A stretch of DNA of 52,236 nucleotides. It comes from Candidatus Dormiibacterota bacterium. GTDB taxonomy: Bacteria > Chloroflexota > Dormibacteria > Aeolococcales > Aeolococcaceae. The translations under genes and the position numbers were made by a program. The notes under the pieces were generated by a model. It was not told where the DNA came from. It made no database searches and saw only the letters and a list, made by a program, of their open reading frames with translations. The stretch covers positions 1 through 52,236 of the forward strand of contig JBAPOS010000134.1 of the NCBI GenBank assembly GCA_049279755.1, written 5' to 3'. This document shows, in pieces, positions 1-52,236 of the stretch. The first letter of the stretch is position 1. Every line of letters starts with the position of its first letter.

Positions 1-609
1 GTAGGTGGGGCAGATCGCACCACACCCCGCGTGGGTTACCGGTCCGAGGCACGGAATGCCCTTGGATACCATCACACAGACCGTGCCGCGTCGTTTGCAC
101 TCCACACAGACGGAGTGTGATGCGATCTGAGGACGCCGCCCGCGGAGGAACGCGGTGATCACCTCGAGCAACTGGTGCTTGTCGATGGGGCACCCGTGAA
201 GCTCGAAGTCAACGTCGATGTGTGCCGAAGGTGGCGTCGAGTGCTCGAGGGTGCGGATGTACTCAGGATGCGCATAGACGGCGGAGGTGAACTCGCGGAC
301 GTCAGCGAAGTTCCGGAGCGCCTGGATCCCCCCGGCCGTGGCGCAGGCACCGATCGAAACGACACGGGCGCTGAGCCGCCGAACCTCGCGAATGCGCTCG
401 ATGTCATCGGCGGTCGTGATCGAACCCTCCACGATCGAGAGGTCATACGGTCCTGCGAGGACCGCGCGCGAAGCCTCGAGGAAGTAGGCAATCTCAACCT
501 GCCCGGCCACCGCCAGCAGCTCGTCCTCGCAGTCGAGGAGGGTGAGCTGGCAGCCATCGCACGATGAGAACTTCCAGACCGCAAGCGTCGGCTTCTTGAC
601 GGTGTTCAT
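1..609 (-). CDS. [NiFe]-hydrogenase small (delta) subunit, group-3b type; 3' end cut by window edge
   Basis: Absent from the ORF track because it runs off the window. Hand translation from ATG at 609 gives [32 protein letters not shown]...[11 protein letters not shown]...[12 protein letters not shown]...GCGAICPTY. This is the Cys pattern of NuoB/20-kDa-type hydrogenase small subunits. Its start overlaps the stop of the upstream gene (ATGA, 606-609). The frame stays open to position 1. Confidence 0.8.
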
Positions 610-1415
610 CGCTGGTGCACCGCGAGCAGCGGTTCGACGCGGTCCCAGGTCAACACCGGGCCGTCGGCGCAGACGAACACCGATCCCAGCTGGCAGTGCC
701 CGCACTGCGCAATCGCGCACTGCATATTCCGCTCCATGGAAACACGGATTCCCGAGGGCGGCATACCGCGTTCCATCAGCGCGAGGGCGGTGAACCGCAT
801 CATCACTTCAGGGCCGCAGATCATGGCGATGCCTGCGGGATCACAGTGGATACGCGGAAGCACGTTCGTGACCACGCCGACGGTGCCCCGCCAGCCAGGC
901 GTCGCGCGGTCGACCGTGACATGCACGGAGAGGTCGTCGCGCGCTCGCCACGCGTCGACCTCCTCTTTGAATGCGAGTTCCTCGGGCGTGCGCGTGCCGA
1001 TCACCACCTCCACCTCGCCGAAGCGGTCTCGCTGCGAGATGACCTGAGTGATCACCGAGCGAAGCGGCGCCAGACCGATCCCGCCGGCGACGATCACCAG
1101 GTCACGCCCCGCCGCAGTGTCCAGTCCCCAATCGGACCCGAACGGACCGCGGAGGCCGAGGCTGTCACCGGGCTGCAGCTCGCACAGGGCGCGCGAGACC
1201 GCGCCGACGTTGCGCACCGTGTGGGCGATCGGTCCGTCCGCGACCGGGTTCGCGCTGATGGAGATCGCCACCTCACCGACGGCGTAGGCGTAGAGCATGT
1301 TGAACTGGCCGGCGGCGTAGCGCAGTCGGGAGCCGTTGGTCGCCTCGAGGAGGAGGGTCACCGCGTCCGAGGTCTCCTGGCGGCGCCCGACAACCAGATG
1401 GCTCACCGGCGTCAT
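606..1415 (-). CDS. Hydrogenase gamma-type subunit: FAD/NAD(P)-binding oxidoreductase with C-terminal Fe-S site
   Basis: ORF 606..1778 trimmed to ATG 1415 ([12 protein letters not shown]...), because the longer form would overlap the cNMP gene. Ferredoxin-reductase-like motifs are present ([22 protein letters not shown]), plus a C-terminal [12 protein letters not shown]...C cluster. The stop is coupled to the next gene. Confidence 0.8.
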
Positions 1416-1434
1416 CGGGCCGTGCGCCCGCGCG

Positions 1435-1902
1435 TCAGTGTGGAGTGGAAGCGCCATAGACATCCAGGAGGCGGATGCGAGCGGCGTGAAGCCGGTCGCC
1501 GAGGATCCCGGCGACGCGCTGCGCGAGATCGAAGCCGAGCTTGGGGTCGTCCGCACACTTGCCGCGGAGGCAGTGGGCGTCGAACACCACCGCATGGACC
1601 TCGTCGAGCGCGTCGGCGTCGAAATGCCAACGGTACGGAGGAAACAGCCATGCCCATCCGAGGACGTCGCCGGCATGGAGCGTGTCGAGGGTCTGCATGC
1701 CCCTCCCCGGCGCGGTGACTCCGAGCCCAACCCTCCCGGAGCGCAGCGCCCAGAACGCGTCGGCGTTCGCTCCTTCACGGATGATCGAGGCGCCCGCCGG
1801 GATCACGGTATTTCGAGCGCATCCGGTCAGCACCTCGAGATGGTCCGCTGCCATTCCGGCAAAGAACCGATGAGCTGTGAGTTCATCAGCGATCGTATTC
1901 AT
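1435..1902 (-). CDS. Cyclic-nucleotide-binding domain protein (stand-alone, 155 aa) inside the hydrogenase operon
   Basis: Translation shows a typical cNMP-binding beta-barrel signature (FFAGMAADHLEVL...IIREGANADAFWALRSGRV...GDVLGWAWL). Its ATG overlaps the stop of the upstream 4Fe-4S gene (tcat at 1899-1902 = ATGA on the minus strand). Confidence 0.8.
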   Translation of the reverse strand: MNTIADELTAHRFFAGMAADHLEVLTGCARNTVIPAGASIIREGANADAFWALRSGRVGLGVTAPGRGMQTLDTLHAGDVLGWAWLFPPYRWHFDADALDEVHAVVFDAHCLRGKCADDPKLGFDLAQRVAGILGDRLHAARIRLLDVYGASTPH

Positions 1903-3047
1903 GTCGCAGCCTCAGCACGAGCGCCGTCGTTTGATCGGATCGCCGCCGCCTCCTCGGTGATGTCGATGCCGACCGGACACCAGGCGATGCATCGACCGCA
2001 TCCCACGCAGCCCGAGGTCTCGAACTGATCCCACCACGTGCTCAGCTTGTGGGTCATCCATTGGCGGTAGCGGCTGCGCACGGTGGCTCGAACCGGTCCG
2101 CCGTGGATGTACGAGAAGTCGCGTGAGAAGCAGGATGCCCATTCCCGCAATCGCTCGCTCGTCGCGCCGTCCGGTGACTGCGCCTCGACATCATCGCTGC
2201 AGAAGCAGGTTGGGCAGGCGAGGGTGCAGTTACCGCAGCTCAAACAGCGCGCCGCCACATCGTCCCAGCGAGGGTGTTCCAGATTGCGCTGGAGCAACTC
2301 GGGCAGACCGTGGGTGTCCATCGTCCGGCCCATGCGTTGTGCGGATTCGTCGGTGACCGCCTCGGCCGCCTCGACGTCGTCTGCGGTCGCCGGATGCGTG
2401 GGTAACTCGTCCATCAACTCGAGCCCAGCCCGCGTTCCCGCCTCGATGACGTAGCGGGGCACCGACCTATCGAGAAGCTCGGTGATCGCCAGGTCGAAAC
2501 CCTCACGCACGCGAGGACCAGTCCCCATGGACGTGCAGAAGCAGACCTCCGACGGTGACCCGCAGTGCACCGCGATGACGAACAGATTCTGCCGCCGCGC
2601 GGTATACGTGGGGTCCGGGTGCGAGCTGGTGGCGAAGACCCGATCCTGGACAAGGACGGCCGCCAGCTCACACCCCCGAACACCAAGGAAGGCAAATCGA
2701 GGCGGGGGAGCCGCGGTCTCGTCGAAGACCAGTGCTCCGTGCTCGTCGCGCCGAGCTCGCCAGAGTGTCGTGGTTGGCGGGAAGAGGTATCGCTTCCACG
2801 AAGAGGGCGCCGTGGCAAATCCAAAATGGGCGCCGTCGTCACGGTCTCGCAGGCGATAGCGGCCGGGAGACTGCTCGTCGCCCACGCCGCGCGGCAGCTG
2901 CGAGGCACTCGTCACGGGTGCGTACTCGATCGCGCCGTTCTGGACCGTCGGGGCAATCACGGTGTAGCCCCGCTCGCGCAATCCGGCGATGAGGGCATCC
3001 AGGCCATCCTCATCGAGGACGCGAGCTGCTCCAGCGGACGCCGCCAT
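1899..3047 (-). CDS. Hydrogenase beta-type subunit: 4Fe-4S dicluster protein (AsrA / sulfhydrogenase beta-like)
   Basis: ORF 1899..3395 trimmed to ATG 3047 (MAASAGAARVLDEDGLDAL...), since the longer form overlaps the divergent por gene. CLSCGNCTLACPTCFC and CVGCGRCIAWCPVGI ferredoxin motifs are present. Confidence 0.75.
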   Translation of the reverse strand: MAASAGAARVLDEDGLDALIAGLRERGYTVIAPTVQNGAIEYAPVTSASQLPRGVGDEQSPGRYRLRDRDDGAHFGFATAPSSWKRYLFPPTTTLWRARRDEHGALVFDETAAPPPRFAFLGVRGCELAAVLVQDRVFATSSHPDPTYTARRQNLFVIAVHCGSPSEVCFCTSMGTGPRVREGFDLAITELLDRSVPRYVIEAGTRAGLELMDELPTHPATADDVEAAEAVTDESAQRMGRTMDTHGLPELLQRNLEHPRWDDVAARCLSCGNCTLACPTCFCSDDVEAQSPDGATSERLREWASCFSRDFSYIHGGPVRATVRSRYRQWMTHKLSTWWDQFETSGCVGCGRCIAWCPVGIDITEEAAAIRSNDGARAEAAT

Positions 3048-3155
3048 GGCGGCTATTCTGACCAGGTGCTGGTGTCCCGACGAGGGCACACCGTCATCAC
3101 CCGTCGAGGCCCTTTGGCCCTGGTCCCAGCAATGCGGGCTGGCTAGGCTGAACCC

Positions 3156-3749
3156 ATGCTCTTCCAGGTACGCATCCACGGCCGGGGCGGCCAGGGCGTG
3201 GTCACCGCAGCCGAGCTGCTCTCCGTCGCGGCCTTCCGCGAAGGCCGGCATGCCCAGGCCTTCCCCAGCTTCGGCTCGGAGCGGACCGGAGCGCCCGTGG
3301 TCGCGTTCTGCCGCATCTCTGACCACGAGATTCGCGCGCACGAGCCCGTCGCGAGCCCCGACGCGCTGATCATTCAGGACCCGACGCTGCTGCACCAGGT
3401 CGACCTCTTCCGCGGCCTGCCGGAAACCGGCTACCTGCTCATCAACTCCAGCCGCGGCTTCTCCGAACTGGGGTTCGGCGATCTCGCGGCGAAAGTGCGT
3501 CCTGAGCGCGCCGTGGCAGTGCCGGCGACCGAGATCGCCCGCGAGATGGTGGGGCGGCCAATCGCGAACGCGGTGCTGCTCGGCGGCTTCGCCGCCCTCA
3601 CCGAGGTGATCTCCCTAGCGTCGGTTGTTGCGGCCATCCGTGACCGTTTCTCGGGAGCCCTCGCCGAGGGCAACGTCGCCGGCGCCGAACGCGCCTACGA
3701 ACTCGTCCGACAGCAGATCACGGAGGTCGCCGGTGCTCACGCAGATTGA
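3156..3749 (+). CDS. 2-oxoacid:ferredoxin oxidoreductase gamma subunit
   Basis: MLFQVRIHGRGGQGVVTAAELL...FPSFGSERTGAPV is the characteristic POR/VOR/KOR gamma N-terminus. Substrate cannot be assigned from sequence. Confidence 0.85.
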   Translation: MLFQVRIHGRGGQGVVTAAELLSVAAFREGRHAQAFPSFGSERTGAPVVAFCRISDHEIRAHEPVASPDALIIQDPTLLHQVDLFRGLPETGYLLINSSRGFSELGFGDLAAKVRPERAVAVPATEIAREMVGRPIANAVLLGGFAALTEVISLASVVAAIRDRFSGALAEGNVAGAERAYELVRQQITEVAGAHAD

Positions 3750-4980
3750 GGGTTCGCGCGCGGTTGCCGAAGCAGTCGCCCTGTCGAGGCCCGAGGTGAT
3801 CTGCGCATATCCCATCTCGCCGCAGACGCACATCGTCGAGGCGCTCTCGACACTCGTCAAGAGCGGACGGCTGACTCCCTGTGAGTTCATCAACGTCGAG
3901 TCGGAGTTCGCCGCCATGTCCGTCGCCATCGGCGCCTCCGCGACGGGCGCACGTGCCTATACCGCGACGGCGAGCCAGGGCCTGCTCTTCATGATCGAGG
4001 CGATCTACAACGCGTCAGGGTTGGGATTGCCGATCGTCATGACCGTCGCCAACCGCGCCATCGGCGCACCGATCAACATCTGGAACGACCACTCGGACTC
4101 CATGTCGCAACGCGATTCCGGCTGGATCCAGCTCTACGCGGAGAGCAATCAGGAAGCGGTCGACATGCACATCCAGGCGTTCCGGCTCGCCGAGGAGCTC
4201 TCGGTCCCGGTCATGGTGTGCATGGACGGCTTCATCCTCACCCACGCTGTCGAGCAGGTGGATCTCCCCACTCAGGAACAGGTCGACGCGTTCCTCCCGC
4301 CATTCGAGCCTCGCCAGGTCCTCGACCCCGACGATCCGGTCTCGATCGGCGCCATGGTCGGGCCCGAGGCCTTCACGGAGGTGCGCTATCTCGCGCATGT
4401 CACCCAGATGCAGGCGCTCGATCTCATCCCCGAGATCAGCCGGACATTTGAGGGCGGCTTCGGGCGAGCCTCCGGAGGTTTGGTCCGGCCCTATCGGACC
4501 GACGACGCCGAGATCATCGTCGTGGCGCTCGGGTCGGTGCTCGGCACGATCAAGGACACCGTCGACGAGTTGCGTGATGAGGGCGAACGCGTCGGCGCAC
4601 TCGGTATCACGACGTTCCGGCCCTGGCCCAGTGAAGAGGTGCGTCGTGCGCTGCTCGGGGCACAACGCGTCGTCGTCATCGAGAAGGCGCTCGCAGTGGG
4701 CATCGGTGGGGTCGTTTCGCTGGACGTGCGAGTTGCGCTGTCGGGCCTCGATCAACACGTGCACACCGTGATCGCCGGCCTCGGTGGACGGCCGATCACA
4801 ACGACGTCGCTGCATCAGCTGCTGCGGCGTGCCGCGGAGCTCCCCGAGCTCACCTTCCTCGATCTCGACCGCGACCTGGTCGACCGGGAGCTAGCCCGCC
4901 GTGGCGCCAAGCGGAAGTCAGGCCCACATGCCGAGAATCTGCTGCGTGACCTCGGCGCCGTTGCCGCAGGCCCCGTCTGA
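3733..4980 (+). CDS. 2-oxoacid:ferredoxin oxidoreductase alpha subunit
   Basis: In frame with ORF 3625..4980. A GTG at 3733 overlaps the gamma stop. VLTQIEGSRAVAEAVALSRPEVICAYPISPQTHIVE is the conserved alpha N-terminus. Confidence 0.85.
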   Translation: MLTQIEGSRAVAEAVALSRPEVICAYPISPQTHIVEALSTLVKSGRLTPCEFINVESEFAAMSVAIGASATGARAYTATASQGLLFMIEAIYNASGLGLPIVMTVANRAIGAPINIWNDHSDSMSQRDSGWIQLYAESNQEAVDMHIQAFRLAEELSVPVMVCMDGFILTHAVEQVDLPTQEQVDAFLPPFEPRQVLDPDDPVSIGAMVGPEAFTEVRYLAHVTQMQALDLIPEISRTFEGGFGRASGGLVRPYRTDDAEIIVVALGSVLGTIKDTVDELRDEGERVGALGITTFRPWPSEEVRRALLGAQRVVVIEKALAVGIGGVVSLDVRVALSGLDQHVHTVIAGLGGRPITTTSLHQLLRRAAELPELTFLDLDRDLVDRELARRGAKRKSGPHAENLLRDLGAVAAGPV

Positions 4981-4991
4981 GGAGGCGGGAC

Positions 4992-6002
4992 ATGCCCTTT
5001 CAACCGATCAAGTTCTACCAGGCCGGCAGCTTCGTCGCCGGCAACCGCCTGCTCGAACCGGACCAGCGTTCGGTGCAGTCCGACGCTGACCGATCGAACA
5101 CCCTGACGTCGGGACATCGTGCGTGCCAGGGATGCGGCGAGGCCCTCGGGGCGCGGTACGCACTCGACGCCGCGATGCGCGCGACGAATCATCGTCTCAT
5201 CGCTGCCAACGCCACGGGGTGCCTCGAGGTGTTCTCCACGCCCTACCCCGAGTCGTCCTGGCAGCTGCCATGGATGCATTCGCTGTTTGGCAACGCTCCC
5301 GCGGTGGCCACCGGTATCGCCGCGGCGCTTCGTGTGAAGGGACGCCATGACGTTCGCGTCGTCGGTCAGGCAGGCGACGGCGGCACGGTGGACATCGGGC
5401 TCGGCTGCCTGTCCGGGATGTTCGAGCGCAACGACGATGTCCTCTTCATCTGCTACGACAACGAGGCATACATGAACACCGGCGTGCAGCGGTCCGGTGC
5501 GACACCGGCGGCCGCTCGCACGGCAACCACGGAGGCGGTCGGGCCGGAGCCGGGCAATCGCTTCGGCCAGGGGAAGAATGTGCCTCGGATCGCGATGGCG
5601 CACGAGATCCCCTATGTCGCTACGGCCACGGTCGCCGACCTCCGGGACATCGAGTACAAGGTCGAACGCGCCATGACGCTGCACGGCGCCCGCTATCTGC
5701 ACATCCTCGTCACCTGCCCACTCGGCTGGGGATGCGACTCCGCCGACACCATCCGGGTCGCTCGTCTGGCCACGCAGAGCGGTCTTTTCCCGGTGTTCGA
5801 GGCCGAGCACGGGGAGGTCACCGCGGTGACCAAGATCCGCCGGCAGGTGCCGGTGGAGGAGTACCTGAAGCTCCAGAAACGCTACGCACACCTCTTCGGG
5901 AAGTCGGCACGGCCCGACATCGTTGCGCGTCTGCAGGCGCAGGCCGACCACAACATCGCCCGATACGGCCTCCTCGAGGGTGAGCCGGTGGGAGCGCGCT
6001 GA
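4992..6002 (+). CDS. 2-oxoacid:ferredoxin oxidoreductase beta subunit (TPP-binding)
   Basis: CQGCGEAL, GDGGTVDIG...YDNEAYMNTGVQRS thiamine-diphosphate/Fe-S motifs. The stop overlaps the next gene start (ATGA-type junction at 6002). Confidence 0.85.
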   Translation: MPFQPIKFYQAGSFVAGNRLLEPDQRSVQSDADRSNTLTSGHRACQGCGEALGARYALDAAMRATNHRLIAANATGCLEVFSTPYPESSWQLPWMHSLFGNAPAVATGIAAALRVKGRHDVRVVGQAGDGGTVDIGLGCLSGMFERNDDVLFICYDNEAYMNTGVQRSGATPAAARTATTEAVGPEPGNRFGQGKNVPRIAMAHEIPYVATATVADLRDIEYKVERAMTLHGARYLHILVTCPLGWGCDSADTIRVARLATQSGLFPVFEAEHGEVTAVTKIRRQVPVEEYLKLQKRYAHLFGKSARPDIVARLQAQADHNIARYGLLEGEPVGAR

Positions 6003-7633
6003 TGGACAAGCCGTTCGCAATCACCTTGAACGTCGGCTCGAGCCTGGCTAACAAGACGGGCTCGTGGCGTACCGAGCGTGCGGTGTACGTGCACCGGCTC
6101 CCTCCCTGCGCCAATGCGTGCCCGGCCGGGGAGAACGTGCAGGAATGGCTGTATCAGGGCGAGGGACCGAACTACGAGGCGGCGTGGCGACAGATCATGG
6201 AGGACAACCCGCTGCCCGCGGTCATGGGGCGGGTGTGCTACCACCCGTGTGAGGCGGCCTGCAATCGCGCTGAGCTCGACCAGACCGTCGGGATCAATTC
6301 CGTCGAACGCTTTCTCGGGGATGAGGCGATAAAGCGGGGATGGACGGTTGGCGTGGAGGCTGCGCCGACCGGCAAGCGAGTCCTCGTCGTCGGCGCCGGC
6401 CCTTCGGGACTATCGGCGGCGTACCACCTGACCCGCCTCGGTCACTCGGTGACCGTGATCGACTCCGGCTCTGCCGCTGGCGGCATGATGCGTTTCGGGA
6501 TCCCCAAGTACCGGTTGCCTCGCGCTGTGCTCGACGCCGAGGTGCGGCGCATCCTCGATATGGGGGTCGACCTCCAGCTCAACCACAGGGTGAGCGATCT
6601 GCTCGCCACCATGCACGGTGGTGGCTTCGAAGCCGTCTTCCTCGCGGTCGGCGCGCACATTGGGAAACGGGCGTACATCCCCGCCGGTGACTCTGCCCAC
6701 ATCCTCGATGCAGTGTCGTTGCTGCGCAGCATGGAGGGAGAGCAAGCGCCCATGCTCGGCAGACGTGTGGTCGTCTACGGCGGCGGCAACACCGCAATGG
6801 ATGCGGCTCGCACCGCCAAGCGGCTCGGTGCCACGGACGCCCTGGTCGTCTACCGCCGAACGCGCGAGCGCATGCCGGCGCACGACTTCGAGGTCGAGGA
6901 GGCCCTCGACGAGGGCGTGACCATGAAATGGCTCTCGACCATCACCCAGGCCGACGGTGGCACGTTGCGGCTCGAGAAGATGGAGCTCGACGCGGCCGGG
7001 TTTCCACAGCCGACCGGGGAGTTCGAGAAGCTTGAAGCCGACTCTCTAGTGCTCGCGCTGGGTCAGGAGTCCGACCTGGCGCTGCTCGACGGCGTCCCCG
7101 GCATCGAGGTCGACGACCATGTCGTGCAGGTCGGCACCAACATGATGACCGGGTACGCCGGGATCTTCGCCGGCGGCGACATGGTGCCGGCGGAACGCAC
7201 GGTCACCGTCGGCATTGGCCACGGCAAGAAGGCGGCGCGGCACATCGACGCATGGCTCCGCGGTATCCAACACGCCCCGCCACCCAAACACGAGCTGGCG
7301 ACGTTCGACAAGCTCAATCCCTGGTACTACAGTGACGCACCAGCGACCGTCCGTCCGCAACTCGACGCGGCACGACGCCGCTCCACGTTCGACGAGGTGA
7401 TCGGCGGGCTCGATGAGTCCAATGCACTGTTCGAAGCACGCCGCTGCCTGTCCTGCGGCAACTGCTTCGCGTGCGACAACTGCTACGGCGTGTGTCCCGA
7501 CAATGCTGTGCTGAAGGTGGAACCGGGCGCGGCGTACGGCTACGCGATCGATCTCGACTACTGCAAAGGCTGTGGCATGTGCGTCGAGGAGTGTCCGTGC
7601 GGAGCGCTGGAGATGGTGCCCGAAACGGTTTGA
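6002..7633 (+). CDS. Fusion protein: PorD-like N-terminal arm + GltD/SudA-like FAD/NAD(P)H oxidoreductase + C-terminal 2x[4Fe-4S] ferredoxin domain
   Basis: The N-terminus GSSLANKTGSWRTERAVYV resembles the start of POR delta subunits. It is followed by GltD-type Fe-S Cys motifs (CANACPAGENV, VCYHPCEAACNR) and a Rossmann motif (VLVVGAGPSGLSAAY, GGGNTAMDAA). The C-terminus carries CLSCGNCFACDNCYGVCP and YCKGCGMCVEECPCGA. Confidence 0.75.
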   Translation: MDKPFAITLNVGSSLANKTGSWRTERAVYVHRLPPCANACPAGENVQEWLYQGEGPNYEAAWRQIMEDNPLPAVMGRVCYHPCEAACNRAELDQTVGINSVERFLGDEAIKRGWTVGVEAAPTGKRVLVVGAGPSGLSAAYHLTRLGHSVTVIDSGSAAGGMMRFGIPKYRLPRAVLDAEVRRILDMGVDLQLNHRVSDLLATMHGGGFEAVFLAVGAHIGKRAYIPAGDSAHILDAVSLLRSMEGEQAPMLGRRVVVYGGGNTAMDAARTAKRLGATDALVVYRRTRERMPAHDFEVEEALDEGVTMKWLSTITQADGGTLRLEKMELDAAGFPQPTGEFEKLEADSLVLALGQESDLALLDGVPGIEVDDHVVQVGTNMMTGYAGIFAGGDMVPAERTVTVGIGHGKKAARHIDAWLRGIQHAPPPKHELATFDKLNPWYYSDAPATVRPQLDAARRRSTFDEVIGGLDESNALFEARRCLSCGNCFACDNCYGVCPDNAVLKVEPGAAYGYAIDLDYCKGCGMCVEECPCGALEMVPETV

Positions 7634-7779
7634 CCAGGGTCGGGATGCAGCAATGTCCGAATACCTTCGAGACAGAGGCCCTTCGGCACTGGGCGCGCCG
7701 GCCGTAGATCGCCGACCATGATGGCATATGGAACAGCTTGGGTTTTCAGTGGCATGCATCACATGCCGCTGTGCATTAG

Positions 7780-9167
<1,388 letters not shown>

Positions 9168-9411
9168 GATGCACCTCCTGCGTCCCAGCGCATGTCCAGG
9201 TCAAGTCACGGTTCAACTCTTGCACCGAGATTCGTCCGCAACCAGGGCCGAAGGTCACATGGTCGTTGCCACGCCTTCAGGGCGGCGAAGTTATGGTTGC
9301 CCTTCAGGGACGTGCGACCATCCTGTGCCTGTGACCTGAGGGGAATACCGAGGTTCTCCAACCCTCGTCCCATCAGGCGCCCTGTCGAAGGTCCCGTCCA
9401 TATCGTGGCGA

Positions 9412-10416
9412 ATGACCCTGGCGAGCTGCTACGTCGCTTGGTGTGATGGTCACATGAACGAATATGCGACCGCTCCTACTGACATTGCGGTGAGCACTGC
9501 CGTCATGAATCGCCCTCGAAGCGATCCTTGGAAGAGCATCCTGGTGGCCACCGATGGATCTGCCGACGCCCATGCGGCGCTCCGTGCGGCTGCGGATCTC
9601 GCGTGCCGGTCCGGTGCGACTCTGACCCTCGTCACCGCATACGACCTTCCCGCATCCGCCCTCTACGCATTTCCCGCCCTCATGGGTGTCACGGACCGGT
9701 CGCCCTATGAGACGGCGGCGTTCACGCTGCTCGAAGCCGAGCGCTCCACGGCCGCGGCGCTTGGTGCCGTTGTCGACGAGGTGTACGCCGGCATGGGAGC
9801 GATCGACGAGGTGAGCCTCCGGGTGGCAGAACAGATCGACGCCGACCTCATCGTCGTGGGGAACCGCGAGCTCCGCGGGTTCAAACTGCTGGTAGGCGGG
9901 AGCACGTCCGCGGGAGTTGTGCACGGTGCCCACTGCCCGGTGCTGATCGTGCGCGGCGAGGAGCGATCCTGGCCGCCACACGGCGTCGTCGTCGGTTTCG
10001 ACCACTCGCCCGCATCCCGCCGAGCTGCGCAGGCTGCCATGGCGATCACGCAGCTGTATCCGGACACGGCCATGACGCTGATCCAGGTGCTCGCGGACAC
10101 TGCGGTCCATCCGAACGCGGTGCTTCGCACACCCGAGCGTGTTGACACCGAACACGCGAGCCTTGATCGGGAGGCAGCGGCGCTTGGTCGGCGCATCGGC
10201 CGTCCGGTCGGCACCGTCCTCGCCGTCGGCGATCCTGCCGACGTGCTGACCAAACGCAGCGACAACGCAACGACGCCCGACCTCGTCGTCGTCGGCACGC
10301 GCGGACTTGGCAGCGTTCGGCGCCTCGTGCTCGGGAGCGTTTCGACCAAAATCCTCCACTCCGGCCACAGCCCGCTGCTGGTGATGCCCGAGAACGGAAC
10401 GCCGGAATCCTCGTAG
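9412..10416 (+). CDS. Tandem universal stress protein (two UspA domains)
   Basis: SILVATDGSADAHAAL...LIVVGNRELRG...GSTSAGVVHGAHCPVLIVR, then a second copy ending LVVVGTRGLG...GSVSTKILHSGHSPLLVM. Start is uncertain (in-frame ATGs at 9412, 9454, 9505). Confidence 0.8.
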   Translation: MTLASCYVAWCDGHMNEYATAPTDIAVSTAVMNRPRSDPWKSILVATDGSADAHAALRAAADLACRSGATLTLVTAYDLPASALYAFPALMGVTDRSPYETAAFTLLEAERSTAAALGAVVDEVYAGMGAIDEVSLRVAEQIDADLIVVGNRELRGFKLLVGGSTSAGVVHGAHCPVLIVRGEERSWPPHGVVVGFDHSPASRRAAQAAMAITQLYPDTAMTLIQVLADTAVHPNAVLRTPERVDTEHASLDREAAALGRRIGRPVGTVLAVGDPADVLTKRSDNATTPDLVVVGTRGLGSVRRLVLGSVSTKILHSGHSPLLVMPENGTPESS

Positions 10417-10542
10417 CACCCTCGTTCGGGGAGCCTTGAGACGAAGGGCACATCAGCCGGTGACATTCGGCTCTGTTATCTGCCTTCTGGCAGTCCTAGC
10501 GTGGAGCCTAGATCGGCAACCCTGTGAACCGGAGGTGTGGCT

Positions 10543-12111
10543 ATGACACTTGTGATGGAACCCCTCGTCGAGACAAAGCCCGTAGACAGCAAGGTGTACA
10601 CGCCGCCCGGCCAACCTGGCAGCCTGGTCGAAGTCAAGCCCTTGTACGGCAACTTCATTGGCGGCCGCTGGGTGCCACCGGTCTTTGGCAAGTACATGCC
10701 AGACATCAGCCCAGTCAACGGCAAGGTGTTCTGCGAAGTGGCGAAATCGACAGCGGAAGATGTTGAGCTCGCGCTGGACGCCGCACACGCTGCAAAGGAC
10801 GCCTGGGGCGCCACCTCGCTCGCAGAACGCGCGGCCGTTCTGAATCGGATCGCCGATGCCATCGAGGCCAACCTCGAGATGCTGGCGGTGGCGGAGAGTT
10901 GGGAGAACGGCAAGCCGGTGCGCGAGACGCTCAATGCGGACCTGCCGCTCGCGGTTGATCACTTCCGGTACTTCGCCGGCGCGACTCGTTCCCTGGAAGG
11001 TCGAAGCACAGAGATTGACAAGGACACAGTCGCGTACCACTTCCACGAACCCCTCGGAGTGGTCGGGCAGATCATTCCGTTCAACTTCCCGCTGCTGATG
11101 GCCGCGTGGAAGATCGCTCCCGCATTGGCGGCAGGAAACTGCACGGTGCTCAAGCCGGCATCCCCGACGCCCTGGTCGATTCTCAAGCTCGCCGAGGTCA
11201 TCGAAGACATCGTGCCTGCAGGCGTGATCAACATCGTGACCGGCCCGGGTGGCGAGATTGGCAAGGCGCTCGCATCCAGCCCGCGCATCGCGAAGATCGG
11301 CTTCACCGGTGAGACCGTCACCGGCCGCTTGATCATGCAGTACGCCGCCCAGAACCTCATCCCCTCGACCGTCGAGTTGGGCGGCAAGTCGCCGAACATC
11401 TTCTTCGACGATGTGATGGCCGCGGATGATGATTTCCTCGACAAGGCGATCGAAGGCCTGGTTCTCTACGCCTTCAACAAGGGCGAGGTCTGCACTTGCC
11501 CGTCACGTGCCCTGATCCAGGAGTCGATCTACGACCGGTTCATGGAGCGCTGCCTGGCTCGCATCCACGCGATCAAGCAGGGCAACCCGCTCGACGTGAG
11601 CACGATGGTCGGCGCGCAGAACTCCGCGCAGCAACTCGAGAAGATCGAATCCTACGTCAAGATCGGACGTGGGGAAGGCGCGAAGTGCCTGATCGGCGGC
11701 GCACGCCCGAGCGTCGACGCGGAACTCGCGGATGGGTACTACTTCCAGCCAACAGTCCTGGAAGGCAACAACAAGATGCGTGTCTTCCAAGAGGAGATCT
11801 TCGGCCCGGTCCTCGCGGTGACAACCTTCAAGGACGAAGCCGAGGCAATTGCGCTCGCCAACGACACCCTGTACGGCCTCGGAGCCGGTGTCTGGACGCG
11901 CGATGGAAGCCGAGCCTACCGCATGGGACGCGCCATCAAAGCCGGGAGGGTCTGGACCAACTGCTACCACCTGTACCCGGCGGGTGCCGCCTTCGGCGGA
12001 TACAAGATCTCGGGCGTCGGGCGCGAGAATCACCAGATGATGCTGGAGCACTACTCGCAGACGAAGAATCTGCTGGTGAGCTACAGCGCCAAGGCGCTGG
12101 GCTTCTTCTAG
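10543..12111 (+). CDS. NAD(P)-dependent aldehyde dehydrogenase
   Basis: ORF 10537..12111. ATG 10543 lies 7 nt after GGAGG (10531-10535). Motifs [11 protein letters not shown] and catalytic-Cys [12 protein letters not shown]. Confidence 0.9.
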
Positions 12112-12131
12112 AAGTCGAGATCGGTAACGGC

Positions 12132-12506
12132 ATGAGCGATCACACCTCCACGGCGCGTGCAACCGCGCGTGTGGTCGCTACGCCGGCCGCCTTGCGAGCG
12201 ATTGGTCGCCTGGTTGCTCAGCGAGGCCCCATCATGTTCTTTCAGTCGGGAGGCTGCTGTGATGGCAGCCTCCCGATCTGTTTCGATCTCGGAGAGTTCG
12301 TCCTGAGTGACCATGACATCTTGCTCGGCGATGTCGGTGGCTGTCCCTTTTACATCGACCACCGTCAATTCGAGGCGTGGAAGCACACGCAGCTCATCCT
12401 CGACGTGAGCGATGGCCTTCCCGAAGGCTTCTCGCTGCCAGCGGGGACGGACCAGCACTTCGTGACGAACTCTCGCCTCTATCGCCACGAGAAGACGTCG
12501 GGGTAG
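12132..12506 (+). CDS. DUF779-family protein (usual companion of aldehyde dehydrogenase)
   Basis: In-frame ATG 12132 within ORF 11496..12506. FFQSGGCCDGSLPICF...GGCPFYID matches my recollection of DUF779. Confidence 0.7.
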   Translation: MSDHTSTARATARVVATPAALRAIGRLVAQRGPIMFFQSGGCCDGSLPICFDLGEFVLSDHDILLGDVGGCPFYIDHRQFEAWKHTQLILDVSDGLPEGFSLPAGTDQHFVTNSRLYRHEKTSG

Positions 12507-12732
12507 GGTCGCGGTACGCGCCGCGCTGTGTCAGGACCATTGATGCTGGCGCTCATGTATCTCGCCGTCTAGGTGGCTTGGAAGTGACTTCCGCCCGTGA
12601 GCCCATCCCTCCATAGGTCCCGGAATTCCACAACCTGTTGCTCTGGCAGAAGCCTGGCAACTCGGCAAGCATGTGTTTCAACAGCCCCAGAGTGCCCTCA
12701 CTGTGAAGCAACTCATCAACGGAGGACGCGCG

Positions 12733-13026
12733 ATGCCATCCTTGGTCGACGCCGCACCACGAGAGGTCCACGTTACGATCCCCTATTCCATCCATGACGT
12801 CGACTCCATCGCCAGGCAGGCTGGGTTCGCGGTGAGTCACGACGAGGCCACTGCGATCCTCGATCACATTGACCGTGAGACCGCCACCGTGGCACGGTCG
12901 GCTGCTGCTGCGGCCATAGACGCGCGGATCGCCGAGCTCGTTGAGGTGGTTCGGAGCGCACACCTGGCGCCGAGCAGGAGCGCCTCGGATGGATCGACGT
13001 GGCCTCGGCGTCTGTCGATGTGCTAG
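12733..13026 (+). CDS. Hypothetical protein (97 aa)
   Basis: ATG 12733 is preceded by GGAGGA at a suitable distance. Codon third-position GC is coding-like. No motif recognised. A competing antisense ORF (12553..13071) looks compositionally worse. Confidence 0.45.
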   Translation: MPSLVDAAPREVHVTIPYSIHDVDSIARQAGFAVSHDEATAILDHIDRETATVARSAAAAAIDARIAELVEVVRSAHLAPSRSASDGSTWPRRLSMC

Positions 13027-13073
13027 TCGAAAGATCGACTTGCAGACAGTGACGAACCCCGGCGGCGCCAAAC

Positions 13074-14702
13074 GTGGTTGAGGCTACCTCTCCGTCGAGC
13101 CTTGGCAAGCGCCACGAGACTCGCGGGTCGGGTAATCGCATTACCAACTCAAGCGCGCAGGTTGGGTTGCTCGGCTTCGCGGCAGCATCAGCGATCGGGT
13201 TCGCTGCGGCAATCGTCGCGGCGCCATACGCCAGACCGCACCTGACCATGGCGGGGGCAATCGTCGCAGGTGTCACGGTGGCGATCGCGATTCCTGTGTC
13301 GCGCTGGCCGCGTCTGGCGCCCCTGGTCGTCGTGACACTTCTCTACTACGCTGCTTTGACGCTCCTTGTTCTAGGTGCCGGCGGCCAAAGCGAGGGGCTT
13401 CTCGCTTTGGCCGCTATTCCCCTCGTCGCAAGTGCCTTGTACGGTCGGCCAAGCCTGACGATCACCGCTCTCGTCGCAGCCACAGCGACCCTGGGCTCCG
13501 ATGGACTCATCAACCGGCTCAGCGTCGCGGACTACGCGCAACTCCTCGTCGTGTGGCCGATCACCGGAGTGGGGATTGCGTACGCAACGTATCAACTGCG
13601 CTCCCGACTCGAACAGACGGTGAACGAGCGCTCAGAAACCATTCAGCACGACGCGGTGCTGGCGTTGATCGCTGATGAAATGTACGCCACACTCGACAAA
13701 GACGAAGTCCTCCGGCTCGGGGTCCAGAGCGCTGCCCGCCTCACCGATCTGGCGGGTCAGGCCCAGTCGAAGGCAGGCTTCTTCCTCGTTGACGGCGATC
13801 GAGCGACTCTGGTCGCCTTCTACGATCCTGATCTGGGCGGCGCAGCCCTTTCCGACAAGCGAATCGGTGACCTGAGCGTCTCGCTCCTGAGCACGGTCCA
13901 TTTGCATCAGGCGGCTGCGAGTCATGAGGATCGGCTCTTCATTCTTGATCACAATAGCTACGCGCCGCCGGAAATCGCGGCGATGCTCGCCGAACTCGAC
14001 GTTGAGACCGCAATCGTGCAACTGGTCCGCGTCGGAGACGATGCCAGCGGGCTCCTCGCCGTCTTCAAGAGCGATGCATCGGCGCCGGGATACAGCCACG
14101 CACAAGGCGAGTGGCTCCGAGCCTTGACGCCGCTCTTCGAGCTTGCCCTCTCGAGAGCGTTGGTCTTTGAGGCAGCGGCCACCATCGACGAATTGACGGG
14201 CATCGCCAATCGCCGTGAGTTCGATCGCCGGTTGGCGAGTACGCCTCGGCGCGCTGAATACTCGCTCCTCGCCATCGATATCGACAAGCTTAAGGTGATG
14301 AACGACACATACGGGCACAAGGCAGGGGATGAGTTGCTGCAGGCTGTGGCTGGAGCGTTGCGACGATCCGTGCGTCGTGGGGACGTGGCCGCGAGGGTGG
14401 GCGGTGATGAGTTTTCGGTCCTCCTGTCCGACGCCGATCCCGGTCATGCCGAGGCTGTTGCCGACCGGGTCCTTGCCGAGTTGGCAAAGAGCAGCGTGCG
14501 CGACCAGCTGCCAAGCGTCAGCATCGGAATCGCCGGTTTCGATAGCGGCGAGGACGCCGCGGCGCGGATCGCGGCCGCGGACCGGGCCCTCTACGAGGCA
14601 AAGGCTGCCGGTGGGAATCGAGCCGCTCATGCTGCGGGAACCAACATCCCAACCCAGATCTGCGCCCCTGTGGCTCTACCCGGTGTGGTTGGCGATGTGT
14701 GA
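13074..14702 (+). CDS. Membrane-anchored diguanylate cyclase (multi-TM N-terminus, GAF-like middle, GGDEF)
   Basis: GTG start. The hydrophobic N-terminal third is followed by DELTGIANRREFDRRL and an intact GGDEF (RVGGDEFSVLL). An RxxD I-site (RRGD) lies five residues upstream. Confidence 0.85.
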   Translation: MVEATSPSSLGKRHETRGSGNRITNSSAQVGLLGFAAASAIGFAAAIVAAPYARPHLTMAGAIVAGVTVAIAIPVSRWPRLAPLVVVTLLYYAALTLLVLGAGGQSEGLLALAAIPLVASALYGRPSLTITALVAATATLGSDGLINRLSVADYAQLLVVWPITGVGIAYATYQLRSRLEQTVNERSETIQHDAVLALIADEMYATLDKDEVLRLGVQSAARLTDLAGQAQSKAGFFLVDGDRATLVAFYDPDLGGAALSDKRIGDLSVSLLSTVHLHQAAASHEDRLFILDHNSYAPPEIAAMLAELDVETAIVQLVRVGDDASGLLAVFKSDASAPGYSHAQGEWLRALTPLFELALSRALVFEAAATIDELTGIANRREFDRRLASTPRRAEYSLLAIDIDKLKVMNDTYGHKAGDELLQAVAGALRRSVRRGDVAARVGGDEFSVLLSDADPGHAEAVADRVLAELAKSSVRDQLPSVSIGIAGFDSGEDAAARIAAADRALYEAKAAGGNRAAHAAGTNIPTQICAPVALPGVVGDV

Positions 14703-14800
14703 CCAACGGCACTGGTGGGTCGTTGCGCGGAAGACGATCATCGAACCGTGAAGCCAAGGGCTCCCGGTGAATGGACCCACCGCCTGCACAGGAGGTTGCC

Positions 14801-15289
14801 ATGACTCCGACAACAGCCATGACCGCCGGCGGCGTACTGAGCGCTGAAGCGGCATCGCTCGGCTCGCGGGTGCATGAGATCCGCGGGCTGATCCGCGCAT
14901 TGCCTGACCTCACCGAGGAAGACGTGGTCGACGCCCTCGCCCGGCTTCGTCCATTCATCAACTATCTCGCCGCGCATGGACCCGCAGAGGAGCACATCCT
15001 CTATCCCTACGCTGCGAGCGTCAATGGGACCGGTTTGACTTCCCTCCGTCGCGACCACATGCGGCTCGAGGAGCTCGCCACGGCGATCGCCGCGTGGACC
15101 TCGGCCATGGGTCGAGCGAAGCTGGCTCTGCTCCTCACCGCCTTCTGCGACACCGCGGAGGCGCATCTCGCCCTTGAAGCCGAGCGCTGCTTCTCAGTCG
15201 TGCACAAGCACAGCTCTGCGAGGTCGGAGCGCTACCTGTACGGGGAGCTCGAGATCGAGACCTTCGAAACGGCGCGCGGGGCGACCTGA
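14801..15289 (+). CDS. Hemerythrin-like (HHE cation-binding) domain protein
   Basis: ATG 14801 follows AGGAGG (14790-14795). H/E-rich helices are present (HGPAEEHILYPY, DHMRLEEL, EAHLALEAE). The family call is by motif resemblance only. Confidence 0.55.
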   Translation: MTPTTAMTAGGVLSAEAASLGSRVHEIRGLIRALPDLTEEDVVDALARLRPFINYLAAHGPAEEHILYPYAASVNGTGLTSLRRDHMRLEELATAIAAWTSAMGRAKLALLLTAFCDTAEAHLALEAERCFSVVHKHSSARSERYLYGELEIETFETARGAT

Positions 15290-15309
15290 TAGCCGCAAAG
15301 GAGGACGGA

Positions 15310-15603
15310 GTGTCGAAAGAGAACCACACGATTCGGGTCTGGGCCTGGAGGGAGGGGACGCGTGAGCTGGTGTTCTCGGTGAACACTCCAAGCGCCCGGC
15401 GTGCCGGGCTGTCTCACGTCCGCAAACTGCAGGAAGACCCGACGGTCAATCGCATCGAGATGCGCGAGCATCTGGTCACCGTCGATGGCGACGAGGCGGC
15501 GCTCCCCAGCGGCATTCGCGGCAGTCTGGGTTGGGAGCGCACCGATGGTCGGTGGCGCAGGATTCGAACCAGCGAGGCGCACCTCGAGCGCCGCCGAGGC
15601 TGA
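15310..15603 (+). CDS. Hypothetical protein (97 aa)
   Basis: The GTG start is preceded by AAGGAGG. It lies 20 nt after the hemerythrin-like gene and 13 nt before the USP gene (operon-like packing). No motif recognised. Confidence 0.5.
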   Translation: MSKENHTIRVWAWREGTRELVFSVNTPSARRAGLSHVRKLQEDPTVNRIEMREHLVTVDGDEAALPSGIRGSLGWERTDGRWRRIRTSEAHLERRRG

Positions 15604-15616
15604 GAGGGACAGAGGC

Positions 15617-16069
15617 ATGTTCACCAAGATCCTCGTTGCTTTTGACCGATCCACCCATGCGCGCGCGGCTCTGACAGAGGCGGTGGACATTGCGCGAACC
15701 CAGAACGCAACGCTGACCATCCTCACCGCGTATTCGACGTATTTGGCGTGGCCGGGGGTGGGTCTCGGCGGGCTCAGCCAATCCATCTACGACGAAGTGG
15801 TGGCAGCGTCGCGTGCGGCAGGACAGGCGGTCCTCGACGAGGCCGTCAAACAGCTACCGGGCGAGATGAAGGCCGCCACCCGCCTTGTCGACTCCTCCGC
15901 TCCTGAGGCGATCCTTGACGAGAGCAACGCGGGCGGCTATGACCTCGTTGCCCTGGGTTCGCGAGGCCTTGGAGACGTCGGCTCCCTCTTTCTGGGGAGC
16001 GTGAGCCACCGTGTCTTGCACAGCAGCCGGATCCCGGTGCTGATCGTGACGGCGCGGGCCGCCGTCTGA
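15617..16069 (+). CDS. Universal stress protein (single UspA domain)
   Basis: In-frame ATG 15617 of ORF 15401..16069. MFTKILVAFDRSTHARAAL...LVALGSRGLG...GSVSHRVLHSSRIPVLIV. Confidence 0.85.
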   Translation: MFTKILVAFDRSTHARAALTEAVDIARTQNATLTILTAYSTYLAWPGVGLGGLSQSIYDEVVAASRAAGQAVLDEAVKQLPGEMKAATRLVDSSAPEAILDESNAGGYDLVALGSRGLGDVGSLFLGSVSHRVLHSSRIPVLIVTARAAV

Positions 16070-16155
16070 AGGGTGACGACCGCGGATCAGTGTCCCTGAA
16101 TCACGACGAGCGCCATCGACGACGGGCAACTTTCGCGCACGCCTATCGCCGGGGT

Positions 16156-16395
16156 TCAGCGTGGGCTCTGCGGGCCCTGGGCAAGCGTCAGCGGGCAGCG
16201 CCCCGGCTCCATGTTCGTCACTGTGAACGACACCTCAGGGCCTGGCGGATCTCCCACGCCGATGACGTGCAGCCCCGCGCAGATGTAGGGCGGCGCGTCG
16301 CTCACTGGACAGCGGCCTTCCGATGTCGGCCCGCTGCACTCTTCGAGTACCTGGTCTGTCGAGGGGTCGAGCATGACGTACCTTTGGCGTTCCAT
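16156..16395 (-). CDS. Hypothetical small protein (79 aa, 4 Cys)
   Basis: ORF 16156..16470 trimmed to ATG 16395 (MERQRYVMLDPS...). High third-position GC. No family recognised. The competing plus-strand ORF 16090..16431 is Arg-rich. Confidence 0.35.
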   Translation of the reverse strand: MERQRYVMLDPSTDQVLEECSGPTSEGRCPVSDAPPYICAGLHVIGVGDPPGPEVSFTVTNMEPGRCPLTLAQGPQSPR

Positions 16396-16473
16396 GTGAG
16401 GAGCATGCCGCTGACCACGAAGCGGGGCTAGTGCCGAAGGTCGTCGATGTGCGAGGACTTTCGGACACACATG

Positions 16474-16890
16474 TCAGGTCGCGGGGATGCGTCGGCCAGT
16501 CACCTCATCCATCGAGATCTCCACCCAATGTGCGGTGGAACGCGTTGCCCAGGAGCGCAGCGGTCCACGTCGAAGTTCGTCCAACCGGCTCTCGTCGGTG
16601 ATCTCGTGAGCGGTCCCTCTGACGACGACGCTCCAGCCGGCGTGGTACAGCGGACGGCTGTCATCGACTTCGAACACGACGGCCGCGCCGCCACCGATCG
16701 CACTCAGTTTCGTGCCCGGCTCAGTGCAGAACACGACGGAAGCGTCGTCGGCGAGGTAGTTGACGGGGAGGATCATCGGCCGCCCATCGACCACGAAGCC
16801 AATTCTTCCCACGTACGCATGGAGTTGCAGAAGTTCGACGGCCTCGGCTCGTTCCAGCTCCTGAACCCTCGTCTGAGGCTGGCTCTCCAC
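16474..16890 (-). CDS. Pyridoxamine 5'-phosphate oxidase-family (flavin/F420-binding split-barrel) protein
   Basis: AEAVELLQLHAYVGRIGFVVDGRPMILPVNYL...VVFEVD...GWSVVVRG is typical of the PNPOx-like family. It lies 11 nt downstream of the response regulator gene (operon). Confidence 0.75.
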   Translation of the reverse strand: MESQPQTRVQELERAEAVELLQLHAYVGRIGFVVDGRPMILPVNYLADDASVVFCTEPGTKLSAIGGGAAVVFEVDDSRPLYHAGWSVVVRGTAHEITDESRLDELRRGPLRSWATRSTAHWVEISMDEVTGRRIPAT

Positions 16891-16901
16891 TCGGTCTCCT
16901 C

Positions 16902-17576
16902 TCAGGTCCAGTCGTTCGTGTCGCGCTTCTTGAGGCTTCGCCGGGCCATGAACGCGGCGGCCTCCGCACGCCGCGACAGCCCCAGTTTCATGAGGATGTT
17001 GGACACGTAGTTCTTCACGGTTTTCTCAGCGAGGAATACCTTCTCGGCGATCTGACGGTTGGTCATCCCTTCGGCGACCAGGTCGAGAATCTTTCGCTCC
17101 TGCGGGGTCAGCTCGGCGATGCCCTCATCGAGCTGCGCTCCGTCTCCGCGGAGTCGAGCCAGTACGCGTGCGGTCACCGTGGGGTCGAGCAACGATTCGC
17201 CTCGGGCCACCTGGCGGATGGCGCCAACCAGGTCGCCACCACGTACCTGCTTGAGAACGAATCCAGCCGCGCCGGCCATGATCGAGCTGAAGAGAGCCTC
17301 GTCGTCGGAATGCGCGGTCAACATCAGCACCTTCGTATCGGGAAACGCAGATCTGATCTCACGACACGCCTCGATGCCGGATCGACCCGGAAGACGGACG
17401 TCCATGATCACGACATCAGGGCGACTCGACTCGACCGCCTTGAGCGCGGCATCGGCATCGGCGGCCTCGGCGACCACGGCGATACCTCCGACACCGTCCA
17501 GGATGCTGATGAGTCCGCGGCGTACCAGTTCGTGATCGTCGCAGAGCATGACCCGGATGGCGGGCTCGTCAGGCAC
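16902..17576 (-). CDS. NarL/LuxR-family response regulator, DosR/DevR-like
   Basis: Receiver domain (RVMLCDDHELVRRGL...DVVIMDVRLPG...KVLMLTA) plus a LuxR HTH (LTPQERKILDLVAEGMTNRQIAEKVFLAEKTVKNYVSNILMKLG). Confidence 0.9.
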   Translation of the reverse strand: MPDEPAIRVMLCDDHELVRRGLISILDGVGGIAVVAEAADADAALKAVESSRPDVVIMDVRLPGRSGIEACREIRSAFPDTKVLMLTAHSDDEALFSSIMAGAAGFVLKQVRGGDLVGAIRQVARGESLLDPTVTARVLARLRGDGAQLDEGIAELTPQERKILDLVAEGMTNRQIAEKVFLAEKTVKNYVSNILMKLGLSRRAEAAAFMARRSLKKRDTNDWT

Positions 17577-17692
17577 GTCTGAACTCTACCAGCGCGCGCG
17601 GGAAGTGACCGGTCAACGGGCCCGACGCATTCGTGACCTTTTCCCCTGGCCACCAGATGCAGCCTGCCTCAGGATCAATGCATAGGGACCAC

Positions 17693-18184
17693 ATGAACAC
17701 AATGCTCCTCCACGACTTCGCTTACGTACCCGTGCCAGCCGAGCAGGTCTGCGACCGCATCCTGGCTGAGGACCATGGCTGGCTTTCGCCGCTGGCTGCC
17801 GCGGCCATGGGCGAGGGTGAGGCACTCCGGCTGCGGGTCGGCCCCCTGCGCGGGCTCCCGATGCTCAGTAAGACAGTCAGTCTGGAGGTTGGAGCGCCGC
17901 TGCGACGAGGCGAGGTGACGGTCGTGCCGCTCACGTGGAAGGCGACGGCCGCTCCGGGACTGTTTCCAGTCCTCAGCGCGGACCTCGAGATCGCGCCACT
18001 GGATCCCGACCTCACCCAGCTGACCATTCAAGGACGGTACGAGCCGCCGCTCGGAGCCGTGGGGCGACGAATCGACAGGCTCCTCATGCACCGCGTCGCC
18101 GAGGCGAGCGTCAGGGCGTTTCTCAGCCGGCTCGCATCCACCCTCGCAGGCGAGCACCCGCCAGTGGCGATCGGAAACCTGTAA
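17693..18184 (+). CDS. Hypothetical protein (possibly SRPBCC-like fold)
   Basis: In-frame ATG 17693 of ORF 17633..18184. Codon bias is coding-like. The fold guess is weak. It sits between the divergent regulator gene and the kinase gene. Confidence 0.45.
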   Translation: MNTMLLHDFAYVPVPAEQVCDRILAEDHGWLSPLAAAAMGEGEALRLRVGPLRGLPMLSKTVSLEVGAPLRRGEVTVVPLTWKATAAPGLFPVLSADLEIAPLDPDLTQLTIQGRYEPPLGAVGRRIDRLLMHRVAEASVRAFLSRLASTLAGEHPPVAIGNL

Positions 18185-18270
18185 GGGCCCCACGTTCGTC
18201 AAGGGACAGCCTCAGAAAAGGGGTCGCGCCGGTCGTGGATGCTGTTGAGCGGGGCTATGATCCGGCCTCG

Positions 18271-19887
18271 ATGGGACTCAGCGGCAGCCGCGCCGAGCGC
18301 CTCCTCGACACCGGGCTGGCGCTGGCTGCCGACCTGTCCCTTCCCACTCTGCTTCAGCGCATCGTCGATCTCGCCGTCGAGCTGACCGGCGCTCAGTACG
18401 GTGCCGTGGGCGTGTTGGCGCCGGACGGAGTGGAACTCAGCGACTTCATCACGAGCGGGCTGAGCGAACAGCAGCGCACAGCGATCGGCGATCTCCCCCG
18501 CGGACGTGGGATCCTCGGCGTTCTCATTCGTGAGCCGACGGTGCTGCGACTCCAGGACATCGGACAGGATCCGCGCTCAGCGGGCTTTCCACCGAATCAT
18601 CCGCCGATGCGCTCTTTTCTGGGCGCACCGATCCGCGCCCACGGACGTGTGTTCGGCAACATCTATCTCACTGATAAGCAGGGCGCATCGGAATTCTCCG
18701 ACGATGACGAGGCGGCGACCCTGATCCTTGCGACCCAGGCGGGCGTGGCGATCGCCAACGCCCAGCTGTATGACGAGCTGCGACTTCGTGAGCGCTGGTT
18801 GGACTCGGTTCGCGAGGTGGCCACGACGCTGCTGGCCGGCGACACGGCGCGTGCCGCTCTTCAGTTGGTGGCCCAGCACGCTCGAGAGCTAGGCAATGCC
18901 GACATGGCCACCATCAGCGTTCCCGAAGGGGAGGGGCTGCGCATCATCATCGCCGATGGCGCGGGCGCCGACGGGCTCCTCGACGTGAAGGTGCCGCTGT
19001 CCGGTTCGTTGTCGGCCGAGGTGATTCGCACCGAACGGACAATGGTCGTCGCCGACGCGAGCCGATCGCCATTGACGCAGCCGATGGTCAGCGCCGCCGG
19101 CGTGGGGCCCATGATCCTGGTGCCACTCGCCTTGCGCACGAGCACCGCCGGAGTCCTGGCCGTTGGTCGTACCGCCGGGCGTCCCCGATTCGCGGCGGCA
19201 GACATCCCACTCCTGGAAAGCTTTGCAGAGCAGGCAAGCCTGGCGCTCGAGTACGCACGCGCGCTCTCAGAGTTGTCGCGTCTCGGCATGATCGAGGACA
19301 GGGAACGTATAGCGCGCGACCTGCATGACGGTGTCATTCAGTCGCTGTTCGCTGTGGGCATCGGTCTGCAGGGGACCGCTGCCGTCGTCGGCGACGTGCG
19401 ACTCGCCGATCGGATCCAGCAATTCGTCACCGAGATCGACCGGGTCATCGGCGACGTGCGCAGCTACATCTTCGGATTGCGTCCAACATCGCTGAGTGCC
19501 GGCAACCTCACCAACACGCTGGAACAGATTGGACACGAGACCGAGGAGCGAACCGGTGTCACCGTGATCGTCGACGTGGACGGATCCCTCGAAGCACCGC
19601 TCGCCCGCGGCTCAGCCGAGGTGATTCACATCGTTCGAGAGGCGCTCTCGAATGTCGGGCGTCACGCCGCAGCGACGACCTGCCGAGTCTCACTGCGCCG
19701 CGACGGCTCGTCGGCCGTGATCGAGGTTGACGACGATGGTCGGGGGTTCGATCGCGAGTCGACGCTGAGCGGGCTCGGCATGGGCAACCTCGCGGAGCGC
19801 GCCTCCGCCATTGGCGGAACGCTTGAGGTGGATTCCGAGCCTGGTCGAGGTACAACCATCCGGGTCACGGTTCCGCTCGACCCTTGA
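18271..19887 (+). CDS. Double-GAF sensor histidine kinase, DosS/DevS-like (GAF-GAF-HisKA_3-HATPase)
   Basis: In-frame ATG 18271 of ORF 17935..19887; the upstream extension is Arg/Pro-rich. GAF motifs include GFPPNHPPMRSFLGAPI...FGNIYLTDK. H-box RERIARDLHDGVIQSLF. ATPase G-boxes DDDGRGF and GLGMGNLAERA. Confidence 0.85.
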   Translation: MGLSGSRAERLLDTGLALAADLSLPTLLQRIVDLAVELTGAQYGAVGVLAPDGVELSDFITSGLSEQQRTAIGDLPRGRGILGVLIREPTVLRLQDIGQDPRSAGFPPNHPPMRSFLGAPIRAHGRVFGNIYLTDKQGASEFSDDDEAATLILATQAGVAIANAQLYDELRLRERWLDSVREVATTLLAGDTARAALQLVAQHARELGNADMATISVPEGEGLRIIIADGAGADGLLDVKVPLSGSLSAEVIRTERTMVVADASRSPLTQPMVSAAGVGPMILVPLALRTSTAGVLAVGRTAGRPRFAAADIPLLESFAEQASLALEYARALSELSRLGMIEDRERIARDLHDGVIQSLFAVGIGLQGTAAVVGDVRLADRIQQFVTEIDRVIGDVRSYIFGLRPTSLSAGNLTNTLEQIGHETEERTGVTVIVDVDGSLEAPLARGSAEVIHIVREALSNVGRHAAATTCRVSLRRDGSSAVIEVDDDGRGFDRESTLSGLGMGNLAERASAIGGTLEVDSEPGRGTTIRVTVPLDP

Positions 19888-22598
19888 CGCCAATGAACCT
19901 CGAAGCGCTCCCCACCGACTACCCGACCTCATGGGCCATCGACGCAGTGCTCGCCGACGGCGGCACGGTGCACATCCGGCCCATCCGCCCGGACGACGCG
20001 GCCGCTCACCGGGCGTTCTTCGCGAGCCAGTCCAAGCGGAGCGTGTACTTCCGCTTCTTCGGACCAAGATCTGAGCTGAGCGACCGCGAGGTCACCCACT
20101 TCACGAGCGTCGACTACCACGACCGCATGGCCTTCGTCGCGTTCCTGCGTGACACCATGATCGCCGTCGGTCGCTATGACCGCCTCGCGGGCGATGAAGC
20201 CGAGGTCGCATTTGCAGTCGCCGACGAGCACCAGGGCCGCGGGCTTGCGACGCTGCTCCTCGAGTACCTCGCGACCTACGCAGCGACCTTCGGCATCACC
20301 CGATTCAGTGCCGATACGCTCATCGACAACCGGCAGATGCTCGAGGTCTTTCAGGCCGCGGGCTTCCGGCGCGAGAGCCGATCCATCGAGTACGGGGTCG
20401 TGCATCTCACATTCGACATCGAACCGACCGGCGAATCGCTCGCCGCAAGCGAGCGACGCGCATGGACCGCAGGCGTGCACAGCATTGCGAGAATTCTGGA
20501 GCCGCGATCCGTCGCGGTCATCGGAGCGGGCCGCAATCCCAACGGCATCGGGCACTCGGTGGTCCGCAACCTCGTGGAGGGCGGCTTCAAAGGGCCGGTG
20601 TACCCGGTCAACCCGAACGCCGGAACGCTGCTCGGCCTCAGCTGCGCGCCGGACGTCGAAGCGATCGAGGGTCCGGTCGACCTCGCGGTCCTGGCGGTTC
20701 CGGCCGCGCAGTGCATCGATGCCGTCGATGCCTGTGGACGCAAGGGCGTCAAGGGGCTGGTGGTCATCTCCTCCGGGTTCGCCGAGGTCGGCGGCGATGG
20801 TGTGGACATGCAGCGCCAGTTGCTCCTGCGCGCCCATCGCGGCGGCATGCGCGTCGTAGGGCCGAACTGTTTCGGAGTGATCAACACCGCACCGGACGTC
20901 TCCCTCAACGCCACCTTCGCGTCCCGCTCGCCGGTTCACGGTGGCATCGCCTTCGCCTCGCAGTCCGGCGCACTCGGTATCGCCATCCTGGAGCAGTCGC
21001 TCACATCGGGCCTTGGCCTCTCGAGCTTCGTCAGCACCGGCAACAAGTCCGACGTGAGCAGCAATGATCTGCTCAGGTACTGGCAGCAGGATGGCCAAAC
21101 CCGAGCGATCCTTCTCTACCTGGAATCCTTTGGCAATCCCCGAGCGTTTGCGCGCGTGGCGCCCGTGGTCTCGCGGACCACGCCGATCGTGGTCGTCAAG
21201 TCGGGACGCAGCTCTGCCGGAACTCGTGCGGCCGCCTCGCACACGGCGGCACTCGCCAGCCCGGACACGGTGGTCGACGCACTCTTCCAGCAGGCAGGCG
21301 TGATCCGTGTCGACACCCTCGAGGAACTGCTGGATTGCGGGCAACTGCTCGCGAATCAGCCCGCGCTGGCCGGCCACCGGCTCGCCATCATCGGCAACGC
21401 CGGCGGTGCCGCGGTGCTCGCTGCCGACGCGTGCGAGGCAGCCGGGCTCAGCGTTCCCGAATTCGATGCCCCAACCCAGGCCGCGATTCGCGATTTGGCT
21501 GGACCGAATGCGGGGGTCAGCAACCCGGTGGATCTCGGGGCCGGCGCAACCCCGCAACTCTTCGAACAGGCCTTGCGGATGGGACTCGGGACAGCGTCAA
21601 TCGACGGCGTGGTCGTGATCCTTGCTCCTGTGGCCACCGCAGACGCGGAGGACGTCGCCCGGGCGGTCGCGGGGATCGATTCCGGCGACCGCCCGATCGT
21701 GTTCGTGCACCTCGGCGAGAGCGCCGCCCCAGCCGCGCTCAGCGAAGGCGCGCGGAAGATCCCCTCCTACGCATTCCCCGAACGCGCAGTCCGCGCACTC
21801 GGACGCATCGCCCAGCATTCCACCTGGAAGAGCCGCCCGGTTGGTGCGGCGGCACAGCTCGAGGGCATCGACCTCGATGCGGCACGGTCGCTCGTCAAGG
21901 AGTATCTCGCCGCCAACAGCGACGGTGGATGGTTGCCGCCCGAGGGTGCGGTCGCGATGCTCCGCGCCTTCGGTATCAAGACCGCGGGCGAGGTCTCGGT
22001 TTCTTCGGCGTCCGAAGCGGCGAGTGCCGCGCTGCAACTGGGATGTCCCGTCGCCCTCAAAGCGATGGGCAGAACGATCCTGCACAAGTCGGATGTGGGC
22101 GGCGTCCGCCTCGACCTGGCATCCGCCGAGGAGGTCAGCACGGCGTTTGCGGCCATGGTGAGCACCCTCGGAGCCGCGATGGAGGGTGCGATCGTGCAAC
22201 CCATGCTCCTCGGTGTCGAGCTGATCGCCGGAGTGATCAGCGACTCGCTCTTTGGACCGGTCGTCATGTTCGGGAGCGGCGGCACCGCGGTTGAGCTCTT
22301 CGGCGATCGTGTCCTGCGCATCCTGCCCCTGACCGACCAGGACGCTCACGAGATGGTGCGCTCGATTCGAGGCGCGCCACTGCTGTTCGGCCATCGGGGC
22401 GCTCCGCCGTGCGACGTCGGCGCGGTGGAGGACGCGCTGCTTCGAGTTGCCCGGTTCGCCGACGAGGTCCCGCAGCTTGCCGAGATGGATCTCAACCCCC
22501 TGATCGCCTCGCCAGAAGGGGCCGTTGCGGTAGATGTTCGCGTTCGGCTGGCGCCGTGGCGACGCCACGCCGAGACCGAGGTTCGCCGCCTGCGCTGA
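19884..22598 (+). CDS. GNAT acetyltransferase fused to an NDP-forming acyl-CoA synthetase-like region (Pat-type protein acetyltransferase or ADP-forming acetyl-CoA synthetase)
   Basis: The TTG at 19884 overlaps the kinase stop; an alternative ATG lies at 19893. N-terminal GNAT (EHQGRGLATLLLEYL). This is followed by CoA-binding/ligase (VAVIGAGRNPNGIGHSV, SHTAALAS) and a C-terminal ATP-grasp-like region. Confidence 0.8.
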   Translation: MTPMNLEALPTDYPTSWAIDAVLADGGTVHIRPIRPDDAAAHRAFFASQSKRSVYFRFFGPRSELSDREVTHFTSVDYHDRMAFVAFLRDTMIAVGRYDRLAGDEAEVAFAVADEHQGRGLATLLLEYLATYAATFGITRFSADTLIDNRQMLEVFQAAGFRRESRSIEYGVVHLTFDIEPTGESLAASERRAWTAGVHSIARILEPRSVAVIGAGRNPNGIGHSVVRNLVEGGFKGPVYPVNPNAGTLLGLSCAPDVEAIEGPVDLAVLAVPAAQCIDAVDACGRKGVKGLVVISSGFAEVGGDGVDMQRQLLLRAHRGGMRVVGPNCFGVINTAPDVSLNATFASRSPVHGGIAFASQSGALGIAILEQSLTSGLGLSSFVSTGNKSDVSSNDLLRYWQQDGQTRAILLYLESFGNPRAFARVAPVVSRTTPIVVVKSGRSSAGTRAAASHTAALASPDTVVDALFQQAGVIRVDTLEELLDCGQLLANQPALAGHRLAIIGNAGGAAVLAADACEAAGLSVPEFDAPTQAAIRDLAGPNAGVSNPVDLGAGATPQLFEQALRMGLGTASIDGVVVILAPVATADAEDVARAVAGIDSGDRPIVFVHLGESAAPAALSEGARKIPSYAFPERAVRALGRIAQHSTWKSRPVGAAAQLEGIDLDAARSLVKEYLAANSDGGWLPPEGAVAMLRAFGIKTAGEVSVSSASEAASAALQLGCPVALKAMGRTILHKSDVGGVRLDLASAEEVSTAFAAMVSTLGAAMEGAIVQPMLLGVELIAGVISDSLFGPVVMFGSGGTAVELFGDRVLRILPLTDQDAHEMVRSIRGAPLLFGHRGAPPCDVGAVEDALLRVARFADEVPQLAEMDLNPLIASPEGAVAVDVRVRLAPWRRHAETEVRRLR

Positions 22599-22771
22599 GA
22601 GCACGCATGGGTCGGATGTCACTGCGCCAGCAGGGAAGAACGGCCCGGGCAGCGGGGAATCCAACCTGCAAATGTCATGGCCTGCGGCTCTTTTCCCCGC
22701 ACACCACGCGGGTCGAGGATGTGCTCACGGGTCACATGGGCTCGAGACAAACAAACAAAAGGGACACGGCC

Positions 22772-23365
22772 ATGACAAGTGGACTTCGCTGGCGGATATT
22801 CGTTCTACAGGTCGGACTGATCGGCATCCTCGCGTTCGTGAGCGGGTTCGCCTTCTGGGCGAGCAACTTCGCGACGTCGACCGTGCACGATCAGCTCGCC
22901 GCGCAACAGATCTACTTCCCGGCTGCAGGCTCGGCCGAGCTCAAAGCTCTCCCCAAGGCCGACGACATCGCCATGACTCAGTACGCGGGCCAGCAACTGC
23001 TCACCGGCCAGCAGGCTGAGGTCTATGCGAACAGCTTCATCAACGTCCATCTGGGCGAGATCGCCAACGGCAAGACGTACTCGCAGCTCAGCGCAGCTTC
23101 GATGGCGGCTCCCAACGACACCAAGCTCGCCGGCCAAGTGGCGACCATCTTCAAGGGCACGACGCTCCGCAGCATGTTGCTCAACGCCTATGGGTGGTCT
23201 GAGATCGGCATGTTCGCCGGCTACGCGGCCATCGGCCTTGCGATCGCAGCCGTCGCGGTTCTCGGCGCCTTCCTCTTCGAGATCGTCCGCTGGCGCGAGA
23301 CGGTCAGCGCGGCACAAGCCAGCCGCCCGGCAGCGCAGCCGACAGCGGTCCGGCAGCACGCGTAA
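22772..23365 (+). CDS. Hypothetical bitopic membrane protein (N- and C-terminal TM, about 140-aa outside loop)
   Basis: In-frame ATG 22772 of ORF 22409..23365. The start is uncertain (ATG 22736 is also in frame). No family recognised. Confidence 0.55.
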   Translation: MTSGLRWRIFVLQVGLIGILAFVSGFAFWASNFATSTVHDQLAAQQIYFPAAGSAELKALPKADDIAMTQYAGQQLLTGQQAEVYANSFINVHLGEIANGKTYSQLSAASMAAPNDTKLAGQVATIFKGTTLRSMLLNAYGWSEIGMFAGYAAIGLAIAAVAVLGAFLFEIVRWRETVSAAQASRPAAQPTAVRQHA

Positions 23366-23393
23366 GGGCTTCCCCGGACTTCGGTCCCTCTTG

Positions 23394-23427
23394 AATGACC
23401 CATCGGCCTTCGGGCCGGTGGGTCATT
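23394..23427. terminator. Bidirectional stem-loop between convergent genes
   Basis: AATGACCCA (23394-23402) pairs perfectly with TGGGTCATT (23419-23427). An inner GGCC/GGCC pairing is present. No clear U-tract. Confidence 0.5.
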
Positions 23428-23460
23428 CTTATGGTCAGTTCACTCTCCAGTCGAATGCCT

Positions 23461-24477
23461 CTAGGTCATCCTCGTCCACGCCACGAGGTCGTCCGCCGTC
23501 ATGGTGTTGATGACCGTTTCGGCTGACACATCGCACGCGGCCGCGCGCTCGCAGCCGCGCAGCTGCCACTCAAGCTGGCCCGGCGCGTGCGCGTCGGTGT
23601 CGACGGTGAGCCGGCATCCGGCATCGATCGCGAGCTTCAGCAGGCGCCTAGGGGGATCGAGCCGTTCCGGACGCGAGTTGACCTCGACGGCGACATGATG
23701 CTCGCGGCACGCCGCGAAGACGGCGTCCGCGTCGAACTCCGACTCGGGTCTCCCGCGGCCCACGACGATCCGCCCGGTGCAGTGACCGAGGACGTCCATG
23801 TGCGGGTTGCGGATGGCGGTGAGCATCCGCGGTGTCATCTCCGCCTTCGGCATACGCAACTTCGAATGCACGCTTGCCACCACGACATCGAGCTCGCCGA
23901 GCAGGTCCGGCTCCTGATCGAGCGAGCCGTCTTCGAGGATGTCGACCTCGATGCCGGTGAGGATGCGAAACGGCGTGAGCCGTTGGTTGATGCCGCGCAC
24001 GACGTCGAGCTGTTCGCGCAGCCGCTCGGCGCTCAAGCCGCGTGCCACGGTCAGGCGCGGTGAGTGATCGGTGAGGGCGATGTACTCGTGGCCGAGGGCG
24101 ATCGCAGTCCGAGCCATCTCCTCGATGGGGCTGCCGCCGTCCGACCAGTCCGAATGCACGTGGCAGTCACCGCGCAGCGCCTGGCGTAGCGCCAGCGCGT
24201 CGGCCGCGATGGGCGGGGCTTCCGTTTCAAGGCGTTGGAGGTACGCAGGTGTCGCTCCCGCCAGCGCCTCCTCGATCACCCGGGCGGTGACCGGCCCGAT
24301 CCCCGCGAGACCGTTGAGTGTTCCGCGCCTGGTCCGTTCCTCGAGCTCTGCATCGGGAAGCGCACGAATCACGGCGGCCGCATTGCGAAAGGCACGCACG
24401 CGGTACGTCGGTTCGCGTTCGCGTTCGAGGATGTATGCAATGCGCTCGAGAGCCGCGATGGCGTCATGGCGGTTCAA
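23461..24477 (-). CDS. PHP-domain phosphoesterase with N-terminal helix-hairpin-helix region (PolX C-terminal-like)
   Basis: CHVHSDWSDGGSPIEEMA...IALTDHS...HSKLRM...HCTGR...DTDAHAP are PHP metal-ligand motifs. The N-terminal LNGLAGIGPVTARVIEE is HhH-like. Confidence 0.8.
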   Translation of the reverse strand: MNRHDAIAALERIAYILEREREPTYRVRAFRNAAAVIRALPDAELEERTRRGTLNGLAGIGPVTARVIEEALAGATPAYLQRLETEAPPIAADALALRQALRGDCHVHSDWSDGGSPIEEMARTAIALGHEYIALTDHSPRLTVARGLSAERLREQLDVVRGINQRLTPFRILTGIEVDILEDGSLDQEPDLLGELDVVVASVHSKLRMPKAEMTPRMLTAIRNPHMDVLGHCTGRIVVGRGRPESEFDADAVFAACREHHVAVEVNSRPERLDPPRRLLKLAIDAGCRLTVDTDAHAPGQLEWQLRGCERAAACDVSAETVINTMTADDLVAWTRMT

Positions 24478-24550
24478 GCCGATGAGTATGGTCTGACATC
24501 GTCAGACGAGACGCGATTGTGTGCTTTTGGTGAACAAAGGTTATTGGGCC

Positions 24551-24580
24551 TTGCGATCGACTCGACGCATCTGATCTAAT
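24551..24580 (+). promoter_or_regulatory. Candidate sigma-70-type promoter for the PKD-domain gene
   Basis: TTGCGA (24551-24556), an 18-nt spacer, then TCTAAT (24575-24580), in the only AT-richer stretch upstream of ATG 24622. Called by eye only. Confidence 0.25.
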
Positions 24581-24621
24581 TTGGCGTCCGGAAATCCAAC
24601 CCCCAGAGAGGAGGTGGCCAA

Positions 24622-26211
24622 ATGCGAGTTCATCGGCGTTGGGATTATCTGGTGGCCTTTGCCACCGCTGCGGTCGCACTGGGAGCTCTCGGCACCTCGA
24701 CGGTGTCGGCTGCGTCCTCGTCGCCGTCTGCCGGTGGGAGCGCTGCCGCGCACTCAAAGCATACTGCCTCGATCGTTCCTCTCCGGAACAAGACGCCGTT
24801 CGACCAGGTGTTCACCAACATGGACTACAACGGCGGCCCGGTCATGCCGTCGAATACGGACTACATGCTGCTGTGGAGCCCGGGCGGCCTGGGCGCCTAT
24901 CCCGCCGGGTATGTCTCCGGGTTGCAGCAGTGGTTCACCGATCTTGCTCACGACAGCGGCGGTGTGCAGAACACCGACTCGGTCTCCGCGCAGTACGCCG
25001 ACCTGACCGGCGCTCACGCGAGCTACGCGACGACGTTCGGAGGGGTCCTGGTCGACACCGACCCATACCCGACGACCGAGTGCCCGGTGAACAGCCCAGT
25101 CGTCGCCTGCATCACCGACCCCCAGATCCAGCAGGAGCTGGTGAACTACGTCGCGGCTAACGGCCTTAAAGCGGATCTGAGACACGAGTACTTCCTGCTC
25201 ACGCCGCCGCACGTCGAATCCTGCTTCACCAACGACCCCACCACCAACTTCGGCGGATGCTCGGCGGGCATCGTGCCCTTCGCCCAATACGCCGCCTACT
25301 GCGCCTACCACCAGAACACGTCCCTCTCGCAGTTCCTGATCTACGCCGACGATCCCTTCGTCCCTGGCAATCCTCATTGCGACGACGGGAACCATCCGAA
25401 CGGCATTGCTGACGGCGAGCTCTCGGGCGGTCTGAGCCACGAGCAGAACGAGTCGGTCACCGATCCAATCCCGAACGACGCGTGGACCAACGGGGCCGGC
25501 GCGAGTCAGGGAGAGGAGGTCGGCGACCAGTGCGTCGGTCACATGGGCACCACGCTCGGGCACGCGCCCGACGGTGCGGCCTACAACCAGGTGATCAACG
25601 GCCACTTCTACTGGTACCAAGAGGAATGGAGCAACGTTGGCCACGCTTGTCTGCAGCGGCTTTCGCCATCGTCCCTCACTCCATCGGCGACGTTCAAAGT
25701 CAAGAAGGGCTCCGGGCTCACGTTGAACTTCGATGCCTCGGGCTCGACGGGATCACCCGGCTTCATCCTGTACGTCTGGCAGTTCAACGACTCATTCGGA
25801 GCTCAAACCATCGAGCAGTCGACTCCCAAGATCTCGCACACGTTCCCGTCGGCCGGCTCCTACTCGATCGGGCTGACAGTCTTCGCTATCGACGGCACAT
25901 CGGCCGGTACCGGAGCGATCGTCACCACCGGACACAACGGGTTCACCAACGGCTTCAAGTTCTCACCGTCGCACCCGAAATTTGGCCACGCGGTCAGCTT
26001 CAGCGGGCTGACAACGGTAAGTGCTCAGCCCGTGCTCACGTACTTCTGGGACTTCGGTGACGGCACGACCGGGTCGGGCGCAAGCCCCACGCACGCCTAC
26101 GCGGCACCGGGCACCTACAAGGTCACGCTCGTGATGTTCAGCGGAGTGGGATCCGCCTACCCCGGCGCTGGTGCCGGACCCATCGTCCAACGGACTATCA
26201 CGGTCAAGTGA
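24622..26211 (+). CDS. Secreted protein: signal peptide, about 330-aa Cys-containing domain of unrecognised family, two C-terminal PKD domains
   Basis: Strong SD (GAGAGGAGG) precedes ATG 24622. Signal peptide MRVHRRWDYLVAFATAAVALGALGTSTVSAAS. PKD signatures FDASGSTGS... and YFWDFGDGTTGSGASPTHAYAAPGTYKVTL. Confidence 0.8.
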   Translation: MRVHRRWDYLVAFATAAVALGALGTSTVSAASSSPSAGGSAAAHSKHTASIVPLRNKTPFDQVFTNMDYNGGPVMPSNTDYMLLWSPGGLGAYPAGYVSGLQQWFTDLAHDSGGVQNTDSVSAQYADLTGAHASYATTFGGVLVDTDPYPTTECPVNSPVVACITDPQIQQELVNYVAANGLKADLRHEYFLLTPPHVESCFTNDPTTNFGGCSAGIVPFAQYAAYCAYHQNTSLSQFLIYADDPFVPGNPHCDDGNHPNGIADGELSGGLSHEQNESVTDPIPNDAWTNGAGASQGEEVGDQCVGHMGTTLGHAPDGAAYNQVINGHFYWYQEEWSNVGHACLQRLSPSSLTPSATFKVKKGSGLTLNFDASGSTGSPGFILYVWQFNDSFGAQTIEQSTPKISHTFPSAGSYSIGLTVFAIDGTSAGTGAIVTTGHNGFTNGFKFSPSHPKFGHAVSFSGLTTVSAQPVLTYFWDFGDGTTGSGASPTHAYAAPGTYKVTLVMFSGVGSAYPGAGAGPIVQRTITVK

Positions 26212-26227
26212 GTTAGCCGGCGGGCGG

Positions 26228-26265
26228 GGTGACCGCGGCGAGCTCGCAGCTCCGCCGCGGTCACC
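26228..26265 (+). terminator. Strong stem-loop downstream of the PKD-domain gene
   Basis: GGTGACCGCGGCG (26228-26240) and CGCCGCGGTCACC (26253-26265) form a perfect 13-bp inverted repeat with a 12-nt loop. No U-tract. Confidence 0.5.
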
Positions 26266-26373
26266 GCCTCGCTGTCGGGTGACAAGCCCGGGGCAGGTTC
26301 ACCTCTATGCGCCGGCTAGCAGTCGCGCGGGACACCCCTCGTCCCACTGTCGACAGCACCGTCGGTTACGTCG

Positions 26374-27234
26374 TCATGGGTTGAGACGACTCACCGCGGA
26401 GATATCGAGGTCCGCCGACTCGCGCATGATGCCGGCAAACAGCTGTCGAGCTTCGTGCGTCAATGGCGTGGGCACTCCCGCCTCGCCGTACGCACCCAGG
26501 CCAAGCTCAAGGTCCTTGAGGAGATCGCGGACCGCGAACATCGTCGGGGTGTGCTCGTCGTGCAGGAAGCCGCGTTCGCGGGCGGCAAGGCCCGGAGCGA
26601 AGCGAACCAGGATCGAAAAGATCTGCTCGCGGTCGAGCCCGATGGCCGTCCCCGCGGCGAGCAGTTCGGCCGCGGCAGCGGTGGTGATGCCCAGCATGCT
26701 GTTGGCGATCAGTTTCATTCGTTGCGCGTTCGCCCGATCGCCGACGTAGCGGACTTCGCCAAGGTGTTCCAATACTGGACGAGCCTTCGCGAGGTCGGCC
26801 GGATCTCCACCGGCGAGGATCAGCAGCTTGCCGCTCTCCACGGCGGGCACGCTGCCGACAACGGGCGCTTCGAGAAGACGTGCGCCTCTCGCGTCGGCCT
26901 CGCGCCCGAGCTCCTCCGCGATCTGCGGCCCCGCGGTGCTGGCTTCGACGAGCAGCTTGCCGGCGGCGGTGCCCAGCACGCCATCCTCGCCGAGGTAGAC
27001 ATCACGTATCGCGGCGTCGTTTGTCAGGCTGCTGATGACCACATCGGCTTCGCGAGCCGCTTCCGCGGGGGTGGAAGCGACGCGGCCCACGTGCAGCTCC
27101 TCTGCCCTTGCGCGCGTGCGATTCCACAGCATCAGGTCGAAACCGGAGGATGCGAGGCGGCGTGCCATCGCCCCGCCCATCTTGCCGGTCCCGAGGATCG
27201 CCACCGTTGTCGCGTCAGCGGTCGGGGTGGTCAT
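26374..27234 (-). CDS. NAD(P)-dependent oxidoreductase (3-hydroxyisobutyrate / 6-phosphogluconate dehydrogenase-like)
   Basis: VAILGTGKMGGAMARRLASSGFDLMLWNRT Rossmann N-terminus. The length and C-terminal helical domain are typical of the beta-hydroxyacid dehydrogenase family. Confidence 0.8.
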   Translation of the reverse strand: MTTPTADATTVAILGTGKMGGAMARRLASSGFDLMLWNRTRARAEELHVGRVASTPAEAAREADVVISSLTNDAAIRDVYLGEDGVLGTAAGKLLVEASTAGPQIAEELGREADARGARLLEAPVVGSVPAVESGKLLILAGGDPADLAKARPVLEHLGEVRYVGDRANAQRMKLIANSMLGITTAAAAELLAAGTAIGLDREQIFSILVRFAPGLAARERGFLHDEHTPTMFAVRDLLKDLELGLGAYGEAGVPTPLTHEARQLFAGIMRESADLDISAVSRLNP

Positions 27235-27319
27235 GGCTCGCCTCCTGTATCACTCCTTACCGAGTCCTCAAAGTACATCAGTTCCCGCCGGCCACAGCAT
27301 CCCTCGAACGAAGGCTTGG

Positions 27320-28441
27320 ATGATGGGGTTCATGGGCCGATCGCGACGTCGCATCTGGGGATTGCTGCTCCTCATCGTTGTCGCCCCCGTCGTCTACTAC
27401 GCAGTCCAGGCATTGCTCCATCCCGCCCTACCGAACCCATTCCATCTGCCGACGACGGCGGCCATCATCCCGCCGACCGCCGAACCTCGCGGTCCAACGC
27501 CAGCTGTGACCCTGGCGCCGCCGATCCCCAGTCCGCGCGAGATGGACGAGATGGCGTTCGACACCGTGCATAACGATGTCGTCATGTACGGCGGCACCGG
27601 GTTTGGGAGCGGGGCACAGACTCCGTCTCGCGAAACCTGGACGTTCGACGCTGGGGGCTGGCATCTGCGCCACCCGGTGACGAACCCCAACATTGATTGG
27701 GGATGGATGACCGAGGACCCTGTGAGCGGTGCCATCGTCCTGACCGGGTTTGTTCCACCCGGCGACGAGGTCGTCGAGACGTGGACGTGGGACGGGACGA
27801 CGTGGACCAACCGCGGTGATCTGCCGACGGGGAACCAGCTTGTGGTTGGAATGGCGGCGATCCCTGCGCTCGGGCAACTGCTGCTGGTGACGGCTCCAAA
27901 CAGCGCACAGCTGACCACCGACGAAACCTGGACGTGGGAAGGATCGTCATGGCGCCTTGACGCACCGGTCATTTCGCTCCCTGTTGAGGGATCGACGCCG
28001 GTGCTGGTATCCGATCCGGCGCATCGGCGAGTGGTCGCCGTGTTCACCGGGACCGCGAACAGCCGTGCAGAGACCTGGACCTGGAACGGTTCCAACTGGT
28101 CGCGGTTGGCCGCGAATGAGGTCGCACCATTCGACCCGATCACGGCGGCGATGGCGGCGGATCCGCGAACGGGCGACGTCCTGATGTACATCGGCGAGGG
28201 TGACGCCCGGGTGGGGTCAACCTGGGCCCTGGGCGGCGCGACGTGGACCGAAGTCGACGGAGCCTCACCGGCGGTTGACACCGACTATCACGGTGCGTGG
28301 CTCCTCGCGGATCCGCACATCGGCCGCGTCGTGATGATTGGCAACGCGGGTCGCCCGAATACGTTGAACGTTCTCTGGGTGTTCACCGGGAGGGGCTGGA
28401 CGGCGGACCCCCCATCAGTGCTGATGGCGCCGTCACGTTGA
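27320..28441 (+). CDS. Membrane-anchored Kelch-like beta-propeller protein (about six blades)
   Basis: In-frame ATG 27320 of ORF 27035..28441, followed by a TM segment (IWGLLLLIVVAPVVYYAV). The motif ETWT[FW]xGxxW recurs at about 147-nt spacing, starting near 27632, 27776, 27923, 28070 and 28217, with a degenerate sixth near 28373. Confidence 0.7.
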   Translation: MMGFMGRSRRRIWGLLLLIVVAPVVYYAVQALLHPALPNPFHLPTTAAIIPPTAEPRGPTPAVTLAPPIPSPREMDEMAFDTVHNDVVMYGGTGFGSGAQTPSRETWTFDAGGWHLRHPVTNPNIDWGWMTEDPVSGAIVLTGFVPPGDEVVETWTWDGTTWTNRGDLPTGNQLVVGMAAIPALGQLLLVTAPNSAQLTTDETWTWEGSSWRLDAPVISLPVEGSTPVLVSDPAHRRVVAVFTGTANSRAETWTWNGSNWSRLAANEVAPFDPITAAMAADPRTGDVLMYIGEGDARVGSTWALGGATWTEVDGASPAVDTDYHGAWLLADPHIGRVVMIGNAGRPNTLNVLWVFTGRGWTADPPSVLMAPSR

Positions 28442-28688
28442 TCTGCGCGCCGTCGACCTGAGGGGTCGCTTGCCGCAGCTCTTCCCCGGGTGTGCGACGG
28501 CGGCAGATCGTCTGACGGATGTGGTCGGCCCCGCTCAGAACGGACGCCTCCGCGCAGTGCGCCGCCTCGGGGAAGTCGCCATGCGCAGAGATTGGGCGGT
28601 AGTGGCGGCAGCCGGCCACGGTCTCTTCGGAATACGGGCACAACCCAGAGGCGGCCGCCCCATCGTCAAGACAGACTCGATTCCCCAT
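28383..28688 (-). CDS. Hypothetical small Cys-containing protein (101 aa)
   Basis: ORF with moderate coding-like GC3 and 5 Cys. The 3' end overlaps the Kelch-like gene by 59 nt. No family recognised; it could be spurious. Confidence 0.3.
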   Translation of the reverse strand: MGNRVCLDDGAAASGLCPYSEETVAGCRHYRPISAHGDFPEAAHCAEASVLSGADHIRQTICRRRTPGEELRQATPQVDGAQINVTAPSALMGGPPSSPSR

Positions 28689-28776
28689 TGCCCACCATCC
28701 TGGACAACGCGCCAGCCCGCGGCCAGTGCCTTAGGTCCTCAATTCGGGCGTAGCCGGGCCGTGCTTTCCCTGCGCG

Positions 28777-29127
28777 TCAACCGGTCGCGACCGCACGGAA
28801 CGCGAACAGGACGGTCAGCACAGCACCACCGGCCAGCCACACCTGCTGCTCGCGACCCCCCAGCTTTCCGCCGATCCACATGGCGAGCGGGAGCGTGAGC
28901 AGCGTTGCCGCACCGTAGAACCAATGCAAGAGCTGATGGGGACGCTCCCCGGTCGCGACCAGCACCAAACCGATCACGACCTGAAGCGCCACCACCGCAA
29001 CCGTCGCGCGAAGGTACAGGCGCACCACGGGCAGAATCTGTGGGCGGAGCAGGCTCGCGACCGCGCCAACCGCGCCAACCGCAGCCACGACTGTCAGTAC
29101 GAGACCGTACCGATCGTGGATCAGCAC
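28777..29127 (-). CDS. Hypothetical integral membrane protein (116 aa, about 4 TM)
   Basis: Strongly hydrophobic translation (LVLTVVAAVGAVGAV..., VAVVALQVVIGLVLV..., GGAVLTVLFAF). Divergent from the cytochrome b cluster. Confidence 0.55.
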   Translation of the reverse strand: MLIHDRYGLVLTVVAAVGAVGAVASLLRPQILPVVRLYLRATVAVVALQVVIGLVLVATGERPHQLLHWFYGAATLLTLPLAMWIGGKLGGREQQVWLAGGAVLTVLFAFRAVATG

Positions 29128-29316
29128 GACCGCTATGGTAGGCGCATCAACCTGCGGCGGTCGCTCCGGGACGGCGAACTGTGGATTGGTAGGTCATTGG
29201 TCACAACCCCGGGTGCTGCACGTCATGCGCTTCCCGCGACGTTCTCCCCTTCTGGGAACTGACTCCTAACAGACATACTCCCGCTTGACACCCACACGAC
29301 ATCACGGAGGTTGCCA

Positions 29317-29466
29317 ATGGACGCGCCGGCTCCATACATCCACTGGGGCTTCATTCTCATCTCCCTGCCGAACTTCATTCTCATCTGTGTGATGGTGCTG
29401 CTGTTCGTGATTGCGCTCGTCGCGCCGTTCCCGTCGCATCGGCAGAAGGAACCCCACGATGACTGA
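29317..29466 (+). CDS. Small membrane protein (49 aa), below the ORF-track size cutoff
   Basis: GGAGG (29306-29310) lies 6 nt before ATG 29317. Hand translation: MDAPAPYIHWGFILISLPNFILICVMVLLFVIALVAPFPSHRQKEPHDD. The stop (29464-29466) overlaps the cytochrome b start (ATG 29459). Confidence 0.55.
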   Translation: MDAPAPYIHWGFILISLPNFILICVMVLLFVIALVAPFPSHRQKEPHDD

Positions 29467-30136
29467 CGACGCCGCACCGGTGACCGTCGACCCGTCGGTC
29501 GCGACCGCGCCGTCCGACTTGGACGATGAGAGCGGATGGACGGCCTCTGTACGCCGCCGTGTGGAGAAGACGCTGCCGATCACCGAATTGCTCCCCACCA
29601 AACAGCCGGCGTACATTGGCTCCTGGGTCTACGTTTTCGGTGTCGTGACCATTGCCGCGCTTTTCTGGTTGGTGATCAGCGGCGTGGTCCTCGCATTCTT
29701 CGGGTCGGCGTGGTGGCATGTGTCATCGGTCGGCCATTTCTTCAACAGCACCCACTTCTGGTCTGTCCAGATGTTCTTCATCTTCATGGTGCTCCACCTC
29801 TGGGGGCAGTTCTGGGGAGCCGGTTGGCGTGACGGGAGAGCCAAGACCTGGATGGTGGGTGTCGTGATCTTCTCGATCAGCGTGGGCACGGCTTTCACTG
29901 GATACGTGATCCAGCAGAACTTCGACTCGCAGTGGATCGCGATCAATGCCAAGGACGCGATCAACTCGACCGGCTTCGGTGGGCTCTTCAACGCACTCAA
30001 CTTCGGGCAGATGTACGGGCTGCACGTGATGCTGATGCCGATCGGCGTGACCCTGCTCGTGGTGCTGCACATCATTCAGGTGCGAGCCAAAGGCGTGGTT
30101 CGGCCGATCGACGATCCTTTCCAGGTGGCGCCGTGA
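29459..30136 (+). CDS. Cytochrome b, N-terminal (b6-type) di-heme domain protein
   Basis: In-frame ATG 29459 of ORF 29411..30136. Two His pairs are present: HFWSVQMFFIFMVLH (13 residues between) and HVMLMPIGVTLLVVLH (14 residues between). That spacing matches the b6/Firmicute type. Confidence 0.8.
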   Translation: MTDDAAPVTVDPSVATAPSDLDDESGWTASVRRRVEKTLPITELLPTKQPAYIGSWVYVFGVVTIAALFWLVISGVVLAFFGSAWWHVSSVGHFFNSTHFWSVQMFFIFMVLHLWGQFWGAGWRDGRAKTWMVGVVIFSISVGTAFTGYVIQQNFDSQWIAINAKDAINSTGFGGLFNALNFGQMYGLHVMLMPIGVTLLVVLHIIQVRAKGVVRPIDDPFQVAP

Positions 30137-31137
30137 AGGCGTCCAAGGTCGACAAGAAGACCTACTACCGCGGGATCCGGATGATTCCGTACGACCTCCT
30201 GAAGGAGGTCACGATCGCGATGCTCGGCGTCCTGGGAGTCGTGTTGCTGCTTTCAGCAGTGCTGTCCTCCCCCGATGTGCCCTCGGTGACGTTGCAGAGC
30301 TGGTCGAAAGCTAATCCCGTCGACTTCCTGACGACCGCTTCCGGCGAGCTCGCCGGCTCTACTGTTGTGGCCGGATATGGACCGCCTTACAACTCCGGGA
30401 CCGGCTCGGCGCAGAGCTGGGGCCCCCTGGCTCCCGAGCAGTGGGCGGGAGTGCACATTCCCATCAACGCTCCCAATGACTTCGTGCTCCAGCCACTCAC
30501 CCAGGCGACTGCCGGGGATGCGAACCTCGCGTCGGCGTTGACCACGTACAAGGCTGCAACGAGCGATCAACAGCAGAAATGGCTCACGAGTTACACGACC
30601 GCACTCGGTACTGCAACCGTCGCCGCGGACGGTACTGTGACGGTTCCCTCTGGGGACTTCGGGCCGGTGACGGTGCTCATGGATCGCATGCTCACGCTGG
30701 CCAGGTCTGGCGGTTTGGACGCGCTCCTGCTGACCAGCGACCACTTCTATCAGACGGATTTCTCCCGGGCGCTGTTATTCCTCGATGACGGCGGCTACAT
30801 CGCCGACCTCGCAACCCAGCAGAAACTCATCGGTAGCGACTGGGGTGTGATGAACGAGACAGGCCGCTATCCGGGGTCAGCATGGCTCTGGCTGTATACG
30901 ATGTGGTACCAGATTCCGCCTTTCAACTCGGCTACCGGATTCCTGGGCATCAGCGCTGCCAACACCGACCTGGCGGTTGTTGGCGTGATGCTCCTGCTGA
31001 CCGTGCTTCTCATGCTGGTTCCCTTCATTCCCGGCCTGCGTGATATCCCGCGTTGGATCCCGATTCACAGGCTGATCTGGCGCCGTCATTACGCGGAGAT
31101 GCGCCGAACTGGTGCCACAAACACCATGCAGCAATAG
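30133..31137 (+). CDS. Membrane protein, possibly a cytochrome b C-terminal / subunit-IV-like partner with a large extracytoplasmic insert
   Basis: The GTG at 30133 overlaps the cytochrome b stop (GTGA). Layout: N-terminal TM, a soluble region of about 230 aa, then C-terminal TMs. GSAWLWLYTMWYQIPPF is loosely reminiscent of the PEWY region. The functional call is tentative. Confidence 0.5.
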   Translation: MKASKVDKKTYYRGIRMIPYDLLKEVTIAMLGVLGVVLLLSAVLSSPDVPSVTLQSWSKANPVDFLTTASGELAGSTVVAGYGPPYNSGTGSAQSWGPLAPEQWAGVHIPINAPNDFVLQPLTQATAGDANLASALTTYKAATSDQQQKWLTSYTTALGTATVAADGTVTVPSGDFGPVTVLMDRMLTLARSGGLDALLLTSDHFYQTDFSRALLFLDDGGYIADLATQQKLIGSDWGVMNETGRYPGSAWLWLYTMWYQIPPFNSATGFLGISAANTDLAVVGVMLLLTVLLMLVPFIPGLRDIPRWIPIHRLIWRRHYAEMRRTGATNTMQQ

Positions 31138-31562
31138 AGGATCACAGCGATTGCGACGTGCATGGCCATCAAGACGCCGACTGCGTCCGCGGGCTGACCG
31201 CGGACGAGCAGCCATGCGTCTGGTAGGAACAGCGCCATGCTCGCTAGGACCATGAGGCATCCATAAAGCGCGCGAGGTGCGGAACTGATGCGCGTCAGCA
31301 GGGGCCAGCCTGCGGCACCGCCGAGGACGCCGATGATCGTGAGCTTCGCGTAGTCGTCGAACCGGAAATGCTCGTATCCCGCGGTTCCCGGAAAGACGCG
31401 CGTGCCGATGGCGACGAGCATCGCGTCGGCGGCCAGCGACCCGACCATTGCGACCATGGTTGCCACCGCCACCCGCATCGGCGTCGGTTGGCGGTGAGAC
31501 GGCGCCCAATCCAGGCGAGCGATCGCCAGGGTGCGATCGATCAACGAAACCTCTGCCCTCAC
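31089..31562 (-). CDS. Hypothetical 4-TM membrane protein (157 aa)
   Basis: GTG start at 31562. Hydrophobic segments throughout. The 3' end overlaps the preceding plus-strand gene by 49 nt. The 21-nt element lies 23 nt upstream. Confidence 0.55.
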   Translation of the reverse strand: MRAEVSLIDRTLAIARLDWAPSHRQPTPMRVAVATMVAMVGSLAADAMLVAIGTRVFPGTAGYEHFRFDDYAKLTIIGVLGGAAGWPLLTRISSAPRALYGCLMVLASMALFLPDAWLLVRGQPADAVGVLMAMHVAIAVILYCCMVFVAPVRRISA

Positions 31563-31585
31563 ACCCGCCAGCGTATCGCGGGGTC

Positions 31586-31606
31586 CCTTGCGGAACGGTG
31601 AAGGCC
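31586..31606. repeat. 21-nt conserved element, copy 1 (CCTTGCGGAACGGTGAAGGCC)
   Basis: Identical to 36361-36381 in the same orientation. It lies in the divergent region between the 4-TM gene (start 31562, minus) and the OmpR-type regulator gene (start 31668, plus). Confidence 0.9.
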
Positions 31607-31667
31607 TGGTCTTCGAGTAGGCTCAATTCGCGTGTGCCAGTCTCACCATTCCTCATGATGCGCAGCG

Positions 31668-32342
31668 ATGCATCTCCTCGTCGCTGAAGACGACGCGAAG
31701 CTCCGGGAGGTCCTTGCGCGGGGGCTTCGCACTGCGGGTTACACAGTCGACGTCGCTGCGCGTGGGGATGAGGCGCTCGAGCTGCTCCTAGAGAACGGCT
31801 ACGATGCAGCGGTTGTCGACTGGCGGCTGCCCGTCATGGATGGCATCGACGTCGTCATCGCGATCCGTTCCCGGCATCGATCCACCCCGGTGCTGATGCT
31901 CACGGCCCGCGACACACCGTCGGACCGTATTCGTGGTCTCGATGCGGGGTGCGACGACTACCTGGTCAAACCGTTTGACTTCCAGGAGATGCTCGCTCGT
32001 CTCCGCGCCCTGATGCGCCGCCCCGCAGCGACGCTCGGCGTGCGCCTTCGCGCCGGAGCGCTGAGCATCGATCCAGCGGAGCGATTGGCATCGGTGGACG
32101 GCGTCCCGCTGGCGCTGACGCCTACAGAATATGCGATCGTCGAGCTGCTTGTGCGCCGGAGCCCCGCGGTGGTGAGGCGAGAAACGATTGCAAACCATGC
32201 GTGGACGGATGCCCTCGACCCGATTGCGTCCAACAGCATCGACGTTCACGTCACCAGGCTGCGTGCCAAACTGGTTGGTGCGGGTCTCAGGCTTGAGGCG
32301 GTTCGGAGCGTCGGCTATCGGCTCGTGGAGCGGGAGTCGTGA
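31668..32342 (+). CDS. OmpR/PhoB-family response regulator
   Basis: MHLLVAEDDAKLREVL...AAVVDWRLPVMDG...LMLTARD receiver domain plus a winged-helix C-terminus (LTPTEYAIVELLVRR...VHVTRLRAKL). Confidence 0.9.
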   Translation: MHLLVAEDDAKLREVLARGLRTAGYTVDVAARGDEALELLLENGYDAAVVDWRLPVMDGIDVVIAIRSRHRSTPVLMLTARDTPSDRIRGLDAGCDDYLVKPFDFQEMLARLRALMRRPAATLGVRLRAGALSIDPAERLASVDGVPLALTPTEYAIVELLVRRSPAVVRRETIANHAWTDALDPIASNSIDVHVTRLRAKLVGAGLRLEAVRSVGYRLVERES

Positions 32343-33562
32343 GCACGCGACTGAGCAGGCATGCCCTGCGTGTTGCGCTCATCACAACAGCGGTGGTCGC
32401 CGGAGTCATGGTCGCGCTCTGCGTCGCGATCGACGTGATCGTGGCCCAGACACTCCGCTCGTCCGCCACCACACGCCTCACCAGCGAACTTGCACAATTG
32501 TCACAACGTCGCGGTGGACCAAATCTCGTGGAGCCCGACGTTGATGATCCCGTGCTTGTCTGGGAAGTGAACAACGCCGGCGCCATCGTCGCGTCCACGG
32601 CGGGAGCGCCAGTGCTCCCCTCGGGCGAGTTCGCCGCAAGCACACCCTCCGAGACGCAGATTGACGGTGCTGACATCCTGATCGCCGGTGTTGGCATTCC
32701 CACCGGCAGGCTCGTCGGCGCCGTGAGCCTGGGTAATGAGTCGAAGGCGCTCACGGCCCTGACGATCACCGAGGCCATCGTTGTACCAACCATCCTGGTC
32801 CTCGTGTTCGCGGGTGCGTTTGTGGTCGGGCGGCAGACGGCGGGACCGATCGAACGAGCGCGTCGGCGTCAACTCGAATTCACCGCTGACGCATCGCACG
32901 AGTTGCGCACGCCTCTCGCGGTGATCGAGGCCGAGACGACGCTTGCGCTGGCGACTCCCGAACGTACTGGCTCTGATGACGCCACGCTCCGCCGTGTTGC
33001 AGACGAGACGCACAGGATGCGCGCCATTGTCGAGGATCTGCTCTGGCTCGCTCGCTTCGACGCGCTGCCCCCCGATCCGGTCACGGAGCCCGTCGATCTC
33101 ATCACGGCGGCGGACGTTGGTGTGCAGCGGTTCATATCCATCGCCGGTCAGGCGCGGTTGCATCTCCAGAATCGCAGTGATGGAGCGGCGCTCGCCCTGG
33201 TCGACGCCCCCGCGGACTGGATCGATCGACTCATCGGCGTGCTACTCGACAACGCGTGCCGGTATACGCCGGCGAACGGCACGGTGAGCATCGTGGCATC
33301 GCGTGAGCGCGACCACGTGCGCCTGACCGTGAGCGACACCGGTCCGGGCATTCCGCTGGAACGGCGTGCGCGCATCTTCGAGCGGTTTCGCCGGGGGACG
33401 AGCGACGGTGGCGGAGCAGGACTCGGCCTCGCGATCGGTAATGCCATTGTGGAAGCGACCAAGGGTCGCTGGCAGATCGCGGACGTGCCGGGCGGCGGAA
33501 TCTCAGTCGGAGTCGTCTGGGCGCACTCGCGCACCCGGCTCGTCGATGGATTCCACCCATAG
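32339..33562 (+). CDS. Sensor histidine kinase (2 TM, HisKA, HATPase_c)
   Basis: 4-nt overlap with the regulator gene. H-box FTADASHELRTPLAVI. N/G boxes LLDNACRYTP, SDTGPGIP, GGAGLGLAI. Confidence 0.9.
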   Translation: MSTRLSRHALRVALITTAVVAGVMVALCVAIDVIVAQTLRSSATTRLTSELAQLSQRRGGPNLVEPDVDDPVLVWEVNNAGAIVASTAGAPVLPSGEFAASTPSETQIDGADILIAGVGIPTGRLVGAVSLGNESKALTALTITEAIVVPTILVLVFAGAFVVGRQTAGPIERARRRQLEFTADASHELRTPLAVIEAETTLALATPERTGSDDATLRRVADETHRMRAIVEDLLWLARFDALPPDPVTEPVDLITAADVGVQRFISIAGQARLHLQNRSDGAALALVDAPADWIDRLIGVLLDNACRYTPANGTVSIVASRERDHVRLTVSDTGPGIPLERRARIFERFRRGTSDGGGAGLGLAIGNAIVEATKGRWQIADVPGGGISVGVVWAHSRTRLVDGFHP

Positions 33563-33748
33563 GGCGGCCCTGGGACAGTCGGCAATTGCACGACGGGCGT
33601 GGTCGAGCACGTCATCGGAGAGCGCTCGCTGGTCGATGACGGGATACCCCCAGTCGTCCATCCGGATGCGCTCCGGGAACAGCTCGCCACACATGCCGTG
33701 CGCCTTGCACTTGATCGGATCGACGCGCAGTCGAACCCTCACCACCAA
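33503..33748 (-). CDS. Small ferredoxin (single-cluster type)
   Basis: VDPIKCKAHGMCGELFPE...AIADCPRAAL is the Cys pattern of actinobacterial 3Fe-4S/4Fe-4S ferredoxins. Its start overlaps the NuoF-like gene stop by 10 nt. The 3' end overlaps the kinase gene by 60 nt. Confidence 0.7.
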   Translation of the reverse strand: MVVRVRLRVDPIKCKAHGMCGELFPERIRMDDWGYPVIDQRALSDDVLDHARRAIADCPRAALWVESIDEPGARVRPDDSD

Positions 33749-35025
33749 CCGGCCTCTGTTGCAGGCACGGGCAGCAGCGGTCGCTGTCCTGAATACCTGC
33801 AGGGACCGCTCTTGAGGTGATGGCGAAGATCTGCTGCAAAGACCTCCATCGCGCTGGAGAGGAAGAGCATCGCCCCATCCGGATGCCTGCAGGCGCCCCG
33901 GCCGCGGATGTCGTGCGACCAGCGGACGAGGAGGTCCAGCGCAGCGGGGCGGGCTCGGCCGGTTGCCACCTTGTGGAACGTCTCAGCTATTGCCGGAAGG
34001 CCCACATGGCAAGGTCCGCACTGGCCCGCGGTCTGACTGGCGAGAAACGTGAGTACTCGATCAGTCTCGCTGATCCCGCACGTTGAGGCCGTTGCGACCA
34101 CGAGCACGCCGGTGCCCAACGAAACGCCGACGGATTGCAGAGAGTGCGCGTCGATCGTCTTGCTCCATATGCGATCCGCCGCGACCCATCGGCCGAAATA
34201 CCCACCGAGCAGCACCGTCGCCGGCTCGCCGTCGACACCACCGGTCCGGTCGACGATGGCCCCGACGGTGGTGTCGCACGTCGCCTCGAGGACGCCCGGT
34301 GTTCGCACCGCCCCACTGACCGTCAACAGTGCGGTCCCAGGCGATCGCGGCGTGCCGACCGATCGAAACCACGGTGCACCGAAGCGGGCGATGAGCGCTG
34401 CATGGGCGAGCGTCTCCACGTTCTGGACAAGGGTCGGCAGGCGATCGACGCCGCTTTGAAAGGGACGGGGAGGGACAACCTTCGGCTTGGCGAGATGGCC
34501 GGAGAGGCGCGCGACCAACGCTGTCTCCTCGCCGGCGACGTATCGGTTCGGCCCGACCAGCACCTCGATGAATCGATCGTTGTCGTCTCGCCGCCTGCGC
34601 TCCCTGATCGCCGCGCTCAGCGCCGCCTCCACGTCGCTGTGGGACTTCGTCGTATAGATGACCACGCGTCGAGCACCGACCGTCTCCGCTGCGTGCTCGA
34701 GACCGTCGAGCACAAGGTGAGGCCGGTAGGTCAGCAGGAACCGATCCTTGAAGCTCGCCGGTTCGCACTCGGCGGCGTTGGCGACCACGATCGCGTCGCC
34801 ATCGCGCTTCGTGTGTTCCTTGACCGCCCGCCACTTTCGGCCGGTCGGAAAGTCGGCCCCGCCGCGCCCGCACAGTCCGCTGGCGTCGAGGGCGTCGAGC
34901 AGCGCACTCGACTCCGGTTGCGGACGCGGGCCGAAGCTGGCGAGGTGCGCGTCCAGGTCCTCGGGAACCGGACGCTGCGGGAGCAGACGATGGGCGGGGT
35001 TGCCGACGTCGATCGAGAGGCTCAC
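33739..35025 (-). CDS. NuoF-like flavoprotein (NADH dehydrogenase subunit F-type FMN/NADH site, SLBB, 4Fe-4S region) without NuoE/NuoG partners
   Basis: ORF 33739..35112 trimmed to GTG 35025, which overlaps the stop of the upstream gene (GTGA). GLCGRGGADFPTGRKW resembles the NuoF GRGGAGFPTG motif. SQTAGQCGPCHVG is the Fe-S region. Confidence 0.75.
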   Translation of the reverse strand: MSLSIDVGNPAHRLLPQRPVPEDLDAHLASFGPRPQPESSALLDALDASGLCGRGGADFPTGRKWRAVKEHTKRDGDAIVVANAAECEPASFKDRFLLTYRPHLVLDGLEHAAETVGARRVVIYTTKSHSDVEAALSAAIRERRRRDDNDRFIEVLVGPNRYVAGEETALVARLSGHLAKPKVVPPRPFQSGVDRLPTLVQNVETLAHAALIARFGAPWFRSVGTPRSPGTALLTVSGAVRTPGVLEATCDTTVGAIVDRTGGVDGEPATVLLGGYFGRWVAADRIWSKTIDAHSLQSVGVSLGTGVLVVATASTCGISETDRVLTFLASQTAGQCGPCHVGLPAIAETFHKVATGRARPAALDLLVRWSHDIRGRGACRHPDGAMLFLSSAMEVFAADLRHHLKSGPCRYSGQRPLLPVPATEAGWW

Positions 35026-36041
35026 GCTGTTGCCTTCTGCGTCGTGAGCGTTCCGCCAATCGCGCCGTTGCCCTCGTCGACGATCTGGATCGCGGCGAGC
35101 ACGCCGCCGCACCGGGCGGTGACCGAGGTGTTGCCGATCGTCGCCGCCGACTGGCAGACCTGTCCACCCGATCGGGTGACCGTGAGCGTCCCGCTGCCGT
35201 CGGCATTGGCGACGATCACGAGTTGGAGCGCATGGTCACGCGTATCGGTGAGAGTGGCGGTCGCATGGGTGGGCGAACTCACCAACGTACCGATGAGTGG
35301 ATCGTTCAGACCGGCGGGGAGTTGCGTCACCGGAGCGGGCGCAGTCGTGGGCGCAGCCCCGGAGCGTGCCAGCAGATCCGCCGGAGTGCCGGCCGCCTTG
35401 GCCCAGCCATGCTGCAGAGGGCCGACGGCCATCCAGACGATCAACGCACCGATGGAGACGACGCTGCCGGCGATGCCCAGGAAGCGCAGGGCGGTGAACC
35501 TCGGCCCGGCGTGCGCAAGGCGCCAAACCAGCGCGGCAATAACGGCCGCCACGCAGACGGCGACCAGACCCATCGCCCAGAGCGACTTGGTGTCCGTCCC
35601 CGTTCCCAGGCCGTGGACCACGCCGACCGGCCAGCTCGCGTACGCGAAGAGGTGCACTCCCCGCCACGTCCGCCAGCCGAGCCGGTGCCGTACGAGACTC
35701 GTCGCGGTGATCGCAATCAACAACTCGAATCCGACCACCCCGAGGCCGAGCCACACGGGACGGTACGACGCGATGAAGGGCACGAACGCGTCGAGGAAAT
35801 TGAGCTTCGCGAATGGGTCGATAATCGACGTGAGGATGTGAATGACGAGAAACAAGCCAACCAGCAGTGAGACGTTGCGATGCAACGACTGGACCACGAA
35901 CCTCGGCCACTCAGGGCGGCTCTCACGCGACGACGTCAATACCCCCAGAACAACGCTGGCGCTCAGGAGGATGAGGGCGGTGTAGCCGCTGGCACGGGTG
36001 GCGTACCACATCGGGGTGGGGCCGGCGAGTGCCGCTAGCAA
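35022..36041 (-). CDS. Ferric-reductase-like (YedZ/MsrQ-type) di-heme transmembrane protein with an uncharacterised C-terminal domain
   Basis: Six hydrophobic segments. His pairs sit in SLHRNVSLLVGLFLVIHIL and GVHLFAYASWPVGVVHGLG. A C-terminal, non-hydrophobic region of about 110 aa has no recognised family. Confidence 0.7.
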   Translation of the reverse strand: MLAALAGPTPMWYATRASGYTALILLSASVVLGVLTSSRESRPEWPRFVVQSLHRNVSLLVGLFLVIHILTSIIDPFAKLNFLDAFVPFIASYRPVWLGLGVVGFELLIAITATSLVRHRLGWRTWRGVHLFAYASWPVGVVHGLGTGTDTKSLWAMGLVAVCVAAVIAALVWRLAHAGPRFTALRFLGIAGSVVSIGALIVWMAVGPLQHGWAKAAGTPADLLARSGAAPTTAPAPVTQLPAGLNDPLIGTLVSSPTHATATLTDTRDHALQLVIVANADGSGTLTVTRSGGQVCQSAATIGNTSVTARCGGVLAAIQIVDEGNGAIGGTLTTQKATA

Positions 36042-36053
36042 CGGACGGCCCGG

Positions 36054-36338
36054 TCAGGATCCGCCGGAGACTGTCACGGGCGCACCGTAGCCGTACTGCG
36101 GCGCTTGGATCGGTGCGCTGATGCCCGGTTGCGTGATGCCGCCGTTGTCGGTGACACCTGGCTGGGTGGCCGGCGTCGTGGTAATCGTGTGGCCGGGAAG
36201 GCTGGTCGCCGCCACGAGCGCAAACACCGCGGTGAATGCCGTCGCCCCGACTGCTGTGCAGATAGTCAACCTGCGCGCGCGGGCCAGGCCGAGGTCCCTT
36301 CGAAGGCGGGCGGAATCCAACTGCGACTGTCGCGGCAT
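36054..36338 (-). CDS. Small membrane-anchored/exported Thr-Pro-Gly-rich protein (94 aa)
   Basis: ATG 36338. Arg-rich N-terminus, one TM (ICTAVGATAFTAVFALVAA), then TTTPATQPGVTDNGGITQPG... It ends 12 nt before the ferric-reductase-like gene. The 21-nt element lies 22 nt upstream. Confidence 0.5.
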   Translation of the reverse strand: MPRQSQLDSARLRRDLGLARARRLTICTAVGATAFTAVFALVAATSLPGHTITTTPATQPGVTDNGGITQPGISAPIQAPQYGYGAPVTVSGGS

Positions 36339-36360
36339 GAGAAGAGCCTACCCGGAGCTG

Positions 36361-36381
36361 CCTTGCGGAACGGTGAAGGCC
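36361..36381. repeat. 21-nt conserved element, copy 2 (CCTTGCGGAACGGTGAAGGCC)
   Basis: Identical to 31586-31606. It lies between the GT87 gene stop (36407) and the start of the 94-aa gene (36338). Confidence 0.9.
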
Positions 36382-36406
36382 CGCCCCAGCACGCGAGGGA
36401 TCGGCA

Positions 36407-37789
36407 CTAAGGCACCGAGAGCGCGCGCTCCCGGGTGAGTGTCTGCAGGGTCGGGGCGTCGGTCGGCTCCACGCGGTGCCGCAGGGTGATGGTCAGCGCC
36501 ACCAGCATCGCCGCTGCGGAGATCGCCGGGAGCGATGTCACCTGGGTGAGCAGCCACCACCAGCCGGTGTGGCTGAGTGCGACCAGCTGCGCCGAGGACG
36601 ACACGTTGGCGATCAGCACCGGCGCGAGCACTGCGACTGCGACCACGAACGTTGCGGTCGCCACCGTCAGCACACGTGAGCGCCACGCCCTGTCCGCTGC
36701 CATGAGTCCCACTGCTGCGAAGACGATGATGATCGCGGTCACGTAGTGCGCGTACCAGGTGATCGTGCTGGCGAGCAGCATGAAGAGAGTCCCGGCAGCG
36801 AACTCGGCGCCGCTGACTGCTTGGTTTCGAGTCCGGGGGCCGACGCCGAAATAGAGCAAGCCAAGCATGATGATGAGGACCGCATAGGTCACCAGGCTGA
36901 TCATCAGCGAACCTGATTGCGGGATCAGGACGGCGTGTCCAAAGAGACGGCTCGCAACTCCGCTGATCGACTGGTTGTACAGCCACCCGTCCTGCGCGGA
37001 GAGCACGGGGAGCACGCGGGTCACGTACTCATGCAGTGTTGCGGTTCCGAACGCGGCGACGCCGACTGCGAGTCCGGCAACGACTGTGACGGCACACGCC
37101 GCAGCCGCCCTCCACCACCGGCGGCGGATGATCAAGACGACCATGACAATCGGTGCGAGCTTGATCGAGGCCGCGATGCCGATCAGCACGCCGAACCGCG
37201 TCCGGTGCTCGTGGGTCCACGCATGGAGCGCGAACGCGAGCAACAGGAAGATCACGGGATTCATCTGACCGTGCCAGTAGTTGTACGTGGCCGCCGAGAA
37301 CAGAAAGGTGACCAGCGCGCTGATCTCGAGACGCGGCCACCCTCGAGGCAACAGCGTGTAGGCCGCAATGCCCGTGGCCGCGGCGGTACAGGCGACGGTC
37401 AGCCAGAGCCAGAGCGTCGCAGCGGCAGCCGCCGGAACCCAGGCGAGCGGCTGAACGAGAAAGGCGACGACCGGTGGGTAGTCGAATCCGCTCAGGGCCA
37501 CATTTGGCCGCTGGTGGATGAATTGTGCGTACAGGTCAGTGTGACTGGCGACGGCATGAGCGGCCGCCAGATAGGCGCTGAAATCCTCGAATTCGCCGGC
37601 AAAGATGCCCCTGATGGGTGCGATCACGAAGGTGATCAGGCCAGCTATCACCGAGGCGATCGCGGCGGCACGGAGCACGAGCAATCCCAGTGCGCGGGCG
37701 CGGGCATCCGGACGAAACCGACGGTGGGTTCCGGCGGGGCCGCCCGTGCCGGGCAGGCTGAGGTGTCCTGGGTCGATAACCTCCGCCAT
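36407..37789 (-). CDS. GT87-family (DUF2029) polyprenol-phosphate-sugar-dependent glycosyltransferase
   Basis: ORF 36407..37888 trimmed to ATG 37789 (MAEVIDPGH...). It is a multi-TM protein with FDYPPVVAFLVQPLAW near the N-terminus, as in mycobacterial mannosyltransferase-like GT87 proteins. Confidence 0.7.
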   Translation of the reverse strand: MAEVIDPGHLSLPGTGGPAGTHRRFRPDARARALGLLVLRAAAIASVIAGLITFVIAPIRGIFAGEFEDFSAYLAAAHAVASHTDLYAQFIHQRPNVALSGFDYPPVVAFLVQPLAWVPAAAAATLWLWLTVACTAAATGIAAYTLLPRGWPRLEISALVTFLFSAATYNYWHGQMNPVIFLLLAFALHAWTHEHRTRFGVLIGIAASIKLAPIVMVVLIIRRRWWRAAAACAVTVVAGLAVGVAAFGTATLHEYVTRVLPVLSAQDGWLYNQSISGVASRLFGHAVLIPQSGSLMISLVTYAVLIIMLGLLYFGVGPRTRNQAVSGAEFAAGTLFMLLASTITWYAHYVTAIIIVFAAVGLMAADRAWRSRVLTVATATFVVAVAVLAPVLIANVSSSAQLVALSHTGWWWLLTQVTSLPAISAAAMLVALTITLRHRVEPTDAPTLQTLTRERALSVP

Positions 37790-37917
37790 CAACGGTCGAG
37801 TTTGATCGGGGTACGGGGTGCCGCGTGCCCTGGGTTGCCAAACCGTTACTCGGGTCGCCCAATGTCGTAGGCCCATGTAAAGATGCACGCCATGCGTCGT
37901 GGTCCCAGGATGACGCC

Positions 37918-39474
37918 GTGGTGAGCCGGCGACCGTGGTGGCGCAACCGATTCGCCTATGCTGTCACCGCCTTGGGGGCCCTCGTCGCCGCCCTCTATCT
38001 CTACAGAATCGGCAGCGATCCGCCCGGGCTCTACGCGGATGAAGCCAGCATTGGCTATAACGCGTGGACCATCGCGCACTACGGAACCGACCAGTATGGC
38101 AACCACCTTCCGTTGTTCTTCGTGGACTTCGGAGACTACAAGGGTCCGATCGCGACCTATCTTGTGGCGCCACTGACATGGGTCTTCTCGAGCGGGGCTG
38201 CAGTCGTGCGTCTGCCGAGTGTCCTGGCGGGTATCGCAATCTCCCTGGTGGCCGGGCGCATCGCTTTCGTGCGCACGCATTCGATGCTGGTGACGCTCGT
38301 CACCATCGCGTTCACGGCAGTGCAGCCATGGATCTTCCTGCAAAGCCACACGATGCTCGAGGGAAACATCCTCATGGTGCTCTGCGTCACGTGCGCTTGC
38401 TGGTGCATCGCCGAAGCCGATGTCGAGGGAGCGTCAGCGAGATGGTGGACCGGCGCGGGCGTGGCTCTGGCGATCTGCATCTACACGTACTCGATCGGTC
38501 GACTCCTTGCTCTGCTGATCGCTGGAGTTGTTGTGCTGAGCTTCGCGCGAATTGGTCGAGACAAGCTCCTTCGGTTCCTCTTCCCGATCGCCGCCGCGTA
38601 CGTGGTCCTGGGCATCTGGTCGTTCGAGAACCCCGGAGCCTTGCTCGGGCGCTTCCAGAGCGTGGGTCTCTTCGCCGACCATCCGTCGATCGTCAGCGCC
38701 GCGGTGACGTTTGCCGGCAACTACCTGAGCTATTTCAGCCCCAACTTCCTCGTCCTGCACGGTGACGGGAACCTCCGACAGACGACTGGATTCGGGGGCG
38801 TTCTGGCTGACGCCACCATCCCTCTCATGATCATCGGCGCGGTCTGGCTCGCAGCGAGGCGACGAACAGCGTACGCGCGGTTCGTCATGCTCGGTGCGCT
38901 GGTCGCTCCCGTACCCGCTGCGCTGACACTGTTCGCACCGCATGCGCTGCGTGGCGCCGGGCTGTTCCCGTTCCTCATCCTCATAATGGTGGAGGGAACG
39001 TCCTGGGTATGGACGCAGTTGCGGACGCACCTCGTGGTCGCCATCGCGCTCGTCGCCATCGTGCTCGCCAGCGCCACGCCGTACTTCGTTGATTTCTTCG
39101 GCGGCTACCCCGCCCGCGCCGAGGTCGGATTCGAAGCCGGTGAAGGACCGGCGCTGGCGATGGCGTACACCGACGCCGCTGCCGGGGGGCACCGGCTGAT
39201 TCTCTCTGCGGCGCTCAACCAACCGATCGTGCAACTCATGTACGCGGTTGGGGCGGCTCCACCCCAGCGCGACTTTCTGCGGCGGGCTCGGATCACCGAG
39301 GTCGCCACGTTGGCACAGCTCGATACCGCGGAGCCCGGGGATGTGCTCGTCATCGGTCCCCGCGACACTCCGCCGCCACGCGCCCATCTCCTCTTCGTGG
39401 TCAATGGCGGACGGATCGTCCGCGCCCCCACCACCGTGTCCAGCCTTGATCTCCTCCGCGTCTACCAGGACTGA
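37918..39474 (+). CDS. GT-C fold glycosyltransferase (ArnT/PMT, GT39/83-like)
   Basis: In-frame GTG 37918 of ORF 37825..39474 (start uncertain). First-loop acidic motif YADEASIGYNAWTIAHYGTDQYGNHLPLFF. Many TM segments, and a soluble C-terminal domain of about 120 aa. Confidence 0.65.
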   Translation: MVSRRPWWRNRFAYAVTALGALVAALYLYRIGSDPPGLYADEASIGYNAWTIAHYGTDQYGNHLPLFFVDFGDYKGPIATYLVAPLTWVFSSGAAVVRLPSVLAGIAISLVAGRIAFVRTHSMLVTLVTIAFTAVQPWIFLQSHTMLEGNILMVLCVTCACWCIAEADVEGASARWWTGAGVALAICIYTYSIGRLLALLIAGVVVLSFARIGRDKLLRFLFPIAAAYVVLGIWSFENPGALLGRFQSVGLFADHPSIVSAAVTFAGNYLSYFSPNFLVLHGDGNLRQTTGFGGVLADATIPLMIIGAVWLAARRRTAYARFVMLGALVAPVPAALTLFAPHALRGAGLFPFLILIMVEGTSWVWTQLRTHLVVAIALVAIVLASATPYFVDFFGGYPARAEVGFEAGEGPALAMAYTDAAAGGHRLILSAALNQPIVQLMYAVGAAPPQRDFLRRARITEVATLAQLDTAEPGDVLVIGPRDTPPPRAHLLFVVNGGRIVRAPTTVSSLDLLRVYQD

Positions 39475-39514
39475 TTGCTGCTGCTCGACCCCCCGCGACT
39501 ACGATGCTTCCTCC

Positions 39515-40501
39515 ATGCGAGCAATGATCCTCGACGCGCCCCACAGCGCCCTGCGCGAGGACGATGTCGCCATGCCTGAGCCCGGCCCGGGAGAGGTGCT
39601 GGTCAAGGTCGGCGCGTGCGGCCTCTGCCGTACCGACCTCCATGTGGTCGACGGCGAACTGACCCATCCGAAGCTGCCACTGATCCCCGGCCACCAGATT
39701 GTCGGGGAGATCGTCGAGGCCGGAACTGAAGTGGAGGCGGTCCACGTCGGAGACCGTGTCGGCATCCCCTGGCTCGGCTGGACGTGCGGCACGTGCAGGT
39801 ACTGCACGAGCGGCCGCGAGAATCTCTGCGACAGCGCGCGATTCACGGGCTATGACATCGATGGTGGTTATGCCGAGTACGCCGTCGCCGACGCGCGCTT
39901 CTGCTTTCCAGTCGATCGCTTCTTCAGCGACGTAGAGGCCGCGCCGCTGCTCTGCGCGGGACTGATCGGATACCGCTCGCTCCGAGCAGCCGGCGACGGC
40001 GAGCGCCTCGGCCTGTACGGCTTCGGCGCGTCGGCCCACATCGTTGCGCAGGTGGCGCGCCACCAGGGGCGGCGGGTGTTCGCGATCACACGACCCGGCG
40101 ACGCGGCGAGCCAGGAGTTCGCGATGCGGCTGGGCGCGGTGTGGGCCGGGGACACCGACCACGCGCCGCCCGAGGAGCTGGACGCGGCGATCATCTTCGC
40201 GCCGGTCGGAGCCCTGGTACCGCTCGCACTCGGCGCTGTCGGAAAGGGAGGCACCGTGGTCTGCGCTGGAATCCACATGAGCGACATTCCATCGTTCCCC
40301 TACGATCTGCTGTGGGGAGAGCGCACGGTTCGCTCCGTGGCCAATCTGACCCGGCGCGACGGCACGGAATTTCTCGCGCTCGCGCATCGCATTCCGGTGC
40401 ACGCCGAGGTCGAGACGTTGCCCCTCGCTCAGGCGAATGACGCGCTCAGCCGGCTTCGTGACGGCAGGGTGCAGGGTGCTCTGGTACTGACGGTCACATG
40501 A
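39515..40501 (+). CDS. Zinc-dependent alcohol dehydrogenase
   Basis: In-frame ATG 39515 of ORF 39248..40501. GACGLCRTDLHVVDG, GHQIVGEIVEAG, CGTCRYCTSGRENLC, GLYGFGASAH. Confidence 0.9.
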   Translation: MRAMILDAPHSALREDDVAMPEPGPGEVLVKVGACGLCRTDLHVVDGELTHPKLPLIPGHQIVGEIVEAGTEVEAVHVGDRVGIPWLGWTCGTCRYCTSGRENLCDSARFTGYDIDGGYAEYAVADARFCFPVDRFFSDVEAAPLLCAGLIGYRSLRAAGDGERLGLYGFGASAHIVAQVARHQGRRVFAITRPGDAASQEFAMRLGAVWAGDTDHAPPEELDAAIIFAPVGALVPLALGAVGKGGTVVCAGIHMSDIPSFPYDLLWGERTVRSVANLTRRDGTEFLALAHRIPVHAEVETLPLAQANDALSRLRDGRVQGALVLTVT

Positions 40502-42603
40502 AGCACACCACGTTGAACGAATCGAACTTCCCGCGGCAGCAGGCAAGGACACGGCGCTTCAGCCTCGGGGTGCCACGAGACTTCGTCATCGCGCCCGACG
40601 GAGGACGTGTGTTCTTCCTCCGCACCCGGAGCGGGAGCGATCCGGCCACGTGTCTGTGGCAACTCGACGTCCACAGCAATACCGAGACCCTCGTAGTCGA
40701 TCCGATGACGCTGGAGCGAGATGACGGAGTCGAGGTCCCCGCAGAGGAGCGGATGCGCCGCGAACGCGCGCGCGAATCATCCGGTGGGATCGTGCGGTTC
40801 TCCGTCGACCGCGACGCGACGCGTGCGGTGTTCGACCTCGGCGGCAGGCTCTACGTTGTGGACCTCGTCGCACGGGGTGTCAGGGAACTTCCGACCAACG
40901 GCAGCGCGATCGATCCCCGCCTGGATCCAACCGGTTCCGTGGTCGCATACGTGGAATCCGGAGCACTCCGGACTGTTCGCGTCAACGCCGGCGACGATCG
41001 CGTGCTGCTCAGCCCCGAGCGTGAGGACATCACCCACGGCCTTGCTGAGTTTGTGGCCGCCGAGGAGATGGATCGCTACAACGGGTACTGGTGGTCTCCC
41101 GATGGCTCGCGGTTGCTTGTGGCGCGCGTCGATGTGTCGCGCGTCCGCCGCTGGTACATCGCCGATCCGTCCAATCCCGAACGCCCCCCAGTCGCGATCG
41201 CGTATCCGGCCGCCGGGACGGAGAACGCGGAGGTCACGCTGTTCCTTGCCGACCTCGACGGAGCTCCGCCGGTCGAGGTGCGCTGGGATCGAGTCGGTTT
41301 TGAGTATGTGGTCACCGCGAACTGGTCGGATCACGGGCTGCTCGTCGTCGTCCAGAGCCGCGACCAGCGCACCATGCGGATCCTCGACGTCGACACCTCG
41401 ACCGGCGTGACATCGGTCGTTCGCGAGGATACGGACGAGGGATGGGTCGACGTCGTCGACGGCGTTCCGGCGAGGCTGGCGGACGGCACGCTGGTGTGGA
41501 CCGCGGATCGCGACGGCGCAAAGCGGCTCGTCATCGGCGACGACGTGGTCACCGGGACGGAGCTCGAGGTGCGCGATGTCCTCGATGTCGACGGGGACAT
41601 CGTCGTCTTCAGGGCTTCGACAACGCCGGCGGAGGTGGGTGTCTACACGTGGTCACCCACCGGCGGCATCAACGAGATGCGACCCGACGGCGTCAAGCCC
41701 GGCGTGTGGCGGGCGCGTCGATGCGGCGGCACGACCGTGCTGACGTCGCGCGATCTCGAGCGCGCCGGGCCTCAGATCACGGTGCACCGTGATGGAAGGC
41801 AGATGGCCACGATCGAGTCGGTTGCGGAGACGCCGGCGATCACCGTCAACGTTCGCCTGGTGACACTTGGTGAACGCGCACTCCGCGCGGCGGTGATGTT
41901 CCCGACGCGCCACGAGCCGGGCAGCGGAAAGCTGCCGGTCCTGCTCGACCCTTATGGTGGTCCCGGGTTCCAGAAGGTCACCGCGTCGGCTGGCGCGTAC
42001 CTGGCGTCGCAGTGGTTCGCGGATCAAGGCTTCGTGGTGCTCGTGGTCGATGGCAGGGGCACCCCTGGTGGCGATCACTCCTGGTCCCGCTCGATACGCG
42101 GCGACGTGGCGGGGCCGCCGCTCGAAGATCAGGTCGATGGATTGCACGCCGCCGCGGCCATGTGGCCTGATTTCGATCTCTCGCGAGTGGCCATCCGTGG
42201 CTGGTCGTTCGGAGGATTCCTGGCCGCACTTGCGGTATTGCGCCGCCCCGACGTCTTTCACGTTGCAGTCGCGGGCGCACCGGTCACCGACCAGCGCCTC
42301 TACGACACGCACTACACGGAGCGATACCTCGGGCATCCGGACCACGAGCCGGCGAACTACGCGAGGAGCTCGCTGATCGCCGACGCGGGCCGCCTCACCC
42401 GCCCGCTGATGCTCATCCACGGACTCAGCGATGACAACGTCGTGGTTGCGCATACGCTCCGCCTCTCTGCTGCCCTCCTCGCCGCCGGACGGGAGCACAC
42501 TGTGATCCCGATCACCGGGGCGACGCACATGGCGAACGACCCGTCGGTGGCCGAGAATCTCCTGCTCCTCGAGCTCGAGTTCATCCGTCGCGCGCTGGCG
42601 TGA
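40498..42603 (+). CDS. S9-family serine peptidase (dipeptidyl-peptidase IV-like beta-propeller plus alpha/beta hydrolase)
   Basis: The ATG overlaps the ADH stop (ATGA, 40498-40501). Catalytic triad context GWSFGG, HGLSDDNV, GATHM. Confidence 0.85.
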   Translation: MKHTTLNESNFPRQQARTRRFSLGVPRDFVIAPDGGRVFFLRTRSGSDPATCLWQLDVHSNTETLVVDPMTLERDDGVEVPAEERMRRERARESSGGIVRFSVDRDATRAVFDLGGRLYVVDLVARGVRELPTNGSAIDPRLDPTGSVVAYVESGALRTVRVNAGDDRVLLSPEREDITHGLAEFVAAEEMDRYNGYWWSPDGSRLLVARVDVSRVRRWYIADPSNPERPPVAIAYPAAGTENAEVTLFLADLDGAPPVEVRWDRVGFEYVVTANWSDHGLLVVVQSRDQRTMRILDVDTSTGVTSVVREDTDEGWVDVVDGVPARLADGTLVWTADRDGAKRLVIGDDVVTGTELEVRDVLDVDGDIVVFRASTTPAEVGVYTWSPTGGINEMRPDGVKPGVWRARRCGGTTVLTSRDLERAGPQITVHRDGRQMATIESVAETPAITVNVRLVTLGERALRAAVMFPTRHEPGSGKLPVLLDPYGGPGFQKVTASAGAYLASQWFADQGFVVLVVDGRGTPGGDHSWSRSIRGDVAGPPLEDQVDGLHAAAAMWPDFDLSRVAIRGWSFGGFLAALAVLRRPDVFHVAVAGAPVTDQRLYDTHYTERYLGHPDHEPANYARSSLIADAGRLTRPLMLIHGLSDDNVVVAHTLRLSAALLAAGREHTVIPITGATHMANDPSVAENLLLLELEFIRRALA

Positions 42604-42622
42604 CCTGACGGCTTGGAGCGGC

Positions 42623-43462
42623 TCAGGGGATCGCGATCAGGGCGATCGCAACCACCGCGAGTGCCGCGCCGACTGCCTGCAGCGGTGTCATCCGCTCATG
42701 GGTGAAGACACGAGCACAGATCACGGTGAACGCCGGGTAGAACGAGGTGAGCAGTGCGCTCACCGACAGCAGTCCGGTGTGCGTGGCGTACAGGTACAGC
42801 ACCACGCCGGTGCCGTCGAAGACCCCGCCGATCGCGATGATCCGGAGAACGCTCCGCCGGATCAGAGGCGATGTCCTCGTCACCGCGGCTGCGAGCAGCG
42901 CGGCTGACGCGGAGCCGAAGCGGCCGCTCACGAACGCGGTCACACCCGCATGGCTGGCAGCGTGGAAGAGGATGAAGAACAGACCGAAGGAGACTCCGGC
43001 CAGCAGCGCGAGGGCCACGCCCAGTCGGGCGTTGCGCACCCCTTCGCGGCTCGGGCCGTTGATGCACACCAGCGCGGCGAGGCCGACGGCGATGCCTCCC
43101 ACCTGCCAGGGCTCGAGATGGTCGCCACCGATCAGTCCCACGGCAACCGGCAGGGCGGCGGCGACGAATCCTGTGATCGGCGCCACCACACCGATCAGGT
43201 TCAGCGACATCGCGCGATAGAAGGCCACCAGCCCGAGTCCCCCGACAGCGCCGCCGGCGAATGCCTGGATCGCGGCCGGCGCATCCCAGCCGTGTGGCAG
43301 CAGCGCGAACGCGAGCGGTACCGCCACCAGGCCCACCGACTCGACGGCGATGGCCACGCTCGCTGCGCTGCTCCTCCTGCCCGCGAAGCCTCCGGTGAAA
43401 TCGGCGATCCCCAGAGTCACCGCGGACGCCATGGCCGTCAGCGGCGAGAGAGGAAGGGTCAT
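42623..43462 (-). CDS. EamA/DMT-superfamily transporter
   Basis: Ten hydrophobic segments in a duplicated 5+5 pattern, Gly/Ala-rich, 279 aa. The alternative-frame ORF 42696..43475 is Arg-rich and was rejected. Confidence 0.75.
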   Translation of the reverse strand: MTLPLSPLTAMASAVTLGIADFTGGFAGRRSSAASVAIAVESVGLVAVPLAFALLPHGWDAPAAIQAFAGGAVGGLGLVAFYRAMSLNLIGVVAPITGFVAAALPVAVGLIGGDHLEPWQVGGIAVGLAALVCINGPSREGVRNARLGVALALLAGVSFGLFFILFHAASHAGVTAFVSGRFGSASAALLAAAVTRTSPLIRRSVLRIIAIGGVFDGTGVVLYLYATHTGLLSVSALLTSFYPAFTVICARVFTHERMTPLQAVGAALAVVAIALIAIP

Positions 43463-43522
43463 GGCCGCGGGTCACGGTAGCCGAGCCGACGCACGTTGCC
43501 GGGCGAGCGCATAATTCACCGG

Positions 43523-44242
43523 ATGGTGAATTCTGTGGAGATCCAGCGCCTCAACGTGACCCGTGGAGGGCGTCAGGTGCTCTTCGATGTCTCGGCGAGC
43601 ATTGCTGAAGGGTCGGTCACGGGACTGCTCGGGCCGAGCGGTTCCGGAAAGACGACGCTGATCCGGGCGATCGTGGGGATCCAGAGGATCGCAGGGGGTG
43701 CAGTGCGCGTGCTTGGCCTCCCAGCAGGGGCGGCGGGGCTGCGACGCGCCGTCGGATATCTGACCCAGGCCCCAGCCGTGTATCGCGACCTGACGGTCGG
43801 CGAGAACCTTCGATACTTCGCCGCGGTGCTCGGCGCCGGCCCCGAGCGCGTCGATCAGGTGCTCGAGGACGTCTCGCTTCGGGATGAAGCGGGTCTACGG
43901 GTCGATCGCCTCTCAGGCGGACAGCAATCTCGGGTGTCGCTCGCGACCGCGCTGCTGGGTAACCCGAGAGTCCTCGTGCTCGATGAGCCCACCGTGGGAT
44001 TGGATCCCGTGCTCCGTGAGGAACTCTGGTCCCTGTTCCACCGCCTCGGAGCCGCGGGTGCGACCCTGCTGATCTCGAGTCATGTCATGGAGGAGGCGAC
44101 GCGCTGCCAGCGACTGCTCCTGCTCCGCGCCGGCCGGCTGCTCGCCGATGACAGTCCGGAGGCGCTGCTCAAAATCACCGGTGAGAGCGATATGGATGCA
44201 GCCTTCCTGCACCTGGTTCGCGGCACCGGGACGGCGCAGTGA
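43523..44242 (+). CDS. ABC transporter ATP-binding protein
   Basis: Walker A GPSGSGKTT, signature LSGGQQSRV, Walker B VLVLDEPT. ATG 43523 is preferred over the upstream TTG 43496. Confidence 0.9.
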   Translation: MVNSVEIQRLNVTRGGRQVLFDVSASIAEGSVTGLLGPSGSGKTTLIRAIVGIQRIAGGAVRVLGLPAGAAGLRRAVGYLTQAPAVYRDLTVGENLRYFAAVLGAGPERVDQVLEDVSLRDEAGLRVDRLSGGQQSRVSLATALLGNPRVLVLDEPTVGLDPVLREELWSLFHRLGAAGATLLISSHVMEEATRCQRLLLLRAGRLLADDSPEALLKITGESDMDAAFLHLVRGTGTAQ

Positions 44243-44976
44243 ACCTCCGGCGCACCATCGCCACGGCGGTACGCGTGCTTGCACAGTTGCGCCGCGACCC
44301 TCGTACGGTCGCGATGATCCTGGTGGTGCCACCGGTGCTCATGCTGCTGCTCCGCTACGCGTACGACAGCGACCAGCAGGTCTTTCGTTTCATAGCGCCG
44401 GTGCTCATCGCGATCTTCCCGTTCGTGCTGATGTTCGTGGTCACCTCGGTGGCGATGCTGCGCGAACGAACCACGGGAACCCTTGAGCGGCTGCTGGCGA
44501 TGCCCATCGCAAAGCTCGAGCTTCTGGTTGGATACGCACTCGCATTCGCACTTGTCGCGATCATTCAGGTGGCCGTGGTGCTGGCGCTCGTGCTCGGGCC
44601 CTTGGGCGTCAGCGTGGCCGGCTCGGTGATCGTTCTCGGACTGTTCGCGGTGCTGGACGCACTGCTGGGGATGTCGCTCGGTCTGTGTCTGAGCGCGCTG
44701 GCCCGTACCGAATTTCAGGCAGTTCAGCTGCTGCCCGCCGTGGTGTTTCCGCAGTTGCTGGTCTGCGGGCTGTTCGTGCCCCGGGCCCTGATGGCCGGAG
44801 CCCTTCAGGGGCTCGCCGATGTCTTTCCCCTTTCCTACGCTGTTGACGGCGTGCGTCGCGCCGCAGCCTCGACGACCTGGAGCGGGACCCTGACGCTGGA
44901 CCTGGTGGTGATCGCCGCATGCATCCCACTTGCGCTCGGAGTCGGAGCGTTGACATTGCAGCGACGGAGCGGATGA
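44239..44976 (+). CDS. ABC-2-type exporter permease
   Basis: The GTG overlaps the ATPase stop. Six hydrophobic segments. The length is typical of the ABC-2 family. Confidence 0.8.
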   Translation: MNLRRTIATAVRVLAQLRRDPRTVAMILVVPPVLMLLLRYAYDSDQQVFRFIAPVLIAIFPFVLMFVVTSVAMLRERTTGTLERLLAMPIAKLELLVGYALAFALVAIIQVAVVLALVLGPLGVSVAGSVIVLGLFAVLDALLGMSLGLCLSALARTEFQAVQLLPAVVFPQLLVCGLFVPRALMAGALQGLADVFPLSYAVDGVRRAAASTTWSGTLTLDLVVIAACIPLALGVGALTLQRRSG

Positions 44977-45554
44977 CCGCTCGCCGCGGTCGTCGCAAGC
45001 AAGGCGGGGACACGCGTGCCGACATTCTCGGCGCGGCGCGGTCGCTGTTTGCCGGCGACGGATACAGCGCCACCACACTCCGCGCCGTCGCAAGAAAGGC
45101 GGGCGTGGATTCGGCGTTGATCCTTCACCATTTCGGTTCCAAGGAGGCACTCTTTCGAAGCGCGATGGACGTGCCGATCGACCCGGCCGCGATCACCGCG
45201 ATCATCGGACACGGCGATCGCGGTGCGCTGGGCGAGCAGCTGTGTGCCTATTTCCTTCGCCTCTGGGAGGATGAGGCAACGCGAGAACCGCTCCTCGCCA
45301 TGCTCCGTTCGGCGCTCACCCACGATGCTGCCGCCGATTCTCTCCGAGCCTTTGTCACCGATGCGCTGGTTGGACGCGTTGCGATGCTCCTCGACAAACC
45401 CGACGCGGCGTTGCGCGCCACGCTGATCGGAAGCCAGCTGGTCGGCCTCGCGATCGCCCGATACCTGGTGCGCATCGAACCGCTCGCCTCCGCGGACGCC
45501 GCGACCGTGGCCGCCTGGGTCGCACCGACTCTCGAGCGATATCTCACCGCCTGA
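44973..45554 (+). CDS. TetR-family transcriptional regulator
   Basis: The ATG overlaps the permease stop (ATGA). HTH DILGAARSLFAGDGYSATTLRAVARKAGVDSALILHHFGSKEALF. Confidence 0.9.
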   Translation: MTARRGRRKQGGDTRADILGAARSLFAGDGYSATTLRAVARKAGVDSALILHHFGSKEALFRSAMDVPIDPAAITAIIGHGDRGALGEQLCAYFLRLWEDEATREPLLAMLRSALTHDAAADSLRAFVTDALVGRVAMLLDKPDAALRATLIGSQLVGLAIARYLVRIEPLASADAATVAAWVAPTLERYLTA

Positions 45555-45641
45555 ACGAACCGCTTGCGGAGCCCCTCGCCACTGATCGATACTTCCGGCC
45601 GCACGCCGCTGCTTGGGCGGTCCGGGACTGAGGAGGCGCTG

Positions 45642-47237
45642 ATGAGTGGCGAAACCGTGGTCACGACGCCAGACGCGGGTGACGCAGACGCCGCCCAGCT
45701 GGCGAAGTTCGGGTACGGACAGGAGTTGCGCCGCGTCCTCAACCTGTTCGAGAACTTCGCCGTCGCCTTCTGCTACATCTCGCCGGTCGTCGGGATCTAT
45801 TCGCTGTTCGTGCTCGGCGTCGGCACCGGGGGACCGCAGTACATCTGGCTGCTCCCGGTCGTTGTGCTCGGTCAGCTCTTCGTGGCGCTCGTCTTTGCCG
45901 AGCTGGGGAGCCACTACCCGATAGCTGGCGCCCTGTTCCAGTGGGGCAAGAACCTCATCGGCCCGAACTACGGCTGGTGGGTGGGATGGATGTACGGCTG
46001 GGCGCTGATCATGACGGTCGCCTCCGTCGACACCGGACTCATCATCTACGCGGGGCCGCTCATCAACAACATCTTCCACACCAACATCAACCCCGCGGAT
46101 CCGAATCAGATCCTCATCGGCACCGTGCTGCTCATCATCGTCCAGCTGGCATTCAACGTCGGCGGTGTCAACTTCCTTGGGCGCATCTCCCAGATCGGTG
46201 TCTACTTCGAGATCATCGGCACCTTCGGCATCGCCATCATGCTGGCGATCGCTGGGTTCCACCACGGTCTCGACTATCTGTTCACCTCACAGGGCGCCGA
46301 GAACGCGGCGACGAGTCCACTCGGCGTCGACTTCGGCGGGAACTGGTTGCTGGGCGCGGCCTTCGTCGCCATCCTGGCGCACGTGTACATCTTCTATGGC
46401 TTCGAGTCCGCGGGAGACGTTGCCGAGGAGGTGGTTCAGGCGTCGAAGCGCGTACCGCGAGCGATCATCTCGTCGCTCCTCACGGCGGGAGTCACGAGCT
46501 TCGTGCTGGTCGGCGCACTGCTGCTCGCCATCCCCGCGGGGGCGAAGGGGCTCAGCAACACGGTGGCCGGCGGCGTGCCGTTCCTCATCAGCTCGAACGT
46601 CTCCAGCACCGTGATCCAGGACCTCGCGCTGTTTGTCGTCTGCTTCGCCTTCTTCAGTTGCGGGCTGGCAATCCAGGCAGCGGCGGCCCGGCTCATCTAC
46701 TCGTACAGCCGCGATGGCGCGCTGCCGGCAAGCCGCAGCCTGTCGCGGGTATCGCCACGATTTCGCACTCCCGTGAACGCGCTCCTGGTGGCGGCGATCA
46801 TTCCCGTGCTCTTCGCGGCGCTCGCGCGCTTCACCCCGTCAACCCCCATCGTGATCGGGTTCATCACCATCCCGGCAAAGGTGAATGCGCTCTTCCTGCT
46901 CGTCTCGTTCGCCGTGTCGGGGATCTACCTCTCCTTCCTCCTCGTCGTGGTCGCAGCGCTCATCGCTCGCCTGCGCGGATGGAAGGCTCAGGGTGCCTTC
47001 CGGCTCGGTGCATGGGGGCTTCCGGTGATGGTGCTCGGATGCGTGTGGCTCGTGGCAATGCTGGTGAACATCCTCATCCCTTCGGGGATCGCGAGCCCGA
47101 GAGGAGCACTCTTCAACTACGACTGGATCACGCTCGTCATCGTGGTGATCATCGTCGCCCTCGGTGCCATTTACACGGTTCTCGCGCGTCCTGCTCGGCG
47201 TATCGCACGGTCCGCTCCCACGAGCACAAGCCCGTAG
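45642..47237 (+). CDS. APC-superfamily amino acid/polyamine permease
   Basis: In-frame ATG 45642 follows GAGGAGG. About 12 TM segments with FENFAVAFCYISPVVG and GFESAGDVAEE motifs. Confidence 0.85.
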   Translation: MSGETVVTTPDAGDADAAQLAKFGYGQELRRVLNLFENFAVAFCYISPVVGIYSLFVLGVGTGGPQYIWLLPVVVLGQLFVALVFAELGSHYPIAGALFQWGKNLIGPNYGWWVGWMYGWALIMTVASVDTGLIIYAGPLINNIFHTNINPADPNQILIGTVLLIIVQLAFNVGGVNFLGRISQIGVYFEIIGTFGIAIMLAIAGFHHGLDYLFTSQGAENAATSPLGVDFGGNWLLGAAFVAILAHVYIFYGFESAGDVAEEVVQASKRVPRAIISSLLTAGVTSFVLVGALLLAIPAGAKGLSNTVAGGVPFLISSNVSSTVIQDLALFVVCFAFFSCGLAIQAAAARLIYSYSRDGALPASRSLSRVSPRFRTPVNALLVAAIIPVLFAALARFTPSTPIVIGFITIPAKVNALFLLVSFAVSGIYLSFLLVVVAALIARLRGWKAQGAFRLGAWGLPVMVLGCVWLVAMLVNILIPSGIASPRGALFNYDWITLVIVVIIVALGAIYTVLARPARRIARSAPTSTSP

Positions 47238-47263
47238 TCGCTGCGCGCGCAGCTCCGAGAGCC

Positions 47264-49741
47264 TCAGGCAATCGCCTCCTGCACCGACGGCGTCGAGCTG
47301 ATCACGGAGAGCTTCACCTGATCCCGGCCACCGCGCTTGGCCTGATACATGGCGATGTCAGCGGCTCGGACGAGATCCTCGAGACGCGACCCCTGCTCCG
47401 GGAAGCTGGCGATCCCGATCGATGCGGTCACGTGGTCGATTCCCGTGCAGGCGGCCGGAATCGGGACGTCGCGCAGCGCTCGCCGAAGGTCGCCCGCGAC
47501 GCGTTCAGCGCCCGACGACTCGGCATCTCTGAGCACGAGGATGAACTCCTCGCCACCAAGACGCACCGCGGCATCTCCGGCACGGGTGATGCGCCGCAAC
47601 TCGGTTGCGACACGCTGGAGGACGGCGTCGCCGGCCGCGTGACCACCGCTGTCGTTGATGCTCTTGAAATGATCGAGGTCCACCAGGACCACGCTCAACG
47701 GCATGCCCCGACGCCGGGAGTCGGCGAGCTCGAGCTCACCCGCCTCGCGGAGCCAGCGGCTGTTGTACAGGCCGGTGAGACCGTCCGTCGTCGCGCGTCG
47801 CGCGAGCTCCTGGTACAGCTGGGCGTTGTGCCACGCCATCGCCGCCGTGTGCCCGAACAGCGTGGCCGTCTCGAGGTCCTCATCGGTGAAGCGGTTGAGA
47901 CCCATGCGCCTGCAGTTGAGCATGCCGAGCTTGTGGTCGCCGGCCATGAGCGGGATCAGCAGCAGGGATTCGTGTTCGAACGGCGTGTTCGGCACGGCGG
48001 CTGCCGCCGGGTGCGCGCCCGCATTGCCGAGATTCTGCGGTGTCCCCAGCGCAAACGCCCAGCCGTTGACACCGACGGAGAGCGAGAACACGTCGGCCAT
48101 GATCTCCGCGGCTTGGCGTCCGGTGGCGAACGCCGCGACGAAACGATGGTGGTTGTGGTCAGCCTCGTAGATCGACAGGTCGTCGACCGGGACGACGCGT
48201 TGCAGCTGCTCGGCGATTGCCGCGAGGATGCGCTGCGGATCATGCTCCGCCTGCAGCGCGAGCGCCGCGCGGCTCAGCGCGTGGGGGAGGCTCTCCGGCA
48301 CCGGCAGTGCGGGGTGTGGCCGCCGCTGCGGCGCTTCGTGACTCGGTGCCGCGGGCTCGACCGACGCCGGGAAGCACTCCACTCGGCGGCCCGCAAACCA
48401 CGCGGGCTGCACGAGGGTCGCGCCCTGGACCGCCGGCTCACCGAGGATCACGGGCTCGCAGAGCACGTTGCCCTGTCCGAATTGCACCCCGAGATCCATG
48501 AGGCAACGCAGGTCCGACTCGGTCTCAATCCCCTCGGCGATGATGCGCGCGTCGATGTGCGTGCCGAACGAGAGCATCGACACCACCAGGGCGCGTCGTG
48601 AATCGCTGGAGTGCACTCCCCGGATCAGGTCGCGATCGATCTTGATGAAGTCAGGGCGCACCTCGGCGATGACGAGCATGCTTGCGTGCCCGGCGCCCGC
48701 GTCGTCGATGGCGATCCGGAACCCCCGGGCGCGGAGGTCGGCCACCACGCGACGGAGGCGGGCGACGTTGGGCACCGGCACACGCTCGCTCACCTCGAGA
48801 ACGATGTGCTCGGGGAGCACCCCGGCGGCCTCTGCGAACTGAGCCAGACGCACCGCAGCGTTTGGCTGCGAGAGCGTTGACAGCATCACGTTGAGGAACA
48901 GGGTGGCGGGCATGGTGTGGACGCTCCCCTCGAGGCCCGCACGGATGCATGCCTCGTCGAGGTCCTTCTCCAGCGCGCCACCCGCGGCGTCGAAGAGCGC
49001 GCTCGGCACCTGCGGGCCCGCGCCGGGATTGATGCGGCAGAGCGACTCGTACCCCAGGGTGACCCCGTCGAGCAGTCGAATGATCGGCTGCATGGCAGGA
49101 CGGATGCCGCCGGACTCGATCAGTCCGCGGATGAGGTCGGGCATGGTTCCGGGGACGTCCGCGGAAACCGGCTCCGGGACAACACCGCCACCGAGGCGCC
49201 GCCAGGCGGGTCCGAGCTGTGCGGCGACCACCTGCAGGAAGGGCAGCGAGTCGATGCTCACCTGATCGGTCCGCCAGGTGACGAGCACGCCGAGCAGGTC
49301 GTCGCCTCGCTCCACCGGCACCGCTGTGAAGGGTCCATCGCCGATCTCACGACGCAGCGCCGCCCGTTCAGCGGCCGAGAGGTGTGGTACGAGGCTCATG
49401 AACGACGTTGAGAGGTCCGGACTGGTGGCCGGCGCTCGCCGGGTGGCGGCCGCATGGACGCACGGGATCGCGCTGGTGCGCAGGTGCAGGCTGGTCAGCG
49501 GCTGCCCCAGGATGGTCTCGACGCGGGCGATCGACTCGGTCTCGATCGAATCCGCAAGCAGCCTGATCCGATCCCCCTCGAGCTCGGCGAGATAGCTTCG
49601 GAACCCGAGGTCGCGGAGGCAGCCGCCGGTCAACTCGAGCAGCTCGTCCCTCGACTCTGCCCGCGCGATGCTCCGGCTCAGCTGGGACAGCGTGCGCAAC
49701 GCTCGCCGCGACGAGTAGGCGTGAACCTTCTCCAGTTGCAT
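47264..49741 (-). CDS. GAF - EAL - GAF - GGDEF c-di-GMP turnover protein (both catalytic motifs intact)
   Basis: ORF 47264..49861. ATG 49741 (MQLEKVH...) is preferred because the upstream 40 codons are Arg-rich and contain a non-triplet tandem repeat. EAL residues: YESLCRIN, EVSER, IDDAGAG, KIDRD, EGIETE, GQG. GGEEF with an RxxD I-site (RAGD). Confidence 0.8.
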   Translation of the reverse strand: MQLEKVHAYSSRRALRTLSQLSRSIARAESRDELLELTGGCLRDLGFRSYLAELEGDRIRLLADSIETESIARVETILGQPLTSLHLRTSAIPCVHAAATRRAPATSPDLSTSFMSLVPHLSAAERAALRREIGDGPFTAVPVERGDDLLGVLVTWRTDQVSIDSLPFLQVVAAQLGPAWRRLGGGVVPEPVSADVPGTMPDLIRGLIESGGIRPAMQPIIRLLDGVTLGYESLCRINPGAGPQVPSALFDAAGGALEKDLDEACIRAGLEGSVHTMPATLFLNVMLSTLSQPNAAVRLAQFAEAAGVLPEHIVLEVSERVPVPNVARLRRVVADLRARGFRIAIDDAGAGHASMLVIAEVRPDFIKIDRDLIRGVHSSDSRRALVVSMLSFGTHIDARIIAEGIETESDLRCLMDLGVQFGQGNVLCEPVILGEPAVQGATLVQPAWFAGRRVECFPASVEPAAPSHEAPQRRPHPALPVPESLPHALSRAALALQAEHDPQRILAAIAEQLQRVVPVDDLSIYEADHNHHRFVAAFATGRQAAEIMADVFSLSVGVNGWAFALGTPQNLGNAGAHPAAAAVPNTPFEHESLLLIPLMAGDHKLGMLNCRRMGLNRFTDEDLETATLFGHTAAMAWHNAQLYQELARRATTDGLTGLYNSRWLREAGELELADSRRRGMPLSVVLVDLDHFKSINDSGGHAAGDAVLQRVATELRRITRAGDAAVRLGGEEFILVLRDAESSGAERVAGDLRRALRDVPIPAACTGIDHVTASIGIASFPEQGSRLEDLVRAADIAMYQAKRGGRDQVKLSVISSTPSVQEAIA

Positions 49742-49807
49742 TTCGTCGCAGGATCGGATGCGCCGCCAGCGGAGCCGATGACGAGGTTGTCGCAGGCCAC
49801 CATCAAT

Positions 49808-49835
49808 GGGTGTCCGAGTTGGGGTGTCCGAGTTG
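49808..49835. repeat. Perfect tandem direct repeat, 2 x 14 bp (GGGTGTCCGAGTTG)
   Basis: Read directly: 49808-49821 is identical to 49822-49835. It lies upstream of the preferred start of the minus-strand EAL/GGDEF gene. Confidence 0.9.
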
Positions 49836-49980
49836 TGGAACCACCCCATGTGCGAACTCAAGCAGCCGTTACAGCGCCTCGCGTTACTACCCCGTCACCG
49901 CTTGGGATGGCGATGCGTCGCAGTGGTCTTAAGACAATGGCTTCACCGTCAAAGGGGGCACTGTCCCGAGGAGGATTGTC

Positions 49981-50115
49981 ATGGGTAGGCTCAACCGCTG
50001 GGTCAGGCTGGGGGTTGTCATCGTGGTCGCGAGTCTCTCGCTGGGGACCGCGACGATCGCCGCGTCGGCATCGACATCGAGCACGACCCCGTTACCGCAG
50101 GTGCACGTGCACTAA
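49981..50115 (+). CDS. Small secreted-peptide candidate (44 aa), below the ORF-track cutoff
   Basis: GAGGAGG (49968-49974) lies 6 nt before ATG 49981. Hand translation: MGRLNRWVRLGVVIVVASLSLGTATIAASASTSSTTPLPQVHVH, stop TAA 50113-50115. It has a Sec-type n-h-c signal with an ASA motif and no lipobox Cys. Confidence 0.45.
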   Translation: MGRLNRWVRLGVVIVVASLSLGTATIAASASTSSTTPLPQVHVH

Positions 50116-50370
50116 GAGCCGAGTCGAACGAAGGGGTATCGCCGCTGAACCGCGAGCGCCCCAGGTGAAATCGGAGCGAGTGGTGGACGCCGTCGACACG
50201 CCGGCCGACAGGCGTCCCGCTCCTCCGTTGGACGGGAACCGAGCGCTGGGGTGTCCCGGGATGGTCGAGTATTGCGGAGCGCCGGCGGATCGGCGACACA
50301 GATTTGTCGGACGCTCGGTGCGAAGGTGTGACGTGGAGTACGGGGGAACGGTGCCGATCAGAGAACCAAT

Positions 50371-52230
50371 GTGGGAGACAGCTTGAAATCCGCAGTCATG
50401 GGCAGCGCAGGAACCGGCCGGGCCGTGAAGCCGGTGGGGCCGGGAGTGGCGTTGCAACCGGTGATCGACCTCATCGACCGCGTCGACCTGGGGTATGAGG
50501 CGCTGCCGCGCCCGCTGGGCTCCACGCCCGACGCGGTGATCGCAGCGGCCCTGAAGCTCGCCCAGCACACCGGTCCGGCGGTCCTGCTGATCCCGCTTCA
50601 CCGCGACGTGATCACGGCGAAGGACTTTGATCTCGCGTCGCTGGCGCGGCGCCACGCTGTGAATCCCGGTGAGCTTGCCTGGATCGTCCAGAACGAGACC
50701 GAGGCCGGCCTCGACGATGCAGGCCTTCGCCGTCTCCACGCACTTCGCGACCTCGGGTTCCTGCTGGCGGTTGACGGCGTGCTCTCGCCGATCCTCGGCC
50801 AGAGGCTGATCGCTGATCTCCGACCCGACTTCGTCTTCCTCGACGAGTCGGTGCCGGCCCGGCTGCACGAGAATGAAGTGGCAAAAGCCCACCTTGCCGC
50901 GGCCGTGGTGTACGTCGCCCGGCTGGGCGGCCGGATCGTTGCGCGCGGCATCGACACGAAGGCAACGGCCACCGCCATGGCCGAGCTTGGCGTCCAGTAC
51001 GGGGTCGGTCCCCACCTGGCCCACCCGCTGGTCGTTGATGCCGAGTTCGCCGAGTCCATGGATGAGGTGATCCCGGTCGCGTGGTTCCAGCGCCGCGAGG
51101 TCCGGGTCTTCCGAGAACGTGGCGACACGCTGAGCGCACCGATCGAGATGACGGCGCTTCCGCTGCCTGGGGCCACCGCCCTCGACGATCGGAGCTTCGC
51201 CCGGTTCCTGGTTGACGCCGCCCGAACCCTGCAGGCGGAGCACGATCCCGAGCGGATTCTCGAGATCGCCGCCGAGCGGCTTGGCCAGGTGATGGCGTTC
51301 GATCGGCTCGCGATCTTCGAGGCGGACTGGGAGCGTCACCGCTTCCGGCCGCGTGTCCTCGCCGGTCCCGGCACCGAGGGGTTCCTCGCGATGGAGGTGA
51401 CCTTGAACGACGGCATCACCGGGTGGGCGTTTGGGCGCGGTCAGCCGTACCGATGCGGCGACACCGACTCGCACCCCGCCGCGTCCACCATCCCCGGCAC
51501 AGCGCGCGAGCCCGAGTCGCTGATCGCGATTCCGCTGGTTGCCGGTGACCAGCGCCTCGGTGTCCTCGACGTCTGGCGCGACAGCCTGGACGCCTTCACC
51601 GAGGAGGACCTCGAGCGCTGCGCGTTGCTCGGGTTCATCACGGCGGCGGCGTGGAGCAATGCCCAGATGTACGGCGAGCTGGAGCGACGTGCCCTGACCG
51701 ATGCGCTGACCGGGCTGTTCAACATTCGCTGGTGGCGGGACATGGGCCCGCGGGTCATGGCCCAGAGCCTGCGCACCGGGGCCGGCGTCGGCATCCTCCT
51801 CATGGACCTCGACCACTTCAAGCAGGTCAACGACAGTGCCGGTCACGCCGCCGGTGACTCGGTGTTGCGTGCGGTTGCGCGCGCCATCCGTCGAGTGGTG
51901 CGTGACAGCGACTACGCGGTGCGCTACGGCGGTGAGGAATTCCTCATCGTGCTGACCAACTCGACGGTCGAGGGCGCGATGCGCGTGGCTCAGGCGCTGC
52001 AGAGCGCAGTCGCTGAGCTGCGGGCTCCCACATCGGAGATCGAGCGGGTCACGGCATCGATCGGTGTCGCGGTCTTCCCCGACCACGGCCTGGAGCTCGA
52101 CGATGTTGTCACGGCGGCGGACCTCGCCATGTACCAGGCCAAGCGCGATGGCCGAGATCGCATTGCGGTCGCGCCCATCTCGATGCGCGAACTGTCGGGC
52201 GACGATCTGTCAGGCGACGGGCTTCCCTGA
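50371..52230 (+). CDS. Degenerate-EAL - GAF - GGDEF protein (paralog of 47264..49741)
   Basis: GTG 50371, or in-frame ATG 50398. The GAF and GGDEF regions align by eye with the divergent neighbour (LQAEHDPERIL.. versus LQAEHDPQRIL..). GGEEF and RxxD (RDSD) are intact. The EAL domain retains YEAL but has lost several catalytic positions. Confidence 0.8.
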   Translation: MGDSLKSAVMGSAGTGRAVKPVGPGVALQPVIDLIDRVDLGYEALPRPLGSTPDAVIAAALKLAQHTGPAVLLIPLHRDVITAKDFDLASLARRHAVNPGELAWIVQNETEAGLDDAGLRRLHALRDLGFLLAVDGVLSPILGQRLIADLRPDFVFLDESVPARLHENEVAKAHLAAAVVYVARLGGRIVARGIDTKATATAMAELGVQYGVGPHLAHPLVVDAEFAESMDEVIPVAWFQRREVRVFRERGDTLSAPIEMTALPLPGATALDDRSFARFLVDAARTLQAEHDPERILEIAAERLGQVMAFDRLAIFEADWERHRFRPRVLAGPGTEGFLAMEVTLNDGITGWAFGRGQPYRCGDTDSHPAASTIPGTAREPESLIAIPLVAGDQRLGVLDVWRDSLDAFTEEDLERCALLGFITAAAWSNAQMYGELERRALTDALTGLFNIRWWRDMGPRVMAQSLRTGAGVGILLMDLDHFKQVNDSAGHAAGDSVLRAVARAIRRVVRDSDYAVRYGGEEFLIVLTNSTVEGAMRVAQALQSAVAELRAPTSEIERVTASIGVAVFPDHGLELDDVVTAADLAMYQAKRDGRDRIAVAPISMRELSGDDLSGDGLP

Positions 52231-52236
52231 GGGAGC

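Follow-up and report, generated by a model that had tools for sequence, protein, structure and literature searches.

A PorD subunit split around a permuted NADPH-FAD module in a putative pyruvate:NADP+ oxidoreductase operon of a Dormibacteria-like soil bacterium

The operon and its surroundings

The window, i.e. the whole 52,236-nucleotide stretch of DNA that was analysed, belongs to a Dormibacteria-like soil genome and carries an operon in the order porC, porA, porB and a fourth gene (gene 4), next to divergently oriented hydrogenase genes:

1..3047, minus strand: hydrogenase genes for a Fer4_22 beta-like protein (PF17179), a cNMP-binding protein (PF00027), an FAD/NAD gamma-like protein (PF00175 with PF10418) and a small subunit cut by the window edge (PF01058)
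3156..3749, plus strand: porC, gamma subunit, 197 aa (PF01558 POR, 140 bits; TIGR02175 PorC_KorC, 187.5 bits, cut-off 81.1)
3733..4980, plus strand: porA, alpha subunit, about 415 aa from GTG 3733 (PorA_Arch NF040682, 467 bits; POR_N and PFOR_II domains)
4992..6002, plus strand: porB, beta subunit, 336 aa (PorB NF008819, 324 bits; TPP_enzyme_C)
6002..7633, plus strand: gene 4, predicted delta subunit interrupted by an NADPH-FAD module, 543 aa (NF009410/PRK12771, 752 bits, cut-off 516, full length)

The PorA_Arch match begins at residue 37 of the listed porA reading frame, so the real start is probably the GTG at 3733, which gives a 17-nt overlap with porC. The usual PFOR gene order is porC-porD-porA-porB (PMC13768988); because porC and porA overlap here, there is no ORF in the usual porD slot between them. 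At the other end of the core, the junction read from the sequence shows the porB TGA (6000-6002) and the gene 4 ATG (6002-6004) overlapping as TGATG, in agreement with an earlier sequence-only reading of the locus that described the two genes as start/stop-coupled. That reading had also proposed an operon of gamma, alpha and beta subunits with no separate delta, which fits the profile matches. A whole-genome TIGR02179 search of the 2.94-Mb, 89%-complete genome returned no free delta over the cut-off, its best match being the C-terminus of gene 4 itself, and no free PorD was found in 80 related loci.

Direct reading of porB shows CQGCG (C45, C48), C77, GDGG...YDNEAYMNTG and a CPLGWGC stretch; by analogy, from which the ligand roles are assigned, the beta subunit would bind TPP and hold the proximal [4Fe-4S] cluster. 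The surrounding island encodes USPs, a DosR-like regulator, a GAF kinase and an ADP-forming acyl-CoA synthetase homologue. Judged by subunit composition, with the large subunit lying outside the window, the neighbouring hydrogenase appears to be a group 3b-like, NAD(P)H-type enzyme.

Domain topology of gene 4

Profile matches divide gene 4 into five segments, all on the plus strand:

6011..6103: PorD N-terminal arm, aa 4-34 (PorD_Arch, 22 bits, E=1.3e-4; 9bt4_G, E=7.5e-4), near-invariant in the family
6101..6340: GltD-type Fe-S domain, second part, aa 34-113, with C36, C40, C79, C83 and C87 (PF14691 Fer4_20 positions 30-112, 64.8 bits)
6377..7222: FAD and NADPH dinucleotide-binding domains, aa 126-407, with VVGAGPSG, YGGGNTAMD and VVYRRTRERMPA (PF07992, 92 bits)
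7379..7465: GltD-type Fe-S domain, first part, aa 460-488, a helix plus RC482LSC485G (Fer4_20 positions 2-30, 19.5 bits)
7460..7624: PorD 2x[4Fe-4S] ferredoxin domain, aa 487-541 (TIGR02179 positions 25-78, 53-56 bits; PorD_Arch positions 28-85; 9bt4_G)

The resemblance of the N-terminus to the arm of POR delta subunits, already suspected from the stretch GSSLANKTGSWRTERAVYV (aa 12-30), is upheld by alignments to profiles and to a PorD chain of solved structure. In profile searches the first 52 residues alone match only PRK12771 and three PorD models; residues 6-31 of this query align with positions 6-31 of PorD_Arch, and residues 4-34 with residues 3-33 of the solved PorD chain 9bt4_G. The C-terminal segment, aa 487-541, aligns with residues 32-83 of the same chain (E=7.6e-13), so that the two PorD pieces are collinear along it. 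When arm and ferredoxin domain are joined in silico, they score 72.3 bits against TIGR02179 (cut-off 60.05) over profile positions 5-78, whereas a control with a shuffled arm reaches 53.2 bits, covers only positions 23-78 and fails the cut-off. By these alignments PorD-like pieces flank a GltD-type flavoprotein in gene 4, as the sequence-only reading had it. That reading took the whole C-terminal stretch CLSCGNCFACDNCYGVCP...YCKGCGMCVEECPCGA (aa 482-535) as ferredoxin, which holds from C488 onwards (C488/491/494/498 and C521/524/527/531); C482 and C485 of the RCLSCG motif instead fall, in the profile matches, within the GltD-type Fe-S domain.

This second Fe-S domain is itself divided, a feature absent from the sequence-only reading. 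Positions 30-112 of Fer4_20 lie ahead of the flavin domains and positions 2-30 behind them, and joining aa 460-488 to aa 33-119 yields one contiguous match over positions 2-112 (94.8 bits). By this order of profile segments the GltD-like module is circularly permuted, as in StnC and the NfnA subunit of NfnABC. Since Fer4_20 and PorD are both split, gene 4 contains two interleaved split domains. The flavin module scores 308 bits against NfnABC NfnA (9bov_A) and 271 bits against StnC (8oh5_C), with 33-39% identity to these subunits and a conserved YRRT motif, and the top Foldseek matches for the FAD/NADPH region are again NfnABC NfnA and StnC chains. The AF2 single-chain model has a pLDDT of 80-97 over this region and below 50 in all Fe-S segments, where it is unreliable.

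Fifteen cysteines are invariant among 80 gene 4 homologues from at least five phyla. They would be enough for four clusters, provided that one ligand is not a cysteine.

Conservation of the cassette and relation to known enzymes

Residues 7-541 of gene 4 align with positions 21-565 of NCBIfam NF009410/PRK12771 (“NAD(P)-binding protein”), a curated subfamily whose name carries no function. Its model, like gene 4, spans the arm as well as the ferredoxin domain at the C-terminus. Relatives are encoded in at least 594 species genomes. The gene 4 homologue directly follows porC-porA-porB on the same strand in 68 of 69 informative loci, mostly with a gap of -7 to +30 nt between porB and gene 4, and the cassette of porCAB plus gene 4 is strictly conserved. 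The sequence was found in soil DNA metagenomes only.

Compared with the canonical PorABCD PFOR of Methanosarcina acetivorans (PDB 9bt4), the alpha, beta and gamma subunits are homologous and both halves of PorD are kept. However, delta is interrupted here by a flavoprotein of about 450 aa, its gene follows porB rather than lying between porC and porA, and the predicted acceptor is NADP+ instead of ferredoxin. The same permuted module (PPCxxxCP..FAD..NADPH..RCLxCG) occurs in StnC of Sporomusa ovata StnABC (8oh5), residues 101-573 of which align with aa 33-491 of gene 4, and in NfnA of NfnABC (9bov, 9n5u). In all of these it sits inside another Fe-S protein, but in StnC and NfnA the scaffold is NuoG-like and the partner a HydBC-type bifurcating module, while here they are PorD and a TPP enzyme. 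In StnC NADPH enters through this module, which holds two [4Fe-4S] clusters and is non-bifurcating (PMC10482914).

The sequence-only reading knew of no characterised enzyme with this arrangement, which stands only for the exact topology; there are known OFORs that reduce NAD(P)+ and carry an additional flavoprotein. In Azoarcus evansii the 2-oxoglutarate:NADP+ oxidoreductase, studied by Ebenau-Jehle, Boll and Fuchs in 2003, reportedly consists of a KorAB-type two-subunit core and a separate GltD-like subunit that, unlike gene 4, has no PorD arm; its substrate is 2-oxoglutarate. By the classification in PMC10134865 this OFOR reduces NADP+ via a GltD-family subunit, which makes it the biochemical precedent for the function that we propose here. 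The genome studied here also encodes a second OFOR, on another contig (C223), in which a gene for a 609-aa GltD-like protein lies 2 nt upstream of korA and korB, and this set looks like the Azoarcus evansii type. Phenylglyoxylate:NAD+ oxidoreductase (PadEFGHI, Aromatoleum/Azoarcus) also combines POR-type alpha, beta and gamma subunits with a flavoprotein to reduce a pyridine nucleotide, and our gamma, alpha and beta subunits score 152-279 bits against the PadE, PadG and PadI models. However, Pad retains a free delta (PadF), and its epsilon flavoprotein PadH is separate and of another family, the PadH model giving only 19.9 bits on gene 4 (cut-off 475). PNO of Euglena and Cryptosporidium catalyses the same net reaction on the same principle, with a flavoprotein that reduces NADP+ fused to PFOR (Rotte 2001, cited in PMC13768988). 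It is a single chain, its cytochrome-P450-reductase-type FMN/FAD domain is unrelated and it has no Fe-S flavin module.

Predicted electron path, alternatives and physiology

We consider it probable that the operon encodes a four-gene 2-oxoacid oxidoreductase, most likely pyruvate-specific, in which delta has been rebuilt as an electron exit to NADP+. The gene 4 protein would begin as the PorD arm, anchoring delta to the alpha/beta core, cross into the second part of the GltD/NfnB-type Fe-S domain, pass through the FAD and NADPH domains, return to the Fe-S domain for its first part (RCLSCG) and cross back to the PorD 2x[4Fe-4S] domain. A permuted NADPH-FAD-2[4Fe-4S] module of the StnC/NfnABC-NfnA type would thus be inserted at the junction of PorD arm and ferredoxin domain. 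Electrons would pass from the TPP radical to the beta [4Fe-4S] cluster, the PorD medial and distal clusters, two GltD-type clusters (the first with ligands C482/C485/C36 and one further ligand, the second with C40/C79/C83/C87), FAD and NADP+. That TPP-dependent oxidation is wired directly to a pyridine nucleotide, as the sequence-only reading had supposed, is the most economical reading, and one conserved motif (YRRT, the NADPH site) favours NADP over NAD.

The net reaction would be pyruvate + CoA + NADP+ -> acetyl-CoA + CO2 + NADPH, without a diffusible ferredoxin. The NADP(H) potential is -0.32 V. With the pyruvate couple at an E0' of about -0.5 V (PMC13768988), the reaction would be strongly exergonic and effectively one-way, and PorD cluster potentials of about -385 and -475 mV (PMC12337175) are compatible with downhill transfer towards FAD and NADP+. 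The most likely function is, as far as the protein sequences indicate, that of an irreversible pyruvate:NADP+ oxidoreductase.

The same chemistry and wiring might instead serve another 2-oxoacid (2-oxoisovalerate, 2-oxoglutarate, arylpyruvate, oxalate or glyoxylate), which we regard as unlikely. Alpha and beta score below the NCBIfam equivalog cut-offs for PorA and PorB (467 vs 550 and 324 vs 405 bits), which leaves pyruvate specificity less than certain; scores of 220-300 bits are also reached by Vor, Pad and oxalate-oxidoreductase models, and those bacterial NAD(P)+-linked OFORs that have been characterised biochemically use only 2-oxoglutarate or phenylglyoxylate. However, PorA, PorB and PorC are clearly the best models for alpha, beta and gamma respectively, the best solved relative of alpha is the M. 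acetivorans PFOR alpha (9bt4_B, 383 bits, vs 224 bits for oxalate oxidoreductase), and the korAB-type OFOR of the same genome is a distinct enzyme, paired with a GltD-like protein of its own. Pyruvate is most likely the substrate on these scores.

A bifurcating or confurcating complex, in which the gene 4 FAD would split or merge electron pairs as in NfnB and pyruvate oxidation would be coupled both to NADP(H) and to another partner (free ferredoxin, for instance, or the FAD/[2Fe-2S] gamma subunit of the neighbouring hydrogenase), seems quite improbable to us. The module does belong to the GltD/NfnB superfamily (NfnI-L 5jca_L, 215 bits; NfnB 4ylf_B, 210 bits), and 1.4 kb away the hydrogenase operon encodes a PyrK/NfnA-like FAD/NAD protein that has an Fe-S tail. 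In NfnAB it is the GltD-type FAD that bifurcates, so the gene 4 complex may have a more complex stoichiometry. However, the closest relatives, StnC and NfnABC NfnA, are plain NADPH entry modules, bifurcation having been lost in StnC (PMC10482914); the conserved cassette comprises porCAB and gene 4 only, with a hydrogenase small-subunit homologue within 7 kb in just 11 of 80 related loci; and pyruvate oxidation to NADP+ is already strongly downhill, so no coupling is needed.

It is very doubtful that free ferredoxin is still the acceptor and that the GltD module, rather than being the main electron exit, draws on NADPH to hold the Fe-S chain in its reduced state or to restore the enzyme after exposure to O2. 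Although the hosts are soil aerobes or microaerophiles, and small ferredoxin-like ORFs, including a 122-aa frame on contig C23, occur elsewhere in the genome, the module is located exactly where external ferredoxin would dock, past the PorD distal cluster, and is invariant and always translationally linked; the Azoarcus OFOR with its GltD-family subunit reduces NADP+ catalytically (PMC10134865). Least credible of all is a reverse, NAD(P)H-driven pyruvate synthase, also raised by the sequence-only reading, since, reversible as OFORs are in principle and with several autotrophs among the carriers (Gallionella, Nitrosomonadales and Chromatiaceae MAGs), reductive carboxylation of acetyl-CoA would be uphill by about +35-40 kJ/mol (from about -0.5 V vs -0.32 V) in a cassette without a coupling device, implausible without extra coupling, and known reverse-acting PFORs require low-potential ferredoxin or flavodoxin (PMC13768988).

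For the preferred pyruvate:NADP+ oxidoreductase, the likely physiological role would be to oxidise pyruvate when oxygen is scarce, with H2 formation as the outlet for NADPH. The concept is precedented by the Azoarcus evansii enzyme, Pad and Euglena PNO, and only for the exact topology of gene 4 is no characterised enzyme known. The current PRK12771 annotation omits the obligate link to porCAB, the split PorD and the permuted Fe-S domain of a cassette that is common among soil bacteria.

Operon structure and core subunits

Four tightly packed genes on the + strand lie within positions 3156-7633 of the window:

3156-3749, + strand: porC, gamma subunit, 197 aa; matches TIGR02175 (187.5 bits) at the level of the subfamily model
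3733-4980, + strand: porA, alpha subunit, likely start GTG 3733; PorA_Arch, 467 bits
4992-6002, + strand: porB, beta subunit, 336 aa; PorB, 324 bits
6002-7633, + strand: gene 4, fourth protein, 543 aa

GTG 3733 is the likely start of porA because similarity to the family sets in at residue 37 of the listed open reading frame, and with this start porA overlaps porC by 17 nt. The usual gene order is porC-porD-porA-porB, i.e. with porD between porC and porA (PMC13768988), and the overlap leaves no room for a porD in that slot; gene 4 is found after porB, not in the location expected of a porD. The TGA of porB overlaps the ATG of gene 4 as TGATG, which bears out the start/stop coupling described in the sequence-only reading. 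That reading had also seen no separate delta gene, and this holds for the whole 2.94-Mb, 89%-complete genome, in which a TIGR02179 (PorD_KorD) profile search found no free delta and gave its best match at the C-terminus of gene 4.

The core subunits fall below the cut-offs of the equivalog models (PorA 467 bits versus 550, PorB 324 versus 405 and PorC 202 versus 225), each of these being the best model for its subunit. By far the closest solved relative of the alpha subunit is that of the Methanosarcina acetivorans PFOR (383 bits, versus 224 for oxalate oxidoreductase). Since the PorA, PorB and PorC models fit best and the M. acetivorans enzyme provides the nearest solved alpha subunit, pyruvate is the probable substrate.

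The split PorD and the permuted flavin module of gene 4

Gene 4 is a typical member of PRK12771/NF009410 (752.1 bits versus a cut-off of 516, with aa 7-541 corresponding to profile positions 21-565 of 566), a curated model that was already known and that carries no functional name. Pfam places the following domains in it:

aa 34-113: Fer4_20
aa 126-407: Pyr_redox_2 (PF07992), 92 bits
aa 487-538: dicluster domain

On both sides of the flavin domains gene 4 had been proposed to resemble PorD, and both resemblances are upheld by profile and PDB sequence searches. The first 52 residues alone match only PRK12771 and three PorD models; aa 6-31 correspond to positions 6-31 of PorD_Arch (NF040684, E=1.3e-4), with the arm motif ..G.S...KTGxWR..RP/A.., and aa 4-34 align with residues 3-33 of 9bt4_G, the PorD chain of the solved M. 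acetivorans PFOR (E=7.5e-4). The C-terminal PorD-type 2x[4Fe-4S] domain (aa 487-541) aligns with 9bt4_G over residues 32-83 (E=7.6e-13), so that the two pieces abut exactly on this chain, and matches positions 25-78 of TIGR02179. In the native protein, where the pieces are 452 aa apart, the TIGR02179 score is 56.4 bits, under the cut-off of 60.05. Joining arm and ferredoxin domain in silico gives 72.3 bits on TIGR02179 (positions 5-78) and 79.5 bits on PorD_Arch (positions 6-85), versus 53.2 and 57.3 bits for the shuffled-arm control, in which coverage begins only at positions 23-26. The arm ranks among the best-conserved stretches of the gene 4 homologues, and the two CxxCxxCxxxCP motifs (C488/491/494/498-P and C521/524/527/531-P) are invariant in all 80 of them. 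Judged from these alignments, gene 4 is a PorD with a flavoprotein inside it.

The cysteine pattern of the inserted part is unusual at both ends. Six cysteines (C482, C485, C488, C491, C494 and C498) precede the first CP of the C-terminal stretch, two more than the ferredoxin motif needs, and the GltD-type Fe-S region near the N-terminus contains no more than five, the usual leading CxxC being absent. Residues 460-488, comprising a helix and RCLSCG, correspond to positions 2-30 of the Fer4_20 profile (PF14691), and aa 34-113 to positions 30-112 (64.8 bits alone); joined in canonical order, the pieces give one contiguous match over positions 2-112, with 94.8 bits. The first part of Fer4_20 thus follows the flavin domains and the second precedes them, so that the chain reads arm, part 2, FAD/NADPH, part 1, ferredoxin domain. 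By this profile evidence, two split domains, PorD and Fer4_20, are interleaved in gene 4, and the inserted module is circularly permuted.

Canonical GltD, NfnB and DPD proteins (PF14691 plus PF07992) share the FAD and NAD(P)H folds with gene 4, in which the GAGPSG and GGGNTAMD motifs are found, but differ in having a contiguous N-terminal Fer4_20 ahead of these folds. The small subunit of glutamate synthase can be dismissed as an identity for gene 4, with scores of 226 bits versus 483 on TIGR01317 and 160 versus 448 on TIGR01318; the annotated part of the window yielded no GltB-type gene. The order PPCxxxCP, FAD, NADPH, RCLxCG is the same in StnC (8oh5_C) and in the NfnA chain of NfnABC (9bov_A, Caldicellulosiruptor saccharolyticus). 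Gene 4 aa 33-491 align in one stretch with residues 101-574 of 9bov_A and 101-573 of 8oh5_C, while for the NfnA of Thermococcus sibiricus (9n5u_A) the alignment falls into two stretches, aa 33-422 and 452-492 of gene 4, with the order kept. In StnC the GltD region (aa 102-565) sits as an insert in a NuoG-like protein (PMC10482914). [quoted passage not shown]

An AF2 model of gene 4 alone, from a 71-sequence alignment, is confident in the flavin domains and has pLDDT below 50 in the arm, both Fe-S domains and the linker. Foldseek searches with this model found relatives of the flavin module only, with TM of about 0.63-0.73 to NfnI-L, GltD and NfnB, and concur on these relatives, the best solved ones being the StnC and NfnABC NfnA chains.

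Distribution and related oxidoreductases

More than 8000 database proteins match gene 4, and relatives of it are present in at least 594 species-representative genomes. The best 80 relatives are 71-89% identical to gene 4 and come from Dormibacteria, Actinomycetota (Solirubrobacterales, Thermoleophilia) and Alpha-, Beta- and Gammaproteobacteria, all of them metagenome-assembled genomes (MAGs). Every named match is a MAG, and no cultured carrier was identified among them. porC-porA-porB lies directly upstream on the same strand in 68 of the 69 loci with enough upstream DNA, with a gap between beta and gene 4 that is mostly -7 to +30 nt, and no short open reading frame with the PorD arm motif was found in the 80 homologue loci.

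Between these same groups, identity is 71-96% for gene 4 and porA/porB (80 loci), and the full-length form, with scores near 750 bits, is patchy in its own phylum, occurring in 5 of 121 sampled genomes. The patchy presence combined with high identity across phyla suggests that the whole cassette has spread horizontally, and recently. Identities of 72-89% between phyla also suggest a single origin of the fusion, followed by transfer. Other relatives in the phylum sample (e.g. G049:C99:4953-6542 and G025:C20:2043-3632, given as genome, contig and positions) score about 625 bits on PRK12771, match from profile position 30, and may be without the PorD arm. Several independent soil metagenomes contain the gene 4 sequence, which is therefore not an assembly chimera; it was found in soil DNA metagenomes only, with none among RNA runs. 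An 828-aa protein from an ENA contig (P0017) looked like a natural Rosetta-stone fusion of the beta subunit with gene 4, but parts of it, within beta and where the two meet, are out of frame, and it was rejected as an artefact of assembly or frameshift. In the 90% cluster around the protein P0002, beta subunits of 336 aa are grouped together with gene 4 proteins of 543 aa.

Oxidoreductases of this class linked to pyridine nucleotides have precedents. PMC10134865 assigns a subunit of the 2-oxoglutarate:NADP+ oxidoreductase of Azoarcus evansii to the GltD family. The present cassette likewise pairs a GltD-family flavoprotein with an OFOR, but its core is of porC/porA/porB type, where the Azoarcus-type enzyme has a two-subunit KorAB core. 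The phenylglyoxylate:NAD+ oxidoreductase Pad keeps a free delta subunit (PadF) and has an unrelated epsilon flavoprotein, PadH, whereas the gene 4 cassette has neither: PadH was rejected as a homologue of the gene 4 flavoprotein (19.9 bits versus a cut-off of 475), and the PadF model gives 26-36 bits versus 150. Eukaryotic PNO is a further functional precedent.

A second OFOR is encoded on another contig of the same genome (C223, locus L095:3248-7949), with a 609-aa GltD-like protein that is 31% identical to gene 4. In this protein the Fe-S domain is permuted as in gene 4, and a ferredoxin domain carrying a long insert is found at the C-terminus, but there is no PorD arm. Its gene is followed after 2 nt by those of a KorA-type alpha subunit (605 aa, 539 bits on TIGR03710) and a KorB-type beta subunit (349 aa). 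The locus looks like the arrangement of the Azoarcus enzyme. We found no description in the literature of the split-PorD/permuted-GltD topology, of its strict partnership with porCAB or of its distribution, although publication in a subscription journal is possible; a 2026 review of PFOR diversity and a 2021 review of Fe-S flavoenzymes do not mention the gene 4 fusion.

Proposed electron path, neighbourhood and possible role

Fifteen cysteines are invariant across the 80 homologues, which gives room for four clusters in gene 4. Two would be the PorD clusters, with eight cysteines; C40/C79/C83/C87 are the predicted ligands of a GltD-type cluster, and C482/C485/C36 plus one further ligand those of a composite cluster. 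The further ligand is Glu, Gln, Lys or Cys in relatives (PMC10482914, PMC8097209). In PFOR, the medial cluster (about -385 mV) and the distal cluster (about -475 mV) belong to PorD (PMC12337175), and the inserted two-cluster/FAD/NADPH module would come after them. On the most economical reading, electrons would pass from TPP through five [4Fe-4S] clusters to FAD and NADP+, with the net reaction pyruvate + CoA + NADP+ -> acetyl-CoA + CO2 + NADPH. NADP is the probable acceptor, given the VVYRRTRERMPA motif, which the StnC and NfnA chains, both NADPH-binding, have conserved. The potential of the NADP couple is -0.32 V. As that of pyruvate is near -0.5 V (PMC13768988), the oxidative direction would yield roughly 35-40 kJ/mol, and at these potentials the NAD(P)H-driven reductive carboxylation that had been proposed as an alternative is not credible without extra coupling.

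The surrounding genes are:

1-3047, - strand: hydrogenase operon, divergent from porC (Fer4_22 subunit, cNMP-binding protein, FAD/NAD subunit with Fe-S tail, small subunit)
1435-1902, - strand: stand-alone cNMP-binding protein, between the Fer4_22 and FAD/NAD subunit genes
7795-8802: GAPDH
9412-10416: tandem-domain USP
10537-12111: aldehyde dehydrogenase
13074-14702: GGDEF protein
15401-16069: USP
16902-17576, - strand: DosR-like response regulator
17935-19887: GAF-GAF histidine kinase
19884-22598: GNAT fused to an ADP-forming acyl-CoA-synthetase-like protein

The hydrogenase small subunit is cut by the start of the window and the large subunit lies outside it; by subunit composition the enzyme is probably an NAD(P)H-linked hydrogenase of group 3b. 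A homologous small subunit occurs less than 7 kb from the cassette in 11 of the 80 loci. The genes at 7795-22598 resemble a hypoxia or dormancy island, in which the GNAT fusion could be a Pat-type acetyltransferase or an ATP-yielding outlet for acetyl-CoA downstream of the oxidoreductase. Hypoxic oxidation of pyruvate with H2 as the sink is a plausible role for the cassette, which is probably not the sole 2-oxoacid-oxidising system, as the genome encodes three homologues of 2-oxoacid dehydrogenase E2.

We tentatively propose, as a reading with a real but somewhat less than even claim to be right, that PRK12771-type cassettes constitute a widespread and so far uncharacterised class of OFOR: a ferredoxin-independent pyruvate:NADP+ oxidoreductase in which an interleaved split PorD and permuted GltD would form a five-cluster wire from TPP to FAD. 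Such an enzyme would supply NADPH from pyruvate when O2 is exhausted in aerobic soil bacteria and, in loci with a neighbouring 3b-type hydrogenase, would complete with it a route from pyruvate to H2 that needs no ferredoxin and serves persistence under hypoxia. NADPH-linked hydrogenases are thought to be behind hypoxic H2 production in obligate aerobes, and the cassette would be a concrete source of NADPH for them. Among the carriers are Dormibacteria, Solirubrobacterales/Thermoleophilia, Burkholderiales, Gallionellaceae, Nitrosomonadales, Xanthobacteraceae and Chromatiaceae. Should the proposed wiring be right, many soil and freshwater bacteria use an “anaerobe-type” TPP/Fe-S enzyme on pyruvate and pass the electrons to NADP+, and metabolic reconstructions that call porABC “ferredoxin-dependent, anaerobic” would be wrong for them. 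It would also be a self-contained pyruvate-to-NADPH enzyme without ferredoxin or lipoate, of possible use in bioengineering. For the study of protein evolution, gene 4 offers a clean case of a domain within a domain with circular permutation, one portable NADPH module appearing both in NuoG-like proteins (Stn, NfnABC) and in PorD.

Follow-up and report, generated by a model that had tools for sequence, protein, structure and literature searches.

We annotated the window (the whole stretch of 52,236 nt) with gene calls and Pfam searches, which bore out the gene assignments of an earlier note made from the sequence alone. The locus considered here (Table 1) comprises a response regulator (RR) and a histidine kinase (HK) on the plus strand, a divergently oriented gene for a DUF6069-like membrane protein, and a minus-strand operon encoding a small single-TM protein (sp94), an MsrQ-like membrane protein, a NuoF-like protein and a ferredoxin. 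The predicted phospho-acceptor of the RR is D51; its nearest solved structures are BasR/PmrA, PrrA and PhoP, with BasR the closest (E=2e-39), and its winged-helix domain is conserved across the species bearing the box described below. The N-terminal coding sequence (MRAE...) of the DUF6069-like gene is likewise conserved in relatives.

Table 1. Features of the locus, ordered by position in the window
Feature	Coordinates	Strand	Remarks
DUF6069-like 4-TM membrane protein, 157 aa	31089..31562	-	Putative leaderless start GTG 31562; Pfam DUF6069 E=3e-5, below the Pfam gathering cut-off (24.5 vs 27.2 bits)
-10-like TACGCT, DUF6069 promoter	31570..31575	-	10 nt 3' of box 2, 7 nt 5' of GTG 31562
Box 2 (copy 1 of the earlier note)	31586..31604	-	Core CCTTCACCGTTCCGCAAGG, exact sequence; kept there in 30 species
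-10-like TAGGCT, RR-HK operon	31618..31623	+	13 nt from box 2 core, 44 nt 5' of RR ATG
OmpR/PhoB-family response regulator (RR), 224 aa	31668..32342	+	Pfam receiver and winged-helix Trans_reg_C
Histidine kinase (HK), 407 aa	32339..33562	+	HisKA and HATPase_c; two TM segments around a periplasmic sensor of ~110 aa
Small ferredoxin, 80 aa	33503..33745	-	Fer4_15; last gene of operon, convergent with HK gene
NuoF-like FMN/NADH-binding Fe-S protein, 428 aa	33739..35025	-	Pfam PF01512 and PF10589
MsrQ/YedZ-like ferric-reductase-type di-haem membrane protein, 329 aa	35022..36011	-	Pfam PF01794 (Ferric_reduct)
sp94, single-TM protein, 94 aa	36054..36338	-	First gene of operon; invariant C-terminal tail PVxVSGGS
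-10-like TAGGCT, electron-transfer operon promoter	36345..36350	-	10 nt 3' of box 1, 6 nt 5' of ATG 36338
Box 1 (copy 2 of the earlier note)	36361..36379	-	Core CCTTCACCGTTCCGCAAGG; 36 species keep it 5' of the small-protein gene

Repeated element and its conservation

The earlier note had reported an identical 21-mer, CCTTGCGGAACGGTGAAGGCC, at two places in the same orientation, and we recovered both exact copies at 31586-31606 and 36361-36381 (plus-strand coordinates), with no further match at up to 3 mismatches in the window. The pair is indeed beyond chance, as had been claimed: ~0.002-0.005 exact 21-mer pairs are expected at the window's composition, none of 100 dinucleotide shuffles contained any 21-mer match, and the element is the longest exact direct repeat of the window, all remaining shared words being at most 16 nt long. 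The description of its surroundings also held, since the flanks of the two copies diverge at once and are unrelated, leaving no larger duplication, and since, read on the minus strand, 23 nt separate the end of copy 1 from GTG 31562 and 22 nt the end of copy 2 from ATG 36338.

Related genomes, where the earlier note had advised looking, retain the boxes upstream of orthologous genes in 36 Dormibacterota species, yielding 66 sites for comparison (box 1 in 36 species and box 2 in 30). Both keep their position, orientation and sequence: box 1 at the head of the electron-transfer operon, box 2 in the intergenic space that separates the divergent DUF6069 and RR genes. The selected portion covers 19 of the 21 nt (conserved core CCTTCACCGTTCYGCAAGG); the two outer G's vary freely in relatives, and their identity in this genome is therefore a coincidence. 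A position weight matrix built from the 66 sites has almost maximal information content inside the core and next to none outside it. Two blocks, TTCACC and GCAAGG, are nearly invariant; they enclose 5 variable bp, with a centre-to-centre distance of 11 bp. The two blocks agree at 1 of 6 positions (2 of 6 if shifted by one) and do not form a direct, head-to-tail repeat of one half-site, while the outer CCTT...AAGG ends make a weak inverted repeat. MsrQ-like proteins of the 36 species are only 55-95% identical, yet the sites are retained. Because box 1 and box 2 differ at unconstrained positions within other genomes, the copies appear to be kept alike by selection and not by copying. There is strong support for regarding the repeated element as a conserved cis-regulatory protein-binding site (a candidate operator); as a class of object it is most likely a conventional transcription-factor operator, and in that respect a fairly ordinary find.

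To assess where else the box occurs, we scanned metagenomes for the arrangement box-N10-TANNNT, yielding 69 matches, of which 50 were at the two known contexts, 1 was a possible third target and 18 fell in unrelated low-GC DNA; 50 of the 51 GC-rich matches thus shared the same two contexts. No third box site was found in ~0.8 Mb of related loci. Loci L031 and L032, in which the DUF6069 gene is replaced, lack box 2; locus L020, from which that gene is deleted, retains the RR-side -10 but only decayed versions of box 2 and its -10. In three basal Dormibacterota loci (L036, L037 and L041), the box upstream of sp94 is kept in diverged form and neither an RR nor an HK gene lies within 10 kb.

Promoter geometry

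The spacer from the core to a -10-like hexamer is exactly 10 nt in all 66 sites, and the hexamer reads TANNNT in 64 and CANNNT in 2. At the 30 box-2 sites it is TAGGCT or TACGCT in 24, another TANNNT in 5 and CAAGCT in 1. A start codon, either ATG or GTG, follows 6-8 nt past the hexamer at 36/36 box-1 and 21/30 box-2 sites, and the same numbers of sites combine a TANNNT 6-8 nt before the start with no Shine-Dalgarno sequence, the pattern of leaderless promoters; in the remaining 9 box-2 sites, a leaderless mini-ORF occupies the place of the start codon. Among relatives, ATG and GTG swap at the same start codon. A canonical -35/-10 promoter with a TTGACA-like -35 hexamer was not detected in the region.

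From these sequence patterns we infer that both box promoters are leaderless, the box taking the place of a -35 element at about -41 to -23. The equal distances from box to start would follow because both genes appear leaderless, which fixes the start codon relative to the promoter. The resulting model (box-N10-TANNNT-N6-7-start, leaderless) is testable. On the opposite strand, box 2 precedes the RR-HK operon's -10 by 13 nt, and feedback on the regulator may therefore be possible. Of 30 loci, 20 have the RR-side motif GAGTAnGCT at 13-14 nt from the core and 4 at 26-28 nt, and 6 lack it; in some loci box 2 abuts the RR start codon. With such variable spacing between box 2 and the RR promoter, autoregulation is uncertain.

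Candidate regulator and rival readings

The RR-HK pair is the only conserved regulator of the cluster and, in 30 loci, has a box on either side. We consider that the box is probably the operator of this adjacent OmpR/PhoB-type RR, used for class II activation of two targets in the style of the pho box. Adjacency, the place of box 2 in the RR/DUF6069 divergent region and the pho-box-like geometry make the assignment plausible. The earlier note had likewise proposed an operator for this RR; conservation, the fixed spacer and the two contexts lend strong support to a cis-regulatory site, and the identity of the regulator is the part that we infer. HK would phosphorylate RR, a phosphorylated RR dimer would bind the 19-bp box, and the bound RR would recruit RNA polymerase, replacing the contact between sigma region 4 and the -35, so as to switch on the sp94/MsrQ-like/NuoF-like/ferredoxin transmembrane electron-transfer operon (target 1) and the DUF6069 membrane protein gene (target 2). 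A site covering -41 to -23 could instead block RNA polymerase, activation being the presumed sign of regulation.

Two blocks 11 bp apart with a variable middle are the footprint that would be expected of a winged-helix dimer. Like the box, the E. coli pho box is a composite of ~18-22 bp with two blocks of 6-7 bp one helical turn apart. It is located 10 bp upstream of the -10, equal to the spacer found here. [quoted passage not shown] More generally, dimers of OmpR/PhoB regulators occupy sites that overlap or replace the -35, where they make contacts with sigma region 4 and with the beta flap (PMC4971064, PMC11825685, PMC2695467). Because most such operators are direct repeats and the box blocks are not, the fit to the family is one of geometry only. 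The pho box sequence (CTGTCAT-N4-CTGTCAT) is unrelated, and the present system also differs in its leaderless promoters, its tiny apparent regulon (2-3 promoters) and its lack of a link to phosphate.

We presume that the PmrA/BasR box (YTTAAK-N5-YTTAAK) has the same 6-N5-6 layout as CTTCAC-N5-YGCAAG here, each half of our box matching the PmrA half-site at only ~4/6 positions, different ones in each half. The PHO box of Streptomyces/Mycobacterium PhoP consists of 11-nt direct repeat units, G(G/T)TCAYYYR(G/C)G; it shares with our box an 11-bp periodicity and an overlap with the -35, and CTTCACC matches 6/7 conserved positions of one unit. PhoP contacts sigma-A region 4 and the beta flap as a head-to-tail dimer (PMC2275107, PMC11825685), and its binding needs at least 2 repeat units and disfavours C at position 1 (PMC2275107), whereas here position 1 is C in 60/66 sites and the second unit, YGCAAGG, is no repeat unit. 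We rejected membership of either the pho box or the PHO box class by sequence, given a single GTTCAY-like unit, a disfavoured C at position 1 and no second unit.

It is unlikely, but deserves weight, that the box is the operator of another transcription factor encoded elsewhere (e.g. a global redox/iron regulator) and the two-component system a co-regulated passenger. Such a factor would be consistent with half-sites that are not direct repeats, with the weak inverted repeat CCTT...AAGG, which might fit a symmetric dimer from a different family, with box 2 tracking DUF6069 and not the RR promoter, and with the basal species, which keep the sp94 box without an adjoining two-component system; in these the binder would be either the same regulator encoded elsewhere or a different protein. 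The box is presumably unlike the operators of PmrA, Rex, Crp/Fnr and HAIR. Against an outside factor, we count the absence of a match to the E. coli pho box or the Streptomyces PHO box (PMC4971064, PMC2275107), the essentially two contexts returned by the metagenome scan, whereas a global regulator should have sites at many promoters, and the synteny with the boxes, in 30 species, of the two-component system and of no other regulator.

Direct reading of the box by an alternative sigma factor, as an unusual -35 or extended promoter element that pairs with the TANNNT -10 and needs no separate activator, is distinctly improbable. The rigid spacing to the -10 in 66/66 sites is what a sigma-recognised element would show, a canonical -35 is absent, and GTTCC-N12-GGGTAG at box 1 loosely resembles sigma-B/F-type promoters. 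However, 19 conserved bp in two blocks over two helical turns far exceed the ~6-bp contact of sigma region 4, the stretch that would align with the -35 (GTTCY) is the least conserved portion of the box, the GGGTA-like -10 is not kept at box 2 (CGATAC), and neither gene calls nor Pfam revealed a sigma or anti-sigma gene in the cluster.

The earlier note had offered a shared 5'-leader RNA structure as its second option, and here it did not stand: a leader or riboswitch-like element now has a negligible probability and is effectively refuted. Its CCTT...AAGG ends are able to pair and its orientation is the same relative to both genes, but the box is not expected in either target mRNA or in the RR mRNA because it lies upstream of the -10 hexamers. 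The CCTT/AAGG fold has a minimum free energy of -1.1 kcal/mol, matched or bettered by 160 of 200 shuffles, extended regions fold with z-scores of about 0 or higher, stem changes (C4 to G in 6 sites, G21 to A in 3) are never compensated, and the box region has no Rfam match even at E<=1. Equally negligible is a REP-like dispersed repeat or a functionless trace of recent local duplication or gene conversion, to which the exact 21-nt identity inside one genome might point but which is refuted by the metagenome scan and by relatives' loci, with only two copies per locus over the ~0.8 Mb, always in the same places and orientation, with unrelated flanks and differences at unconstrained positions.

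Electron-transfer operon and its proposed control

The nearest kin of the operon, though not of the box, are the MsrQ-like flavinylation-associated extracytosolic electron-transfer clusters of the NuoF-like subtype, which share with it a PF01794 membrane cytochrome alongside a PF10589 NuoF-like protein (Meheust et al. 2021, PMC8238504). In contrast to those clusters, the operon here has no FMN_bind-domain protein and encodes a small single-TM protein ending in VSGGS instead; the parts of that article consulted make no mention of control of such clusters by a two-component system (PMC8238504). No ApbE gene lies within the window; basal Dormibacterota, Chloroflexota and Actinomycetota do have ApbE, adjoining their orthologous operon. 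Systems of the flavinylation-associated class combine a PF01794 protein with a cytosolic NAD(P)H module, ApbE and a substrate bearing the motif [S/T]GA[S/T]; the tail of sp94-type proteins is SGGS here and TSGAS in some Actinomycetota. A module of small protein, ApbE, MsrQ-like protein, NuoF-like protein and ferredoxin recurs beside two-component systems in Chloroflexota and Solirubrobacterales.

We tentatively propose, as a possibility that may well fail in part, that the asymmetric 19-bp box and a dedicated two-component system control an NADH-driven transmembrane electron-export module whose sp94-like carrier is flavinylated on its C-terminal (V/T)SG(G/A)S tail. If so, a box with the unrelated half-sites TTCACC and GCAAGG would be recognised in a way unusual for an OmpR/PhoB dimer, and a minimal single-TM protein would serve as the extracytoplasmic carrier, flavinylated at its extreme C-terminus and not on an FMN_bind domain.

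Dormibacterota are, to our knowledge, a soil phylum without a cultured representative, and no promoter or regulon in them is known to us to have been defined by experiment. The locus would provide a testable circuit that joins a single two-component system to two or three promoters and an MsrQ-like/NuoF-like operon for electron export, and the 66-site matrix can be used for regulon annotation in complete MAGs. By tying poorly understood flavinylation-associated transmembrane electron-transfer systems to an environmental sensor, it may help to reveal their purpose.

Two copies of one element and their conservation

We laid out the genes around the element from Pfam scans and from the gene calls of near-identical contigs, and placed the window in Candidatus Dormibacterota by the source names of its homologues. 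A search of the window with the 21-mer CCTTGCGGAACGGTGAAGGCC (minus-strand reading GGCCTTCACCGTTCCGCAAGG) returned exactly two copies, both on the plus strand: box 1, upstream of the gene for sp94, the 94-aa first protein of the electron-transfer operon, and box 2, upstream of the DUF6069-like gene. No extra match was found in the window at up to 3 mismatches, with 0 in 100 shuffles. The 21-mer is the longest exact direct repeat of the window, the remaining shared words being at most 16 nt, and its composition-based expectation as an exact pair is ~0.002-0.005. The repeat is thus real and far beyond chance, as the earlier note had held, and the sequences flanking the two copies are unrelated.

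Features of the window and of related loci or metagenome stretches (L handles)
Feature	Sequence	Position	Strand	Basis or remark
DUF6069-like 4-TM protein	window	31089-31562	-	Pfam/gene calls; under Pfam cut-off
-10-like hexamer TACGCT (DUF6069)	window	31570-31575		7 nt to GTG 31562
Box 2	window	31586-31606	+	window search
OmpR-type response regulator (RR)	window	31668-32342	+	Pfam/gene calls
Histidine kinase (HK)	window	32339-33562	+	Pfam/gene calls
Fer4_15 ferredoxin (Fer)	window	33503-33745	-	Pfam/gene calls
NuoF-like protein	window	33739-35025	-	Pfam/gene calls
Ferric_reduct (MsrQ/YedZ-like) protein	window	35022-36011	-	Pfam/gene calls
sp94, 94-aa single-TM protein	window	36054-36338	-	Pfam/gene calls
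-10-like hexamer TAGGCT (sp94)	window	36345-36350		6 nt to ATG 36338
Box 1	window	36361-36381	+	window search
GT87	window	36407-37888	-	Pfam/gene calls
sp94 family member	L041	8726-9046
sp94 family member	L087	8523-8939
sp94 family member	L061	8642-8959
ApbE gene	L036, L037, L041	~9057-9970
ApbE gene	L046	641-1714
ApbE gene	most of L049-L089	~9100-9950
Solirubrobacterales element	L087	8489-8530
Solirubrobacterales element	L071	8465-8505
CACCTTCACCGTTCTGCAAGG-N10-TAGCCT-N7-ATG	L101	967-999	+	heads 18-codon leaderless mini-ORF

Convergent with DUF6069 lies a plus-strand trio (29300-31137) encoding proteins of 49 aa, 225 aa (with a Cytochrome_B domain) and 334 aa (without Pfam match), whose synteny is kept in many relatives; the box is not present upstream of it. 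In four near-identical strains or assemblies (L001, L005, L007 and L008, ~13604-13998, corresponding to window ~32340-32735) the locus differs by 1 nt in length and the HK gene call yields a shortened product of 275 aa, owing either to a sensor-region frameshift or to an error of sequencing.

An alignment of 20 MsrQ-like homologues was used to fetch 79 related loci, taken from genomes that each represent a species. Identity of the MsrQ-like protein is 55-95% across ~36 Dormibacterota species, most of which keep the gene order sp94-MsrQ-like-NuoF-like-Fer, convergent with HK-RR, with RR divergent from DUF6069. The motif occurs upstream of sp94 in 36 species and of DUF6069 in 30, in constant orientation, so that the conservation upstream of orthologous genes which the earlier note had set as a condition in relatives was found. 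The matrix of these 66 sites has a conserved core of 19 nt, CCTTCACCGTTCYGCAAGG, in which TTCACC and GCAAGG are essentially invariant and lie 11 bp apart, centre to centre; five inter-block bases vary (G11 in 54/66, T13 in 55/66, position 15 C in 36 and T in 23), and the core flanks carry essentially zero information, the outer two G's of the 21-mer being unconserved. Because the two copies within other genomes diverge at the free positions, their identity is kept by selection on the core and not by duplication or gene conversion; together with the unrelated flanks, this agrees with the earlier view that the pair is not part of a larger duplication.

We also scanned a metagenome collection with the pattern TTCACCNTTCNGCAAGG-N10-TANNNT and classified the matches by tblastn, yielding 69 matches in 66 stretches. 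Upstream of sp94 lay 26 matches, and 24 were upstream of DUF6069, divergent from RR; a further 18 fell in unrelated DNA, most of it of low GC and some of it from human-gut contigs, and were presumed to be chance matches. The last one, in L101, is the only GC-rich match outside both known contexts and has the full extended consensus and leaderless geometry before another gene. Its mini-ORF overlaps the start of a 350-aa lipoprotein (ORF 1057-2109) that by eye resembles a phosphoesterase family (motif VLVVMEENKGY); this gene is a possible third regulon member. No third box was found in ~0.8 Mb of related loci, which, with scan matches at two contexts, excludes a REP-like element, the outcome named beforehand as refuting an operator, and points to a very small regulon. 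A dispersed repeat or duplication is likewise ruled out by the repeat search in the window and the two fixed places in relatives. In the Chloroflexota loci L046 and L047 the box is absent upstream of the orthologous operon and RR, and repeat finding there was uninformative.

Promoter geometry

A TANNNT hexamer lies exactly 10 nt downstream of each window copy, with the start codons 7 and 6 nt further, which accounts for the matched distance recorded in the earlier note. At both promoters the gap from hexamer to start is too short for a Shine-Dalgarno sequence. A scan of 31000-37000 detected no TTGACA-like -35 at either promoter, no canonical sigma-70 promoter and no intrinsic terminator. This pattern is the signature of leaderless transcripts, as which the DUF6069 and sp94 mRNAs are predicted. 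With this geometry the element would span roughly -43 to -23, that is, the -35 region, hence the same copy-to-start distance at both genes. Some neighbouring genes have the same -10-beside-start pattern, making leaderless expression plausible in the source organism, and some have clear Shine-Dalgarno leaders.

Among relatives, the core-to-hexamer spacer is 10 nt in 66/66 sites, the hexamer reading TANNNT in 64 and CANNNT in 2, and the start codon follows 6-8 nt past it at every one of the 36 box-1 sites and at 21 of the 30 box-2 sites, with ATG and GTG exchanged at the same start codon. In the other nine box-2 sites, all in one clade (L030, L033, L034, L035, L038, L039, L040, L042 and L045), a mini-ORF of ~9 codons begins at that position. 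Read codon by codon in L030 and L033 (e.g. L033 14405-14480), its TGA overlaps the DUF6069 GTG (GTGA), which suggests a leaderless uORF with translational coupling that replaces the N-terminal extension present in the window.

The alternative put forward in the earlier note, a shared 5'-leader RNA with a CCTT...AAGG stem, was rejected: the element alone folds at -1.1 kcal/mol (matched or bettered in 160/200 shuffles), extended regions give folding z-scores of -0.2 to +0.8, Rfam returned no match at E<=1, neither C4->G (6 sites) nor G21->A (3 sites) in the stem is ever compensated, and the box precedes each of the three inferred -10 hexamers. A protein-binding promoter element is, from conservation and geometry, very probable.

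The candidate binder

The E. coli pho box lies 10 bp upstream of the -10, the spacing also found here. The RR combines a receiver with a winged-helix domain and has BasR/PmrA, PrrA, PhoP, RegX3 and MtrA as nearest solved relatives. OmpR/PhoB-family regulators recognise, as dimers, a pair of blocks spaced by one helical turn; where they activate a promoter, their site overlaps the -35 or stands in for it, and the downstream protomer touches both the beta flap and sigma region 4 (PMC4971064, PMC2695467, PMC11825685). Given this binding mode, the family of the RR and the 10-bp spacing, we propose the RR as binder and activator: phosphorylated RR would bind the box and activate both leaderless promoters, of the sp94 operon and of DUF6069, and might modulate its own operon as well. 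As binder the adjacent RR is somewhat favoured, and that it activates rather than represses is an even call.

Of the earlier proposal of an operator for the adjacent regulator, the operator part is upheld by phylogenetic footprinting and promoter geometry; the assignment to this regulator is less secure. Most operators of the family have direct-repeat symmetry, whereas the two blocks here lack it. Furthermore, the basal Dormibacterota L036, L037 and L041 carry a diverged box upstream of sp94, with the same N10-hexamer-start geometry, and lack any two-component system within 10 kb, so that another protein may be the binder there. The RR recognition helix and the box variants are both too conserved for an informative comparison.

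The box is not known to match Rex, Crp/Fnr, HAIR, IdeR, DosR, sigma-54 or ECF promoters, and searching the literature for the two blocks yielded primer-type noise and nothing else. The first block is similar to a single repeat unit of Streptomyces PhoP (GTTCAY); the box carries a disfavoured C at position 1 and lacks the required second unit, and is therefore not a PHO box (PMC2275107). The box is previously undescribed and of a familiar kind, a putative response-regulator or transcription-factor operator replacing the -35.

Natural variants bear on the role of box 2. A LysE-like (exporter) gene takes the place of DUF6069 in L031 (~10890-10985) and L032 (~14335-14410), where box 2 is absent; in L020 (14416-14470), which lacks DUF6069 through a deletion, the box is degenerate (GCAAGG to GTCAGG) and no -10 is left beside it. 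Each of the three loci nevertheless retains TAGGCT, the -10 on the RR side. Box 2 is thus maintained for the DUF6069 promoter. On the opposite strand a conserved GAGTAnGCT resembles a -10 of the RR operon; its distance from the core is 13-14 nt in 20/30 loci and 26-28 nt in four. This hexamer is missing in the clade of L015, L018, L021, L026 and L029, where the RR start codon is just 11-14 nt from the core; there a box-bound protein would overlap the RR promoter or start, which would imply autoregulation of a different, probably negative kind. Box 2 thus likely affects the RR operon, in a geometry that is not fixed.

The candidate target operon and sp94

The operon fits the 'MsrQ-like' flavinylation-associated extracytosolic electron-transfer clusters and falls in their NuoF-like subtype, a rare one for which PMC8238504 lists 31 clusters. 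Immediately ahead of the MsrQ-like gene, basal Dormibacterota, Chloroflexota and almost every Actinomycetota relative carry a gene for ApbE (FAD:protein FMN transferase), which is in turn preceded, usually directly, by a gene for an sp94-like small TM protein. ApbE is missing from the window and its clade (best tblastn match 52 aa, E=3.5e-4). Members of the sp94 family, which spans Dormibacterota, Chloroflexota and Actinomycetota, combine a basic N-terminus and a single TM helix with a linker rich in P/G/S/T and share an unvarying extreme C-terminus, (V/T)SG(G/A)S, which reads VSGGS in Dormibacterota and TSGAS, a canonical [S/T]GA[S/T] ApbE flavinylation motif, in several Actinomycetota. This tail makes sp94 probably the flavinylated extracytoplasmic carrier of the system, minimal, tail-flavinylated and without an FMN_bind domain.

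In Solirubrobacterales (L049-L087) the sp94-like gene lies directly downstream of an HK gene, and the element between them, ATTCTCAY-N4-NYCTTAC-N8-9-TGATKCT, is unlike the box here. It has direct-repeat character with an 11-bp period, occurs once per 20-kb locus and may serve the local two-component system as the corresponding operator, in agreement with the idea that such systems control the module recurrently.

We regard the find as of moderate interest. Its value lies in a first concrete promoter and regulon model for Dormibacterota, an uncultured phylum, and in a candidate sensor link for MsrQ-like/NuoF-like electron-export systems.

Follow-up and report, generated by a model that had tools for sequence, protein, structure and literature searches.

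A putative NAD(P)H-driven transmembrane electron-export module with a candidate flavin-tail protein in a Candidatus Dormiibacterota genome

Flavinylation-associated gene clusters with an MsrQ-like membrane protein have been catalogued as a class of putative electron-export modules, of which 31 contain a NuoF-like gene and are covered by one sentence (Meheust et al. 2021, eLife, PMC8238504). In this MsrQ-like NuoF-like subtype, a PF01794 di-heme protein is clustered with a PF10589 NuoF-like protein taken as the NAD(P)H oxidiser, extracytosolic electron transfer is proposed only, and the flavinylated substrate is expected to carry an FMN_bind domain (PMC8238504; Huang et al. 2024, mSystems, PMC11334425). 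ApbE recognises the target D-x-x-[ST]-G-A-[ST] and flavinylates its last residue; a seven-residue tag is most effective at a protein terminus, and changing its Asp to Ala has little effect (PMC12052999). Unstructured C-terminal flavinylation sites have also been confirmed in FMN_red proteins (PMC11334425).

The locus described here lies in a window of 52,236 nucleotides, the whole stretch of DNA that was analysed, and the host of its operon is a soil bacterium. It resembles the catalogued subtype in its PF01794/PF10589 pair, in an electron export that can likewise only be proposed, and in the presence of ApbE in many orthologous loci and in a paralogous cluster of the same genome (contig C140: apbE, membrane protein, NuoF-like protein and ferredoxin together). 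Unlike that subtype, the window operon has no apbE in cis, encodes a lineage-specific beta domain with a predicted outer position, and belongs to Dormibacteria rather than Actinobacteria; in addition, the only candidate substrate found to bear the motif is a tail protein that has no folded domain. Judging from sequence, we consider it somewhat more probable than not that the locus belongs to the MsrQ-like NuoF-like subtype and encodes an NAD(P)H-driven transmembrane electron-export module with a putative flavin-tail protein.

Open reading frames on the minus strand at 33503-36338 encode a small protein, a Ferric_reduct membrane protein, a NuoF-like flavoprotein and a Fer4_15 ferredoxin, and the tight packing noticed in the sequence-only reading is real. 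The first gene (36054..36338, 94 aa) is followed after 12 nt by the membrane protein gene (36041-35022, 339 aa from a TTG start); the database annotation is a 329-aa form with ATG at 36011, but the upstream start is favoured because residues 1-10 (..GPTP..) are kept in relatives. A GTGA overlap (35025-35022) joins this gene to the NuoF-like gene (33739..35025, 428 aa). The ferredoxin gene (33503..33748, 79-81 aa) could start at TTG 33748, GTG 33745 or GTG 33742, the last of which would create a second GTGA overlap with the NuoF-like gene, and its 3′ end at 33503 has 60 nt in common with the convergent kinase gene. Profile searches placed the three other proteins in PF01794, Complex1_51K with NADH_4Fe-4S, and Fer4_15, while Pfam and NCBIfam scans of the small protein returned no family. 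The membrane protein, NuoF-like and ferredoxin genes keep this order in 79 related loci of Dormibacteria, Chloroflexota and Actinomycetota, among them loci of Solirubrobacterales, Streptosporangiaceae and Acidimicrobiia. The earlier guess of an actinomycetotal host did not hold, the close relatives being named Candidatus Dormibacteraeota/Dormiibacterota in NCBI.

The membrane domain (35421..36041, minus strand) matches Ferric_reduct PF01794 with 36.9 bits against a cut-off of 28 (E 4.4e-9). Two helices carry His54/His68 and His130/His143, at the same 14/13 spacing as in NOX-type di-heme domains; all four are invariant in 77 sequences, and in an alignment with the Streptococcus pneumoniae NADPH oxidase the second pair falls on its WRxxH...H pair. 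The pattern fits two stacked b hemes, in line with the di-heme domain named in the sequence-only reading. An AF2 model (pLDDT 83.8) has six helices (10-37, 47-74, 95-116, 123-151, 154-176 and 180-206), and its best Foldseek matches are SpNOX, STEAP1/2, NOX2 and DUOX1 (prob 0.89-1.0 for SpNOX, STEAP and NOX2), with weak E-values for the Foldseek and PDB sequence matches (3.9e-3 and 2.1). NOX and STEAP/FRE proteins (SpNOX PDB 8qq7/8qt6; STEAP1 8ucd) share the six-helix ferric-reductase domain, the two His pairs and their spacing, and in them, as proposed here, electrons from a cytoplasmic nicotinamide cofactor cross the membrane. Here, in place of their fused FNR-like FAD/NADPH dehydrogenase domain, the NuoF-like FMN/iron-sulfur protein and the ferredoxin are encoded as separate proteins, and the ApbE/tail pair is attached to the present system only.

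These structural relatives need no outer flavin, which favours a second explanation: the same NAD(P)H-to-heme conduit would reduce its acceptor directly at the outer heme, forming superoxide from O2 in the manner of NOX enzymes or reducing Fe(III)/Cu(II) like the FRE/STEAP reductases, and the small protein would be either a subunit with a structural or assembly role or a peptide that is secreted or glycosylated. We regard this as doubtful, and it is taken up again with the tail protein below. The source annotations, "methionine sulfoxide reductase heme-binding subunit / YedZ", and the common Pfam family could instead indicate a true MsrQ-type system, in which the electrons go to a soluble reductase of the periplasm, MsrP-like or other, whose gene lies elsewhere, for the repair of oxidised envelope proteins. 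The neighbourhood makes this very unlikely, since no molybdopterin oxidoreductase was found beside the membrane protein in the window or in the neighbour lists of three related loci (L001, L003 and L005), and MsrP is not among its conserved partners over the 79 loci, namely the NuoF-like protein, ferredoxin, ApbE and tail gene. Moreover, a different His pattern has been reported for E. coli MsrQ.

A conserved and presumably outer motif, GPLQxGWAKxAGTP (residues 207-220), follows the six-helix domain and leads to a C-terminal domain (residues 238-339; 35025..35330, minus strand). This part of about 110 aa had been called unassignable, and it still has no family: a Pfam scan gave none at its cut-off, and the search for a solved relative gave no PDB match better than E 0.03 or TM 0.43. 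What can be added is a confident model of an eight-strand antiparallel beta fold (pLDDT 92.3 and pTM 0.83 when modelled alone). Its sequence matches only 52 cluster representatives of 1.84 billion, nearly all of them at the end of proteins of about 340 aa. Unlike in NOX and STEAP/FRE, the extra sixth helix would put this domain outside, and the invariant Cys pair C296/C311 hints at the same placement, so that a lineage-restricted beta domain outside the membrane is predicted.

On the cytoplasmic side, the NuoF-like protein has the Complex1_51K, SLBB and NADH_4Fe-4S architecture of NuoF/Nqo1/NDUFV1 and of the NuoF-type subunits of HydABC, HoxF and formate dehydrogenases (Complex1_51K 132 bits, NADH_4Fe-4S 65 bits), together with their Gly-rich FMN loop and acidic NADH-site residues. 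The FMN/NADH residues align with the complex I 51-kDa subunit/Nqo1, and G53, G55, G56, F59, P60, K64, E86, E88, K93, D94, Y162, E166, E167, N202 and E204 are invariant or nearly so in 79 members. Unlike the NuoF proteins, it scores far below the NuoF equivalog cut-off (232 bits against 558.65 in NCBIfam), has a family-specific GRGAC[RH]HPDG motif, and has no NuoE or NuoG partner; as already noticed, no NuoE domain is encoded in the window, and the single PF01257 match of the genome lies on another contig. The complete Fe-S Cys cluster claimed earlier has to be withdrawn. Of the four canonical cysteines, C336, C339 and C379 are kept, and Ala333 replaces the first (QTAGQCGPC for ESCGQCTPC), as in 74 of the 79 members, while C316 and H381 are family-specific residues at the site. 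With a canonical ligand lost, the type of cluster, and even its presence, is uncertain. The ferredoxin (Fer4_15, 33.5 bits; cut-off 22.4) is a single-cluster protein with the motif C14-x2-H17-x2-C20...C58-P, that is, three Cys and a His; the motif occurs in 77/77 family ferredoxins, with the His in 72 and exactly three Cys in 76.

The route of the sequence-only reading, from NAD(P)H through the flavoprotein, the ferredoxin and the b hemes to the outside, is thus supported, since the three tests able to refute it found the nucleotide-site residues, the heme-ligand histidines and the gene order all conserved. NuoF-type sites are reversible in principle, as is established for complex I, and the module could in that case take electrons from an outside donor and reduce the ferredoxin or NAD(P)+. 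Such inward flow seems scarcely credible: FRD b-type hemes are usually far more positive than NAD+/NADH, so energy input would be needed, and an energy-coupling part is encoded in none of the loci.

The role of the small protein, which had been left open, can now be filled in part, as a probable flavin carrier. Its Arg-rich N-terminus (7 K+R in 24 aa, ..ARLRRDLGLARARRLT..) precedes one hydrophobic stretch at residues ~25-45, after which an uncharged tail rich in Pro, Thr, Gly and Gln ends in V-S-G-G-S-stop (36057-36071). Homologous small ORFs are present in relatives even where no gene has been called, and in 76 of the 79 loci the upstream ORF ends exactly in [ST]-G-[GA]-[ST]-stop (SGGS 63, SGAS 7, TGGS 5, TGAT 1), an ending found in only 22 of 39,566 ORFs of the host genome (5.6e-4). 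Before it comes a hypervariable linker with a median of 54 aa (32-128 aa in most loci) and a composition rich in Pro, Thr, Ser, Gly, Ala and Gln. An ApbE gene lies between the tail gene and the membrane protein gene in ~35-40 loci, and in 32 of these its start lies no more than 27 nt from the tail-gene stop and it encodes a protein without a hydrophobic N-terminus; on contig C129 of the host genome, a paralogous tail gene likewise overlaps a signal-less apbE (ATGA). The conserved end and its closeness to apbE make the tail a probable flavinylation site without a folded domain, on a membrane-anchored, unfolded candidate carrier.

Several observations count against flavinylation and favour direct reduction at the outer heme. 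The window operon contains no apbE, although the genome carries three, all outside the window; the paralogue on contig C99 (membrane protein, NuoF-like protein and ferredoxin) lacks the outer domain, and no tail gene was seen next to it; and the motif departs from the canonical site in lacking Asp and, in 68 of 76 tails, in having Gly in place of Ala. The synthetic flavin-tag (Tong et al. 2021, as cited in PMC12052999) and the C-terminal sites of FMN_red proteins (PMC11334425) similarly combine a short ApbE motif, an unstructured terminus and a last Ser/Thr as attachment point, but they keep Asp and Ala, and the natural FMN_red sites adjoin a folded flavin-binding domain, whereas here [VIT]-[ST]-G-[GA]-[ST]-COOH ends a protein without a fold. 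Nevertheless, a conduit without flavin would leave unexplained both a four-residue C-terminus fixed across phyla amid a hypervariable tail and the translational coupling of apbE to the tail gene in 32 loci, given that no recognised FMN_bind domain was found in the window operon or in the eight family membrane proteins scanned.

Because these ApbE proteins have no signal peptide or membrane anchor, modification would take place in the cytoplasm, and an outside flavin would need export afterwards, hinted at solely by an RR motif. This also counts against an outer flavin tail and leaves room for a cytoplasmic one, bridging the ferredoxin and the inner heme as FAD does in NOX/STEAP. It is known from NOX/STEAP structures that FRD-family enzymes usually set their flavin against the inner heme. 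We nonetheless judge a cytoplasmic tail improbable: with 7 K+R ahead of the helix and 0 behind it, the charges predict an N-in, C-out topology, the Pro/Thr/Ser/Gly-rich composition is typical of envelope linkers, and RR stands within 12 aa of the hydrophobic stretch in 60/73 tail proteins, being missing in 13. TatC is present.

The dedicated regulation suggested earlier gains support, since most close relatives retain its 21-nt element at each of the two promoters. The element (GGCCTTCACCGTTCCGCAAGG) occurs on the minus strand in two identical copies, at 36361..36381 before the operon and at 31586..31606 in the divergent region shared with the regulator gene, and these are its only genome copies at ≤3 mismatches. 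Downstream of the first copy follow 10 nt, a -10-like TAGGCT (36350-36345), 6 nt and ATG; downstream of the second, 10 nt, TACGCT (31575-31570), 7 nt and the GTG of a gene for a 157-aa membrane protein (31089..31562, minus strand), weakly DUF6069-like (PF19545, E 3.2e-5, 24.5 bits, short of the 27.2 cut-off). The -10 box before the operon is putative, and both promoters are probably leaderless. In 36 Dormibacteria loci checked, the core CTTCACCGTTCYGCAAGG lies ~45 nt upstream of the small gene in 33 and the second copy is kept in place in 29; the DUF6069-like gene, which L001 and L005 also have at this place next to the regulator, is a probable second member of the regulon. The OmpR-family regulator (31668..32342, plus strand; Response_reg and Trans_reg_C) and the sensor kinase (32339..33562, plus strand; HisKA and HATPase_c, with an outer loop of ~105 aa between two predicted membrane helices) adjoin the operon, the kinase gene doing so in most related loci. 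Their best NCBIfam matches are the heavy-metal CztR/SilR/CopR subfamily for the regulator and RppB and the CusS/CopS subfamily for the kinase, all below cut-off; this nearness to CusRS/CopRS would suit the rival reading of direct reduction at the outer heme.

Returning to the flavin-tail module, NAD(P)H would be oxidised at the FMN of a cytoplasmic NuoF-like protein, whose FMN/nicotinamide site is intact and whose Fe-S site is altered, and electrons would pass from its cluster to the three-Cys-plus-His ferredoxin and then, within the six-helix protein, from the inner to the outer heme. Outside, they would reach an FMN covalently bound to the last Ser of the small protein, whose disordered tail of ~50 residues, held by an N-terminal anchor, ends in V-S-G-G-S, a match to the core of the ApbE site. 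The FMN would probably be added in the cytoplasm by a signal-less ApbE, acting in trans in this genome, and the RR-bearing N-terminus may send the protein out via the Tat route. No acceptor is encoded in any locus examined, which counts against this reading. In Listeria, extracellular electron transfer by Ndh2, EetA/B, FmnB and PplA similarly delivers NADH electrons to a surface-tethered, ApbE-type flavinylated protein, but through the quinone pool and FMN_bind domains on a lipoprotein, where the present system would use hemes, a NuoF-like protein, a ferredoxin and a tail without a folded domain. Such a tail would be a kind of flavin carrier for which the literature searched has no description. 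The two-component system would probably switch on the operon and the DUF6069-like gene via the 21-nt element. From the tethered flavin, which may dock on the conserved GPLQxGWAxxAGTP loop or on the outer beta domain, electrons would go to an external acceptor.

The four-gene operon is real, and the sequence-only reading of it as a putative transmembrane electron conduit passes its own tests. As claimed there, tightly packed open reading frames on the minus strand encode a small 94-aa protein (36338-36054), a 339-aa membrane protein with a TTG start (36041-35022), a 428-aa NuoF-like flavoprotein (35025-33739) and a ferredoxin ending at 33503, with the 12-nt gap and the GTGA overlap at 35025-35022 both present. 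The ferredoxin could start at TTG 33748 or at GTG 33745 or 33742, the last of which gives a second GTGA overlap. The 329-aa database form of the membrane protein begins at ATG 36011; the upstream TTG start and the 12-nt gap are nevertheless credible, because residues 1-10 are kept in relatives, with P8 and T9 in at least 90%. HMM searches against Pfam confirmed the proposed families above their cut-offs, namely Ferric_reduct (PF01794; 36.9 bits against a cut-off of 28, E 4.4e-9, residues 19-139) in the membrane protein, Complex1_51K (132 bits) and NADH_4Fe-4S (65 bits) in the NuoF-like protein, and Fer4_15 (33.5 bits against 22.4) in the ferredoxin. The small protein matched no family in Pfam or NCBIfam. 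At the 3′ end of the operon, the convergent ferredoxin and kinase genes overlap by 60 nt (33503-33562), and such an overlap is kept among the called genes of related loci from other genomes (60 nt in L005, 108 nt in L001).

The host had been assumed to belong to Actinomycetota, an assumption that has to be corrected: near-identical and related proteins and loci are titled Candidatus Dormibacteraeota/Dormiibacterota at NCBI, and the family does extend into Actinomycetota. Within the same GTDB phylum, a close relative of the membrane protein was present in 51 of 151 sampled genomes, and within the same class in 13 of 16, the genome under study included. The order membrane protein, NuoF-like protein and ferredoxin was found at 54-73% identity in the three loci first inspected. 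A scan of species-representative genomes, in which six-frame ORFs were searched with the window proteins, yielded 79 loci from Dormibacteria, other Chloroflexota, Solirubrobacterales, Streptosporangiaceae, Acidimicrobiia and other Actinomycetota, and wherever the contig allowed the three genes occurred in the same order, so that the expected conservation of the gene neighbourhood was borne out. Probably mislabelled bins titled Candidatus Saccharimonadales or Acidiferrales contain four loci (L021, L039, L041 and L042) that are 57-83% identical to the Dormibacteria operon and share its neighbours.

The four-histidine heme-ligand pattern ascribed to the membrane protein was upheld, with H54/H68 and H130/H143 invariant among 77 aligned sequences, each pair spaced 13-14 residues apart, in helices 47-74 and 123-151 (helices 2 and 4), an arrangement expected of ligands to two stacked hemes. 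The AlphaFold model (pLDDT 83.8) contains six long helices, and its best Foldseek matches were SpNOX, STEAP1, STEAP2, NOX2 and DUOX1 (probability 0.72-1.00, TM up to 0.51 on the target), with weak E-values of 4e-3 to 0.17. SpNOX, the NADPH oxidase of S. pneumoniae, was also the sole PDB sequence match of the family profile (E 2.1), and its WRxxH...H aligns to H130 and H143, which at this E-value is supportive in context alone. From homology to the NOX topology, the helices with the histidine pairs are predicted to run from inside to outside, with the Arg-rich loops 38-47 and 117-127 inside, and the sixth helix is predicted to bring the C-terminal part outside. The motif GPLQxGWA[KR]xAGTP follows helix 6 and is conserved in at least 90% of the 77 sequences. 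MsrQ (YedZ) proper has an adjacent periplasmic MsrP partner, whereas a gene for an MsrP-like molybdopterin partner is absent from the neighbours of the window operon and from the neighbour lists of loci L001, L003 and L005.

The C-terminal domain of the membrane protein (residues 238-339), modelled alone, forms an eight-strand antiparallel beta domain (pLDDT 92.3, pTM 0.83) with an invariant cysteine pair, C296/C311, which fits a disulfide in an outside location. This outer domain matched no Pfam family, FMN_bind included, at E up to 1 in the window protein and eight relatives, and a PDB fold search with the domain alone returned nothing better than E 0.03 or TM 0.43; FABP, galectin and TbpB were set aside as fold relatives, being weak up-and-down beta matches with E of at least 0.03. 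Searching 1.84 billion cluster representatives with the domain profile gave 52 matches, nearly all of them the same fusion at the C-terminus of proteins of about 340 aa, and the few matches in giant proteins were dismissed as generic Ig-like or prealbumin-like repeats that offer no functional lead. Relatives in Actinomycetota carry a different, Cys-free outer domain of about 150 aa, which may be homologous to the Dormibacteria type, although the end-to-end hhalign comparison (probability 53%, E 1.4e-4) is suggestive only. A third group of relatives has no outer domain at all. Since the outer domain differs or is missing among relatives, it is an accessory rather than a core part.

The NuoF-like protein aligns over its full length with the 51-kDa subunit/Nqo1 and with NuoF-type hydrogenase and formate dehydrogenase subunits (E about 1e-49), and it scores far below the cut-offs of the NuoF equivalog models (TIGR01959, 232.3 against 558.65; NF010120, 198.5 against 389). 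The FMN/NADH residues are kept on alignment, as had been proposed: across the 79 members, little or no variation occurs in the Gly-rich FMN loop or at the acidic and Lys positions of the NADH site (GRGGxxFPxGxK, E86/E88, K93/D94, Y162, E166/E167 and N202/E204), and the Asp of NADEGEP is replaced by Ala or Ser. The accompanying claim of an intact Fe-S cysteine cluster did not hold, as Ala stands in place of the first Cys of ESCGQCTPC in 74 of the 79 members, and none has Cys there. Canonical NuoF binds cluster N3 by a four-Cys motif (CxxCxxC...C), whereas the NuoF-like family keeps three of these, C336, C339 and C379. Candidates for the fourth ligand are C316, present in 78 of 79 members, and H381, present in 68 within the family motif GRGAC[RH]HPDG. 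The family-wide loss of the first Cys, together with the conserved Cys316 and His381-Pro382, may point to a rearranged cluster site in a NuoF-type fold. The absence of a nearby NuoE partner was confirmed, as no NuoE gene occurs in the window, PF01257 is matched once in the genome, on contig C230, and no NuoE-type (PF01257) gene was found in loci L001, L003 and L005. All 77 family ferredoxins contain the pattern C-x2-[H]-x2-C...C-P, with the His in 72 and exactly three Cys in 76; in single-cluster ferredoxins (Fer4_15/Fer4_13) a CxxHxxC...CP pattern is usually associated with a [3Fe-4S] or a His-ligated cluster.

Homologues of the small first-gene protein are encoded in relatives by an ORF that gene callers often miss. 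Upstream of the membrane-protein gene or of apbE, the flavin transferase gene, an ORF ending exactly in [ST]-G-[GA]-[ST]-stop was present in 76 of the 79 loci (SGGS in 63, SGAS in 7, TGGS in 5 and TGAT in 1), and in 73 tails the residue before this fixed C-terminus is Val, Ile or Thr. The own-genome background of such endings is 22 among 39,566 ORFs of at least 40 aa, and just three of the 22, the window's gene and the copies on contigs C120 and C129, have the tail architecture. This architecture comprises an Arg-rich N-terminal motif (..ARxRRDxxLARxRR..), one hydrophobic stretch and a linker without conserved sequence, which in most loci spans 32-128 residues (median 54) and in which Pro, Thr, Ser, Gly, Ala and Gln make up 70-90%. 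The possibility that the small ORF is a GC-rich artefact was rejected, given that the N-terminal motif and the C-terminus are conserved across phyla. In the window protein, seven Lys and Arg residues precede the hydrophobic stretch and none follows it, a charge split that predicts the N-terminus inside and the tail outside. A GT87-like gene and a second large multi-pass membrane gene (36407-39474) lie directly upstream of this gene for a Thr/Pro-rich tail protein, and from the GT87-like adjacency glycosylation of the tail is conceivable; this adjacency is not kept in loci L001 or L005.

The fixed C-terminus resembles an ApbE target. ApbE puts FMN on the last residue of D-x-x-[ST]-G-A-[ST], for which seven residues suffice, and flavin tags work best at a terminus, with replacement of the Asp having little effect and an Asp-to-Ala change being tolerated in a model substrate (PMC12052999). 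Flavinylation sites in unstructured C-termini have been confirmed experimentally in FMN_red proteins (PMC11334425). In the tails the core of the motif stands at the extreme C-terminus, position -6 has no Asp, and 68 of 76 have Gly in place of the Ala. The window's operon cluster contains neither an apbE nor an FMN_bind gene, scans of the window's genes and of eight family membrane proteins turned up no FMN_bind domain, and the tail was the only motif-bearing candidate ApbE substrate found. About 35-40 loci have apbE placed between the tail gene and that of the membrane protein, and in 32 loci it starts within 27 nt of the tail-gene stop, often overlapping it.

The operon belongs to a catalogued but uncharacterised class. 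Meheust et al. listed 31 MsrQ-like clusters with a NuoF-like gene, for which NAD(P)H was the inferred donor (PMC8238504), and the combination of MsrQ-like and NuoF-like genes was mentioned in no other paper that we found. The MsrQ-like cluster of that 2021 catalogue is defined by PF01794 together with an apbE or FMN_bind gene, a definition that leaves out the window cluster but takes in an own-genome cluster on contig C140 and loci such as L041, L043, L047, L053 and L054. The PF10589 gene that marks the NuoF-like subtype is present in the window and in all 79 loci where the contig allows. The window shows a variant of this class: apbE is missing in cis, the outer domain is specific to the lineage, the iron-sulfur site of the NuoF-like protein is altered and the operator is conserved.

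The own genome contains three paralogous modules of membrane protein, NuoF-like protein and ferredoxin, the window's included. That on C140 (2382-6170) comprises apbE, a membrane protein with the same outer domain, the NuoF-like protein and the ferredoxin, and that on C99 (155-4370) comprises a regulator, a kinase, a 194-aa membrane protein without the outer domain, the NuoF-like protein and the ferredoxin. Three tail-protein genes and three apbE genes are also present; one tail gene is an orphan (C120:6158-6454) and the stop of another overlaps apbE (C129:345-1870). A fourth, weaker Ferric_reduct gene neighbours an apbE whose product is extended by about 270 aa at the N-terminus (C32:11722-13891). 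Upstream of the C140 apbE, an ORF (C140:1695-2327) encodes a membrane stretch and a Pro-rich tail and ends in ...CSGGGGGGGGGGGDN rather than SGGS; either divergence of a tail copy or an assembly error at a poly-G run may account for this ending.

The ApbE domain begins 9-19 residues after the gene start in all but one locus (41), without a hydrophobic segment, and the C129 ApbE matches the Pfam model from residue 11. With such signal-less ApbE, flavinylation would be cytoplasmic, and a flavin outside would need export after modification. Export or insertion of the tail protein by the Tat route is plausible, as 60 of the 73 tail proteins have a twin-Arg no more than 12 residues from the hydrophobic stretch and the own genome has TatC; the other 13 are without RR. 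Alternatively, the flavinylated tail would stay inside, where ApbE acts, and bridge the ferredoxin and the inner heme, an arrangement that the charge split of the window protein, with its tail predicted outside, does not favour. We tentatively propose, at a confidence that falls a little short of even, the exported arrangement, in which the small first-gene protein is a natural 'flavin tag' on a fold-less leash, loaded by ApbE, exported by Tat and reduced by the di-heme protein. Its sole functional element would be the C-terminal [VIT]-[ST]-G-[GA]-[ST]-COOH, on a chain either membrane-tethered or secreted. The signal-less ApbE would add FMN in the cytoplasm before the Tat route exports the small protein, the di-heme protein would then reduce the flavin at the end of the flexible 32-128-residue leash, and from there the flavin could meet acceptors either within the envelope or beyond the cell.

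The operon also appears to be under dedicated control. The 21-nt element at its head was recovered as an identical pair at 36381-36361 and 31606-31586, the second before a DUF6069-like gene, and no further copy with up to three mismatches was found in the own genome. A check of 36 Dormibacteria loci found its core, CTTCACCGTTCYGCAAGG, at the same two places and in the same orientation: some 45 nt ahead of the small gene in 33 loci, and between the regulator gene and the DUF6069-like gene in 29. Both copies are followed by 10 nt, a TA[GC]GCT hexamer, 6-7 nt and a start codon, a spacing from which we infer that the sites may be activator-dependent promoters of leaderless transcripts. An ECF-type promoter (GGAAC, plus strand) was rejected, since in both copies and in relatives the minus orientation alone is upstream of a gene. 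The adjacent OmpR-type two-component system was likewise recovered, with Pfam matches to Response_reg and Trans_reg_C and to HisKA and HATPase_c; the nearest NCBIfam groups for both proteins are heavy-metal CopRS/CusRS and RppAB, with scores below every cut-off. A kinase/regulator pair is nearby in most of the 79 loci, either convergent downstream, as in the window, or co-directional upstream. In two Solirubrobacterales loci (L061:1153-2982 and L073:1277-2887), the genes for regulator and kinase, which lie upstream of the module, are separated by one for a 536-609-aa protein with no Pfam family. Separately, a cytochrome b-like gene (Cytochrom_B_N_2/Cytochrome_B, E 2e-11) followed by one for a family-less 334-aa protein occupies 29411-31137. 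Locus L005 has this pair as well, on the far side of its DUF6069-like gene, so the second heme module may accompany the regulon.

The most interesting element of the system is a probable flavin tail without a folded domain. To our knowledge, the flavin of the ApbE substrates described so far sits on a folded flavin-binding domain or next to one; a tail-only carrier would widen the concept of a flavoprotein and would explain the apparent lack of a substrate in these apbE clusters. For the engineering of electron export, the module is also a compact source of heme, iron-sulfur and flavin components. If the proposal is true, an undescribed form of extracellular electron transfer would be common to Dormibacteria, other Chloroflexota and several orders of Actinomycetota, and it would be driven by a NuoF-like/ferredoxin pair instead of a quinone pool. 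Dormibacteria are abundant, uncultured bacteria of soil and permafrost; a regulated route by which electrons leave the cell, driven by NAD(P)H, would be relevant to the question of how these bacteria get rid of reductant, or how they reduce metals, humics or oxygen extracellularly.
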